A DNA stretch of 64,000 nucleotides from Haliotis cracherodii (GCF_022045235.1 NW_027266275.1:68386001-68450000), one strand, 5' to 3'; shown: positions 1 through 64,000, numbered from the stretch's first letter. Translations and numbers: made by a program. Notes: generated by a model from the sequence alone, not told the origin.

Positions 1-128
1 AGAGACAGAAGATACATTCGCAGGCCATGATGAAGTAGTCCCCAACAGTCACATAACGGATCAGTTTCACAGTTCGGAAAGTCCACGATGGGATAGCGCC
101 TCCCGTGGCAGGGAACTCGACCAGAAGT
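1..128 (-). CDS. PKD2: PKD2 coding exon 6 (partial)
   Basis: Acceptor tctcccttag at 129-130; (R)[42 protein letters not shown]. Confidence 0.93.
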
Positions 129-3100
129 CTAAGGGAGACAACTCAAAATTTACATCTGTCATACAACAGAAACAGTCACAGATGTAGAAGGATGTGAAAA
201 GGAATTTGAAATTAATTTATGCCAAATAATCCTCAAAATCATGATGACCATAAGTCTAACTGGTTACCATGGTTACAAATAAAATATTCATCATGTTCAC
301 ATCATCATGATCATAATTGATAAAGGAAAATATCTTACATACAACATACATGTATATACATACCTGACAACACAGAAGAGGTTGATATTTGCGTTATAGA
401 CCGTGAAGTCTATAAACACCGCTCTTGTCCCACGCGTTATCCATAACGAATTGAACAAGTCGTCTATTATTTTCTGCGACTCATTCATGCTGGCCCGGAG
501 ATCCTGAACATACCCTGCTCCGGAGTACGTGGTCAGCAACCCCCAATGTGACGAACCTTCTAGTTCCGATTCCGTTTTATACTTCCACCTACAACAAGGA
601 ACAGAAAGTAAAACATACATCATAAATACAGACACAGAACCCCCAATGGCGACTGTGGTGCCATGTTTCAGATGATGGATTGTTGTCTAAGATCAGAAGA
701 GACGACAGCTTGTTTATTATATGTGAAATCGTCCTCACACCTGACAGAATGTCGAACATGTATCTTACATCAGAATGTCAAACATGCTTTAAACAATTAG
801 TAACATGTGGTTGATCATCGTCAATACTTTACAAGTTTTGCATACACTAAGTCCTTCCATCACCTTTGAATTCATAGGACTGTTTTGAGGTACAGTCACT
901 ATTTTTAACCAACAATTGAAGTGAGCAGTCAGATTACGTCACACAAATGTGACAATATGTGCCATAGCCTTGCAATCATCTGCCCTACCACAGGACCATG
1001 TAACTAATAATAATAACAAACTCGCAGACGTGGATGAAACAAACTCGAAGCCTTTGGCTTCATATGCTACATGGTCCTGTGGCTCTACATACTGTTTCAA
1101 TGTCAGGTGAGGTGAAATTGGGTATAACGTTGTGTCCAAGATTATTCCACTTATATAGCAACGTGTGGCTGCTTGTACTAGTCCGGACTGATGCCAATTT
1201 CTAGAGCTAGCTCACTGAGACCATGTGGTTTAACATGGATATCCCACTCAGACACAGTATACTGACTCCGAGCCAACCAGTCGTTATTTTTGGCCCCTTA
1301 ATGCGCCAGACAGGGTAACAACAAGTACCATCTTTTAACGTCTTTTTGTATGGCACGTCCGGGGATTGAACCTCGGACCTTCCGCTCTCCGGGCAGACGC
1401 ACCACCACTAAACCACGGCGACAGTCTTCAATGTCAGGTAAAGGTAAGGTTTGCAAAGAGTCAATGCACTGAGTTGTTCTTATTTGACTTCTGTGAGTTA
1501 TAAATGGCCTCACACATTTGTCAGCAGATTAAGAAGAAACACACATTGGTACTAAACCAGTCACAGCTGCTTTATGTGATGGAGGAAGATAGGGCATGTA
1601 TACAAACCCGTGAAGTATTAGCAATGGTGGCTGATTGTCCAACATGTGACAGAAACAGACAATATTAACCCCTACCATGTATATTAACTCTAGACATGCC
1701 ACAGAAAATGGGCATTGTTAATGATCAAATTTAACATGGTTAGAAACACATTATGGCATATGGAAGTTCTATGTGTTGCCATATAAAGTTGGATCAATAG
1801 GACAAGTAGCTTGATCTTTTGAATTATTAATACCACACATTCCATCCGTAGAGTATTAGCTCCAGTAAAAACCAGGCTGATCTGGCTAGAGTTATTGTGA
1901 ACCAGGTTTTTCGTTATTTATAAGCAGTCACATACATTCCCAGACAGTCTCACACTCACACTCTGAATTATTAATACCACACATTCCATCCGTAAAGTAT
2001 TAGCTCCAGTAAAAACCAGGCTGATCTGGCTAGAGTTATTGTGAACCAGGTTTTTCGTTATTTATAAGCAGTCACATACATTCCCAGACAGTCTCACACT
2101 CACACTCTGACATTAGCATGGCTAGACAGTCACAAAGTCACAATAAATAAGTCGCGAGTCCCTATCAACCTATGCTTGCCCTACGACTTAATGGATCAGG
2201 TGGCACGGTGACTTGATTGATAGTCTTTAAACATACCCCAAAAATTTTGATTACTGGAAAATCACTTGATTATCTGTCCCGGACTTGAACATTTACAGGC
2301 CATTGTTATATAACTGGAATATTTTCCGAGTGTGGTGAAAAAACAACAAATAATCATAGTCACAATCACCAACATATTCCCAGTTGACACAAACAAAATA
2401 TTCACTAACGTTCTAACATCAACTTAAGTTCCAGTGCCCACTTGCTCAAAGCAATCTTAGCGCTAAGGTGATCGTAACTCCCATACTTTAACATAGGCTA
2501 AGACCACTTTGTGCAAGTGGGCCAAGGCCTACACCTGTCTGAAATGATAAGTATAAATACATACGCAGTGTAGTTGGCAATTTCACTATTGGGATCATAG
2601 TTCCCAAAGGTGTGGGTGTCCTCGATGCTGGTGGAGTAGGAGTCATAGCATTCCTTGATAACATCAGTGAAGTCGTCGTGGACGATGCAGGAGTTGCTGT
2701 GGACCTTCAGGTGTCGGAGTCGGGGCATGCCTAGTAACTTATTTTCGTAGTATATATAACCCAGCTGTTGCTCTGGGACGGCTTCCTTGTTGTACCAGGT
2801 TTCCCAGTAGAGGCCACGGAGCATGGGGCCCTTGGCGAACTATTAAGGAAAAAGCCTTTCTTACAAAAACAAAACACTTTACCGTGAGAGAGATAAAACT
2901 AACTCAGTAGAATGGGCGTACAGTGAGGTATGTCTAACTCAGAGATAAGTCCTTGAATAATGTCTTTATCCGTTTGGGAGCGAGTATGGTTTTAAGACCT
3001 TTTTAGCAATATTCCAGCAATATCACGACGGGGGACACCAGAAATGGGCTTCACCTATTGTACCAACGCCGGGAATCGCACCTGACACTTCGGCATGACG

Positions 3101-6100
3101 AGCGAACACTTTATCCACTCGGCTACAATGCCGCCTCTTATCCATTTGGCAATAACAGAGTGAAAACATTACACCACAAAACAAACAAAGATTTCGGACC
3201 ATAAAGTTAAACACTCACAATATATTGCAATGCGTATCATAATACAGATACCTGTATTTAATGTATTGCAATACAAATTGTTTGCCATACACAGCCCTAA
3301 AGCACAACCATGGGCACTGGTGTATAATACTAAAACATCACCGGTACCCAACACCCCTATCCCAGACTTGTACTTACCCTCCAGAAGTCATCAACACTGG
3401 TGATTCCCCGGAAGGTTCCTGCGAGTGAGTTAGGGGTGTCCAGGAACAGATCGCTCATTACCTTGGTGTAGTAGTACATGGTGGTGCTTGTCATGCCAAA
3501 TGTAACTGGGAAAAGCAACAAATTGCAGTGACCATGGTTACAATTTCTATCACAACAATACAAAATAGGCATATCATATTCCTGTAACTCTTATACACTG
3601 TATCAAGTACATTCAATAACCAAAATTTACACACTTGATTAAAACCACTTGAAAAATAACAATAACATGTTGAATGAAAGCAATGCTACAAGAATATCTC
3701 ATGCATTAAGCTTTTGATCATTTACTCTGAAACCATATCAGTTTGGCAAATAATCTCAAGCATTTTCTGTTTAGTTCACAAAATCCTACCAGAAATTGGG
3801 TTTGATAATGTAAAGACCCCACTGACAGTAATTTGCCACACCATACCATCAGTCAAGATGACCTTCCGGAAGCTAGACAGCACTACATGTGACAGTGTGC
3901 AACAGCTGCTACTTACTGACACAGATGATGACAAGGAACACGATGTAGATGATCAACTCTCTCAGGGTGGTCTTCACATACAGCTCCCTGTTTGACTTGG
4001 TCTCCTCGGTGTGCCTTGTGGCCCATAGTGCTAGAAGAATGCAACACCAAGTCTTACCAACAGCATCAAAGTGCTACATTTAAATATACATGAAAATAAA
4101 TCACAAGATCAGCAGTGCTAAACTAAACAAAACACCTTAGACAAGATATGATCTTGGCCATGCTGTACTATGATACTGATAGTTTGATGAACATTTTATT
4201 TTATTAATATCTAAAATGACAATTTGTTTCACTAATGACGAGTAGCATTAAAGATTGAACTACAGGGTTCAAGATAACTTTTGGAACCACTGAGCATTTA
4301 TTCCCATGTTATCTTTCACTTTCATTATTGATAGCCTTCTTTGTGTGTTCAATATATTTCATATATCATGGTCTATTGGGCATGAGTGACCCTTTATCAA
4401 AAATAATTCTACTTAAATTAAAACACTGTTTCAGGTGACTTCTAATTTGCACCTGTCATTGTTATGTCCCAAGTGTCACATATGGCATAAGCTCACAACA
4501 GCCAGATAAGAGAGACAGCACTTCTTTGCAATATCCTTTGTTGGTTTATTTGTTGTTTAACACTGTACTCAGCAATATTCCAGCTATATCATGTATATGA
4601 TGGCAGTCTGTAAATAATTGAGCCTGGACCAGATAATCCAGTGATTGGCATACATAATTGCAGCAACAGAAACTAACATTCTTAATCCACTAGTCCTTAT
4701 AATGATAAAATATAGAAAAAAAATAAAATTGGCCAATTTCTACCATGTCTACTCGTCCTTATGATACATTAACTATTGGGCAGTTTGGCAAGGACGAAAG
4801 GACTAGTGCTTATTTCTAACGCTGAATTGGAATACAAAAGTCAGCAAGCCTGACCACCCGATCCCATTAGTTGCCTTTACAGCAAGCATAGGTTGCCGAA
4901 AACCAGTCTACCCTGGTTCTTCACGGGTCCTGCAATATTCTCTCCAGTAGAGTTTACGTATATATGTGAGGCCTGCATTGGACCAGTACATAAATATCTG
5001 TAAACACATGCATGTACGCAAGCTGAAAGGTTGCATTGTAAAATTAATTATGCAGTATCGTTTTACTATTTATTTTGTTTGTTTTTCAATTTCCTGCATA
5101 TTTGTATACAAGCAACATTATCATGCTTATTTGGGAATGGTGATATATTGTGCATAATTACGCATATACACAGCTTATCTGGAGCTCTGGTGAAGCCTTA
5201 TTTTATATCGTAAGTCAGTGTTCACAAGTTGTTCCCAGTGAACATCATCAAAGAATGAAATCCAGAATACTTTACAGTGATAGAAACTAACAGTTTTAGT
5301 CCACTAGTCCTTATGATGATGACATACAGCCAAACCCTAAAAGGGCAAATTTCTACTGGTCCTTATGATACCTGAACTATTGGGCCGTTTGGCAAGGATG
5401 TAGGGACCAGTGCCAATTTCTTATGCTGTTTATAATGCCTAACAGGCATTATCCTATGAACATCGAGTGCCATATATAAAGTTAGTACCTGTAATTTAGA
5501 TACCAGAGGTAATCATGGAAACACACATTTCAACTTCTGAGTCCCAAGGGTAGGGACCAGTGCCAATTTCTAACGCTGTTTATAATGCCTAACAGGGATT
5601 ATCCTATGAACATCAAGTGCCATATAAAAAGTTAGAACCTGTAATTTAGATACCAGAGGTAATCATGGTAACACACATTTCAACTTCTGAGTCCCCAGGT
5701 TCCTTTTGATTTTACATACTGTGCATTACACATGTTACCATGGTTACATGCCTTCAAATGGTCATCATATCCCATGCAAATGTCAAGAACAGAGGTTCAA
5801 AAAGTACAATTACACTTACTTCATATGATCATAATTAATAAGCAGCATCACACTGGTTTTGTGTGCTCTTCACTGCTTCAGGCACTGAGCATGCTGAGAA
5901 CTAATTTTACTGTGCCATTCAATCTTAAATGACCATTCCATTATACAAAGAATTTGTTACCCATGTTAACCGTGTTTTTGGTAACCTGCACATTCCATCA
6001 GCCATGCATGGTAAGCGTATATATCCTTTTTTACTTAGATTTACGTCACTGCACACAATATGCTGTATGCTATGTTAAAACAATCCAAGTTTCAGAAAAT

Positions 6101-7531
6101 AAGAATTTTTAAAAAATCATGTTTGCACAGTATAATGATTTTTTGCCCAATTTGCCTGCAAAGGGTACTTAGTTTGAAAAACTATTAATACACGTATGTC
6201 TGCATATATTTTTTTTAACAATGGTATTCATGTTCCTATGCATTGTTTGATAAAAGTAAATCTAGGAAAATGTTGCATTCTGAAGACTGCTAAATAAAAT
6301 TATAACTAATCCATTTATTACCATGGACCATGATATACACCAAGTTTTCTATTCATCATTGTTTATGGGAACCAGTATATTGTGTATACAATAACAAAAG
6401 AAACATTAACCCTTCATCATATTCATTTACAATCATTACAGCTGTACCCTCAAGCGCCTCAGTTTCGTCTTTGCATTATGGAGACAAAGTCAATCCTGCT
6501 ACAAGTTGTCATGGCACCAAAATTGATTTTGTTATGACATATTCTTCAAACAGCCATGACAATGTACCTAAGCTTCTTTCAAAGCTGGTATAGCAATGGA
6601 TCAACAAGACTACATGAGAACCAATATAGCCAATCAATAACATCCATTGCAAGCAGAATTTAACAAAAGCTGTTTATGCTCTGGAAAGAGTTTTCGCATA
6701 GATAATCAATATCGTGTCCATGGTACCATCACAACAACAGGATTGGGTTACATTATGAAGTTGTAGAACCGGTCCCAGGCATCAAATATTAATTCCCTGG
6801 GAATAGCAGTCAGAGATGAACATGACGAACATATCCGAAAGAAACACCAGGAACCAGACATCTTGAAAGGACAATCTGAACCCATGTTATTCGTGATTAT
6901 GATAAAATAATATTTTATTTACTGAAACCTTAAATTCATCAGATACATGCAACAAACATGCCCATAAGCATGATAAGCATATAAGATTAAGGAAGATTAA
7001 TAATACATAGAGCCTTATTTCGCATGAAATGTTCTTCCTCACTTAACCAGCAAAACAATTTGTTTGCAGTTTTGGAGTTAAAATGCTATGACAGGTCTGA
7101 ACAAATATGATTGCAGGCAAAAATATTTATTGTAAATTTGTTGTCACACATGTCAACTCCTTCAAAACATTTCAGTCAGATTGTCGTCCAAAATGTCCTA
7201 GAGATATTTTTCAAATTTGGTAAAGACAGAAGAATGTCATATCAAAGTTCATGAAATCATTAATACCAACTGTCTCTAACAAAATCAGAGTACCATGTTT
7301 TGACAGATAGATTTACTTACATCTTAGACCACGGACGAAGGTTCCCATGCACCCAGTGTTCTGGGGCGTGCTCTTGGTCCTGACGGCGGGCACATTTCCT
7401 CGGCGGTCCTGGTCCATGTAAACTTGATCAGGGAGGTCGGGGTCATCCCGAATATCTGGCCCATACCCCTCCATGCCCTCATCGCCCCACGCCGTGCGGG
7501 ACTGGCTGCTCGACGGCCGATTCCTTGACAT
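1..7531 (-). CDS. PKD2: Polycystin-2 (PKD2/TRPP2) channel gene, 5' portion, six coding exons; continues beyond position 1
   Basis: Join 7531-7321, 4030-3917, 3505-3378, 2839-2565, 588-364, 128-<1. All introns GT-AG and phases consistent (1,1,0,2,2). Spliced protein contains [105 protein letters not shown], all hallmark TRPP2 motifs. Could be the single invertebrate co-orthologue of PKD2/PKD2L1/PKD2L2. Confidence 0.95.
364..588 (-). CDS. PKD2: PKD2 coding exon 5
   Basis: ttgttgtag|G...AG|gtatgt; 225 nt; [16 protein letters not shown]...[10 protein letters not shown]. Confidence 0.95.
1106..1426 (-). mobile_element. tRNA-derived SINE family D (Meta/MESC-domain-like)
   Basis: A/B-box tRNA head, (CACCT)n tail, TSD ttcaatgtca (1096-1105/1427-1436); homologous to 23614-23961 and 43385-43742. 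Confidence 0.85.
1820..2109. repeat. Two-copy 144-bp tandem duplication
   Basis: tgaattattaataccacac...cacactc repeated almost identically at 1820 and 1964. Confidence 0.9.
2436..2522. mobile_element. Small palindromic MITE
   Basis: TIR gcccacttgctcaaag / ctttgtgcaagtgggc. Confidence 0.55.
2565..2839 (-). CDS. PKD2: PKD2 coding exon 4 (TOP domain)
   Basis: ccttaatag|TTC...GC|gtatgt; 275 nt; [17 protein letters not shown]...[16 protein letters not shown]...ECYDSYS. Confidence 0.93.
2978..3137 (-). mobile_element. tRNA-derived SINE family A
   Basis: Homologous to 30194-30375; TSD ttatcc(g/a)tttgg. Confidence 0.85.
3378..3505 (-). CDS. PKD2: PKD2 coding exon 3
   Basis: ttttcccag|TT...AGG|gtaagt; 128 nt; [24 protein letters not shown]...DDFWR. 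Confidence 0.93.
3917..4030 (-). CDS. PKD2: PKD2 coding exon 2 (start of TM1)
   Basis: ttcttctag|CA...A|gtaagt; 114 nt; [37 protein letters not shown]; missed by the ORF track. Confidence 0.93.
4537..4930 (-). mobile_element. SINE family B interrupted by a MITE
   Basis: Homologous to 14989-15250; flanked by tgcaatat; MITE inserted at 4661-4824. Confidence 0.75.
4661..4824. mobile_element. Non-autonomous TIR element (CAG...CTG MITE family E)
   Basis: Ends cagcaacagaaac / tttctaacgctg, flanked by aattg on both sides; relatives at about 5275-5428, 58970-59126, 63354-63512. Confidence 0.65.
5400..5697. repeat. Two-copy 150-bp tandem duplication
   Basis: gtagggaccagtgccaatttc...ttctgagtccc at 5400 and 5550. 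Confidence 0.85.
7321..7531 (-). CDS. PKD2: PKD2 coding exon 1
   Basis: ATG at 7531; [15 protein letters not shown]...TFVRGLR, donor T|gtaagt in phase 1, matching exon 2 (GLR-S-LW junction as in TRPP2). Confidence 0.88.
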
Positions 7532-7750
7532 CACACTATCACGAATTTAGAAGCACGTAAAGTTTCACAAAAGGTGAACAGATTCTATATGGACGGAGTT
7601 TGACAAGGGGGGACGATATGTCCCAAATTTAGCGAGTACCACTCAGAAGCTTGTGGTCGACGCGCCTGCAAGGTGGAGACTGAGAAGATGCGCGAATATC
7701 AGCTACCGATGCTGTTTGACAGATCGATAAAAGTTTTAGGCTCACAACTT

Positions 7751-7810
7751 TCTCAGCAACATGGCGGAAATTGCATGACGTCATACGACAACAACGCGTT
7801 GATTGGACAA
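7751..7810 (-). promoter_or_regulatory. Putative PKD2 proximal promoter
   Basis: CpG-rich segment about 230-280 bp upstream of the ATG with CRE TGACGTCA (7776-7783), YY1-like AACATGGCGG (7758-7767), CCAAT box on minus (7801-7806) and RFX half-site GTTGCT on minus (7755-7760). Confidence 0.5.
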
Positions 7811-8860
7811 GAGCTCTACAGTGCTCGTCCTGAAACGTTCGATTGATTTCATTTCCCATCCAGCTAAAACCAGATAGACTGGGCCTACTCAGGTAGCAAT
7901 AGGCTCAGAAACACATACGATGTTATAAAACAGGAACAATGAACGTTTCTGTCGCAAAAGCTTGCAATACAATGAAGAACTTAATGCGTAGTTGGAAGAT
8001 TTCGAACCGGTTTAAGAATACAGTGCCGTACGTACTACCACTCCTCGGACAGTTTAGTTCCACACAAACCGGTTTCAAAATAAATTTTTCGACAACACAC
8101 AAACACACCTAGATTCTATGTTAAAATACGGGGGAAAAAATCTGAAATCTGACATCATATTTTAGATGTTTTTCTTCAAAAATACATGAAAATACATGAA
8201 GTCATCTATCGCATTTATCCGAGTCAATTACAAAAAAAGTTTGGTCCGAAACATTAAAACTCCTCCACACAAACAAAATCTCTGCACTTGTATACAGCAG
8301 ACGTAAAATTAACATATCGTGTTTATAAGTTTCAACAAAAAGTACACAATCGCGTCACTAGATTTTCTGGTACACCGATCATGCACTTGATTGCCTGGTT
8401 TGATTACAGGCCGCACTCGCAAGGCAGAATACTGCTGTGCGGAGTGTGGAAAAAAATACTTACATTTTGTATGCAAAGTGTATGAATGGCGGTGCTACAG
8501 GTAGGGCAGGACATGCTTACCCTTTTCGCGAACATCGTATCATCACAGATTTTCACTGTCCATTCATATTATTTTCCATTCTATTTTGCCCTTTCTACCA
8601 AAATTTAATCCGGTTAGAGATATATTATCTAGACTGGTTATATTCTCTTGTATTGACGATTTATTTTTATAATTATATGTTGTTGAACGTTTTCGCATTC
8701 GGGCTGGGACGAGAATCACACATTCGGTTAAAATCCTCCATATTTTAACTAATTAGCATCACTTTTTTAACAACTTTGTCTTCTTTGTCATTGACAGAGA
8801 CTTAACTGAATTGAATAGTGGACCTAATGGTATTTATAACGTAGTACTTAAACCCAACGT

Positions 8861-8891
<31 letters not shown>

Positions 8892-9069
8892 TAATAATTA
8901 TATAACGCGCTAAATTCCATTGATTCAATGGAAGATAAAATGTCCCTCCACTTACTCTCTGTGAGTGCAAATACTCAGCAAAACTAAGGGTCGCCTGCCT
9001 ATTTTCACATTCCGCGATACACACACACACAGGATTCACGGGGTTGACTGTTGTTATATATTTCAGTCA

Positions 9070-9370
9070 TGTACAGGGATTCTTGGGTTCTGGGGTAGAA
9101 TATAGCAGCCAATGCCTGGACGAGGCGACTAAATCGGGTACTCACTCAGTCACTCAATCGGTGACTTGGTTTATTGCGTGGGACGTGGCTCATACTATCA
9201 ATCACTGGTTTATTTGGTCCAGACTCGAGTATGTACAGGTCGACGCCACATAACTTGAATATTGCTGAATGAGACGTTAAACAACAAACAAACAAACATT
9301 TTTCGATGTGAGTGAGTCTGGTTTTACTCCGCTTTTAGCAATATTCCAGCAATATCACGGCGGGGGTCCC
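9070..9370. mobile_element. Degraded SINE B (+) followed tail-to-tail by truncated SINE A (-)
   Basis: ggtccagactcg...cgttaaacaacaaac tail ending about 9297; gtgagtgag...ttttagcaatattccagcaatatcacgg at 9308-9370. Confidence 0.65.
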
Positions 9371-9714
9371 CGGGGGACCCCGGTACCGCTACCGGATACG
9401 TCAATGTGGCCAAATCTCTCTCTCAGTCGGACACTATAAGCGGATCGCTATAATACCCCCAACGAGAACGACGCCAATTGCCTTACACTGGGACCCCAGT
9501 GTGCTTTAGACTATTTTCTGACTGTTATCTGACATGGAATGTTTAGCTGTTTATCGACATTCAATTTCCCATTTGTCAGACCCGCAGAAACCAGAAATGG
9601 TCAAATCAAATACATACAGTTGAAGCAACGTCAGAACGCAATGACTGTGCTGATTGGGCTGTACATGTCAGCGTAGCTCACCCTAACAGCTGGAATTATG
9701 AAGGCAAAAATCTA

Positions 9715-11155
9715 CCAACTCCGCTATATCTATTTATATATACCTATCTATCTACACCTGTCTGCCAGTCCATCCATCTGTCTGTTTTCCTTTCTACCGA
9801 CCTTTCTATCTATCTACAACTGTCCGTCCATCCATCTGTTTATTTGTTCGTCTTTCTACCGTCACACCTATCTACCTACAACTGTCTGTTTGTCTCTCCA
9901 CCATCACACATATCGACCTGCTACTGTCTGTTTGTCTCTCTACCGTCCCACCTACCTACCTACAACTATTCCATCTATCTACCTACAACTGTCTGTTTGT
10001 CTCTCTAACGTTCCACCCATCTACCTACAACTGTCTGTTTGTCTCTCTACCGTTTCACCCATCTACCTACAACTGTGTGTTTGTCTCTCTACCGTCACAC
10101 CTATCTACCTACAACTGTCTGTTTGTCTCTCTACCGTTCCACCCATCTACCTACAACTGTCTGTTTGTCTCTCTACCGTCACACCTATCTACCTACAACT
10201 GTCTGTTTGTCTCTCTACCGTTCCACCCATCTACCTACAACTGTCTGTTTGTCTCTCTACCGTCACACCTATCTACCTACAACTATTCCATCTATCTACC
10301 TACAACTGTCTGTTTGTCTCTCTACCGCCCCACCTATCTACCTACAACTGTCTGTTTGTCTCTCTACCGCCCCACCTACTTACCTACAACTGCCTGTTTG
10401 TCTCTCTACCGTCACACCCATCTACCTACAACTGTCTGTTCGTCTTTCTACCGTTCCACCTATCTACCTAAAACTGTCTGTTTGTCTCTCTACCGCCCCA
10501 CCTATCTACCTACAACTGTCTGTTTGTCTCTCTACCGTCCCACCTATCTACCTACAACTGTCTGTTTGTCTCTCTACCGTCCCACCTATCTACCTACAAC
10601 TGTCTGTTTGTCTCTCTATCGTCCCACCTATCTACCTACAACTGTCTGTTTGTCTCTCTACCGCCCCACCTATCTACCTACAACTGCCTGTTTGTCTCTC
10701 TACCGTCCCACATATCTACCTACAACTGTCTGTTTGTCTCTCTACCGTCACACCTATCTACTTACAACTCCCTGTTTGTCTCTCTACCGTCCCACCTATC
10801 TACTTACAACTGTCTGTTTGACTCTCTACCGTCCCACCTATCTACCTACAACTGTCTGTTTGTCTCTCTACCGTCACACCTATCTACCTACAACCGCCTG
10901 TTTGTCTCTCTACCGTTCCACCTATCTACCTACAACTGCCTGTTCGTCTTTCTACCGTTCCACCCATCTACCTACAACTGCCTGTTCGTCTTTCAACCGT
11001 TCCACCCATCTACCTACAACTGTCTGTTTGTCTCTCTACCGCCCCACCTATCTACCTACAACTGTCTGTTTGTCTCTCTACCGTCCCACCTATCGACCTA
11101 CAACTATTCCACCTATCTATCTATTTGTTCGTCTTTCTACCGTTCCACCTATCTT
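9715..11155. repeat. 42-bp minisatellite
   Basis: Unit ctgtctgtttgtctctctaccgtcccacctatctacctacaa, about 30 copies. Confidence 0.95.
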
Positions 11156-11349
11156 CCAATCTTTTGACTCGGGGACGAAGAAGTGTCTCACAAAGCTGTC
11201 TGATGACCAAGGATCGTGATAAAGCATGCCCGACCTGTAGGTTATATCAGACGGGGTCTTCCGACCCGGCCAATCGTAATCCTCAATGACTGACAAGGCC
11301 GTAGAGCGTTTTCATGGACTTTGCAGCACAATTAAATGTTCACACAACA

Positions 11350-11656
11350 CAATGTCTGTTTCGCAATGTGTATATGCGCGAGTCTGTGTATGTGAGTTTC
11401 GCTATGTACGTGTATATGTGCGTGTGTTTTGCTCTGTGTCTGTGTGTGTTTCGCTATGTACGCGCATATGTGCGTGTTTTGCTCTGTGTATGTGTGTGTG
11501 TCTCTGCGTGTTTCGCTATGTGTATATGTGTGTTTCAGTATGTGTATGTACGTGTGTCTGTATGTGTGTTTCGCTGTGTGTATATGTGTGTTTCACTCTG
11601 TGTATATGTGTGTGTCTCTGTGTGTGTTTTGCTATGTGTATCTGTGTGTGTCCGTT

Positions 11657-11716
<60 letters not shown>
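11350..11716. repeat. Compound (TG)-rich repeat plus (TC)n microsatellite
   Basis: Directly visible. Confidence 0.9.
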
Positions 11717-11719
<3 letters not shown>

Positions 11720-12279
11720 AAAAGTATAGAATAGTGTCGCATTATTAAATTGTAGTTAATATAGTGTTCGTGCCCAAATAAACTCCTACAACTTCACAGC
11801 ACACATTGTTTCGAAATGTACAGTCGGTGTATACATAAGATCTACACAATACCTTATTTTCAATTTGTTTTTGTTTTTTTGTCAAGAGGATATACTGATG
11901 TAGGCACACGTCCCGTTTATTTCATAATTCAATTCTATAATTTTAATATAATTTAACAATACATTTTGAAGTTTTTAACATATGTAAGATTTTCTTTTAC
12001 ACTGACAATATACATAGACTGTATTAGGACTCAACGACCACCGAACACTTTCAAAGAAATTTCTGTGCTCTCTAGTTTATAGTGTCTAAGACGTGCGATG
12101 TTTTAACAAGACAGCTCAACGTAAGAAGACTGCATAAAAACGACATTTCAAACAATACTCCACTCCAAGTATATTTCTTTAATTGTCTCCAAACTCCCAA
12201 CCAAGAAGGAAATCAATACACACCAAACCATAGGTAGTGCTTTAATTCTGTAAGTCTTTATCTCATTTTCTTTGAGATA

Positions 12280-12830
12280 TGTTTATTGGGCCGGTGCCAG
12301 ACTTGCCTGGGACACTGCGGCGTGACAAGGGGGGTCTTTGTGTGTCGTAGTATCGAGTTGCCGTATGGTTATTGATTGGAGGGCGTTACATGGTAACATG
12401 TATACTTGGTACAAACCGGTCAATAGGAGAGAGGTATTTTGTTGTAGGACATTTTGAATAACGATTGACTGGCTTGAGCTATATACATACACTTTTCTAA
12501 CACACATATCATCTTCAACTGCATTTGTATTATTCTACGTACCATAAAATTCTATGCTTAACGAAAAAATATGTTTAAGGTTTTTTTATTTCTATCAAAC
12601 ACGAGAACGCGCCAAAAAGTCAATTAGACAGGTCATTTGTGTAAAAAACAACAACCTGTACATGACAACACTACTATTAATGAAGGATAAGTTTCTCAAA
12701 TTGGCATGGCGAACAGTCCTGTCGCCAAAAAGCAGAATATATAATTTGTTTAAACCCTACTATGAGTTGGAAAAATATTTATTGCAGCACAAATATTCCG
12801 TACAAGCAACCACTTCTTACCGCTTGAAAC
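12280..12830. mobile_element. Decayed non-LTR retrotransposon 3' fragments in both orientations
   Basis: Minus 12280-12545 ends in a GC stem-loop plus AATAAA; plus frame 12690-12830 KSRIYNLFKPYYELEKYLL resembles the ORF2 C-terminus. Confidence 0.4.
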
Positions 12831-13241
12831 CGGAGGATGGTTATTAACTGCCGGATAGAAGAAAGTATGCACCCATGTTTGATGGTGGCTAAAAATGAAA
12901 AAAAAATGACTGTCATTTTTTATGCTCCCTTCTCCATCAAGACAAATGAACATGTCCACCTGTAGGTCATCCCACGGTGACCTCAGACTGTTGTCCGCAG
13001 CCGCATGGTGCTTGTTATTGGCATTGTTATATATGTCCAGCTGACAGCACGGATGACGTAATTGCACGTGTCTCCAGATGTCGTTGCATGAAGCCAACAA
13101 TGACTGTTACGGTTCATTACATCTTCATTATCATGTGACGTCATACGGTGTTCCTATCATGTCAAATGATTCTTGCATTTTGTTACAGGGGTTATTTTGG
13201 CCAAAATGCCAGATGCAAGAGGTTAATGAAGATAATATTTC

Positions 13242-13464
13242 TTTGTTTGACCCCACACTCAGCAATATTCCAACTGTATGACAGCGGTCTGTAAACAATC
13301 GAGTCTTTGCCAGACAATCCAGTGATTAGCACCATGAGCATCGATCCACGCAATTGGGATACGATAGCATCCATCTACTAAGTCAACGACAACCCGATCC
13401 CGTTATTCGCCTCTTACACGACAAACATGGGTTGGTAAAACCATTTTATATGGATCTTCACGGG
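13242..13464 (-). mobile_element. SINE family B
   Basis: Homologous to 14989-15250. Confidence 0.8.
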
Positions 13465-14044
13465 GAATTATAAAGATAATAAGGATAATAATAACAATAA
13501 TACATAAAACATGTATATCTGTATAGCGCTAATTCTACACACAATGGTATGTTAAATTATTATTCATTTCATAAGGTTACATTTAATTTATTTTGAAAAT
13601 GTTTGTTGCCTTTCATGAATGAGTGAGTTGGGGTTTACGCTGCTTTGGTATATATCACGACGTTTAAGTTTAATATGAGGGAAATCCCTTTTGGCGAAAC
13701 CACGTACACAGTTATGGATCTGATAATCCAACTGAGGATCATGAGGACGTTTCTGAGATTCGAACACACGATCACCGGATCGCCATCACTTTTACTAAAC
13801 AATATTGTCCATTGAGTAGCTTGGCGTGTCTCATATATCGACATGTCTATATGCTCATTTAACTGCTATGGAATAATTGTTTTAGAGTGGTGACTAATTT
13901 ATTCAATTGTGGACAATGTGATGGCCTTTTCATTAAGGTTTGATAAATCATAATCGTTTCCCATACCTGAATGTCGAGAAAAGAGAGAAATTGCCTAATC
14001 TCAAAAAGGGTTTCATGACCATCTAAGGCAAGCATGCCTCAAAT

Positions 14045-14290
14045 TAACTGCCGGGCAAAAGACAGTATACACTCATGTTTGATGTTGGCTAAAAAGACAC
14101 AAACACGACATGCATATTTGATGGTGATGTATTTGATACGGGTATCATAGTTGTGTTTTGGCGTTGTTTTGTTTTCAGTGTTTCGGCGACTGTTTACAGC
14201 ACAGTAACGTTTTGATGATGTTTATAGTATAATGTTTTTGTCATATCCAATATTTAAGTGTACAATATTCTTGCCCGTCTATTTATGTTG
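14045..14290. mobile_element. Dispersed repeat, probable DNA-transposon end
   Basis: taactgccgg.caaaaga.agtat.cac.catgttt shared with 12845-12895 and 21688-21920. Confidence 0.5.
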
Positions 14291-14540
14291 AAAGCTGCGT
14301 TATACACATGACACTAGCTCACTCACTCCAGTTGTTAATGTCGCGATGGAAGCAACAGCGAGAGAGTTGGTTGTGTTTAATGCTGCTTTGAATATATTGG
14401 ATGTATACACATACTCCAAGAGGTTCAATGTCCTTTTTGTTTTAAGCATCCTTTCTTCTATCCAGATATGCAAGTATTGCGGTTAACCGTTACAGGGAAA
14501 TTAAAAAAATAAATCAATGACCTCACTAGATAATCAGATA

Positions 14541-14710
14541 CAGTAAACTACGTTTATAACAAACACGTTTATAACAAACTGACCGATATAACGAACTTAT
14601 CTTTTAGTCCCGGCCATTTGTTGTATACATGTATATGCTTATACCGCACTACGGTTATTACGAACTGAAAATAGTGGTCCCTTTGAGTTCGTTATAACCG
14701 TAGTTTACTG
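14541..14710. mobile_element. Tc1/mariner/pogo-type MITE
   Basis: TIR CAGTAAACTACG(T/G)TTATAAC(A/G)AAC with TA TSD on both sides. Confidence 0.85.
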
Positions 14711-14841
14711 TATTGAGGACAGAGGAAGTTCATCTCAGTATAAAATTAAAATATATGCAGTGTAACAATCTTTTTCACTTCGAGTACGATCTGGGAATAA
14801 ATAATGAAATTACATAATGTAAAACACAAATGTGAGCTCCT

Positions 14842-14980
14842 CATGTTACTACCACCCCATGTTACTACTCTCCCATGTTACTACTTCCCCATGTTACTAC
14901 CTCCCCATGTTACTACTCTCCCATGTTACTACCTCCCCATGTTACTACTCTCCCATGTTACTACTTCCCCATGTTACTAC
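14842..14980. repeat. 17-bp tandem repeat
   Basis: (catgttactacctcccc)n, about 8 copies. Confidence 0.9.
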
Positions 14981-14988
14981 TATTGTTA

Positions 14989-15250
14989 GACCCGTGAAGA
15001 TTCCGGGGTAGAATAGGTCTTCAGCAACCCATGCTTGCCGTAAAAGGTGACTATACTTGTCGTAGAAGGCGACTAACGGGATCGGGTGGTCAGGCTCGCT
15101 AACTCGATGCATGTCATCGTATCCAAATTGCGTGGATCGATGCTCATGATGTCAATCACTGGATTGTCTGGTCCAGACTCGATTATTTACAGACCGCCGT
15201 CATATAGCTGTAATATTGCTGAGTGCGGCGTTAAACAACAAACAAACAAA
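14989..15250 (+). mobile_element. SINE family B, full length
   Basis: GACCCGTGAAGA...GCGGCGTTAAAC(AACA)n; TSD tattgtta. Confidence 0.88.
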
Positions 15251-16649
15251 TATTGTTAACACGACCCCGTAGGATAGAACCCGCAAATCCCTTTCTTAGC
15301 AGCAAAATGGGAAAAAAATATTCATTATGTTTTCCAATTAATAAAGAAAGTCTGTCGTTCAAGTTTATCACCCATGAGTTCAGAAGCATTTGTGTTTAAG
15401 CTGACATAGAAATAGAGTGGTAAGACAAGTGCAAGATATTTTGGTATTTACATTATTCATCATATTGTATGTAATTTCAGTTCTGTGGTGTTATTGAAGA
15501 TAGGGTACCTGAGCGTTCATTAATAATTAATATTTGATACCAAATTCCAACACAGATGATCCTAAAAGATGATGTTTATCACGACCGCGTTTAATAAGGG
15601 GCAACTTCTAGTTATCTGGAATTTAATATTGTATAAGAATTTATACATGTACGTATACCATTTTGAAACCACCAGCGACATAGCGAGTGAGAACGCCATG
15701 TTTATCGTGAAGTCGATTAATCATAATTTATTCACGAATCATAATACCTTTCAAAGTATACCTATGTACACACACGGAGCAGTTTTCTTGCCAATCGATG
15801 AGAAGCAATTCATCGTCTTGGCTACATCCTCATCCCGGCTTGATGTTTAGTTGGTTGTCTGGCTACCGGGTACATCCCATCAATGTTTAAATATTAGCGT
15901 CATTGTTTCTCTGTCTAGATTGCATGGCAATCAAAGGGTACTTTTGCCTGCGTACGTAGAGATCAAAGATAAGTAAACGTGCTTATCTGACCTACATACA
16001 TTCTTAAGATGGCCCTGTATTTTAAACAAGATACGTTTTCTACACCCAAGACCGAGTTTATTACCAATACCACGTGGTGTAACACCAAATTACCTGCTGT
16101 TTTAGACGTTTGTGATTAGTGGGAGATGTGAAGTTAAGATTTTGTTTCTGCGTAGTTAGGCTTCAAATATACACTACGGGCACAAAATAAGGAAATTAAT
16201 GATTTGAATGTAGACATCATTGTGGTGTACATTTGCAATACTGTGGCGTTGCATTTGAACGCAACATCTAATCACAATGAAATTTCACATCTTGCATGAA
16301 CAGCACGTGATGCACGTGCATACAGAAGCCAAAGTGCGTGCGCCAGTAGGGGAGCTATATCACTAATACAATTGAGCTAAGCACACTTTTAATGTTTCCG
16401 AGACAATATCTCACTGAACAGACATAATGGTGAATTGTGGGTACGATAGAGTGGTGGACGCCAATGTCCCAAGTTGCCGCAATGTTTGACAAATCAAAAA
16501 GTGAAATTTCTCGACTGTGGGACAAGTATCGTCAAACGGGTCGAGTTGCAATGACACCTGGGAGGGACAGGCCTAACAAAGCGACACCTAGCTAAGATCG
16601 TCTCATTGCATTAATTGCACTACGCAATAGATTCAACTCTGCTCCTGTT

Positions 16650-17735
16650 GTCAAGTCAAGTCAAGTCAAGTGATTTTATTCTCAAAATCACCCACGGTGG
16701 TACAAGAGCATATTTTACCAACTATTTTCAATAATATTAAAATAGTTACACGTGATGAAAGACAGACACATGCATACTGGCATGGAGCCAACATTATTTT
16801 GTGTTGACGGTAGCGAGAATAACCGAATGAATTTACAAAGTTTCATGATATCGTTTAGTTTTGTAGGGAATAACACACGTGAATATTTGAATAAGCTAAA
16901 ATCTTTTCCTTTAAATACTTACATATATGAGAGCTAAAATAAGGACATTTATATCGATAGTTAAATGCAAAAGATGGAGGGTCGCACAAACGGCATATTC
17001 TGTCCTCAAGGGGACGACCACGCCATCTGCCGGTTTCTATCGTTTATGATTCGAGGTTCTGTATTTTTGATAAGGCATTGCCAAGTCTATTTAACGAAAG
17101 AATGGTGAGTGAGTGTGGTTTTTACGCCCTTTTTAGCAATGTCACGGCTGGGAACGCTACAAATTCACACACAGTACCCATGTGGGGAATTGAACCCGAT
17201 GTTCGGTGGGACTTTAACCACTAGGTTACCGCTAGGATATCCCGTCGCCCCTTCGAAAGAATGGGACTCTACAAATAATGAATGCAGTAATTCCTTGGAT
17301 CTAGAGAACGTATCATTTCTCCGTGATTGTATAAAATGATCTGGCAGTACAGATTTGACTTATGATCTTAACCAATTTCGGTTGAAGTTATTAGAATTCT
17401 TGAATAATTCACTTTGTCCACAATGGTCCAAAATGTTCTATGCATTATATACCAAGGAAACTTGGAGTACAGTTCCCCAAACCAGTTATTATCTTCAGAA
17501 AGTTTAATAGGAATTGTTCTATTACTTATATATCCCCAAACTTCACAACCATACAAAATTAATGGCAGTACCATTACACCAGAAACCTTAATAGTGCAAT
17601 CTATATTGGTAAATGTTTTTTTCCTCTTTTCGGAAGACATAAGATTATTTGCTGTTGTTAATAGTTCTTTCATAGCTAGAGTTAATCTTTACTTCTTATG
17701 TGATTTTAAACCTAAATGATTATAAATATCTTCAG
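16650..17735 (-). mobile_element. 5'-truncated LINE inserted in the Tc1 element
   Basis: MVLPLILYGCEVWGY and IETGRWRGRPLEDRICRLC ORF2 C-terminal motifs; 3' end AATAAA plus (CTTGA)n tail at 16650-16680. Confidence 0.8.
17106..17253 (-). mobile_element. SINE family A inside the LINE
   Basis: TSD cgaaagaatgg (17095-17105/17254-17264). Confidence 0.8.
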
Positions 17736-18284
17736 TTTCAACTGAGAATTCCATACAATGACCGGAAAGCGAATTTCAACTACTACCGTTAAACAGCGGC
17801 TCTGTACAGCACACCTGAAAACACGAAGCCCTATGGAGGGCGTGACCCTAACAGTTTACCACAGGCGGCAAAGACTGGGATGGACTAGGCAACACCAGGG
17901 ACGGACTGCGCGCCAATGGATGGCAGAAAACGTTGTTGACGACGTAGCGGCGAGTGGTATGAAAGGGCAACAATTGTTTACCATAATAGCTATGGGGTCG
18001 CAGTGTCATGGTGTGGGGCGGTATCACACATGGCAGGCGAACTGATTTGGTTATTTTGAATGAACATTTGACTGGTTAGAGCATGTTGACGAAGGTTTGC
18101 GTCCTGTTGTTGTTCTATTCGCTGGAATTATCGGCAGAAAGTTTGAACTGCAAGATGGCAATGCCAGGCCACATCGTTCTCAGGTTGTCACCGATTTTCT
18201 CCGACAAGAAGGCATGCGGAGATTGGACTGGCTTGCTGCGTGTCTCCCCAAGAGACCATCTGTGGGAAATTCTCGGGCAAAGAG

Positions 18285-18562
18285 GGGGCACGGGTGGCCC
18301 AGTCGTCTAAGGCCCCGCGATTCGCTGTGCAAAGTTGCGTCCCTTAAGCACGCAAGAAACCTATGATTGTGGGCTCGAATCCCGGTTCGCCCCAATTATG
18401 TTTCTAGGTTTGTCAGCACCATACCCGTTGTCGTGGGTTTCACCGAAGTGGTAAACGTTTGAGACCTGCATCACTTCGGGCTTTCCTCCTACATTAAGCT
18501 GACACGCCGTGATATAACTGGAATACTGTTAAAAGCGATGTAAACCCAACTCACTCACTCAC
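18285..18562 (+). mobile_element. SINE family C, full length, inside Tc1 transposase
   Basis: 14-bp TSD tctcgggcaaagag; tRNA-Leu-like head; (CACT)n tail. Confidence 0.9.
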
Positions 18563-19202
18563 TCTCGGGCAAAGAGTGTATGCCAGGGACCCAACACACG
18601 CCAACGTGGCCCAGCTTGGGGTAGCTCTTCAGACTAATCTCCAGTATGCCATCAAGGTGTCATGCATGTATCGCCCAACATGGAGGACACACCAATTATT
18701 GATCTACAGGCCCGAAATTAATTTTACGGACATTAATCGTCATTAGGCCATCACTAACATTTCTTCAGTTGCCGTATTTTTTGTCTGTAGTATACATATA
18801 TTATATGATAGACTAATATACCCTATAAAACAGAACTAGCTGCCAAACGTAATGTTTGAGGGATTTAAATCAAAGGGCAAGGTATGTTAAATACGAGGGC
18901 CCCTTTTGACCCACATAATCTGCATATTTCAAGAATTGTGCTGTACAAGAATTAAAATACAAGAGTCTTTGATTTTTTTTAGATGGACATAGAACAATTA
19001 CAAACAAAGGTACACAATTCACCTTGAGTCACGGATTTGATCATACTTAGATTTTGAGGTTTGAAATATGTTCACTCAAGTTAGCCATATCTGTGTATTT
19101 AACCATGTCAGAAGTCCAAAACTTACAAGTGTAAGAAAGAAAGAAATGCTAGTTATCTGCCATTTGAACAAGCCTGATATTCTGAATACTAATATATTTA
19201 GT

Positions 19203-20040
19203 AGATAAACATACTGTGTTTTCAACGTAGAGCTAGGTTACCTGTAGATTACCTGCGCAGTGTGAGGTTTCAAATGTTAAATTTAGGGCGGTTAAATCTA
19301 CAGGTAACCTAGCAGTACATTGAAAACACAGTATGTTTATCTCCATTCTACCATGACTAAATAAAATGCGAACTCTTTGGTGTTAGCAAATATACAGAGT
19401 GAAGCGGCATGGGTTGAATTCAGTGTTTTGAGTGGGTTATCGATCTGAATTACGGAATCACCGAACAAAATATGGTGCTGTATATATTCAAGCAGTTTGT
19501 TTCCACCGTAATACTTCACTCGAACATATGACAGGCATTGAAAGCATATAAGTACGGCAACTTGGTAAGCTAATATGAGGTGGGCATCCCTAAAGAAAAC
19601 AAAGCAAGCTTTGCAAGGCTTTCGCTCTACAGCGCGCGTCACCATTATGACGTCATATCGCTCATTGTGACGCCAAAAATATGACGTCACAGTCGTATAT
19701 AGAAAAGCGCCAAAATTCCAAGCTCTCTGTTGTCTCCAAAACGTAAACACATTCCCTTTGTTGATTTCTGTCGTGTTTTTCTGCATGAAATGTATTGCCG
19801 CACATCCTTTTAATATTGTAGTAACCGCATCTGTGCATTTTGTAACCTGTAATTGTAGATATAATTATTCAAATATGCCTACCGACAATTACTGAAAATA
19901 GTACTATTCTATGAATATTAGCTTCCGCGGTGATGCGGCCGTCAAATCAGCTATTTCAATCAGAGGGGGTTTATTGCGATTTAATAGCCGCTGATTGACC
20001 AATCAGAATCGAGTAAATTCCAAATTCATGGTAGAATAAA
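19203..20040. mobile_element. Non-autonomous element with a long terminal hairpin (Crypton-like?)
   Basis: 48-bp inverted arms 19203-19250/19295-19342; inner IR ttctaccatga (19346-19356) / tcatggtagaa (20026-20036). Confidence 0.5.
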
Positions 20041-20876
20041 GTTTAAACTTTAAAATTTGATATACAACGGGCCCTTAGCCTGCCAATTTGCCTGAGCACA
20101 GAGTCCCTGAGAAACAAATGCATTATACTGTACTGTTCCGAGACTACGTTCAAGTCATCAAGCAGATCTGTGTAGACCTGTCCTTGTTCTCAGACAGGTG
20201 AAGGTCTGTCATATATTTTCATAGATGACAAAAAACAACAATGATGTTTCAAGATTAAGTTGTTGCAAACTAACTGCGTTTAGAATTGGTTTGATATCCA
20301 GAATAACAGGGTTATATATATCGCAACCATAACCTCGACATTAAAGACATTTGTAGTAAAAGGTTCTGACATGATATTTTTAAATAGCCAGAATGGCAAT
20401 ATTTTATTTAACGGGTTCGGCAGTAATTCACAGCGAGTACGTACGCACGTAGGTACGTGTGTTGTATATAAATGTCAGAGTCAAATGTTGAGATGTGTTT
20501 GTGTGCATTGTTTACGACGCGTATTTGGTAGACAAGACTGGAACCAATGATACCATATCATTTCTGTGTCTGAAACTAAGTGCTCCCTTATTTATGTCCA
20601 TCAGTATATATATTTCAACTGCAGCAGGGAGTGCCAGCATGAGGTGAGGACAGATCTCAACGTGAAGCAGGTTGTTCGTGAAACCGACGCGTATAGGTAC
20701 AGTGTTGGTTGACACGTCATCATATGCTAGGAACCATGTGACTAAAACGGACCACGGGTCATAATAGTGGTAAAAGTGAGATTCGAACACCGGCCACGCG
20801 GAACCTGGCAGCAAAGGGACGCAACTCTGCCCAGGGAGACGAGAACCATTATGAGGTCAAATACTATCAAGAAACA

Positions 20877-21035
20877 TGAGTGAGTTACATGAGTTTTAAG
20901 AAGCCTTTAACGATATTTTAACAATTTCAGGACAGGGGACACCAGTTATGGGCTTCACATGTTGTACCCATGAAGGGAATCGAACCCTGCCTTTGGCGTA
21001 ACGAGCGAACGTCACGCACTTGGCTACAAGCCGCT
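20877..21035 (-). mobile_element. SINE family A (diverged)
   Basis: gggacaccagttatgggcttcaca...gggaatcgaaccc. Confidence 0.75.
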
Positions 21036-21986
21036 AGGAAGTTACAACCAGGTCGTTTGAAAATGGTTTGTTGTACGAGGGTTGATTGATAAGAAGAAGG
21101 ACTTGTGTAATAGTTTGTCGGGGACATAGATGAAGTCATCAATGTATATCCCCCCCAAAACGTGAGTCCATTAAGCAAATTGTTTCGTTGTGACAAGTCA
21201 GTAAACTAAGCAGGGATCTATGACCTTTGAAAAATGGACAAACCTGAGGGACGTGCAGTGATCAAGTGCTTGTGGGCAGTTGGAAAGTCTTGATTCTCCA
21301 ATGTTACCGTTCATATCGTCAAAAGCAATCATTGTTTATGGTATAAAAGAAATATTGATATAAAGAAGCGCAAAATACAACTCACTCACTCTTGTCTATA
21401 TTAAAACTAGTGACAGTCAGTATAGTTTGTTTAGAATTTAGATTTATAAGTGACTATCGACCTCGGTAATCAGAATGTCCATGTGTGCCTTTGACGGAGC
21501 TGTGGTTAATATTCGTGGATGATTTATCGATTGATTATTGGAATTTGGAAATGCTTTAACCCCACTAAGCTAATGTCTCAAATCCATGAATATATCGCCA
21601 TAGAGGATATATATATCTATCGTTGATAGCAGTAAGTAGCGCACCAAAGTAACCTCATTGTTCACTGTGTTGACAGTTCCTCAAAATAACCTGCCGGACA
21701 AAAGAAAGTATATACCCATGTTTGCAGATGGCTAACATGAAACGAACAAGATATGGTTATTCCATGGTAATGAATTTAATACGGGTATCGTAGATGTGTT
21801 TTGGACCTTACGTTCGCAGTGTTCGGGGGCCTGTAAAGTTTTGATATCGTTTTTGATTATCGTCGAATCTAATTTTCAAGTGTATACTTTCTTTTGCCCC
21901 GCAGTGTATGTTCCAAACCATGTCAATAATAATACGGTTTGAATCCCAGTTCGCCCTGATTACAAGCCTACCAATGGAAACTGACA

Positions 21987-22354
21987 GACTGCGACAAAAG
22001 TCTGGCATATATCTACACAAAACAAGGGATCGGCAACAGAAAACAATGAGAACGTAACTAAAAAATAAGAAACAGCATCATAAATCTGAGAGCACGCTGC
22101 CGAACACATGGAAACGGCAGCACTAAAACACAGACAGCAACATCCCAGACTAGGCATGCGTAGAACAAGGGGACGTTGACGTCACGTAAGGAGGATTAAC
22201 AAACAGTGAGTAAATTTACATACTTCAGCCCCACTAGTGTTGTGATCATCTAGAATATTCTATATTGCGCTGTTATATGTAAATGTACTTGTCATTGTTT
22301 TCTGTTGCCGATTCTCTATGTATTGTAGTCATATGACAATTTTTTCTTGCAGTC
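21987..22354. mobile_element. MITE-like element with about 70-bp imperfect TIRs
   Basis: gactgc...atcggcaacagaaaacaatga / tcattgttttctgttgccgat...gcagtc. Confidence 0.6.
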
Positions 22355-23034
22355 GGAAAACGTCAGGGAGCTGCATCACTTCGAGCGTTCTTCTCACATT
22401 AAGCTGACACGCCGTGATGTAGCTTGAATAATCTTTAAAGTGGCGTTAATTCCAACTCACCCACGCACTCACTCAATAATGATACGTAAGCTTCAACACT
22501 ATCATCACATAGTTCCATCAAACAACAGAAAACTCTCGAAGTCTTAGGTACAATCAATGATGTATCAAGGTTGTTCGTAGTTCGAGATACGTAGAGTAGA
22601 AATATCAGACCATAGTGCACATAAGCCGGTATTCTACATCGATATTTCCAGTTATTGGAGTTTGGCCTCATTGTAAATAAACATTGCCGTTATTAGAATA
22701 TTTTCGTTGGCTATTGGAATGCTTACAAATGAAAGGGGCGCGAATGGATAAATAACTGTATAAGTCGCAACAGTTCAGTTTGTAGAGTTGCGTCCCTTAC
22801 GAGTCTGAGGATTCGCTCATCGTGGACTCGAATCCGATTTTCGCTCTGATTGTGATCCTTTTGCTAGCACCATACCAGTGTGTGGGGGCTTTATCAAAAT
22901 TCCGTAAAATAATTGAAATACTGTTTGAAGTAGCGTTCAAGGCAACTCGACCACTTTGTAAAGACTAGATGCTTCATAGCACAGTAGATGGTATAGTATA
23001 TGACAAAATACCCGTCCCATGTCGTCAACCTTTG

Positions 23035-23197
23035 TGTTAGTGAGTATGGTTTTACGCCGCTTTTAGAAACATTCCAGCAATATCACAGCGGGGGACTCCA
23101 GAAATGGGCTTCACACATTGTACCAATGTCGGGAATCGAACCCGGGTCTTCGGCGTGACGCGTCGAACGCTATAACCACTAGGCTCCCCGACCGCCC
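23035..23197 (-). mobile_element. SINE family A
   Basis: TSD cgtcaacctttg. Confidence 0.9.
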
Positions 23198-23244
23198 GTC
23201 AACCTTTGAAGTTGAACTGATGTATATACCAATCTGGTAATGGG

Positions 23245-23525
23245 CGAATTGTTTAACGCCGATTTAACTGTTACAGTATTCCAGTTATGTAACGGCGTGT
23301 CTGCTTGGTGTGGGAGGAAAGCCCGAAGTGATGCACGCCTCAGACCTTTACAACACAGGTGAAACCCCCGAGCACGGGTTTGGTGCTGACAAACTTAGAA
23401 ACATAATGAGGGCGAATCGGAATTCGAACTCACGAAGATAGGTTCCTGGCACGCCTAAGGGATGCAACTCTGCACAACGAATTGCGGTGCCCTAAACAAT
23501 TTGGCTGTCAGTGTCCCCGACCCAT
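23245..23525 (-). mobile_element. SINE family C (diverged)
   Basis: Homologous to 18285-18562; further fragments at about 22360-22474 and 22735-22950 on plus. Confidence 0.75.
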
Positions 23526-23613
23526 CTGGTATAGACTGAACCTGTTTCTACTCTCATCACAACCGTTAACTCCAACTTCAGACATGTGGATTTCTTGTAT
23601 CTTTCACTCAAGA

Positions 23614-23961
23614 GACCGCCTCCGTGGCCTAGTGGTAGAACATCACCCGGAGAGCGGAAGGTCCGGGGTTCGATCCCCGGCCGCGTCATACCAAAAGAAT
23701 ATAAAGATGGCACTTGTTGTTACCCTGACTGGCGCTCGGCATTAAGGGGCTAAAACAAGGACTGGTCGGCTCGGAGTCAGTATACTGTGTCTGAGTGGGG
23801 TATTCATGTTAAACTGCGGCATGGTATCTCAGTGAGCTAGCACTATAAATCGGCATCATCGGACTAGTACAAGCAGCCACACACACACACGTACATGCAC
23901 GTCGCTATATAAGTGCAATAAACTTGGACGCGACGTTAAACCCAATTTCACCTCACCTCAC
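23614..23961 (+). mobile_element. SINE family D, full length
   Basis: TSD ctttcactcaaga; head GTGGCCTAGTGG...GGTTCGATCCC; (CACCT)n tail. Confidence 0.9.
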
Positions 23962-25554
23962 CTTTCACTCAAGAAATATGGCTAGGGATACGGTACTTTC
24001 TGACACGCCAAAGACCCTATGTTGATTCACACATGGGTACACGTCGTTAAACTATGTAAGCCTTGCCTTGCACTTACATTATTCCCAATCATAAATGCAA
24101 AAATCATTTCGACTTTGAAATAAACGTGGTTGTCTCGTGGATATTACCTGTATTCATATTTAATAAATGTCAATTCGTTTTTGTGTGGTACAGTCTGAAA
24201 ACGGGCGATAAAACGGGTTTCAAAAGATATTACGAATGGTTATCGTATGTGCAGAGTTGCGTCCCTTAGTTATGCCAGGATCGCTGGTTGTTAGTTTGTT
24301 CCCAGGTTGTCCCGTATTATCACTCATTCGCGGGGTCAAGTTTTTTAATTGCTCTTCTGCTTATAGATTATGGTCTACATGATTTATATATCTAATTCTA
24401 GAACCTACCAGTATGTGAGGTAAATATTACATACTTATCTCGTCTCTGTTCAAGGTTACACACCAATAACTACGTCAATTCCAAAATTGATTTTTCGCTT
24501 TTAGGTGTTGGAACTGTTTTGAATAATATATGCCAAAAGACCAACGGAGAGAAACCCGAACCATTTCTGACCTTAAATGAAGATTGCCAGTCTAAATAAT
24601 GTAAACATTAATCACCAATAGTCGACTTGTGGTCACGTTAATGACCATGCTCATGCACGGAAAGCGTCAAATAGGGCAAAGCTGTAAATAGTACTAACAA
24701 CTCACCTGTAATGGCGACGTGATACGAAGCAGTATTAAAGGGTTATCAATGAGAACATCAGGGTGAAATATACAAAATGCTTATTCTTCGTGAAGAAACA
24801 CAAGTAATTCCATATCTGGAAATTTTGATATTTCAAATAAATTATATTAGTTGGGGGTATCCTAACAGCTCACCGGCAGTACTCACCATATATCCGGTTC
24901 TTGAATATATACCCTTGTATCTGAACAGTACAATTGTACTCTCGCCACCACATACCCGTGTACATATATTATTATATTCAACTATCGATATATCCCATAT
25001 ATCTGAACAGTAGTATTCTAATTTGCGTCACGATATATCCATGTACATATATTATTTTATTCAACTCTCAATAACAGTATTCTACTCTCGTCACGATATA
25101 TCCATGTACATATGTTATTGTATTCAAATCAAGCTATGATGTACCCGTAAATATAATTTGCAGTATTCAACTCTCATCATGATATACCCTTGTGTATAGA
25201 TTGTTGTATTCAAATCTAGCCATGATATATCCACGAACGTATTGTGTGGTATCAACTCTTGCCATGATATACAAACATATCTTGTCATTGTCATTCCCCA
25301 CCCGACAAATCTCTCCACGTGCTCAGTCCCAGTCATGCACGGCTCAGACAATCGATAGGTGCTGTCGTACCGCAGAGGACCACGTATACAATGGCGGCTG
25401 CTGACGTCGGGAGTTCCCATAGTGATCGGAGGACTAAGTTCACGGATGGACCGTCTAAGAAGCCGATAGCTAGGTTTGTTCATAGATATGTCTTGTCATG
25501 CCCGAATGCAGCAACAAGCTGGATACGCCATGCATAACAGTAACAATATATAAG

Positions 25555-25742
25555 GGAGAATATATGAATGCCAACTTCTTTATTATGAGGAACACAACGT
25601 TACGGAGTATATACTTCATCAGGTGAATAAATGCTATGAAGCAGAGAACATGTAATATTGCATTCATTCACCTGATGAAGGAGTAAGTATTTACTCCGAA
25701 ATGTGTTCCTCATAATCAAGCAGTTGACATCCATTAATTCTC
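25555..25742. mobile_element. Inverted repeat with hammerhead-ribozyme cores (Penelope-like pLTR remnant)
   Basis: Arms about 25555-25634 and 25660-25742; plus arm CTGATGA-A-GGAGTAA-gtat-TTACTCC-GAAA (25672-25701). Confidence 0.65.
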
Positions 25743-25770
25743 TTTCTTGTGTGTTTCAAATCTAAATGTT

Positions 25771-26040
25771 TTGTTTGTTTGTTTATTTGTTGTTTAACGC
25801 CGCACTCAGCAATATTCCAGCTATATGACGGCGGCCTGTAAATAATCGAGTCTGGACCAGACAATCTAGTGATTGACAACATGATCATCGATCCACGCAA
25901 TTGGGGTCGATGACATGCATCAACCAAGCCAGCGAGCCTGACCACTCGATCCCGTTAGTCGCCCCTTACGACAAGCATAGTCGCCTTTTACGGCAAGCAT
26001 GGGTTGCTGAAGACCTGTTGTACCCGGGATCTTCATGGTC
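25771..26040 (-). mobile_element. SINE family B, full length
   Basis: TSD tcaaatc(t/g)aaatgtt. Confidence 0.88.
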
Positions 26041-26224
26041 AAATCGAAATGTTATCCAAAGGAACAATATAGCTTGTTTTGAAAATAATTACGTTAATCC
26101 ATAAGGAAATCGTTTAAGTAGGGGGAACGATATTATACCATGATATTCTCAGCCACGTTCAACGGGCGCCACATTATTAGAAGACAGTAATATACACTGA
26201 ATTTCTTCTAGCTTCAGTAATTCA

Positions 26225-26595
26225 CATCGATTTACCCCTGAAATACCGTCGCACCAGCAAAATATATTGATTTACCGTTAAACCAGCAACACACATTGAT
26301 TTACCACTGAAATACCGTCACATCAGCAATACTCATTGGTTTATCCCTGAAATACTATCGCATCAGCAATAGACATTGATTTATCCCTGAAATACTATCG
26401 TATCAGCAATAGACATTGATTTATCCCTGAAATACTATGATCGCATCAGCAATAGACATTGATTTATCCCTGAAATACTATCGCCTCAGCAATACTCATT
26501 GATTTATCCCTGAAATACTACCGCATCAGCAATAGACATTGATTTACCTCTGAAATATCGTCGCATCAGCAATACTCAATGATTTACCCCGGAAT
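26225..26595. repeat. 40-bp minisatellite
   Basis: Unit gatttatccctgaaatactatcgcatcagcaatagacatt, about 9 copies. Confidence 0.9.
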
Positions 26596-27040
26596 GTCAT
26601 CGAAACGTACCAAGCAATCAAGGCCGTTAGATATAAATGCTGGTGAAAGCACAGGCCTAGGTGAGCAGGGTTCCGGGACACCCATATCTGATATGGGTCT
26701 ATGCTCATTCCGGGTATGATATGACAATCCATAAGGTCATACTGCCAGTATCACTTAATACTGACCGAGCCACTTTATATATTCATATATTTCTGTTTGA
26801 CATTATTTATTAGATGCTAGAACATATCGTACAGGAATGAATATATCTATCTGCAATATACTAGTATTTCTCTCCTCGCCGCTCGAAAGAAGACAGTTTG
26901 TCGTGTATCCGGTGATAACCATACATCTATAATGTAGTCTTCAACTCTTGACATTATAAATCAATGTATTTATACATTAGTTTTCGGACCTCGCCATGAT
27001 ATATCCATATGTCTATACTGCAGCAACAGGTACAGACATC

Positions 27041-27042
<2 letters not shown>

Positions 27043-27104
<62 letters not shown>
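27043..27104. repeat. (GA)n microsatellite
   Basis: Directly visible. Confidence 0.95.
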
Positions 27105-27107
<3 letters not shown>

Positions 27108-28034
27108 TATCTTACCGATATGTTTGAATATGACATTGTTAAATAATTCAAACAAGTACAACATTGATAGAAAGCAGCTGTTCAAATGAGTTGGGGTTAG
27201 CTTGCGCTGTCACATGACTTGACTCAGAAAAAGCACGCGGCTTTTTGCTTTGAGGCGGGGTATAAAGGCTTTTATTCTGCCTCTCAGAATCCACGTGCAA
27301 CCTGACTTGCACGCGGCGGTGTATAAGAGATTTTTTCCCCCGCTGAGAAATGTATTCCCCTCAAAGGTGGGACACACAGTATTTTATCAAGATCACGTGG
27401 ACCAGTCAGATCTCATCTTTCTGACATGCTGACATGGAGGTATGATAATGCCATTTTCCTGTCAGTGGGCTTTCGAACCAAATTGTTAATTACATTATCA
27501 ATCATTAGACAGTTGGCGACACGAGATGTCTCGACAATGCTTAACCAAAGCCCGGTGCCACACACTGCCCTGTTTTCGCAACAACAACAAAAAAAGTCAT
27601 AATATTTTTTTTTTAAACAAGACACTGTGGCTCGACTTCATATACAATTGAACCTCGTTAGTCCGTAAACCTCGCATTCTAGACGAGCTTGCTTTTTCGC
27701 ACCGTGATTCGTTAATACGGAATGTATTAATTTGAAATAGTTTACTAGGAATCATATAATCTGGATTAATGAGGTTATTGTCACCAGACTGAACAGACAC
27801 ATAAGGCAGTTGTAATCATCAGTATTTTATTATACATGGAATTTAGTCTTCACAAGTATGTTTTTTAATCAGAATAAGTAATCATCACCATGATGTTCCT
27901 GACAATAACAGAAAGTACATATCTATATCACAGAACCGAACTAACTGTATGCGAAAGCGTATTAGTCTTAAGTCCCAGAGTATGTGAATAATTTTGGGTA
28001 ATCAAATTAGCTTGTCGGGTTGGTGTCGAATGGT

Positions 28035-29222
28035 TTACCAATAATTCTTTTCGCCAACATTAATCTTCCAAACGAACATATTAAACGGACCCGTGTCTTT
28101 AAAATCCATTGTATTCTGAAGGAACTTGGGCACGTTATTGACTGTAAAGTAGAGGTGGCCACTGGTGTCGAAAGCAAAGCTGTCAACCCAGTTCATGAGC
28201 GCTTCATCCTTAACCACCTGGGTCTGTGTTGTCAGGGTAACGTCGTCAACAGATGCTGCAATGGCCATGTCCTTGGTGAAATCCCATTTATAGACAGCAT
28301 TCCTATTCAACGCTCCGTAAAACAAACTTTTACTGCCAGCCATCATGCCTCCCGTCTGGGAAACTTTGTCTCCTAGGTTTTTCACAGATCTGCTAATGTC
28401 ACCATTTTCTTGCGCAAGCACTGACGTGGGGACACGATAAAGTTTCATTGACGCCAAGGGGCAGTAGTAGAGGTACCGGGAGTCGGGTGAAAGAGCAATG
28501 CCATTTATCGCTGTTTTTGACATAAATTTCGTGTTGTCAAAATCGATTATGGTAGCTGGGCCGCTCTCTGCTGCCATGCTCTTGTGTGCAAATGTGTACG
28601 ATTTGTCCTTTAGGAAATCATAAACGACAAGTTTGGCTGTTCCAGTATCGGTGATGTAAGCATAAGCAGGCTTTCCTGAAATTTTATGGACCACGATGTC
28701 GTTCAGGTACGTCCGCATCTTTGGAGCGACGGCTTCAGGAAAAGTATGGACTCGGATGACCTTCTTAGCGTTAATATCGTAGATAACTAGTTTAGCGGGA
28801 CACAAGAACTGCCCCGGGTCTGCGATTATATGTAAGCCAGTATCAATAATCCACATCCATCCAGTTGACTGATCAATCTCAAAACTCTGGGCGAACTGGA
28901 TAGCTGAACAGTCACCCACAGTCTGCATGGACCAACTGGGGAAGGGTCTAAGGATTGGCTCCCCTTGCTTCTCCACTATCACATTCACAGCAGAGGGAAC
29001 GCCTTTCTTCGTACGAGGAACCGTCACGTACACACTTTCATTGTAGATCTTTATGCCAGAGAGGAGGTTATTTTTTATGATGAAACTTCCGTTTTTGATG
29101 GATGCTTCTTTGACTGAAGTGCTTGGCCATTCATAGTCTATAGCATGCCACTTATACACAATGGCGGAATCCACTAACTTGTGGCCAAGGATGGTGATCA
29201 GGAGAACTGTAAAGGCCGACAT
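28035..29222 (-). CDS. Yellow/major royal jelly protein family secreted protein, copy 1 (395 aa, intronless)
   Basis: Uninterrupted ORF; signal-peptide-like N-terminus; VTVPR..GVP, LRPFPSW, MWIIDTG, CPAKLVIYDI, YLNDIVV, AYITD, GIALSPD..YLYY..L.S, WVD motifs of the Yellow/MRJP beta-propeller; AATAAA at 27826-27831. Confidence 0.93.
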   Translation of the reverse strand: MSAFTVLLITILGHKLVDSAIVYKWHAIDYEWPSTSVKEASIKNGSFIIKNNLLSGIKIYNESVYVTVPRTKKGVPSAVNVIVEKQGEPILRPFPSWSMQTVGDCSAIQFAQSFEIDQSTGWMWIIDTGLHIIADPGQFLCPAKLVIYDINAKKVIRVHTFPEAVAPKMRTYLNDIVVHKISGKPAYAYITDTGTAKLVVYDFLKDKSYTFAHKSMAAESGPATIIDFDNTKFMSKTAINGIALSPDSRYLYYCPLASMKLYRVPTSVLAQENGDISRSVKNLGDKVSQTGGMMAGSKSLFYGALNRNAVYKWDFTKDMAIAASVDDVTLTTQTQVVKDEALMNWVDSFAFDTSGHLYFTVNNVPKFLQNTMDFKDTGPFNMFVWKINVGEKNYW

Positions 29223-30193
29223 GTTCAGAGTCGCAAACTGGAGAGTCTGGGCTGGTCGCAGTCGTAAGCTGGACTGTCTGGTCTGCTCACGGTCGTAAGC
29301 TGTATACTCTGGGGTGGTGTCATCTGCTGTAGGTCCACACCTTAGCTAGTAGCTGCGCAATGACACAAACTATTTTCAGCACCATTGTCGCAGCATTGTC
29401 TTATCTCCAGGTGCTAAGAACTAGCATAGTGTCGTGTTGATTGCATTCAGCTTAGAATTGTAAAGTCATCCTGATACAATTACGCAACTATTTAACATAA
29501 AAGAATCATAAAAAATACAAAAGATAACAGGTTAAATTGACACAGAGGATTGGCAAAACATTTTAAAACATAGTCATGGAAAGTACATATTTAGACCCCA
29601 AAAGAGTCATATGTCTAAAAGTCTAAAAGGCATCAAACAACTGCCCTGATCCCACCACCATCTCGTATGTCAGCCGAAATGACAGACTTGGAGGCCCCGC
29701 GGCCCAGAATACAATCTTACACACATTGCCAATGGTATGTGCTTTATAAATTGTAAATGTACACTTATCATGAATTCTGTGAAGTCACATTGCATTAATC
29801 ATGAAATTTACAATTGGATCGCCTTAAAAAAAAAGTACATCTTGATGACACTGAGTATAACATAACGGGACATTAAGCTACAAACCCATAGGATTCTGCC
29901 CTGATGAAAATCTTCGATACTATGTCTATATCATGAATGTACACCAACCATGGAATTTCATTCATATCATTAACTTCCTTTAAATGAAAATGGCTAAACC
30001 TTTCAAAAGTTTTTCTATTTCTGGTTGACATCAAATCTATCAGCTTCTGTCTTGATGGATAACGATGATAGTACGTCGGTAACAACATAGCTCTGCTTGG
30101 CCTGTAGTAGAGACAAACCAGGAAAAAATGGTATTCATTTTCGATTTCCATCAAGTTACATTTATCACAAATTACACATCTCAAATCATATAC

Positions 30194-30375
30194 AGGGCGG
30201 TCGGGTAGCCTAGTGGTTAAAGCGTTCGCTCGTCACGCCAAAGACCCGGGTTCGATTCCCAACATGGGTACAATGTGTGAAGCCCATTTCGGGTGTCCCC
30301 CGCCATGATATTGCTGGAATATTGCTAAAAGCGGCGTAAAACCATACTCACTCACTCACTCACTCACTCACTCAC
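30194..30375 (+). mobile_element. SINE family A, full length, young
   Basis: tRNA head GGTAGCCTAGTGG...GGTTCGATTCCC; (CACT)n tail; TSD tcaaatcatatac. Confidence 0.92.
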
Positions 30376-30656
30376 TCAAATCATATACTGTTTTACTCTA
30401 ACGTCGCATTTGTATTTTCAAACAATGTGATAAACACCGAAACTTAGCAAGTATTCTCATAAGATCTTTATTAAATGTGATGATATATATTATGCAGGGT
30501 CGAGAAATACAGAAGTATTTATCTTTTGATACAGCTGCTATACTCATAAAATAAGATTCATCCTCAAACTCCTGGGATATCCAGACGTATGAGAATCCTG
30601 TTTGGAATAAAACATTTTAACATGTGACGCCCAGTTTACTCCTCTATTGTCCACAT

Positions 30657-30868
30657 GGGGGGCGCGGGTGGCCCAGTCGTCTAATATCACGGCGTGTCAA
30701 CTTAATGTGGGAGGAAAGCTCGAAGTGATGCAGGTCTCAGACGTTTATAATTATCACTTCGGTGAAACCCACAAGCACGGGTATGGTGATGACAAACCTA
30801 GAAACCCGGGGATTACAATCATAGGTTTCTGGCGTTTCTGGCGCGAATCGCGGCGCCTTAGACGACTC
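30657..30868. mobile_element. SINE family C with internal inversion
   Basis: Head on plus 30657-30684, body on minus 30685-30868. Confidence 0.75.
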
Positions 30869-31934
30869 GTATTTTTCTAAATTTAACTCTTTATTCCTCT
30901 ATTGACAAAAACATTCTTATGCCAATAGCTTTTTTGTAGGTCAACAACTGAATTCTGACACCAAAACAGTATCATCTGCAAACAACAACATCTTGATGAC
31001 ATCAATCATATCAGTTACAAAAATATCATTTGTTTCACTCTCCATCACATCAGTAGCCAACTGGTAAATGAAAAATATAAAAAGTAAACGACTAAGCATA
31101 CAACCCCATGACGTTGAAAAGATACCACTTCTCGAATTTCCTAAGTGTACACAAGCACAACCATTTCTGTAATACTTTCTAAAACATTATAAATTTTACC
31201 ATGAATACCTTTCTGTAATAACATATACAATAACTTATTCCTATCAACCTTATCAAAGGCTTTACAGAAATCAAAGGAAAGCTGCATAAAAGGGTTTAGG
31301 CTTACGTAAGTATTTCTGAGATGTTATCTATCGTAGACCCTTTCTATCAGTTCATTTAATTCTAATCAATATCACAGTCTCGACCCATGATCAACTATTG
31401 ATGTAAATACTTTCCCCATGATATTAAGTATAGACATTCCACTGTAATTGTTTGGGTCACTCCTATTACCTTTTTCAAATAAAGGTGCAATTATTCCAAT
31501 ATTCCAATGATCAGGGAATACAGGCTGATCTATATAGTGAGTGTTTCATAATTTTGAAAAGCATTCATAAACCATCCATACCCGGAGATTTTCCAGACTT
31601 TGAGAAATTGGCAGCTACTTTAATTTCTTCTTCTGTAATTTCCCCTGACAACAATTCATGCGAGTTGTTGCACTCAACTCAAGTGTCTAAATCATGATCT
31701 TTTAAAATTCCGCTACTTTTATTCAAATTTAATACAATCTACAAACTAAGGATTTAATATCTCAAAATATAAATAACAGCTGTTAAGGGATATAGTGTTG
31801 TCACTTTCACTATTTTACCCAACAGCACAATTTATCTTTTCACTTTCTAATTTATGAAATATGTTCAGTCCAGTTACACATGTTCTTCGGAAATCTCCTT
31901 TAGCCTGCAGATAATTATTCAAGGTTTCAGAACT

Positions 31935-32156
31935 TTTCCCATCTGTACCATACCCAAGGCTCGTTCACGTTGTTCGACTGTGAGTCGTGGCATTTGTTGT
32001 GTGTGTTTTTTGTCACTGTGGATGTCTGACTTGCCGTTGCAATCGTTTTATACCCTTACCCGCGCGTGCATTTGCAGTTGTTCGTGGTGCACGTGTTTTT
32101 CACTTTTTCGCGTGTTATATTTTCAGTCGGTAAAGTTTCTTTTGGGCGTCAGTTTA
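31935..32156 (-). mobile_element. Tc1-like transposon 5' fragment
   Basis: MPRLTVEQRERALGMVQMG transposase N-terminus; TIR-like aactgacgcccaaaagaaac. Confidence 0.7.
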
Positions 32157-33080
32157 TTAAAAAAACAGGATAACTGATATAAATGAAAATGTGTTAGCCA
32201 TAGATTTACACCAACATGTATTTTTTCATTCTCTCTCTCTCTCTCAAGTGGCTGTATCAGATTCCACCTCATATGCTTCAAATGATATGGCGTCGCCCAG
32301 TGAAAACAATTTCATCGATAATCAAGCTCTACATTGTACTAAACAACATGAAAAGATTTGGAAAATATCTGTTGATGCTAAGTTGTGAGTATAAATGCTT
32401 TGCAAATCCTGCAATTGAACGAAATCTGCACGGTAGTTTACGAACCGGAATGTCGAATTCGTTACGCGATTTTGATTGGACTATGCATATACTCATTAGT
32501 CCAGCCAAAATATAACTCCATAGTTCCATCCTAGTTCGGCAATGGTGGAAACTGGACTTTTATAGTCAGCTAACTCCCTTGCCTCGGGAAGGTGATTTAT
32601 AAAGTACATCACCTTTAAATGGTTTAGTTGCATACAACAGATTCAACTCAGATTATTACTGAATTTCAAGGCACCATAATTTGCTAGGATCTGTTCAATC
32701 CCAAATAGAATTAACTTCGTTTATAATTCGATCGTGAGTTCGAATCCCAGAACATCTCGAGGCGAACCCGGATTCCTACTCACTCTGCACAGCGAGTTTC
32801 GGCGCCTTAGACGACTGGACCAACTCTAATCCTCAGTATTTCATTATCCAAATTATTTAGTCTTCACAATGATGTATCGTTTAGGAATCAGAATAAGTAA
32901 GTAACGCCAATGTTTTAGGTTTATTAAATAGGTTTTATAACAATGCTACCGGGTAGAGAATGTTCATATGTATATTACGAAGCGAAAACTAACTGAAGTT
33001 TGTGAGTCATATGTCCCAAAACACGTGAATAGTTTGGGGTTAACAGAATTCATCTTGGTGTCAGTTTGATGCGGAAAGGT

Positions 33081-34280
33081 TTATAAATAATTTCTTTCAT
33101 CAACATAAATCTTCCAAATGAACATATTAAATGGCGCCGTGGCATTAAAATCCATTGTATTCTGAAGGAAGCTTGGCAGTTTGTTTACTGTAAACCAGAG
33201 GTAGCCATAGGTGTCGAAAGCTAAGCTGTCAACCCATTGCATGTACGAGTCATCCTTTGCCACAAGAGGTTGTGTTGTCAGGGTAACGTCGTCAACAGAC
33301 GCCGCCATGGCTATGTCTTTGGTGAAGTCCCATTTGTAGACAGCATTCAAACCCAACGCCCCGTAATATAAACTTTTACTTCCAACTATCATGCCTCCCG
33401 TCTGGGAAACTTTGCTTCCAAGGTCTTTCACAGATCTGCTAATGTCACCATTTTCTTGTGCAAGCACTGACGTGGGAACACGGTAAAGCTTCATGGATGC
33501 CAAGGAACAGTAGTAAAGATACCGTGTGTCGGGAGAAAGACCAATGCCATCTATCGGTACGTCTGTCTTAAATTGAGTATGGTCAAAATCGATTATGGTA
33601 GCTGGGCCGCTCTCTGCTGCCATGCTCTTGTGTGCAAATGTGTACGATTTGTCCTTTAGGAAATCATAAACAACTAGTCTGGCTGTTCCTGCATCCGTGA
33701 TGTAAGCATAAGCAGGTTTTCCTGAAACTTTATGGACCACGATGTCGTCCAGGAACGTCAGCATCTTTGGAGCGACGGCTTCAGGAAAATGATGAACTCG
33801 AATAACCTTGTCCGTGTTTATATCGTAGATAACTAGCTTAGGGGGACATATGAACTGCCCCGGGTCGGCGATTGAGTGTAAACCAGTGTCAATAATCCAC
33901 ATCCATCCAGTTGAAGGATCAATCTCAAGACTCTGAGAGTACTGGATAGCTGAACAATCACCCACTGTCTGCATGGACCAACTGGGGAAGGGTCTAAGGA
34001 TTGCCTCCCCGTCCTTCTCCACTACTACATTGAGAGTGGACGGAACCCCTTTCCTCCATCGAGGAACCGTCACGTACACACTTTCATTGTAAATCTTAAT
34101 GCCTGCGATGATGTTATTTGTGATGATGAAACTTCCATTTTTGATGAATTCCTGTTTGACTGAACTGTTTGGCCATTCATAGTCTACAGCATGCCACTTA
34201 TACACAATGGCGGAATCCACCAACCTGTTTCCAAGAAGTGCGATCAGGAGGATTTTGCATGCAGACATGCTTACAGGCAT
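33081..34280 (-). CDS. Yellow/MRJP family secreted protein, copy 2 (399 aa, intronless)
   Basis: Uninterrupted ORF; VPRWRKGVPSTL, MWIIDTG, CPPKLVIYD, IDGIGLSPD, WVD; AATAAA at 32920-32925. Confidence 0.94.
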   Translation of the reverse strand: MPVSMSACKILLIALLGNRLVDSAIVYKWHAVDYEWPNSSVKQEFIKNGSFIITNNIIAGIKIYNESVYVTVPRWRKGVPSTLNVVVEKDGEAILRPFPSWSMQTVGDCSAIQYSQSLEIDPSTGWMWIIDTGLHSIADPGQFICPPKLVIYDINTDKVIRVHHFPEAVAPKMLTFLDDIVVHKVSGKPAYAYITDAGTARLVVYDFLKDKSYTFAHKSMAAESGPATIIDFDHTQFKTDVPIDGIGLSPDTRYLYYCSLASMKLYRVPTSVLAQENGDISRSVKDLGSKVSQTGGMIVGSKSLYYGALGLNAVYKWDFTKDIAMAASVDDVTLTTQPLVAKDDSYMQWVDSLAFDTYGYLWFTVNKLPSFLQNTMDFNATAPFNMFIWKIYVDERNYL

Positions 34281-34809
34281 GAGTTGGACTGTCTGGGTTG
34301 GTCACAGTTTTGAGCTTTATGGTTTGGTTTGGTGCCACCTGCTGTGGGTCCACACCTTAGCTAGCAGTTGTGGGTTGCGCAGTGATATAAGCTATTTTCA
34401 GTCGCAACATTGTCTTATCTCCAGGAGCATGAGAACAAACATCGTGTCATCTCAAACTTGTAACGTCATCATGATAAAATTATGTAGCTATTCAACATGA
34501 TAACAATCTTTAAAGAATACAAAAGATAACAGATTAATATTGACACAGAGGATTGGCAAAACTTTTTAAAACAAGTTAAATAGTCATACAAAGTACACAT
34601 TCATACACCATCATATGTTATTTCAAAGCAACAAACAACTGGCCTGATATCACCACCAGCTCGTATGTATATCGAAATCCTGGCTTCAGGCCAAGCGGTA
34701 GCTGTGATGTCATAGTGGAGAGTCGTCGCCATTTTCATTTGTTTTCAGTGCATTAATTTAAGTACATGACAAGCAAGTGATTTCCCTTTCACAGCGTATT
34801 TTGACGCGA

Positions 34810-35030
34810 AATGGGATACCGTGTTTCATTAGGGACGTTCATTTCTTCAAATCTCAAACGAAAAAGCCGATTTATTGAGGAAGAAAGTTTTGATACAATG
34901 ATGTCAGAGTGGACAAAAGAAATGGGAATTGACTGGATATGCCGCTTAGTAGTCCTTGCATTTTGAGGCGTCTATCTATGAGAGATCTCCAGACAAACCA
35001 AAAGAACTTGGTTACGAAACTAGATTCTCC
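34810..35030 (+). mobile_element. Possible decayed THAP-domain transposon fragment
   Basis: Frame with W.....SLHFEASIYE resembling the THAP C-x-x-H-F region, interrupted by stops. Confidence 0.25.
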
Positions 35031-35265
35031 ATTCGTTGTTAAAAATAATCGATGACTTACTATCATCGTACAACATTTACAAAGGACCATGCAAATTGAT
35101 CACATGCAAGGGCAATATATACCCTCGTCAAAGTATAGCATCACCAAATGTAAAGTTTCATTTACAATGTAGAGATTTTTTAACAAGGTGCATCTGCTTG
35201 TAGAATGGTAGCCACCTTAACTGCCTAAACTTCTGGGTGCGTGTATGTGAGCCGTATGCCTGTGT

Positions 35266-35408
35266 GTCTGTTTGTTGTTTTATGCCGCACCCAGCAATAT
35301 TCCAGCTATATGAGGGCGGTCTCTAAATAATCGAGTCTGGACCATACAATCCAGTGATTGATATCATGACCACCTGATCCCGTTATTTGCCTCTAACTAC
35401 AAGCATAG
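35266..35408 (-). mobile_element. SINE family B (internally deleted)
   Basis: cagcaatattccagctatat...gagtctggacca. Confidence 0.75.
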
Positions 35409-35409
35409 C

Positions 35410-35955
35410 ACACCTGAGGGTTCTCATTAGAGAAATTCGTGTTTGATGACAAATGCACACCACTGATTGTAGAAGAACTCTTGAGGCAAAGAGGAACATC
35501 TCATCATCAGTGCAACATCCAGGAAACAGTGGCGTTGGCATGTGGTGGCGGCTCAGTGATGGTATGGGGATGTTGCTCCTTTGATTGTAAACTTGATTTG
35601 GTTACAGTTCTGGGACATTTAGTGAACAAAGGTACTAAGATAACACATTGGACGGTTTTGTTGTGCCTCATTTTGATAACCATGCACTTGTCACACATTC
35701 TGTCTTCATAGATGATAATGACCGACCCAAACGAGCACGAGCACGAGCACGAGCTGTGACTGACCATCTCTACATCAATGCCATGGCCTCTGCCTTGGCC
35801 TTCCTGAAGCCAAGACCTGAATCCAGTCGAGCATCTCTATGCGATCAGTTGGGACGTTGGGTGAGCAAGGGACTCTGTACAGAAGAACTGACCCAGGTAT
35901 TGTTTCAGGAATGGCAACACTTTCCTCAGTTGAGGATCAGGCGTCAGATACTGAC
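35410..35955 (+). mobile_element. Tc1/mariner transposase DDE fragment
   Basis: GGGSVMVWGC, FIDDNDRPKRAR, PWP...DLNPVEHL..QLGR with frameshifts. Confidence 0.85.
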
Positions 35956-35978
35956 TTAAACTAGTGATCATTTAGGAA

Positions 35979-36152
35979 ATAAACCTACTGTGTTTTGAAA
36001 TTTGATGTAGTACCACTGTAGAGTAGATACCTCTTTAGTAGATACCGAGCGCTTAGCAAGAGGTTCCAAATTACAATAAAGAGGTATCTACTCTTCAGTG
36101 GGACTACATCAAATTTCAAATCACAGTAGGTTTATCTCCATTCTACCATGAC
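35979..36152. repeat. Long hairpin related to the 19203 element
   Basis: 59-bp arms 35979-36037/36077-36135 followed by ctccattctaccatgac. Confidence 0.8.
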
Positions 36153-38435
36153 GGCAACAATGCTTTGAAAACGGTGCTCTCTTGCAACGCGTAACAACAC
36201 AGGTACACAGGTCCGCAATTATAGAACATTGCGAAAAGTGGTCACAGGTAGTTATATATGTAACAATTATTATCAAAGTTGAAGATTAAAAACACCATAG
36301 TCGTGAGTAGTTCAAAATAAGTGTTCAAAACACATAGTTTTTCAAAAGAAGTTGACAAATAACACTCTAAAAATTAGTCCAAAGACAGCTGTTTTAATTT
36401 CTACCAACCTTCTGTACACTGTTGTACACTGTGGACTCACGGTTTTAAAATGCTAAACGAATATATTTTTACAACAAACTTTTTGAATTAACATTCTCCT
36501 ATGCATTTAACATGTGTAAGTGTTATTAGTTAGTTAGCAATTACCCCCAGTAAACTATATTAACATCAAAATATATGCCTCTCCACCCCGACCCTGGATG
36601 TGGCAGAACTTGACCTACATCACGTTTACTCACACCTGGCAGCTGTCAATGGCTGACAATCTTGTGCTTACATTCTCCGTTGCTAGTAAAATGAAGCAAG
36701 ATGACAACCCCGATCTATGATATGGTTCAACATTAACCTGTAGATTTACTGGGAATGGTCGAGCCTGCAGGTACAAAATGATTACCAATGCAACTGAGTA
36801 TGACTGAACAGCCGCTTTTTAGCCTGCCGACGAGCCGGACATTTTGACACGAGGTAGGTCCTATCTCTGTATCTGCATGGTGTGACCTGTCAATTTCAAG
36901 ATTTCATGGATCCAAAGCCAGATAGTGACAGACCTTAGATATTAGCGGCCCAGAAATAGTGGTTCATATATGATTTTCTTTATTGTGCGTGTTCTGAAAT
37001 GAATTTCATCAAGTTTGATAAGCTGTCACTTCAGTTGGGACATTGTTTTCGTGGACGTTCGAAGGGGAGTGTTTTCTGATGGACTTTCAAATCCCCTCCT
37101 GTCAAATTCTAACGGTGGTGGTTGATGGAGATTGCAACACATATCGATCACAAAAAGGTTTGTAAACAACATGTTGTCATGAATAAAATTTCTTCATACA
37201 GTTTGTATAATGTTATATTTTACTTTCATTATCAGTTGTTTCAATGAGGAAATAGCTAAAATTGTACCGATTCTGGTCACCATAGAACATTTCCCAAACA
37301 GTTTCATGAACATTTCATGTGTATGCAAAAGATATGCTACATATCTTTCCTGATTATCAAAAAATGGTGGTGGTACGATACTTTTGACGAGGTGTATATT
37401 TGGCTCAGTTTCAATGTACATAAATTCACATACTCTGTTCATGGTCTTGCATACTTGAAACGCTTGTGTGTGTCTGATTCTGCAGGAAAGGCCTCTCTTA
37501 TTATATTCGCAAAACATGCAGGATAAACGTTTCCACATTTTAAGGAATTCTTTGGTAAAATAGACTTAGCATTGAAAATCTTCTGTACACTTAGTGGAAT
37601 AAGGTTCTCTGAAATCCTCAAAGTGAGGAACAGCTAACTACAAGCCAGTCACCCCACCCCCCACCACCCCCACCCCACCCCCCAAAAAAACTCCCGCTAT
37701 CAGCAGGGGTCCTCTTGCCAGCTTCCCTGGTGTGTCATAGCTGATTAATGACCACAAGCTCTTCTGTTACAGACGACGTGTGTGTGTCCAGAAAATAATT
37801 CTCTGCTTTTAAAATATTGATCTTTGGTTATTTTCAACCACTTTCGAAACATTTAAATGATCTGCAGATTAAAAAAAGATGTTGGTCAACTTGTAGATAA
37901 CCCATTTAAATTTAGATTTATTGTTTGTAACACAAAGGCTTTATTAATGCTTTCAAAAGCAGGCAAGACATATTACAAAGTATAACTCTCTTGCCATGAA
38001 ACATTTATACAGTTGGTTGTGTATGAAAATATCAAAAGTACAGTAGACATTGATGAATAATTAAAACAAATGTTCATAATTTACAAATCAAGTGGGTTTT
38101 TTATATGAAGCAGAAACAGTATATACTAACTGGATTCAACATTTGGCATAATAAGAAATATCTTTAAAGAGCTATAGCGTGTTCATAAACCTGCAGGTGC
38201 AATGTACATCATGTTACTGCCCAGTACTTCAAAGCACGTGGTGCACGTGGTGCACGTGGTATTCTGGTACAGTCATGTAGATGCGAGAAGTTCAGTTAAA
38301 ACAAACTGTATAGGAATAGTTTCATATTCGTTTTCCTTTCATGTAAATACCATAGTCACCCCTATTTTTTTTCACTTTGATGGTTAAGTTTGGGGTAAAA
38401 CGAACCATCTTGTCGTCAGTTTGATGTCGAATGGT

Positions 38436-39635
38436 TTATAAATAACTCTTTTCATCAACATAAATCTTCCAAATGAACATATTAAAGGGCGCCGTGGCAT
38501 TAAAATCCATTGTATTCTGAAGGAAACTAGCCAGTTTATTTACTGTAAACCAGAGGTAGCCATTGGTGTCAAAAGCAAAGCTGTCAACCCATTGCATGTT
38601 CAAGTCATCTTTTGCCACCACAGTCTGTGTTGTCAGGGTAACGTCGTCAACAGATGCTGCCATGGCTATGTCCTTGGTGAAGTCCCATTTGTAGACAGCA
38701 TTCAAACCCAACGCCCCGTAAAACAAACTTTTATTTCCAGATATCATGCCTCCCGTCTGGGAAACTTTGCTTCCAAGGTTTTTCACAGATCTGCTGATGT
38801 CTTCATTTTCTTGCGCAAGCACTGACGTGGGAACACGGTAAAGTTTCATGGATGCCAAGGAACAATAGTAAAGATACCGTGTATCGGGAGAAAGAGCAAT
38901 GCCATCTATCGGTATATCTGTCTTAAATTGAGTGTGGTCAAAGTCGACCATACTCGGTGGACCACTCTCTGCTGCCATGCTCTTGTGTGCAAATGTGTAC
39001 GATTTGTCCTTTAGGAAATCATAAACAACTAGTCTGGCTGTTCCTGCATCCGTGATGTAAGCATAAGCAGGTTTTCCTGAAATTTTATGAACCACGATGT
39101 CATTCAGGAACGTCAGCATCTTTGGCGCGACGACTTCAGGAAAATGATGAACTCGAATAACCTTGTCCGTGTTTATATCGTAGATAACTAGCTTAGGGGG
39201 ACATACGTACTGCCCCGGGTCGGCGATTGAGTGTAAGCCAGTGTCAATAATCCACATCCATCCAGTTGAAGGATCAATCTCAAGACTCTGAGAGTACTGG
39301 ATAGCTGAGCAGTCACCCACTGTCTGCATGGACCAACTGGGGAAGGGTCTAAGGATTGCCTCCCCGTCCTTCTCCACTACTACATTGAGGGTAGACGGAA
39401 CCCCTTTCCGCCATCGAGGAACCGTCACGTACACACTTTCATTGTAAATCTTAATGCCTGAGATTAGATTATTTGTGATGATGAAACTTCCATTTTTGAT
39501 GAATTCCTGTTTGACTGAACTGTTTGGCCATTCATAGTCTACAGCATGCCACTTATACACAATAGCGGAATCCACCAACCTGTTTCCAAGAAGTGCGATC
39601 AGGAGGATTTTGCATGTAGACATGCTTACAGTCAT
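38436..39635 (-). CDS. Yellow/MRJP family secreted protein, copy 3 (399 aa, intronless)
   Basis: Uninterrupted ORF, very similar to copy 2; FLNDIVV, IDGIALSPD, WVDSFAFD. Confidence 0.94.
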   Translation of the reverse strand: MTVSMSTCKILLIALLGNRLVDSAIVYKWHAVDYEWPNSSVKQEFIKNGSFIITNNLISGIKIYNESVYVTVPRWRKGVPSTLNVVVEKDGEAILRPFPSWSMQTVGDCSAIQYSQSLEIDPSTGWMWIIDTGLHSIADPGQYVCPPKLVIYDINTDKVIRVHHFPEVVAPKMLTFLNDIVVHKISGKPAYAYITDAGTARLVVYDFLKDKSYTFAHKSMAAESGPPSMVDFDHTQFKTDIPIDGIALSPDTRYLYYCSLASMKLYRVPTSVLAQENEDISRSVKNLGSKVSQTGGMISGNKSLFYGALGLNAVYKWDFTKDIAMAASVDDVTLTTQTVVAKDDLNMQWVDSFAFDTNGYLWFTVNKLASFLQNTMDFNATAPFNMFIWKIYVDEKSYL

Positions 39636-39741
39636 GAGTTGGACTGTCTGGGTTGGTCACACTCGCAGACTGGGTTGGTGCCATCTGCTGTGGGCCCATA
39701 TCTTATCTATTAGCTGCTGAATGTTATTCTGAAATAAACTA

Positions 39742-40503
39742 TATACAAAGAAATAAGTTAAGCACCACTGGAAATATTAACACTGACCTATCCCTAATCG
39801 CAACAACAGTAAATTTCGTGATGAATAAGTTAAGAATAGTGTTCCGTGGAACAGTCTAATGGCAATTATGACGTCTCGTCGCAGCACGACATGCACGTGC
39901 AGGATGCCACCCATTTTTTTCAAAACGCAGTATCTTTACCTCGCAATTGTGAGAACTTACTGTCTTGCATTGTTGAAGCATTCTGTGAACATGGCACGAA
40001 GAAGGTTATCAGATGTGCAAAGGTGGCTTATGGCATGACAGACATGACCTACAAAAGCATATGACGTCAACTAGGGTATCATTACACCGTAATAAGCAGA
40101 CTGGTACGAAACACGGGCAAACCAATGCGGTACAGAATCTCCCACGATCAGAAATACTTCAAATGAGAGTTTACCCGCGATTGATGATTTGTGTCAAGAA
40201 TGTCATCCTTGGACAGAAAATTACATTTTTCATCATCCATGTGATGTGGAATTGTGTTCCAGAGTCTGCACCTCCATACTTATTGTGGTTAACGTTTTTG
40301 CACTAATACAGTTTTTGTTAGAATTATGATTAAAATCTTAAAACAGGATAAACTTTTTATGTTTTCTTATTGTCAGGGGTGTCTTCTTCCAAACCACATT
40401 AATTTTTCCCAGGTTATGTAAACAGGGTTTCAACCTCAACGCTTGTACGACTGACCAATCATTGTAAAACATATATGTGGTGCTTAACTTTTTTCGTTGT
40501 GTA
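39742..40503 (+). mobile_element. Internally deleted Tc1/mariner element upstream of yellow copy 3
   Basis: TIR TACAAAGAAATAAGTTAAGCACCAC / CACAACGAAAAAAGTTAAGCACCAC, TA TSD; frameshifted HTH remnant VISRLV..GQTNAVQNLPRS; empty site aactattttcag seen upstream of copy 1. Confidence 0.85.
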
Positions 40504-41143
40504 TATTTTCAGTACCATTGTCGAAATGTTGTTTTATCTCCAGGGGTATGAGACTAACACTGTGTGGTGTTGATTGCCTCAAATTTAGAATTCTAAAATC
40601 ATCACGATAAAAGTATCTATGAACTCATCATACAAAAAGACAGGGGTGGATGTTTGCTTGGATCTAATAAATCACAAACACACGAAGCCTCCATTATAAC
40701 TCGATCGTGGATTAGAATTCCAGAATTGCCCTGATTACGATTCTCTGGTTGTCAGAACGAGATTCGTATTCGTTGGTTCCACCGAAGTGATAAACCTCTA
40801 CGACCTGCATCACTTCGTGAATTCCTCCCACCCTAAGCTGACACACCGTAAAGTAACTTAACTACTGTTCAAAGTGGTCTCATACCAAACTCAATCTCTA
40901 TAAAGAAAGGGAAAATAAACTCAGAGATACTGCAGAGATTGTCGGCCTCCTCTTCCATTTGCCTATTTTCAGCTACAAACGTTCAGGGAAAGCCTATTGC
41001 TGTACTATATATTACACGTATAATCTAAAGCACCCAAATTGAACTGCATAAATAATTATAGAAAAGAGTCCCTTGGGGCTACTTTTATTGCAGTGATGTC
41101 TGTATTGATACATAGTACATGCAAAAATATTCAATACAAAGCT

Positions 41144-42337
41144 TCAGTTGGTTCCAAGGTACCCATTGTCGTCCAAATATAGTTTCCATATGAACATGTT
41201 AGGATTGGAGAAGTTCATCGTTTGACCAAAGAAGCTTCCAAGATTATTCGCTGTGAACCAGAGTGAACCTTCATTGTCGAAACCAAAGGTGTCGACCCAT
41301 TTCATCCGCTGGTCATCATGAGCAACCATAACCTGAGAGGTCAAAGTTATGTCATCCGGTCCCCCCGCCATGTTCTGATCCTTCATGAAATTCCATTGGT
41401 ACACACCGTTTGAACTAAGCGCACTATAATACATGAACTTCTTCCCAAATGCCATACCATCAGACTGAGATTGTTTAACACCGACTTTGTGGACAGATTG
41501 CTGGAACAGGCCTTTAGGGTTGGAGAGAACAGTTGTGGGAATTCGGTACAAGCTCGTACCTGCTAAAGCAGAGTAATACACGTACCTGAAGTCAGGTGAC
41601 ATGGCAATGCCATCTATGGGAACTGTCTGTGGGTAGGACTTGTTGTCAATATGAACAATAGAAGTTGGTGGAGATTCTGCTAACATACTGCTGTCAGCAA
41701 AACTGAAAGATTTGTCAGACCGGAAGTCGTAGGTCACTATACGTGCTTGTCTAGCATCACTGATGTACGCAAGGGCAGCTTGACCAGCCACTCGGTGGAG
41801 GACGATGTCGTTCAGGAAGGAGGACCTTGCTGCAACATGATCAGGGAAGTAATGGGTGCGGACTACACGTCTACGGTTGATGTCGTAGATGATAAGTTTA
41901 GGAGGGCAGATCGTCTCTCCGGCATCAGCAATTCTTCCAATTCCAGTGTCAATGATCCACATCCATCCCGTCAAGGGGTCTATCTCCATGCTCTGGGAGT
42001 ACTGGATGGCGGTGCAGTCCCCTACAGTCTGCATGGACCAGCTGGGGAAGGGTCTGAGGATGTGTTTCCCGTGTTTCTCAGTGACGACATTCAGCGTAGA
42101 AGCCACACCTTTCTTCCATCTAGGAACTGTGACGTACACGCTACCGTTGTACACCTTCACGCCGGCGATGAGGTTATTTTCGAGCACAAAACTGCCATTC
42201 TTGATAAACTCCTGTTTCACACGGTCACTCGGCCAGTCATACTCTAATGATGTCCATTGGTACACCAGTGATGAATGACCAACTCTTTGACCAAAGGTGT
42301 TTACAAGACACAGACCAAGGATTATCAAGCTGAACAT
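41144..42337 (-). CDS. Yellow/MRJP family secreted protein, copy 4 (397 aa, intronless, most divergent)
   Basis: First ATG at 42337 (the track start at 42367 is TTG); signal peptide MFSLIILGLCLVNTFG; VPRWKKGV, MWIIDTG, FLNDIV, IDGIAMSPD, SQSDGM, WVDTF; AATAAA at 41084-41089. Confidence 0.94.
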   Translation of the reverse strand: MFSLIILGLCLVNTFGQRVGHSSLVYQWTSLEYDWPSDRVKQEFIKNGSFVLENNLIAGVKVYNGSVYVTVPRWKKGVASTLNVVTEKHGKHILRPFPSWSMQTVGDCTAIQYSQSMEIDPLTGWMWIIDTGIGRIADAGETICPPKLIIYDINRRRVVRTHYFPDHVAARSSFLNDIVLHRVAGQAALAYISDARQARIVTYDFRSDKSFSFADSSMLAESPPTSIVHIDNKSYPQTVPIDGIAMSPDFRYVYYSALAGTSLYRIPTTVLSNPKGLFQQSVHKVGVKQSQSDGMAFGKKFMYYSALSSNGVYQWNFMKDQNMAGGPDDITLTSQVMVAHDDQRMKWVDTFGFDNEGSLWFTANNLGSFFGQTMNFSNPNMFIWKLYLDDNGYLGTN

Positions 42338-42498
42338 TGTGTTTGTATGTAACACAGGATCACACAATGACTTGAGTCTATGAAATCGTTATCAGCCCCT
42401 GTGTTGTAGGTCAGTGGATCCCGAGAAACGTGTTGTTTTGTCATGTTTCCAGTTTATTATATCGCTCTTTCCCATTCGTTGTTATAGCTCCGTTTTGG

Positions 42499-43110
42499 AG
42501 TGAGTGAGTTTGGTTTAACATTATTCCAGTTATATCACGGCGTGAAAGTTAAAATAAGAGCTAAGACCGAAGTGATGCAGCTCTCAGACGCTTACCACGA
42601 CGCTGAACCCCACCAGCCTAGAATCCTAATCGGGGCAAACCAGGATTTTAACCACTTATCATGTGTTTCTGGCGTGTCCAGGGACGCACCTCTGTACAGC
42701 GAATTGTGGCGTCTCAGACGACTGGACCACCCTGTACTCCAGCTCCGTCCAGGAAGAGATTGAGTATGGTTTTACGCCGCTTTTAGCAATATTCCAGCAA
42801 TATCACGGCAGAGGACACCGAAATGTGCTTCACACAATGTGGGAAATTGAACCTGGGTCTTAGGTGGTACGAGGCAACGCTTTAACCACCAACCCCTGTC
42901 CAGGAAGTGACAGCTCAACAATATCAGCAGCTTTCCACAGAACTTCTCCCGCAGACGCATTTCAAATCAACCAATCAAAATGAGTTTGAACAGCGGTGTG
43001 TCAGCGTGATGTGTGAGGAAAGCCAGATGTGATGCAGGTCTCAAACATTTACTATTTCGATGAAACAAACGAGCACCGATATCGCGCTGACACACTTGAA
43101 ACCATAATCA
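42499..43110 (-). mobile_element. Run of SINEs: C (42499-42735), A (42760-42897), C fragment (42985-43110)
   Basis: Homology to full-length copies elsewhere in the window. Confidence 0.75.
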
Positions 43111-43384
43111 GAGAGATAACAATAATGGTTTGTCTTTTGAAATCCGATAGGAATTCCTATTTCACAATGTCTTTCGAAAAGTTGCATCTTCTTGTGATTT
43201 GTAGAGAAGTGGAAATACATTATTCACCGTTTTGCAAGGAAATTGTTCATCTGGGACAGGAAGCCCCGTGTATCGAACAGATTTTGCGTCCATAATTTTA
43301 AATGAACACTGACATTTTGATTATAGCTTAAACAGTCCTTTCGTGAGAAGGTATGCAGGTATGCAGCAGAGCTCACATTTCTAA

Positions 43385-43742
43385 GGTGAGGTGAGGTGAA
43401 ATTTGGTTTAACGTCGCGTCCAAGATTATTGCACTTATATAGCGACGTGCATGTACGTGTATGTGTTTGTGTGTCTGCTTGTACTAGCCCGGACTGATGC
43501 CGATTTATAGCGCTAGCTCACTGAGATACCATGCCGCAGTTTAACATGGATACCCCACTCAGACACAGTATACTGACTCCGAGCCGACCAGTCCTTGTTT
43601 TAGCCCCTTAATGCCGAGCGCCAGACAGGGTAACAACAAGTACCATCTTTTAACGTCTTTTGGTATGACGCGGCCGGGTATCGAACCCCGGACCTTCCGC
43701 TCTCCGGGCGGACGCTCTACCACTAGACCACGGAGGCGGTCC
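43385..43742 (-). mobile_element. SINE family D, full length
   Basis: TSD cacatttctaa. Confidence 0.92.
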
Positions 43743-44270
43743 CACATTTCTAAATGGAGAACACGGTAATGTTCAACACTCTACCTGTGTGTCTCACATC
43801 ACAATGTAAATGTCAGCAGAAAGCAAAAAAAACAAATTCCTATATGAAAAGAAATTTATACTGATAGCGGAGTCCTTTGCCGCGGTATTAAATGTCCAGG
43901 TTTTAGCTTGAACTATCTATTCTAACGTTTTTTGTCGATTCAAGGGTATGATTTCAGTCGTCGAAGGCCTTTCCTGACGTCATTTGAATGTTATTTATAT
44001 GGGTACAAGACGTTATTGTATTAATTTTAAAAATAATTTTAAGAAAGAAATTGTGGTTGACTTAAAACAACTTGAAATAATTATTTTGTAAGAGTTTCAT
44101 TGTAATTTGGCCTTTGCATATTGTCAAGGAAAATAAATAATACTCATTAAAAAGTCATTAATATACGTTTTATATACGGATATATGGCAACATTCTCTCC
44201 CTTCCAGCAGCCACATATAAATGTCTTCACATGCATCATGAAGAAAAGAACACATATGTAATCAAAACAG

Positions 44271-44276
44271 TTTATT
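44271..44276 (-). terminator. Candidate distal polyadenylation signal of the BAIAP2-like gene
   Basis: AATAAA followed by U/GU-rich downstream element (tgtgttcttttcttc), at the edge of the CpG-poor domain. Confidence 0.4.
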
Positions 44277-44732
44277 CTAACTTTTGATGTTGTCTTAACA
44301 GAAAAATGTATGAAACATAATTTTTAACAAATATATCAATTTCATAATTACAACCTAAATCCGAACTATTTGGTCAAACTTTATGTATATCAAGTTCTAT
44401 CGATGGTGAACAAGAACACAGTTAAATCTGTAACATCTCCACAGAGTAACTCATCCCATCATTCATCAGTTGAACATAGACTGGACATTAACCACTGTCA
44501 GAGATGGGATTTTGAAACAATTGCATTACATTCATTTTACAGATCATCTTTAAATGTACAAAAGTTAACTTTCAACTGTTTGATTTGGGAAACATCAACA
44601 CTTCCTACATGCTCTTTCCAAAGGATCAAACACAATATTTTATCAACAGATTATTTTCTTTAAACTCCCTTCAACACATCCTTAAGAATCAAAAACTGAA
44701 ATCCATAGCATTATGAACATGTTACATAAAGG

Positions 44733-45511
44733 GTGGTTGGTTGGTTGGTTTGTTGTTTTATGCCGCATTCAAGACTATTCCAGCTATGTGACAGTGGTCT
44801 GTAAACAATCGAGTCTGGACCAGACAATCCAGTGATTGACGTCATGAGCATCGATCAACGCAATTGGGATATGATGACATGCTTCAACCAAGTCAGCGAT
44901 CCTGACCACCCGATCCTGTTAGTCATGAAAGTGGTAAGTGAGGAGTCGCCACTGCTCTGTCTAGTATTTCAGTTACTAGTATATCACTGCATAACAGCTA
45001 AGTGTAGGGGTGAGTTTGTTCTACCCCGATTTTAGCAATATTCCAGTAATATTGCCGTGGCAAGTCCACAAATGAAATTCACACTTTGTACCCATGTGGG
45101 GAATGAACCACAGCCTATGGGATGATGAGTGAACACTGCAACCGGAAGTGATGAAGCTCTTGGATGTTTAGCACTGCAGTGAAACCTATGAGAAGAAATA
45201 TGATGCTGACAAACCACGGAGCATAAAGGCTGAGAATCTGTGAAATCCTGTGGCGGCAAAGAGATGTAACTAAGCACAACAAATTCTGGTAAATTGGAGG
45301 GTAGAGAATTGAGGCAAAATTTAAGAAATAAAAGGCGTTTGTTGTGTTCAAAGGTTGATCAAACAAACAAACCAATTTTGATGACAATAGATTTTTTGTT
45401 ATCACAGTATGTTTTTCTGAGGTTTTCTGTTTAAAATATATGCAATATGACAAATGTGGCCTGGAAACGTGCATTGAACAAGCAATATAAGACTAGTTAC
45501 ACTGAAAGTGA

Positions 45512-45544
<33 letters not shown>

Positions 45545-45724
45545 TGATGATGATGATGATGAGTTGAGCGAGTGAGTGAGTATTGTTTAATGCCCTTTTA
45601 GCTAAATTCAAGCAATATCAAGTTGGGGGGAAACCAAAAATGAGCTTCCCACATTGTCCCACGTGGGGAATCAAACACAACATGACAACTTTACGTTTTA
45701 ACCACAAGGCTACCCAACTGCCCC
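44733..45724 (-). mobile_element. Decayed SINE B (44733-44925) and SINE A copies (45010-45150, 45566-45724), plus (GCT)n(GAT)n at 45510-45560
   Basis: Homology to family copies, with several CpG>TpG changes in the SINE A copies. Confidence 0.7.
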
Positions 45725-48700
45725 AAGGGTGATTGAACTAACAGCCAATTCTGTAAGTATTGTGTCAATAGGCCTGGGATTACAAGTGGGATTGAGTGCC
45801 ATGCTAATAACCCAAACTGTCCTGACTACCTCTACTGTGGATAATGAACCAACCTTAGAGAGCATCCATTTAATTCCATAGGGGCTGGGAAGACTTTTTA
45901 AATAAATAGTTTGTTCAGAAATATGCCCAAAATGAATAGTTTGTTCAGAAATATGCCCAAAATAAAAAGTTTGTTGGCAGTGGTGAACAAAATGTTTAGC
46001 TGGTATTGTGGATAATACCAAAACGTCAGATTGTTTGATTGTGGTCAGTAAATAAAAGGTTTGCTGAATACAGCTGGCAACACCTATTCTTGAAATTAGA
46101 CAAACTTTTATCAGATGGAGGATACGATTCTAAAATACATATCATTACAATTTCTGTCCAAATAACAACTGAAATGTTTATTCAGTTTTGTTCTAATCCT
46201 ACAGCTTCATTAGCTTACTTAACATCAATCTTGTTGCCATGGAAACATGACAAAAAGGCAACTTCAGCCATATCAAAAATCCTTGTACACATAGACACAA
46301 CTGACTAGTCTGACATCACTTCCAAAAGAGTCCTGTCTATCTCTAGCGCACTGATGCAATCTTTCCATATTAATATTTAATGTACATTCCCACACAGAAA
46401 GGTTTTGAAATGGCAGTTATTGCAATTACTAAAGCAGATAAAATTGTTCAAATTTATTTGATGAAAAAGTAATGTTTTATAAATTCAGATGAATTGCTGA
46501 AATATAACATATAAAAATCAAAAACAAATTTCAACATATCACATGTTGATGAATAAATACATTCATGTCTGTTTCCCTTAAATGGTAAATATAACAACTA
46601 AAAACATACATTAGTTGAAGGTTTTAAAATATTTGGCATTAAAAGATAAAACAGCATAAGAACAATTATTTCATGTTTCATGGAAAAATTATCACAGAGT
46701 AATAAAAGATCACACAGGAAAACTAATTTAGCAGCCAGAAAATATCCCAGCCTCTTTCTGGGGATGGAAACTTGGACCATGTAGGATAATAATGGTATTG
46801 GCATTCAGATCCATATCAGCATATCGGACAACCTAATGGTTGTGCTGACAAGTGAGTGAGCTGGGTTCAATGCTGCTTTGAACAGTATTATAGTTACATC
46901 TTAACGGTGTGACATCTTAATGAGGAAGAAAAGCCTTAAGTGATGCAGGACTCAGACATTTACCGGTACCACTTTGGTAAAACCCACAAGCACAAGTTTT
47001 CAAACCATAAAACATAATCAGGGAGAACCAGGATCTGGAACTCACAGAAACCTGTTGCCCTGATATCCTAAAAATATGTTAGTACCATGGTCGAAGTTCT
47101 ACTTCCTGAATTATATCTGTGACTATAGGAATAAAAATGAATCAAATTCCAATAGATATCTGTTTGACTTGTTGTCCAGAGAACACCTGGTATTTTGGTT
47201 TTGCCAAGTGATCTTATGTATAAAGTGTGAAACCCATTCTCTCAACTGCAGATTGAAGCTTTTGGAATCCCCAAAAAACTTGAAGCTCAAGGCTTGACAT
47301 GAAATGCCCTCAACCCCTACAGGGATCTTGGAAGTTTCTGCAGCTGTTCCCCTGGAATCCCTTATTACAGTATAATAATCACCATCTGGACCCATATGCC
47401 CTAAACACCAAGCACTTCAAATAAAAGTCTCCACTCTATACCAGTAACAACTCCCCCTCCCCAACCCATCCATCCCATCCCCCTTCACTGCAAAGATGCC
47501 TTGAGTTTATAAGCCAGTACATGTTTGGAGACTGGATTTCAAGATTTAGACTGTATACCTATCTTGCATATGTCTTAATATAGAATAGATAACAAAGTTG
47601 TATACTTAAAAACCAAAGGCTGTTGTTTTAGCTCATCAGTGAGATAAGAAGCACACATTGTATGGTTTCGAAATTGTAATAAACCTCCAATTATAGATTA
47701 AACCCCCATAAATATCCCCTTGGCCTCAGCTAAACCCTGGCTTCCTACTCTGTTGATTTTTATATCAAACATTAGTAAGAAATTTACACTTGAGTTGAAA
47801 TCAATAAAATAATGGTGTTTTTCTCTCTAAATCTTTTTACGATATTCCATGAAACAGAAAAAATTAATTCATTGACATGAATAAATACATAATACATGTG
47901 AATCTGACTAGATAACACTTTATACATAATACATCCTTCACCAGAACAATCATAATTCATAACACATATATGACGACATTTAATGAGATCATTTCAAACC
48001 CTCAATCGTACAAGATTATTTGAATTCAAATAGTTACAAGTTGACTAAATCTATAAATTCATTTCGTAACAAATATCAACAAGTGTGATATACCAATGTT
48101 ACCACAGCAACCAGGTACTAATATTTAACAAATACAATAACCTTGTACAATGAGGGTAGTTTGTAATATTTGGTACTTGACACAAGTATCAAGAAGATGC
48201 AAAGCCATGAACAATGTACAGAGGGGCTTCATCAGAGGGTTACGATCGTGGAGTATAGTCAAAGAGACCATGTCTTCCCGGTAAATGTCATTTCAAATGT
48301 TTAAAAGCAGAATATAACATCACTTTTACAAACATCATAATAATTCCTTGCTCATGTTATTTTTGTATACATGGTCTTATGACAAGATAAGGCAAAACAA
48401 ATTATTATTTTTACTGATATTTCACTGTAAAAATACTCGGTGGCAATATTCAGAATTAAAACAAATAGTCAGAGTTGAATATTTCTTAGTAGATCTTGAT
48501 TCAAAACAAGATTCTTGAAATTAAAGGTATAACAGAATATGATGTTCTGAATATACTAAAAGAGTTATGTTGATTTTAAGCATTTTGTAATTAATGTTAC
48601 ATTTGCTTAATATGGGTAGAATTATCTGTAAAAATACACAGTCAATTTAAAACGTTAATATAAATGTCTGTGTGAACTTACTGTACCCTCAGTGATATAT

Positions 48701-49050
48701 TGAAATCAGTTCAAAAACAACAATAACAATGGCTTGTTCAAGCTCCTGCACCATTAACTCATTAAAACAGTCAATGACCTTGACCTCAGGAACAAATCTA
48801 ATACTGTCCAAAGCCTGCACCAAAAGCATAAAGATTCCTGGAATCCAGTTTCATCTGTAAACCCCTTGTGTAGATACGTTAACATCGCTAAGGAACAATC
48901 ATGACTTTGAGTGCACATTCAATACTTCCAAGGTCTTGTTCACAACACATTCTTCCAATAACTTGTGAATAAATACACCTGTTTCCAGTGTTGACTTCAC
49001 TATATTCAACTGATGAATCAAGCCATGGCCTGGTTCCAGCCAGTGCTCCG

Positions 49051-49190
49051 TGAGTGAGTATGGTTTTACACCGCTTTTAGCAATATTCCAGCAATATTAC
49101 GGCGGGGGACACCAGAAATGGGCTTCACACAGACCCTGGTCTTCGGCGTGACAAGCGAACGCTTTAACCACTAGGCTACCCCAACGCCCC
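49051..49190 (-). mobile_element. SINE family A (internal deletion)
   Basis: 16-bp TSD tccagccagtgctccg. Confidence 0.9.
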
Positions 49191-49319
49191 TCCAGCCAGT
49201 GCTCCGACCAATGAGTGTTTAGATGACATTGCACAAACAACAATACTTCTCGTGCAACATGCGCCATGCGGCCATCTGCTCTACGCTCTACACACTAGTT
49301 TCAATACCAGACAGTGAGA

Positions 49320-50004
49320 GTGAGTTGGGTTTAACGCCGCTTTTAACAGTATTCCAGTTATATCACGGTGTCAGCTTAATGTGGGAGGAAAGCCAGAAGT
49401 GATGCAGGTCTCAGACGTTTACCACTTCGATGAAACCTACGAGCACGGGTATGGTGCTGACAAACCTAGAAACATAATTGGGGAGAACAGGATTCGAACC
49501 CACAATCATAGGTTTCTGACGTGCCGAAGGGACGCAACTCTGCACAGAGAATCGTGGCCCCTTAGACTGCCCCCCCCCCCCCCCCCCCCCCCCCACCCCC
49601 CCCAAGACAATGAGAAGTCCATGCACATGCTTCATTTGACTTCCGTGAGTTATAAACAGACTCATTTCATTAACAGATTTAAAACAGACACACCTTACGT
49701 CTTCACCAGAGAGCAGACATTTGTATTAACATGAAGATGTGAATGAGTTAGGTTTAACACCGATTTGAACAGTATTCCAGTTACATCACGGCATGTCAGC
49801 TTAAAGTTGGAGGCAAGCCCAAAGTGATGCAGGTCTCAGATACTTACCGCTTTAGTGAAACCCATGAGTACGGATATGGTACTGACAAACCTAGAACTTA
49901 ATCGGGACGAACCGGAATTCAATTCCAATATCACAGTTTGTGGTATGCTCAAGGGATGCAACTATCCACAGTGAATTGCAGTGCTTTAGATGGCTGGGCC
50001 CCCA
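49320..50004 (-). mobile_element. Two SINE family C copies (49320-49603 with poly-C expansion at head; 49740-50004)
   Basis: First copy TSD agaca(g/a)tgaga; another diverged copy at about 46851-47075. Confidence 0.85.
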
Positions 50005-50254
50005 TGCACCCAATATGGTTGAAGGAAGAATGTAGTGTATACAAACACGGGAAGTATTGACAATGCAATGAGTATGAACACATGAGGAGTGTTTCCTGCC
50101 CCATAAGATCCTTTTCCTTTGACACGACTTGTGGAAAAAACTGACAAGATCCTCAACATGTACAGGTGTATCTCGAGTTGTGTTCTATGGTCAGGATGCA
50201 TCGCTCAACACCCTTACAACCACCTGCAAAATAGTAGCTATGTGCTGCTTGTGT

Positions 50255-50775
50255 AGTAACGAGTATTGGTTACAGCAACAAGTATTGGTTACAGCAACAC
50301 GTTTTGGTTACAGCAACAAGTATTGGTTACAGCAACACGCATTGGTTACAGCAACAAGTATTGGTTACAGCAACACGTATTGGTTACAGCAACAAGTATT
50401 GGTTACAGCAACACGTATTGGTTACAGCAACACGTATTGGTTACAGCAACACGTATTGGTTACAGCAACAAGTATTGTTTACAGGAACAAGTATTGGTTA
50501 CAGCAACAAGTATTGGTTACAGTAACAGGTATCAGTTGCAGCAACATGTAATGGTTATAGCAACACGAATTGGTTATAGCAACACAAATTGGTTACAGCA
50601 ACAAGTATTGGTTACAGCTACACATATTGGTTACACGAACAAGTATTGGTTACAGCAACATGTATTGGTTACAGTAACAGGTATCGGTTGCAGTAACACT
50701 TATTGCTTATAGCAATACATATTGGTTATAGCAACACGTATTGGTTATACCAACACGTATTACTTATAGCAACAT
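50255..50775. repeat. 19-bp minisatellite
   Basis: (gtattggttacagcaaca[a/c])n. Confidence 0.95.
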
Positions 50776-51474
50776 GTTTTATGAAGGTCAATGCAAAATC
50801 AGCATGATGCACTGGTCTGCAGCACATAGCAACAATGATGCAGGCAGCTTCCAAACTTTAAAACACAAATGTTTAAAAAATCATTGATTGACACAATATT
50901 GCCATTTCATTTACAGCACATTTGAGCATCGGTATATATGCTATCACATATCAAAGCAAGTGTTAAATGTACAAACAGGAAAATAAAATAATATCACTGG
51001 CTGTAAGACACATTATATAAGGAAACAAAAAGAAAATATATAATGTTCAATAATTAAAATAATCAGGGTAAAAAAATGGAAAACTATCTTCCTTAAAATG
51101 ACACACCTTTATGTTACAGCTTTCCGGTGGAGATAATCTGCTCTGCAGCCTAATTAATGCAAAGCCAATATTTGTGACCTCACTGGCTGAAATTCATTGA
51201 AAAACATTCAGGGAAGATTCAGACATTCGTTGGTCTTTGACTGTTTCTATTTGAGACCTAAAAACCATCTAGTTCAAAGGAGGTCATTTGATAAATCAGT
51301 CACAACAACAAAAATTAACCCATGAGAATGCATGTCATACACAAACAGATCTCAATCTTGGGCATAATTAAATCATTAGTAAAGTATCTCATCTCAAACC
51401 ATGTTACAAAGTGGACATTCACATTTCAGAGAATCATATGTACAACAATACAAATACATGTCAAATAATTAGAA

Positions 51475-52832
51475 AATGATAGAACTTACGTGATCTTTGG
51501 CAATAGTAATACACAAGTCTTGGATCTCGGGCACATCTAGTCATACATAATGTGATAGAACTGATGTGACCTTTGGCAATAGTAATACACAAGTCTTGGA
51601 TCTCAGGTACATCTAGTCATAACATGATAGAACTTACATGATCTTTGGCAATAGTAATACGCAAGTCTTGGATCTCAGGCACATCTAGTCATACATAATG
51701 TGATAGAACTGATGTGACCTTTGGCAATAGTAATACACAAGTCTTGGATCTCAGGTACATCTAGTCATAACATGTTAGAACTTACGTGATCTTTGGCAAT
51801 AGTAATACACAAGTCTTGGATCTCAGGTACATCTAGTCATAACATGTTAGAACTTATGTGATCTTTGGCAATAGTAATACGCAAGTCTTGGATCTCAGGT
51901 ACATCTAGTCATAGCATGATAGAACTTACGTGATCTTTGGCAATAGTAATACGCAAGTCTTGGATCTCAGGTACATCTAGTCATAGCATGATAGAACTTA
52001 CGTGATCTTTGGCAATAGTAATACGCAAGTCTTGGATCTCAGGCACATCTAGTCATAGCATGATAGAACTTACGTGATCTTTGGCAATAGTAATACGCAA
52101 GTCTTGGATCTCAGGCACATCTAGTCATAACATGATAGAACTTACATGATCTTTGGCAATAGTAATACGCAAGTCTTGGATCTCAGGCACATCTAGTCAT
52201 AGCATGATAGAACTTACATGATCTTTGGCAATAGTAATACGCAAGTCTTGGATCTCAGGCACATCTAGTCATATCATGATAGAACTGATGTGATCTTTGG
52301 CAATAGTAATACGCAAGTCTTGGATCTCAGGCACATCTAGTCATAGCATGATAGAACTTACGTGATCTTTGGCAATAGTAATACGCAAGTCTTGGATCTC
52401 AGGCACATCTAGTCATATCATGATAGAACTGACGTGATCTTTGGCAATAGTAATACGCAAGTCTTGGATCTCAGGTACATCTAGTCATAACATGTTAGAA
52501 CTTACATGATCTTTGGCAATAGTAATACGCAAGTCTTGGATCTCGGGCACATCTAGTCATAGCATGATAGAACTTACGTGATCTTTGGCAATAGTAATAC
52601 GCAAGTCTTGGATCTCAGGCACATCTAGTCATATCATGATAGAACTGACGTGATCTTTGGCAATAGTAATACGCAAGTCTTGGATCTCAGGTACATCTAG
52701 TCATAACATGTTAGAACTTACATGATCTTTGGCAATAGTAATACGCAAGTCTTGGATCTCAGGCACATCTAGTCATAGCATGATAAAACTGATGTGACCT
52801 TTGGCAATAGTAATACACAAGTCTTGGATCTC
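51475..52832. repeat. 72-bp minisatellite
   Basis: Unit catgatagaacttacgtgatctttggcaatagtaatacgcaagtcttggatctcaggcacatctagtcatag, about 19 copies. Confidence 0.95.
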
Positions 52833-54018
52833 ATCCTCTTTACAGTGACCTCATCTCTGATTTGCCCCCTGTAAGTGATTTTGAATTTCACTTGTTGCTA
52901 CAGAGCTATGAGCTGACCCATAGTGTTTTCCTGTCATATTCCTGATCCGGAACAAACCACACCTACAACCCTGTCATAATGTACATGAATCATAATCCCA
53001 CAAAAACTGCAACAAGGTTTGCTTCCCAAAACACTGGCCTTCAAATATGTGTACCTACATTTTCGATCATGCAACTTTCGATGCACTCACTGGGCTAGAA
53101 TCATTGAGAGGGTACAGATCTTTTTACTCAATAAGTGAATATATTGCTGCACGATATACATTCTTGTATTTGAAGGCAAGTGTCTTAGGAAGTGAATCAT
53201 GTTGCATTGTCATCAGAATACCATGCATGCACTTTGCTGAAGCAGATAAAATGTGACATAGATTTGAATCGGGAATCTATCAGGAAAACACGAGTGGAAT
53301 GCCCATAGCCCTGTGTAGCAACAAGACAATATCAAAATCTATTATAGGGAACAGCATAGAGATATGGTTCCTGCAGCTATTTACACATGAGCAAACATCT
53401 CCATCTCATCAATCAGGATGAATTTAATGTCTGCCTTGTAACAAACAACAATTCTCACTTGACTAGCATTATTTTACACATTACAAAAATAGACCACCTG
53501 GACGTGCCAATTTCAATTTCATAAGACATTGCAGGAGTACAAATTGTTGATTTTTTAAAGATTTAAAAAAATATGTTGATCAACTGTATCACAAGATACA
53601 TGCCCCATGGGTATACTTGAAACTTAGTGCAACGTATCGTACCTCAAAATAGGAACTCAGTCTGTGCTAGAAACGTTTGCATCAACTCGTCCTGAATTTT
53701 TGGAGTGGATGTTGCTGCATACAAGGGTAGTAATAAGCTAAGATAACAAGACTAAGATAAACTTTACTGGACTTGTGGCTCAAGTCACAGATTGTTAACT
53801 TATCTTACTACTGAGCAACACTTGTAAATTTGAATGCAGAATGTACAAAAACACAGCTGACTTAAAATAATATTTTTGTACAGACTGAATATTCCATTAA
53901 TAATTGTATTGATATTCTTTATCACAGCTTTACACTGAAACACTAGATATTTTGTTGTTTATCGAAGTAAGGATTGTCAGGATGGCTCGTGGTTGCAGTC
54001 GAGTCACATGATGATTGA

Positions 54019-54100
54019 TCATTTCAGGCGTGGTGCAGATCGATCGTTGGTTAGTGTTTTACGCAAAGCCACATTCGCAAACATAGGATTCCTGTTGCGT
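54019..54100 (-). CDS. BAIAP2: BAIAP2-like last coding exon
   Basis: ttcgttccag|A CGC AAC...AAA TGA; RNRNPMFANVALRKTLTNDRSAPRLK*. Confidence 0.9.
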
Positions 54101-57100
54101 CTGGAACGAAAGCACAGACCCTCTTTAACACATGTTCCATAGAGAACAGACTCTTTAACACCTGTTCCATGGAGCGGAGACTCTCTTTAACACCTGTTCC
54201 ATGGAGCGGAGACTCTCTTTAACACCTATTCTATGGAGCAAAGACCCTCTTTAATACCTGTTCCATGGAGCATAGACCCTCTTTAACACCTGTTCCATGG
54301 AGCATAGATCCTCTTTAATACCTGTTCCATGGAGCATAGACCCTCTTTAACACCTATTCTATGGAGGATAGACACTCTTTAATACCTGTTCCATGGAGCA
54401 TAGACCCTCTTTAACACCTGTTCTATGAAGCACTGACTCTCTTTAACAGGTAGGTCCATAAAAATATATACTATTTTGACGTGACTATGGCTTGGCCAGA
54501 CTCCTTAAAACCTTTTCCATGGATCACAGACCCTCTTTAACACCTGTTCCATGGATCACAGACCCTCTTTAATACCTGTTCCATGGAGCACAAACCCTCT
54601 TTAACACCTGTTCCAAGGAGCATAGACCCTCTTTTACACCTGTTCCATGGAGCACAGACCCTCTTTTACACCTGTTCCATGGAGCATAGACCCTACTTTA
54701 ATACCTGTTCCATGGATCACAAACCTTCTTTAATACCTGTTCCATTGAGCACAAACCCTCTTTAATACTGGTTCCATGGAGCATAGACCCTCTTTAACAC
54801 CTGTTCCATGAAGCACAGACCTCCTTTAACACCTGTTCTATGGAGTGTACACCCTCTTTAACACCTGCTCCATGGAGCATAGACCCTACTTCAATACCTG
54901 TTCCATGGATCACAAACCCTCTTTAATACCTGCTCCATGGAGCACAAACCCTCTTTAACACTGGTTCCATGGAGCATAGACCCTCTTTAACACCTGCTCC
55001 ATGGAGCATAGACCCTACTTTAATACCTGTTCCATGGATCACAAACCCTCTTTAATACCTGTTCCACGGTGCACAAACCCTCTTTAACACTGGTTCCATG
55101 GAGCACAAACCCTCTTTAACACTGGTTCCATGGAGCACAAACCCTCTTGAACACCTGTTCCATGGAGCACAGACCCCCTTTAACGGCTGTTCTATGGAGT
55201 GTACACCCTCTTTAGCACCTGAACCATGGAACACAAATCCTCGTTAACACCTGTTCCATGTGAAAACCCCTCTACACTTGTGCCTACTTACGGGTCTTCC
55301 TCTTCAACGTTGTAGTCAGTCGGTGGTGGAGGTGGTGGGAACCCAGGGGAGGTGTTCCCGGACCAGTGTTGTTGCTGGCTTGTGACCGGTGGCGGAGGTG
55401 GGGGAGGAGCTTGTGGAGCTTGCGGAGCCTGTGCCATCTGCTGATGGAGCCCTGTCTGGTAGTGGTGGTCATGCTGACGGGGCAGTGTGTGGACTTCACC
55501 CTGACTGGTCAGAATCTGAGACAGAGTGGTGCCTTGAATTGAAACAGGGTGCACGGAAGAGGAAGAGGAAGAAGAAGAGAGAGGATTCATAGGAGGAAGA
55601 GGGGGAGGGGGAGGAGGAAGGGAGGAAGGATTTGTAGAATGAGAGTTAGAAAGATAAGATGCAGGCAAGGCTGGGCTTTGAGACCTGCCTTCCATCATGC
55701 CAGGGTTATGGGCTGGACTCTGAGATCGAACTTCTCTCATGCTAGGGTTTCGGGACAACGGTCTAAGGACATGCTTGGGTGTGCGGGGCGTGCCATGGCC
55801 ATCATCATATGGTGGCTGTGGTGCTGGCTGTGTTGGGGCTGGGGGGTGAGGGAGAGAATTAGGGACAGAATCATGCAATGGTCTCCCCGTAGGAGGGTGG
55901 ATCTCCAGGGAGGGAACTCCATGCTGCTTGAAGGAAATTGGAACAACTGGTTACAATCATGATAATATGGATCAGGGTTTGTGATAGCAATGAAGATATC
56001 TTGTGAATGAGTTAACAGTTGGAGGAGGTTGTTAATTTTATTAGCCAGTTAGTCCGTATATGAGATGAGATATTGCTGAAATATGTTCTTGCACTCATTA
56101 TCAATATCTTTTAACTAGAAAAATAAAAGAGCTTTTTTTCACATCTGTAAAAGACATATTAAAATAAATACTTGTTCTCTTGAAAAATATGCAAATATTA
56201 GTCACAAGTATTAACAGAAGAAGGACACAGCGGCATAATCCACATGCAAAGATGCAGCTCTAACCTCCAGAAGCATACAGACCGGTAAACACATACATGA
56301 ATACTGAACCAACTACAAACAACAGCACCTCATAACAACAAACAACAGCAGCACCACAAAACAACAAACAGCACCTCGTACAACAAACAGCACCTCACAC
56401 AACAAACAGCACCCTGCAAAACAAACAGCACCTCACACAACAAACAGCACCTCATAACAACAAACAGCACCTCACACAACAAACAGCACCTCACAAAACA
56501 AACGGCACCTCACAAAACAAACGGCACTTCATACAACAAACAGCACCTCACACAACAAACTGCACCTCATAACAACAAACAACACCTCACACAACAAACA
56601 GCACCTCATACAACAAACAGCGGCTCATAACAACAAACTGCACCTCATAACAACAAACTGCACCTCACACAACAAACAGCACCTCGTACAACAAACAGCA
56701 CCTCACACAACCAACAGCACCTCGCACAACAAACTGCACCTCATAACAACAAACAACACCTCACACAACAAACAGCACCTCATACAACAAACAGCACCTC
56801 ATAACAACAAACAGCACCTCACACAACAAACAGCACCTCATACAACAAACAGCACCTCATAACAACAAACAGCACCTCATAACAACAAACAGCACCTCAC
56901 ACAACAAACTGCACCTCGAACAACAAACAGCACCTCATACAACAAATAGCACCTCACACAACCAACAGCGGCTCATAACAACAAACAGCACCTCATAACA
57001 ACAAACAGCACCTCATAACAACAAACAGCACCTCACACAACAAACTGCACCTCGAACAACAAACAGCACCTCATACAACAAATAGCACCTCACACAACCA

Positions 57101-60100
57101 ACAGCGGCTCATAACAACAAACAGCACCTCATAACAACAAACAGCACCTCATACAACAAACTGCACCTCATAACAACAAACAGCACCTCGCACAACAAAT
57201 AGCACCTCGAACAACAAACTGCACCTCATAACAACAAACTGCACCTCATAACAACAAACAGCACCTCATAACAACAAACTGCACCTCATAACAAACTGCA
57301 CCTCATAACAACAAACTGCACCTCATAACAACAAACAGCACCTCTTAACAACAAACAGCACCTCATACAACAAACTGCACCTCATAACAACAAACTGCAC
57401 CTCATACAACAAACTGCACCTCGAACAACAAACAGCACCTCATACAACAAACAGCACCTCACACAACCCACAGCACCTCATACAACAAACTGCACCTCAT
57501 ACCAACAAAATGCACCTCATACAACAAACACCACCTCATAACAACAAACAGCACCTCATAACAACAAACACCACCTCATAACAACAAACAGCACCTCATA
57601 CAACAAACTGCACCTCATAACAACAAACAGCACTTTGTACAACAAACAGCACCTCGCACAACAAACACCACCTCATAACAACAAACAGCACCTCATAATA
57701 ACAAACAGCACCTCATAACAACAAACAGCACCTTATAACAACAAACAGCACCTCGCACAACAAACAGCACCTCATACAACAACAAAAAAGGTGTTAAGGG
57801 CAAGTATTTGGTATCTATCACACACACCAGCTCTGCCAATGGTTAGCCCAGACACTCAAACAAACTACATTCACAAAAAACACCCTGCTTTATGTAACCA
57901 TAGAAACAAGAATTACAAATACAAAGATGAGACAACAATAATTTGTTGATCCCCTGGCACTTGTATCAAGATTGTATTTATTAGGTCTTGACTGCATGCA
58001 TAAAAACTGTAAGAACTTTATTTACCTTTTCGGTTTTTTTTGGTTACAAAAAATATCACATAGAGTTAAAACATGATTCTATTTCATGCATCATGGTGTT
58101 CCCGAAGTTATTCAATCAAGAGTTATCACACAGTTGGAACCCCAAATGTCAAACACACTCTCCACACAAACATAGGCTGAAGCGAAACTTTGGAACGAAC
58201 AGAAACCAGTAACAAAACAACTTGGATTAAAGCATTCCAAACAGCTGTGTGCGAGTCATATTTTATGCAACTGTGTGTAGTCAGGCATGTTGAATAAGCA
58301 TTCCTGGCAGGTAAAGTAAGTGTCTATCTTCAATTGTTGAGGATATCTTCTGGTAGAGTCTTGTGAAGGGGTTCCCTTAAAATGCTTGTCAGTCTATCTC
58401 CAACATGAAACTAAACACTCAGCATTATACATGTAACATATTAAACTAGAGAAGAAGTCAATCCCATCATCTTACAAGAGGTTGATTAGCACTAAGTGTA
58501 CGTGAGGAGTGACACAACTTTAACTACAACGTCACTGCATTCTCAGAACATCGCTTCATACCATTGGAGGTTAAAAGAGAGTACATACATTTCATCCATG
58601 TGCAAAAAATGGACACTCACAAAATGGTTGGTTTCGGAAGAATGTTGAAAATATCAACATATTCAAAAGAGTTAAAATTAATAATAGCACTTTCATGTTG
58701 AACTGTGAGCAACTGGCCTATCTATATCATGCCACATGTCCCTTCATGTGTGCATAAGGCCTGCTGATTAATAAGTGCACCTTGCGCAAAATAATGCAAA
58801 GTAAAACTATCTTCTTTTATTCGAAGAGCACGACAGAACCATTTTGATTTTGAAAATACGTATCTTAGTAAAACTGAAGTACCTTTCGACAAGCCAGCAG
58901 ACATCCTTATGTACAGAGAGCCAGTGATTGACGGCTAGTGAACTGTAGGAGAATGAAGAGCCAATTTCCCAGCGAAAGAAACTAACTGTTTTAGCCCACT
59001 AGTTCTAATAATGATAACATGTAACAAAACCCTTAATAATGGCAAATTTCTACAAGTCCTTACGATACAACAACTATTGGGAAGTTTAGCAAGGACTACA
59101 GGACTAGTGTCTATTTTTAACGCTGCATTTGCAGATTTCAGTCATTTCATACACACAGCTACCTGAAGTAGCCACAGTAATACTACAGCTACGCCACGTC
59201 AGTCTGTATGGGATCAACCGTTTGATATTCTCAGGGAAGGCTGGGACTTAGGAAAACACATAACTTCAGCAAGAAAAAAATATGGTTAGGAAAAATATAT
59301 TGTATGGTTTCTCCGTATAGAGACTAAATTTGTATGTTGTGAAGAAGTGGCCAAAAAATATCCTGCGACTGTCTCTAACAAAATGTCCCAGACTTCCCCC
59401 TCCTCTATACACACCCCTACCCCAGAATATCAAATGGTTGCTCCTTAAGTCTTAACTACTGTTCCACCCAAACTGCCCACAGGGAACTACAACAGAAAGG
59501 CAACACAAAGACAACGACCATGCAGGACTGAGCACCACCACAAACTGCATGCAGTACCTTGGGGTCATAGTAGGGGTCAGGCAGGGTCTGGTACAGCTCC
59601 TGGGAACCCATGTCAACCTGGGGTGAAGGTCGAGGAAGGGTATGAAAGCCAGAGCTAGCTCGAGCAGAGGACGTGTCGGACCCTATCCCCCCATAGGACA
59701 GCATGTGAGGGGCAAAGTCACCACTGGTTGTGTGGTACAGGTGACTCGACCATGGTGACATAGACGAGGTGGTGGGCATAGGGGGCTGGAATGCAAGGTC
59801 GGGAGGTCAAGGTCAAAGTGGCATAGCACAGGTTCATCAACAGTCCATGGGGAAATAGTATTCAAACGTTTCTTCCACATGTGTTCCATAATTTCAGTTA
59901 CAAATACCAAAAACAGTGTTTCCTAAAAGAATCACAGTTTTGCCAGACTTTTTCAGTTCACATTTTTGGAGGAAATTTAACAAACATGATAGCAAACAGC
60001 CAAACATGGAAAACTTTCATCATGCACCAAAATTTACTTTACACTACCACAATACAGTTAACACACTAATGGCTATATAATGTTTCATTTCATACCAATA

Positions 60101-63100
60101 TGGGATCCTATATGTTATGCATCGAATCATGATGTATCGATGAATCAGAGTATCATGGAACACCATCTTAAAACTAGATGGAGTATATATATTTTGTCTG
60201 AACCTAACAAGGGAGTGCTGCAACTTCCCCTGTCATACACCACAACAAACATCCTGTGCTTGCCCCTTGCTACATTCACAATCAGGGCACGAATGTTGTT
60301 CACATACAACCTAAATGTTAGGAGGCCAACAATGTCATTGAAGTCAAAGGGAACATGTCAGAAGACGAATGTCAAGAATGAAGGGGAGAGGAGGTATATA
60401 ACTGCAACAATTTTGAACGCAACGTTAAACCCCCAGCCAGGTTTTTGTATGAACAAACAAAGGGGCATAACTCTTGTCGAGTGAGTGAATGAGTATGGTT
60501 TTACGCCGTTTCTGGCAATATTCAAGCAATATCACGGCGAGGGACACCCGAAATGGGCTTCACACATTGTACCCATGTCAGGAATCGAACCCAGGTCTTC
60601 GGCGTGATGAGCAAATGCTTTAACCACTAGGATACCAGACCGCCCAACTCTTGTCGAAGCTCAACAGTAAATGCTCTTTATAATGCATGTGTTTGTGGGT
60701 TCTTTTAAACTTCAATTAGCATTATACCAGCTACATCACAGAGGCCTGTAAACCACGAAAACCAGTTGTTGATAGCATGAGCAAGGTCAGATCCAGAATT
60801 TTTACAAGGGGGGGACCCCGTGGACCCCTCCTCTGGATCCGCCTGTGATGAGCAACAATTCCAGGCGTCGGGTTACAATAAGCCAGGTTCCAGAGTGTGA
60901 ATATCCTATTACATCAGTCATGGGGCAATGGGGATGTATTCTGACCCAGATTCACACAGGGTATACTTAAAATCTTGTTCACAAGTAATTGCAATATAAT
61001 ATTCTATACAAAAACTAGTTTGGTTTGAGTTTCTTTTCTTTATTCTAAACCAGTAATATTGCAACTATATGAGGGTGTTCTGTCACTTATCAAGTCTGGA
61101 CCAGACAATCCAGTGTTTGACATCCTGAGCATCGATCCCGTTACTTGCCTCTTTCAACAAGCATGAGTTGCAGAAGACCAATTCTAACCCGGACCCTCTG
61201 GTTTTTGTTTCTTTCAACCAACAAAAAAGAGAAATTGAAAGCTTATTCCTACATCACTGAAGATTGTAGAGCCAATTCACTGTACGTCTAGCCATCAATC
61301 AGACACTGACCTGGGATGTCGGTGTGATGTGACGGACCATGGAGCTCTCGTACAGAGACCGCGGGCGCCGGCTCCGACCAGGCATGTCCACTTCGTAGCT
61401 AATGCTGATGTCGGAGATTTGTGACCGGGAGTCCAGCAGGTCTCCGATACTCTTTGCTCGGTGTAGGCTAAAGGGAGACAATCAATGACTTTGTTTGTCA
61501 GGAACTGTCTTACAGATCAAAAGGGTCATGAACAATGAATAACCTGTTTTTCATCATCATCAACATGATCAGCGTTCCCGTTTACCAGTAACTAACAGTT
61601 TTTTAGGCTTGGATCAGTAATTCTTGTAACTGCCAGTGCCTGTGGACCGGCAAATAAGGTATCTTGTACATCTTCGTTGTTGAACAAAACATCATCGATT
61701 GTCAAAGAAGTATTTTTTTCGACCGAGGTCAGCTTGTCTGTTTTCATCAGGGTTTCCCGTTGTCTATTTTTCATGCAAGGAAATATTATTTCGCTTTGCC
61801 TCAAGGTTAAATATCTTAGTCTTGAATTAAAGTGAAATATTCAGAAAAAAGGGAAAATAGTGACTGAACTTTGTGCGATTTTTATAGTTGCCAGTCCAAT
61901 GGGGCTGACAGTTCCGAAAGCCAGCGTGAATACTGATGATGTTTGTAATCTAAAACATCCATGTATATAAAGACAACAAATCAGCGCGATTCATTTAACA
62001 AAATCTGAGTCTTACATCAGTTCTAAAAATGCAAAGATTATCTGATTTATGCGAGGAGTCATATTTCTTTATAAAAACAACTATACTCTTAAATTGGAAT
62101 CTGTTTTCTGCCATCTGAAAAAGACACACATGATGACCTGGTCATTTGGAAAGTAAGCTTCTGATGCAAAAGTTTTTAAATGACCTTATGGATTGAAAAC
62201 TTATAATACAACTAAAGAATGTTTTCATAGGATGTGGATTGAGTAACTGAGTGAGTGGTTTTAGGCCGCTTTTAGCAATATTCCAGATATATCACGACGG
62301 GGGGAAACGGAAATGGGCTTCAGACATTGTTCCCATGTCAGATGTTGATAGAAAAAGTAGAATATCGGAATATATTCTCCAATTAATACTTAGCCTGCAT
62401 TACATTATGCACATTGTGGCTTTCAGGTCGAAAGCATCCATGGAAAGAAGATTCAGAGGATTGTATTCCTGATATATATAAAGTTGTTGAACCAGCAGTA
62501 TCCCAATGACCGCTCCCTGGAGTTACCTCCCTTTACCCCTCTCTGTTGTCATTCTTGTTTCTTTCAATATGCATAATGTAATTCAGGCTAAGTAACAAAT
62601 ACTATGAAAAAGCAGATGTATATATACTTGTGCGCTCTTAAAAAGCACCTATTAATACATAAAGAATATCTGGTATCAGTTACAATAAAAAAGATTAGAG
62701 TTTTGCCAGCTCAATTCAGAGATCTGAAGATTTCTAAAGGCATATTTAAAAAGTCTAACAATATCTGTACTCCTTGTAACTTAAATGATGTGAAAAACAA
62801 GTCTGTTATGCATATTTGTAAACTCAATCTTCAACTAAGAAACAAATATATTCCAAAGTACATGCTACCCAAATATCACTATGAAAAAGTCAGCATACAA
62901 TGATTCAAATGTACCCAATGATTCTGCTTTCATACTTTGTTTTATCACTGGAATGTGACTGTGGTTTTTTTAGGATTTCTATCACAGTGTAAATGAAATG
63001 AAAAACGTATCCAAACCCTACTGCTTAATCCACTATTCACCAACATGACCCCTCAGTATATCCCAAACTTCCATGTCAAGCCTAGTACCAGCTTGCATCA

Positions 63101-64000
63101 CAGATCACCCTCTAAAGGTGGAGAAAACTACGTCCAGATTGTGTGGACATGAGCGTGTGTGACCGTGTGACTCACAGTTGAGAGTGATCCGTGTGGCGAC
63201 TGCTTCCGACAGCGTCAGTGAAGGACAGAGGGAACCAACCAAACCTGGGAATAGTAAGTGAAAAGGAATTACCCCTTTATACAGTCGTTCACTTAAATCA
63301 TGGCATGTCAGCAGAGATGGTTGAACCCCTCTGGTTAAACCCACAATCAGAAGCAGGGTTAGAAATAAGCACTAGCCCGCTAGCCAGGGGCTAGTACAAA
63401 TTCCTGTGGGCTAGTACAAATTTCTCAATTTTCACATTGTTTTAACATTTAATACAAGGGCATTTTATCTTTACCTGGGCTAGTAAAGTTTTTGTGCTTA
63501 GTTCTAACCCTGAGACTCAGGCTATAGCATATCCTGACAACTAGGGGAGACAACTCTACACAGTCATTAGGTGAGTGAGTTGAACATTGTATTGGCAATA
63601 ACGTGAAGCTTCCTATGACAGATTGCCAGCACAGGTTTGATGCAGACAAAATAAATCATTATCAGGATGAAAATGAGATGAGAACAAATTATTAGATCCT
63701 GGTACAAGGAAGGGAAACAACTCTGCACAGTGAATTGCAGTGCCTTTAGCTATGTTTGGCAACTGGAAATGTGAATATAATCGTTACAGCTGATAACACC
63801 AATATCATAGATATACCATCATATAGCAAGCATACCAATAATATCCAAATCATCAACCGGAATCCCCAGGGGGTCAAAAGTATGATGACAGAAACAATTT
63901 GAGTGTGACAGTCTGAGCTATGAGCCACTGAAACGGACAGCTGACAACAGAACTATGACCTACTTTCCAGTGTGAGCATTAAGGCCGTACTGCCATCCGT
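54019..64000 (-). CDS. BAIAP2: IRSp53/BAIAP2-family I-BAR-SH3 adaptor gene, 3' portion; begins beyond 64000
   Basis: Join >64000-63964, 63244-63176, 61467-61311, (59785-59558), 55923-55292, 54100-54019. GT-AG introns with consistent phases. Encodes SH3 end GWQYGLNAHTGKFGWFPLSFT, then RAKSIGDLLD, a Pro-rich tract, and C-terminal NPMFANVALRKTLTNDRSAPRLK*, matching the IRSp53/IRTKS terminal motif. Confidence 0.88.
54112..55265. repeat. 32-bp minisatellite filling the last intron
   Basis: Unit cctgttccatggagcatagaccctctttaaca. Confidence 0.95.
55292..55923 (-). CDS. BAIAP2: BAIAP2-like proline-rich exon
   Basis: Phase-0 acceptor ttccttcaagcag (alternative start 55926); donor CC|gtaagt in phase 2 joins the last exon in frame. 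Confidence 0.85.
56310..57785. repeat. 19-20-bp minisatellite (intronic)
   Basis: (acaacaaacagcacctcat[a])n. Confidence 0.95.
59558..59785 (-). CDS. BAIAP2: BAIAP2-like candidate cassette exon (76 codons)
   Basis: ttgcattccag|CCC...AAG|gtactg; 228 nt, phase 0/0, stop-free, GC-richer than the flanks. Confidence 0.6.
60481..60645 (-). mobile_element. SINE family A
   Basis: TSD aactcttgtcga. Confidence 0.9.
61017..61195 (-). mobile_element. SINE family B (diverged)
   Basis: gtctggaccagacaatccagtg...ttctaacccgga. Confidence 0.7.
61311..61467 (-). CDS. BAIAP2: BAIAP2-like exon after SH3
   Basis: tctccctttag|C...CAG|gtcagt; LHRAKSIGDLLDSRSQ... Confidence 0.88.
62389..62593. repeat. 29-bp inverted repeat pair (MITE-like)
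   Basis: acttagcctgcattacattatgcacattg / caatatgcataatgtaattcaggctaagt. Confidence 0.6.
63176..63244 (-). CDS. BAIAP2: BAIAP2-like exon, SH3 C-terminal strand
   Basis: attcccag|G...CT|gtgagt; 69 nt; FGWFPLSFTDAVGSSRHTDHSQ. Confidence 0.88.
63354..63512. mobile_element. MITE family E
   Basis: Perfect 11-bp TIR CAGGGTTAGAA / TTCTAACCCTG; internal gggctagt repeats. Confidence 0.7.
63964..64000 (-). CDS. BAIAP2: BAIAP2-like SH3 exon (partial)
   Basis: GWQYGLNAHTG AA|gtaggt; phase 2 fits the next exon. Confidence 0.8.

What the first reader, a model, noticed from the sequence alone, without database searches (positions are those of the whole stretch)
28035..42337. Tandem array of four intronless yellow/MRJP genes in an apparently molluscan genome
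Seen: four intact 395-399 aa ORFs, co-oriented, each with a signal peptide, conserved Cys pair (GDC...CP), N-glycosylation sequons (NGS, NES/NGS) and poly(A) signals, lying between intron-rich PKD2 and BAIAP2 genes. Established: Yellow/MRJP six-bladed beta-propellers are best known from insects (melanin and dopachrome conversion, royal jelly, amine-binding sand fly salivary proteins) and bacteria, with patchy occurrence elsewhere. Inference: an independent expansion, analogous to the bee MRJP array, of a secreted catecholamine/melanin-handling family that could act in shell or mantle pigmentation, mucus or immunity. The lack of introns fits retroposition or horizontal acquisition.
Basis: partly seen in the sequence, partly recalled or inferred. 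Interest (0 to 1): 0.85.

Follow-up and report, generated by a model that had tools for sequence, protein, structure and literature searches.

The report
Abalone tandem yellow/MRJP gene array
Four intact, intronless, secreted yellow/MRJP beta-propeller genes do sit in tandem on an abalone chromosome, but this lineage-specific expansion of an old lophotrochozoan family is already annotated and was published in 2019, and it is not a horizontal transfer.

Summary
Four co-oriented single-exon ORFs lie on the minus strand: 28035-29222, 33081-34280, 38436-39635 and 41144-42337 (395-399 aa). All match Pfam MRJP PF03022 (E 1e-36 to 1e-43). A confident model of Y3 (pLDDT 93) folds as the six-bladed propeller of Aedes dopachrome-conversion enzyme, MRJP1 and LJM11. 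The left neighbour is PKD2-like. The claimed BAIAP2 neighbour was not confirmed.

The genome is a Haliotis, most likely H. cracherodii. All four proteins are already in NCBI and UniRef. H. rufescens has 1:1 orthologues (96-98% identity) on one contig.

In a tree rooted on bacteria, the abalone genes nest inside a lophotrochozoan clade. The Y4-versus-Y1-3 split and the Y1 split predate the Haliotis radiation sampled here. dN/dS of 0.19-0.38 and transcript-like contigs from three studies (a fourth run looks partly genomic) indicate working genes.

Recent HGT is refuted. There are no retrocopy hallmarks at the locus.

Rosani et al. 2019 (PMC6678240) already reported intronless lophotrochozoan yellow genes. 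For H. discus hannai they listed six genes, including a 3-gene intronless cluster and one gene next to polycystin-2.

Function (dopachrome conversion or small-ligand binding) remains inferred. A shell-melanin role is weakened because no melanin was detected in H. asinina shell. Verdict: ordinary and already known.

The parts
28035..29222 (-). Y1, yellow/MRJP gene, 395 aa, single exon. 97.7% identical to H. rufescens XP_046353615.2. Sister to H. rubra P0005.
33081..34280 (-). Y2, yellow/MRJP gene, 399 aa, single exon. 96.0% identical to H. rufescens XP_046354219.2.
38436..39635 (-). Y3, yellow/MRJP gene, 399 aa, single exon. 93% aa identity to Y2 (dS 0.16). AlphaFold model pLDDT 93, six-bladed propeller. 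Transcript-like contigs cover 38128-39634.
41144..42337 (-). Y4, divergent yellow/MRJP gene, 397 aa, single exon (57-58% identity to Y2/Y3, 52% to Y1). The whole CDS lies in one colinear transcript-like contig (41097-42356).
27813..29670 (-). Extent of DNA homology between the Y1 and Y2 units (78% identity with 32827-34668). It includes about 220 bp 3' and about 450 bp 5' of the CDS.
38387..39709 (-). Extent of DNA homology between the Y3 and Y2 units (92.6% identity with 33031-34363). It covers only the CDS plus about 50 nt 3' and about 75 nt 5'. The intergenic DNA is unrelated.
27826..27831 (-). AATAAA signal 204 nt after the Y1 stop.
32920..32925 (-). AATAAA signal 156 nt after the Y2 stop.
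41084..41089 (-). AATAAA signal 55 nt after the Y4 stop.
29225..29318 (-). 31-nt x3 tandem repeat immediately upstream of the Y1 ATG (5' leader).
300..2839 (-). Two exons of a PKD2-like (polycystin) gene, the left neighbour. Polycystin_dom matches at 300-686 and 2501-2839.

Best explanation
This is a four-gene tandem array of functional, secreted yellow/MRJP (PF03022) six-bladed beta-propeller proteins on an abalone chromosome, most likely Haliotis cracherodii.

It arose by repeated local DNA-level duplication of the intronless yellow gene that is reported as typical of lophotrochozoan genomes. The Y4-versus-Y1/2/3 split and the Y1 split predate the Haliotis radiation sampled here. The Y2/Y3 split predates the H. 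cracherodii-H. rufescens divergence. A fifth close copy (Y5, contig C80) and a sixth divergent copy (Y6, contig C1) lie on other chromosome-scale contigs.

Shown here: family membership, fold, intactness, purifying selection, conservation of the array in a sister species, and transcript-like contigs.

Inferred only: biochemical function. By homology to Aedes dopachrome-conversion enzyme, and because molluscs other than cephalopods lack DCT/TYRP2 (PMC6678240), at least one paralogue plausibly converts dopachrome to dihydroxyindole in extracellular melanisation (my estimate about 35%). Other paralogues may instead bind small catechol or indole ligands in the propeller tunnel, as sand-fly yellow-related proteins do.
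For: Four intact ORFs. PF03022 at E 1e-36 to 1e-43. PDB sequence hits to MRJP1 (9e-33) and Aedes DCE (1e-24). AlphaFold pLDDT 93.2, pTM 0.91; Foldseek TM 0.80 to 9w1k, 5yyl and 7asd, and 0.72 to 3q6k.

Tree of 70 proteins rooted on 9 bacterial homologues: Lophotrochozoa clade SH-aLRT 98; Haliotis clade 100 with two subclades at 100; Y1 + H. rubra at 100; Y2 + Y3 at 95.

All four proteins are already held by NCBI and UniRef. H. rufescens has 1:1 orthologues at 96-98% identity, all on one contig. Pairwise dN/dS is 0.19-0.38.

Contigs from four runs of four studies cover the Y3 and Y4 gene bodies. In three of them the 39.7-40.6 kb spacer is essentially uncovered, and the contigs are colinear with the genome.

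The genome holds six MRJP loci, none interrupted by stops. That matches the six genes listed for H. discus hannai: a 3x intronless cluster, one intronless gene next to polycystin-2, and two others (PMC6678240 supplementary file 3).
Against: No biochemical or tissue-level data were obtained. The run kinds were 'RNA? (a guess)', and one run (X2) also covers intergenic DNA, so transcription is likely but not proven.

Yellow proteins with and without DCE activity cannot be told apart by sequence (stated in PMC6678240). The LJM11 ligand-contact Asn342 aligns by eye with N366, a residue conserved across the family, so it does not discriminate.

The abalone genes are not orthologues of the insect DCE genes: the arthropod sequences form a separate clade.

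That point rests on the paper.
Confidence: 0.85

Rival explanations
1. The genes were acquired by abalones through recent horizontal transfer from bacteria (or a protist), which would explain the absence of introns.
For: The genes are intronless. The family has a patchy distribution, with bacterial members in 10 of 301 sampled genomes of one phylum. Foraminiferal and protist sequences sit next to the lophotrochozoan clade.
Against: The nearest relatives are other Haliotis (75-98%), then chiton, caenogastropod, bivalve and annelid sequences (42-48%). Bacteria sit across a long, well-supported branch. GC and GC3 are ordinary for coding DNA of this window. The array is conserved in H. rufescens. 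Homologues are already reported in most lophotrochozoan phyla (PMC6678240).
Confidence: 0.01
2. The copies at this locus, or at least Y3 and the C80 copy Y5, are retrocopies of a spliced parent mRNA.
For: All copies lack introns. Y2/Y3 homology is confined to the CDS plus about 50 nt 3' and about 75 nt 5', and it ends at an A8 run. Y5 on another chromosome-scale contig shares only the CDS plus about 160-195 bp on each side.
Against: No direct repeats of 7 nt or more flank the Y3 unit. Y1/Y2 homology runs about 450 bp upstream of the ATG, beyond a plausible transcript start. Co-oriented copies at 3-5 kb spacing are the signature of unequal crossing-over. No intron-bearing parent exists in this genome: all six loci are uninterrupted. 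An intronless yellow gene is reported as general in lophotrochozoans (PMC6678240), so any retroposition would have to be ancient.
Confidence: 0.05
3. The proteins are non-enzymatic secreted binders of small amines or indoles (as in sand-fly LJM11), or structural or nutritive proteins (as in bee MRJPs), rather than dopachrome-converting enzymes.
For: The fold matches LJM11 and MRJP1 as well as DCE. The paralogues have diverged (52-93% identity) under moderate constraint, as expected if ligand specificities diversified. No melanin was detected in H. asinina shell.
Against: The top structural match is Aedes DCE, though only narrowly ahead of MRJP1. Gastropods lack DCT, so some enzyme must fill that step if they make DHI-melanin (PMC6678240). 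There is no direct evidence either way.
Confidence: 0.3
4. The four copies are an assembly artefact, for example haplotigs or collapsed or expanded repeats.
For: Y2 and Y3 are 92.6% identical at DNA level.
Against: The copies differ by 7-48% at protein level and have unrelated intergenic DNA. Each has its own orthologue in H. rufescens. Independent run contigs match Y3 and Y4 separately.
Confidence: 0.01

Closest known systems
Haliotis discus hannai DCE/yellow genes (Rosani et al. 2019, Genes 10:495, PMC6678240)
   Same: The same family in the same genus, with six genes per genome. It has an intronless cluster (3x) plus an intronless gene next to polycystin-2, and the paralogues cluster by species.
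   Different: Here the chromosome-level assembly joins the cluster and the polycystin-adjacent gene into one four-gene array. It also shows 1:1 orthology with H. rufescens. This is a refinement, not a new kind.
Aedes aegypti dopachrome conversion enzyme (PDB 9w1k) / Drosophila yellow-f, -f2
   Same: PF03022 domain and six-bladed propeller (TM 0.80, 25% identity). Secreted and glycosylated.
   Different: Not orthologous: the arthropod sequences form a separate clade. Enzyme activity is untested in any mollusc protein.
Apis mellifera MRJP tandem array (MRJP1, PDB 5yyl/7asd)
   Same: A lineage-specific tandem expansion of a yellow gene. Best PDB sequence hit (E 9e-33).
   Different: This is an independent expansion. 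The bee genes have introns (my own knowledge, not tested here), and several carry a C-terminal repetitive region that is absent here. A nutritional role is not implied.
Sand-fly yellow-related salivary proteins (LJM11, PDB 3q6k)
   Same: The same fold with a central ligand tunnel. The Asn342 equivalent (N366, aligned by eye) is conserved.
   Different: Only 20% identity. The other hydrogen-bonding positions (Thr327, Phe344) are not conserved (V/W and L here, aligned by eye). Amine binding is untested.

Membership tests
Yellow/MRJP family (Pfam PF03022) | MRJP domain scoring above Pfam's gathering threshold | tested here: met
   All four score 124-149 bits against a cut-off of 19.8.
Yellow/MRJP family (Pfam PF03022) | Six-bladed beta-propeller fold shared with MRJP1, DCE and LJM11 | tested here: met
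   Y3 model pLDDT 93.2. Foldseek TM 0.79-0.81 to 9w1k, 5yyl and 7asd, and 0.72 to 3q6k.
Yellow/MRJP family (Pfam PF03022) | N-terminal signal peptide (secreted protein) | tested here: inconclusive
   A hydrophobic N-terminal stretch is followed by a V-D-S / A type site in Y1-Y3 and by H-S-S / L in Y4. The model has a low-pLDDT helix at residues 4-16. No signal-peptide predictor was available.
Yellow/MRJP family (Pfam PF03022) | Conserved cysteine pair in the N-terminal blades | tested here: met
   C109 and C145 (Y3 numbering) are present in Y1-Y5 and at least 90% conserved in 55 homologues. Disulfide geometry was not measured.
Dopachrome-conversion enzymes (insect yellow-f/f2, Aedes DCE) | Orthology with the biochemically characterised insect DCE genes | tested here: not met
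   Haliotis genes lie in a lophotrochozoan clade. Hymenopteran sequences annotated 'dopaminechrome tautomerase' lie in a separate arthropod clade.
Dopachrome-conversion enzymes (insect yellow-f/f2, Aedes DCE) | Catalysis of dopachrome to 5,6-dihydroxyindole | not testable with these tools
   No published catalytic-residue set was found in the library. This needs an enzyme assay.
Processed retrogenes | Poly(A) remnant, flanking target-site duplications, and homology limited to the transcript of an intron-bearing parent | tested here: not met
   No TSD of 7 nt or more around Y3. Only an A8 run. Y1/Y2 homology extends about 450 bp upstream. There is no intron-bearing parent in the genome.
Recently horizontally transferred genes | Nearest relatives in a distant donor lineage, and absence from related animals | tested here: not met
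   Nearest relatives are molluscs and an annelid. Bacteria are the distant outgroup.

The most novel reading that the evidence does not exclude
The abalone-specific expansion (Y1-Y5) may have been recruited to a non-melanin chemistry. One possibility is handling indole-type or other non-melanin shell or epipodial pigments: the reference list of PMC6929474 cites Comfort 1949 on an 'indigoid' blue shell pigment in H. cracherodii. Another is secreted ligand scavenging in mucus or immunity, with different paralogues tuned to different small molecules. This would be the first functional diversification of yellow proteins outside arthropods.
Probability: 0.07. Interest if true: 0.55.

Novelty: already known. 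Interest (0 to 1): 0.15.

Why it matters
As it stands it matters little. The genes are already in NCBI and UniRef, and the family's presence, intronless structure and clustering in Haliotis were published in 2019.

The modest added value is threefold. A chromosome-level view shows that the reported '3x cluster' and the 'polycystin-adjacent gene' form one four-gene array. There is evidence of 1:1 orthology with H. rufescens and of purifying selection. And the HGT and retroposition ideas for this locus can be clearly rejected.

The open question is which reaction or ligand mollusc yellow proteins serve, given that gastropods lack DCT. This locus makes that question neither easier nor harder to test than the already published ones do.

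Tried and rejected
1. The look-up of encoding contigs, meant to fetch orthologous loci from other Haliotis, chiton, scallop, Owenia and amphioxus for intron and synteny checks, was closed. Intron status outside this genome and PKD2 synteny therefore rest on PMC6678240 and its supplement.

2. The search for related loci on genome contigs gave a single doubtful 2.5-kb MAG contig (L007), and its genome has no PF03022 hit. Bacterial outgroups were taken instead from a 301-genome phylum sample. One call with a wrong 'of' argument failed.

3. BAIAP2 check: the IMD family search hit only C2, plus one very weak hit at C12:3.2 Mb. Fourteen right-flank ORFs and three left-flank ORFs without a match gave no Pfam family. 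A broader scan of 161 short right-flank ORFs was listed but not sent, because it would have needed a very long typed list. The right-hand neighbour therefore remains unidentified.

4. A search for DCE catalytic residues found no paper on PDB 9w1k in the library. The LJM11 ligand residues (PMC5094789) were mapped by eye on the HMMER alignment and proved uninformative.

5. The search of earlier findings returned nothing for this place or for the words tried.

6. The Y4-Y3 fusion protein modelled in H. rufescens was checked here. An in-frame TGA in the Y3 leader blocks it, and no such joint was listed among the laid contigs, although 31 joints were not shown.

7. No complex-prediction job, metagenome scan or the search of protein representatives was run. 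None would have changed the verdict.
Full report
**Observation.** The window holds exactly four long ORFs of this family, all on the minus strand:
- Y1: 28035-29222, 395 aa
- Y2: 33081-34280, 399 aa
- Y3: 38436-39635, 399 aa
- Y4: 41144-42337, 397 aa from the ATG

A tblastn of the four proteins against the window finds no further fragments or pseudogenes.

The Cys pair is present in all copies (C109 and C145 in Y2/Y3 numbering) and is at least 90% conserved over 55 homologues. The NGS and NES/NGS sequons are there. Canonical poly(A) signals follow Y1, Y2 and Y4, but none lies within 400 nt of the Y3 stop. The N-termini look like signal peptides, and the structure model has a low-confidence helix at residues 4-16. 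No dedicated predictor was available.

**Family and fold.** All four match Pfam MRJP (PF03022) with E 1e-36 to 1e-43, against a 19.8-bit cut-off. By sequence they hit solved structures of MRJP1 (9e-33), Aedes aegypti dopachrome conversion enzyme (1e-24), sand-fly LJM11 (2e-9) and a cyanobacterial homologue. An AlphaFold2 model of Y3, built on a 55-sequence alignment, has pLDDT 93.2 and pTM 0.91. Foldseek places it with 9w1k (DCE), 7asd/5yyl (MRJP1) and 3q6k (LJM11) at TM 0.72-0.81. Membership in the yellow/MRJP family is secure.

**Whose genome, and is it annotated?**
- The closest named proteins are 'protein yellow-like' or 'major royal jelly protein-like' from Haliotis cracherodii, H. asinina and H. 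rubra.
- The genome (1.18 Gb, 80 contigs) has six MRJP loci: the four here, one on C80 (Y5) and one on C1 (Y6). None is interrupted by stops.
- Y5 is identical to the RefSeq H. cracherodii protein P0002. The window therefore most likely comes from black abalone; this is an inference.
- All four window proteins are already held by NCBI and UniRef.
- H. rufescens has one-to-one orthologues on a single contig: 97.7% to Y1, 96.0% to Y2, 96.2% to Y3 and 98.2% to Y4.

**Neighbours.** On the left, two minus-strand exons (300-686 and 2501-2839) match the Polycystin domain, so the PKD2-like neighbour is confirmed. On the right, BAIAP2 is not confirmed. Its defining IMD domain occurs in this genome only on contig C2, plus one very weak hit (E 7) at C12:3.2 Mb, about 65 Mb from the window. 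Fourteen right-flank ORFs have no Pfam match.

**Anatomy of the array.**
- Self-comparison shows that the units share little beyond the genes. Y2/Y3 are 92.6% identical over 33031-34363 versus 38387-39709, that is, the CDS plus about 50 nt 3' and about 75 nt 5'. Y1/Y2 are 78% identical over 27813-29670 versus 32827-34668, about 220 nt 3' and about 450 nt 5'. Y4 aligns only within the CDS (67-69%).
- The intergenic DNA is unrelated and rich in interspersed repeats.
- No direct repeats of 7 nt or more bracket the Y3 unit, and only an A8 run lies at its 3' homology edge.
- Co-orientation, 3-5 kb spacing and upstream homology between Y1 and Y2 fit unequal crossing-over followed by turnover of the spacers. 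Gene conversion between Y2 and Y3 is possible. They do not fit retroposition.

**Evolution.** I built a maximum-likelihood tree (IQ-TREE, LG+C20+F+G4, quick search) of 70 proteins, rooted on nine bacterial homologues taken from a 301-genome sample. It gives:
- a lophotrochozoan clade (SH-aLRT 98) holding chiton, bivalve, caenogastropod, heterobranch, annelid (Owenia) and all Haliotis sequences;
- arthropods (Collembola plus Hymenoptera) as a separate clade (98);
- amphioxus and foraminiferal or protist sequences outside these two clades;
- bacteria across a long branch.

Haliotis is monophyletic (100) and splits into a Y4-type clade (Y4, three H. asinina genes, one H. rubra gene) and a Y1/2/3/5-type clade, both at 100. 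Y1 pairs with an H. rubra gene (100). Y2 pairs with Y3 (95). Since H. rufescens has separate orthologues of Y2 and Y3, that last duplication predates the split of the two species.

Pairwise dN/dS is 0.19-0.38. dS is 0.16 for Y2-Y3 and 0.33-0.43 among the other pairs of Y1, Y2, Y3 and Y5; it is saturated against Y4. This is a birth-and-death family under purifying selection. It is an expansion independent of the bee MRJP array, and it is not a recent foreign acquisition.

**Expression.** Four runs from four coded organisms and four studies were laid on 37300-43200. All four cover the Y3 and Y4 gene bodies.
- One 1260-nt contig (X1) spans 41097-42356, the whole Y4 CDS, colinear with the genome.
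- In X3, contigs tile Y3 from 38128 to 39634.
- In X1 and X11 the 39.7-40.6 kb spacer is uncovered, and in X3 nearly so.
- X2 also covers the spacer, so it may contain genomic DNA.

The run kinds are guesses and contigs cannot give strand or level. Transcription without CDS introns is therefore likely but not proven.

**What is already published.** Rosani et al. 2019 (Genes 10:495, PMC6678240) reported:
- DCE/yellow genes in most lophotrochozoan phyla;
- clusters in Lingula, Mizuhopecten and H. discus hannai;
- species-wise clustering of paralogues.

Their supplementary table lists six H. discus hannai genes: a 3x intronless cluster, one intronless gene flanked by polycystin-2, one intronless gene between a rho-GTPase gene and a MYM zinc-finger gene, and one gene with one intron. 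That is the same picture as here, four in the array plus two elsewhere. The better assembly simply joins the cluster and the polycystin-adjacent gene.

**Function.** Nothing in the sequence separates a dopachrome-converting yellow from a non-enzymatic one, and the 2019 paper says so itself. No paper on the 9w1k active site was found. Of the three LJM11 residues that hydrogen-bond serotonin (Thr327, Asn342, Phe344; PMC5094789), only the Asn aligns by eye with a conserved residue (N366), and that residue is conserved across the family.

The most likely mechanism is inferred, not shown. These are secreted propellers that act on, or bind, catechol- or indole-type small molecules. At least one paralogue plausibly supplies the dopachrome-to-DHI step that gastropods cannot get from DCT. 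I put about 35% on true DCE activity and about 30% on a pure binder or another role.

The shell-melanin idea is weakened by mass spectrometry, which found no eumelanin or pheomelanin in H. asinina shell. It also found none in Pecten and Mizuhopecten shells, although these scallops have many yellow genes (PMC6929474 Table 1).

**Limits.** I therefore could not re-derive intron structures or synteny in other molluscs. The right-hand neighbour remains unidentified.

Noticed in passing
L006:1405-2802 (+) = G000:C1:29180357-29181754: The sixth yellow gene (Y6, 465 aa, about 38% identity) is also intronless. It carries a Thr-rich stalk and a hydrophobic C-terminus, suggesting a GPI- or membrane-anchored yellow protein. 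It sits on a long branch next to the Owenia fusiformis (annelid) protein, although Annelida were reported to lack yellow genes in 2019.
   Followed up: partly
L003:1498-2688 (-) = G000:C80:38794721-38795911: The fifth copy (Y5, 396 aa, 84% identity to Y3) lies on another chromosome-scale contig and is identical to the RefSeq H. cracherodii protein P0002. It shares only the CDS plus about 160-195 bp on each side with Y1/Y2.
   Followed up: partly
window 39636-39725 and 41144-41146; protein P0124: The H. rufescens RefSeq model XP_046354205.2 (811 aa) fuses the Y4 and Y3 orthologues through the Y3 leader. In this window an in-frame TGA 24 nt upstream of the Y3 ATG blocks that reading, and no such splice was listed among the laid contigs. 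It is probably an annotation artefact or a species-specific read-through.
   Followed up: partly
window 14985-15250, 25770-26039, 44736-44924, 13240-13428, 35254-35380; L003:472-709 and 2888-3138; L006:507-764 and 3375-3632: An abundant interspersed repeat of about 260 bp brackets the whole array. It also flanks both Y5 and Y6 as inverted pairs. Its density is about one copy per 7 kb in the window, so this may be chance.
   Followed up: no
window 42422-43200 and 40649-40845: Sequence immediately upstream of Y4, and in the Y3-Y4 spacer, is covered at enormous summed depth (up to about 360,000) with many rearranged joints in all four runs. It is a very high-copy, probably transcribed repeat family.
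   Followed up: no
window 9547-11750 (+) and 56300-57950 (+): Long 'ORFs' of up to 505 aa here are products of strongly skewed tandem or low-complexity repeats (GC skew -0.36 and AT skew +0.50), not genes.
   Followed up: no
window 17746-18363 (+): Two adjacent open frames read like remnants of a Tc1/mariner-type transposase, judging by a DNARPH-like motif seen by eye. This was not tested against Pfam.
   Followed up: no
window 29225-29318: A 31-nt x3 tandem repeat lies in the leader directly upstream of the Y1 start codon. It is absent from Y2-Y4.
   Followed up: no
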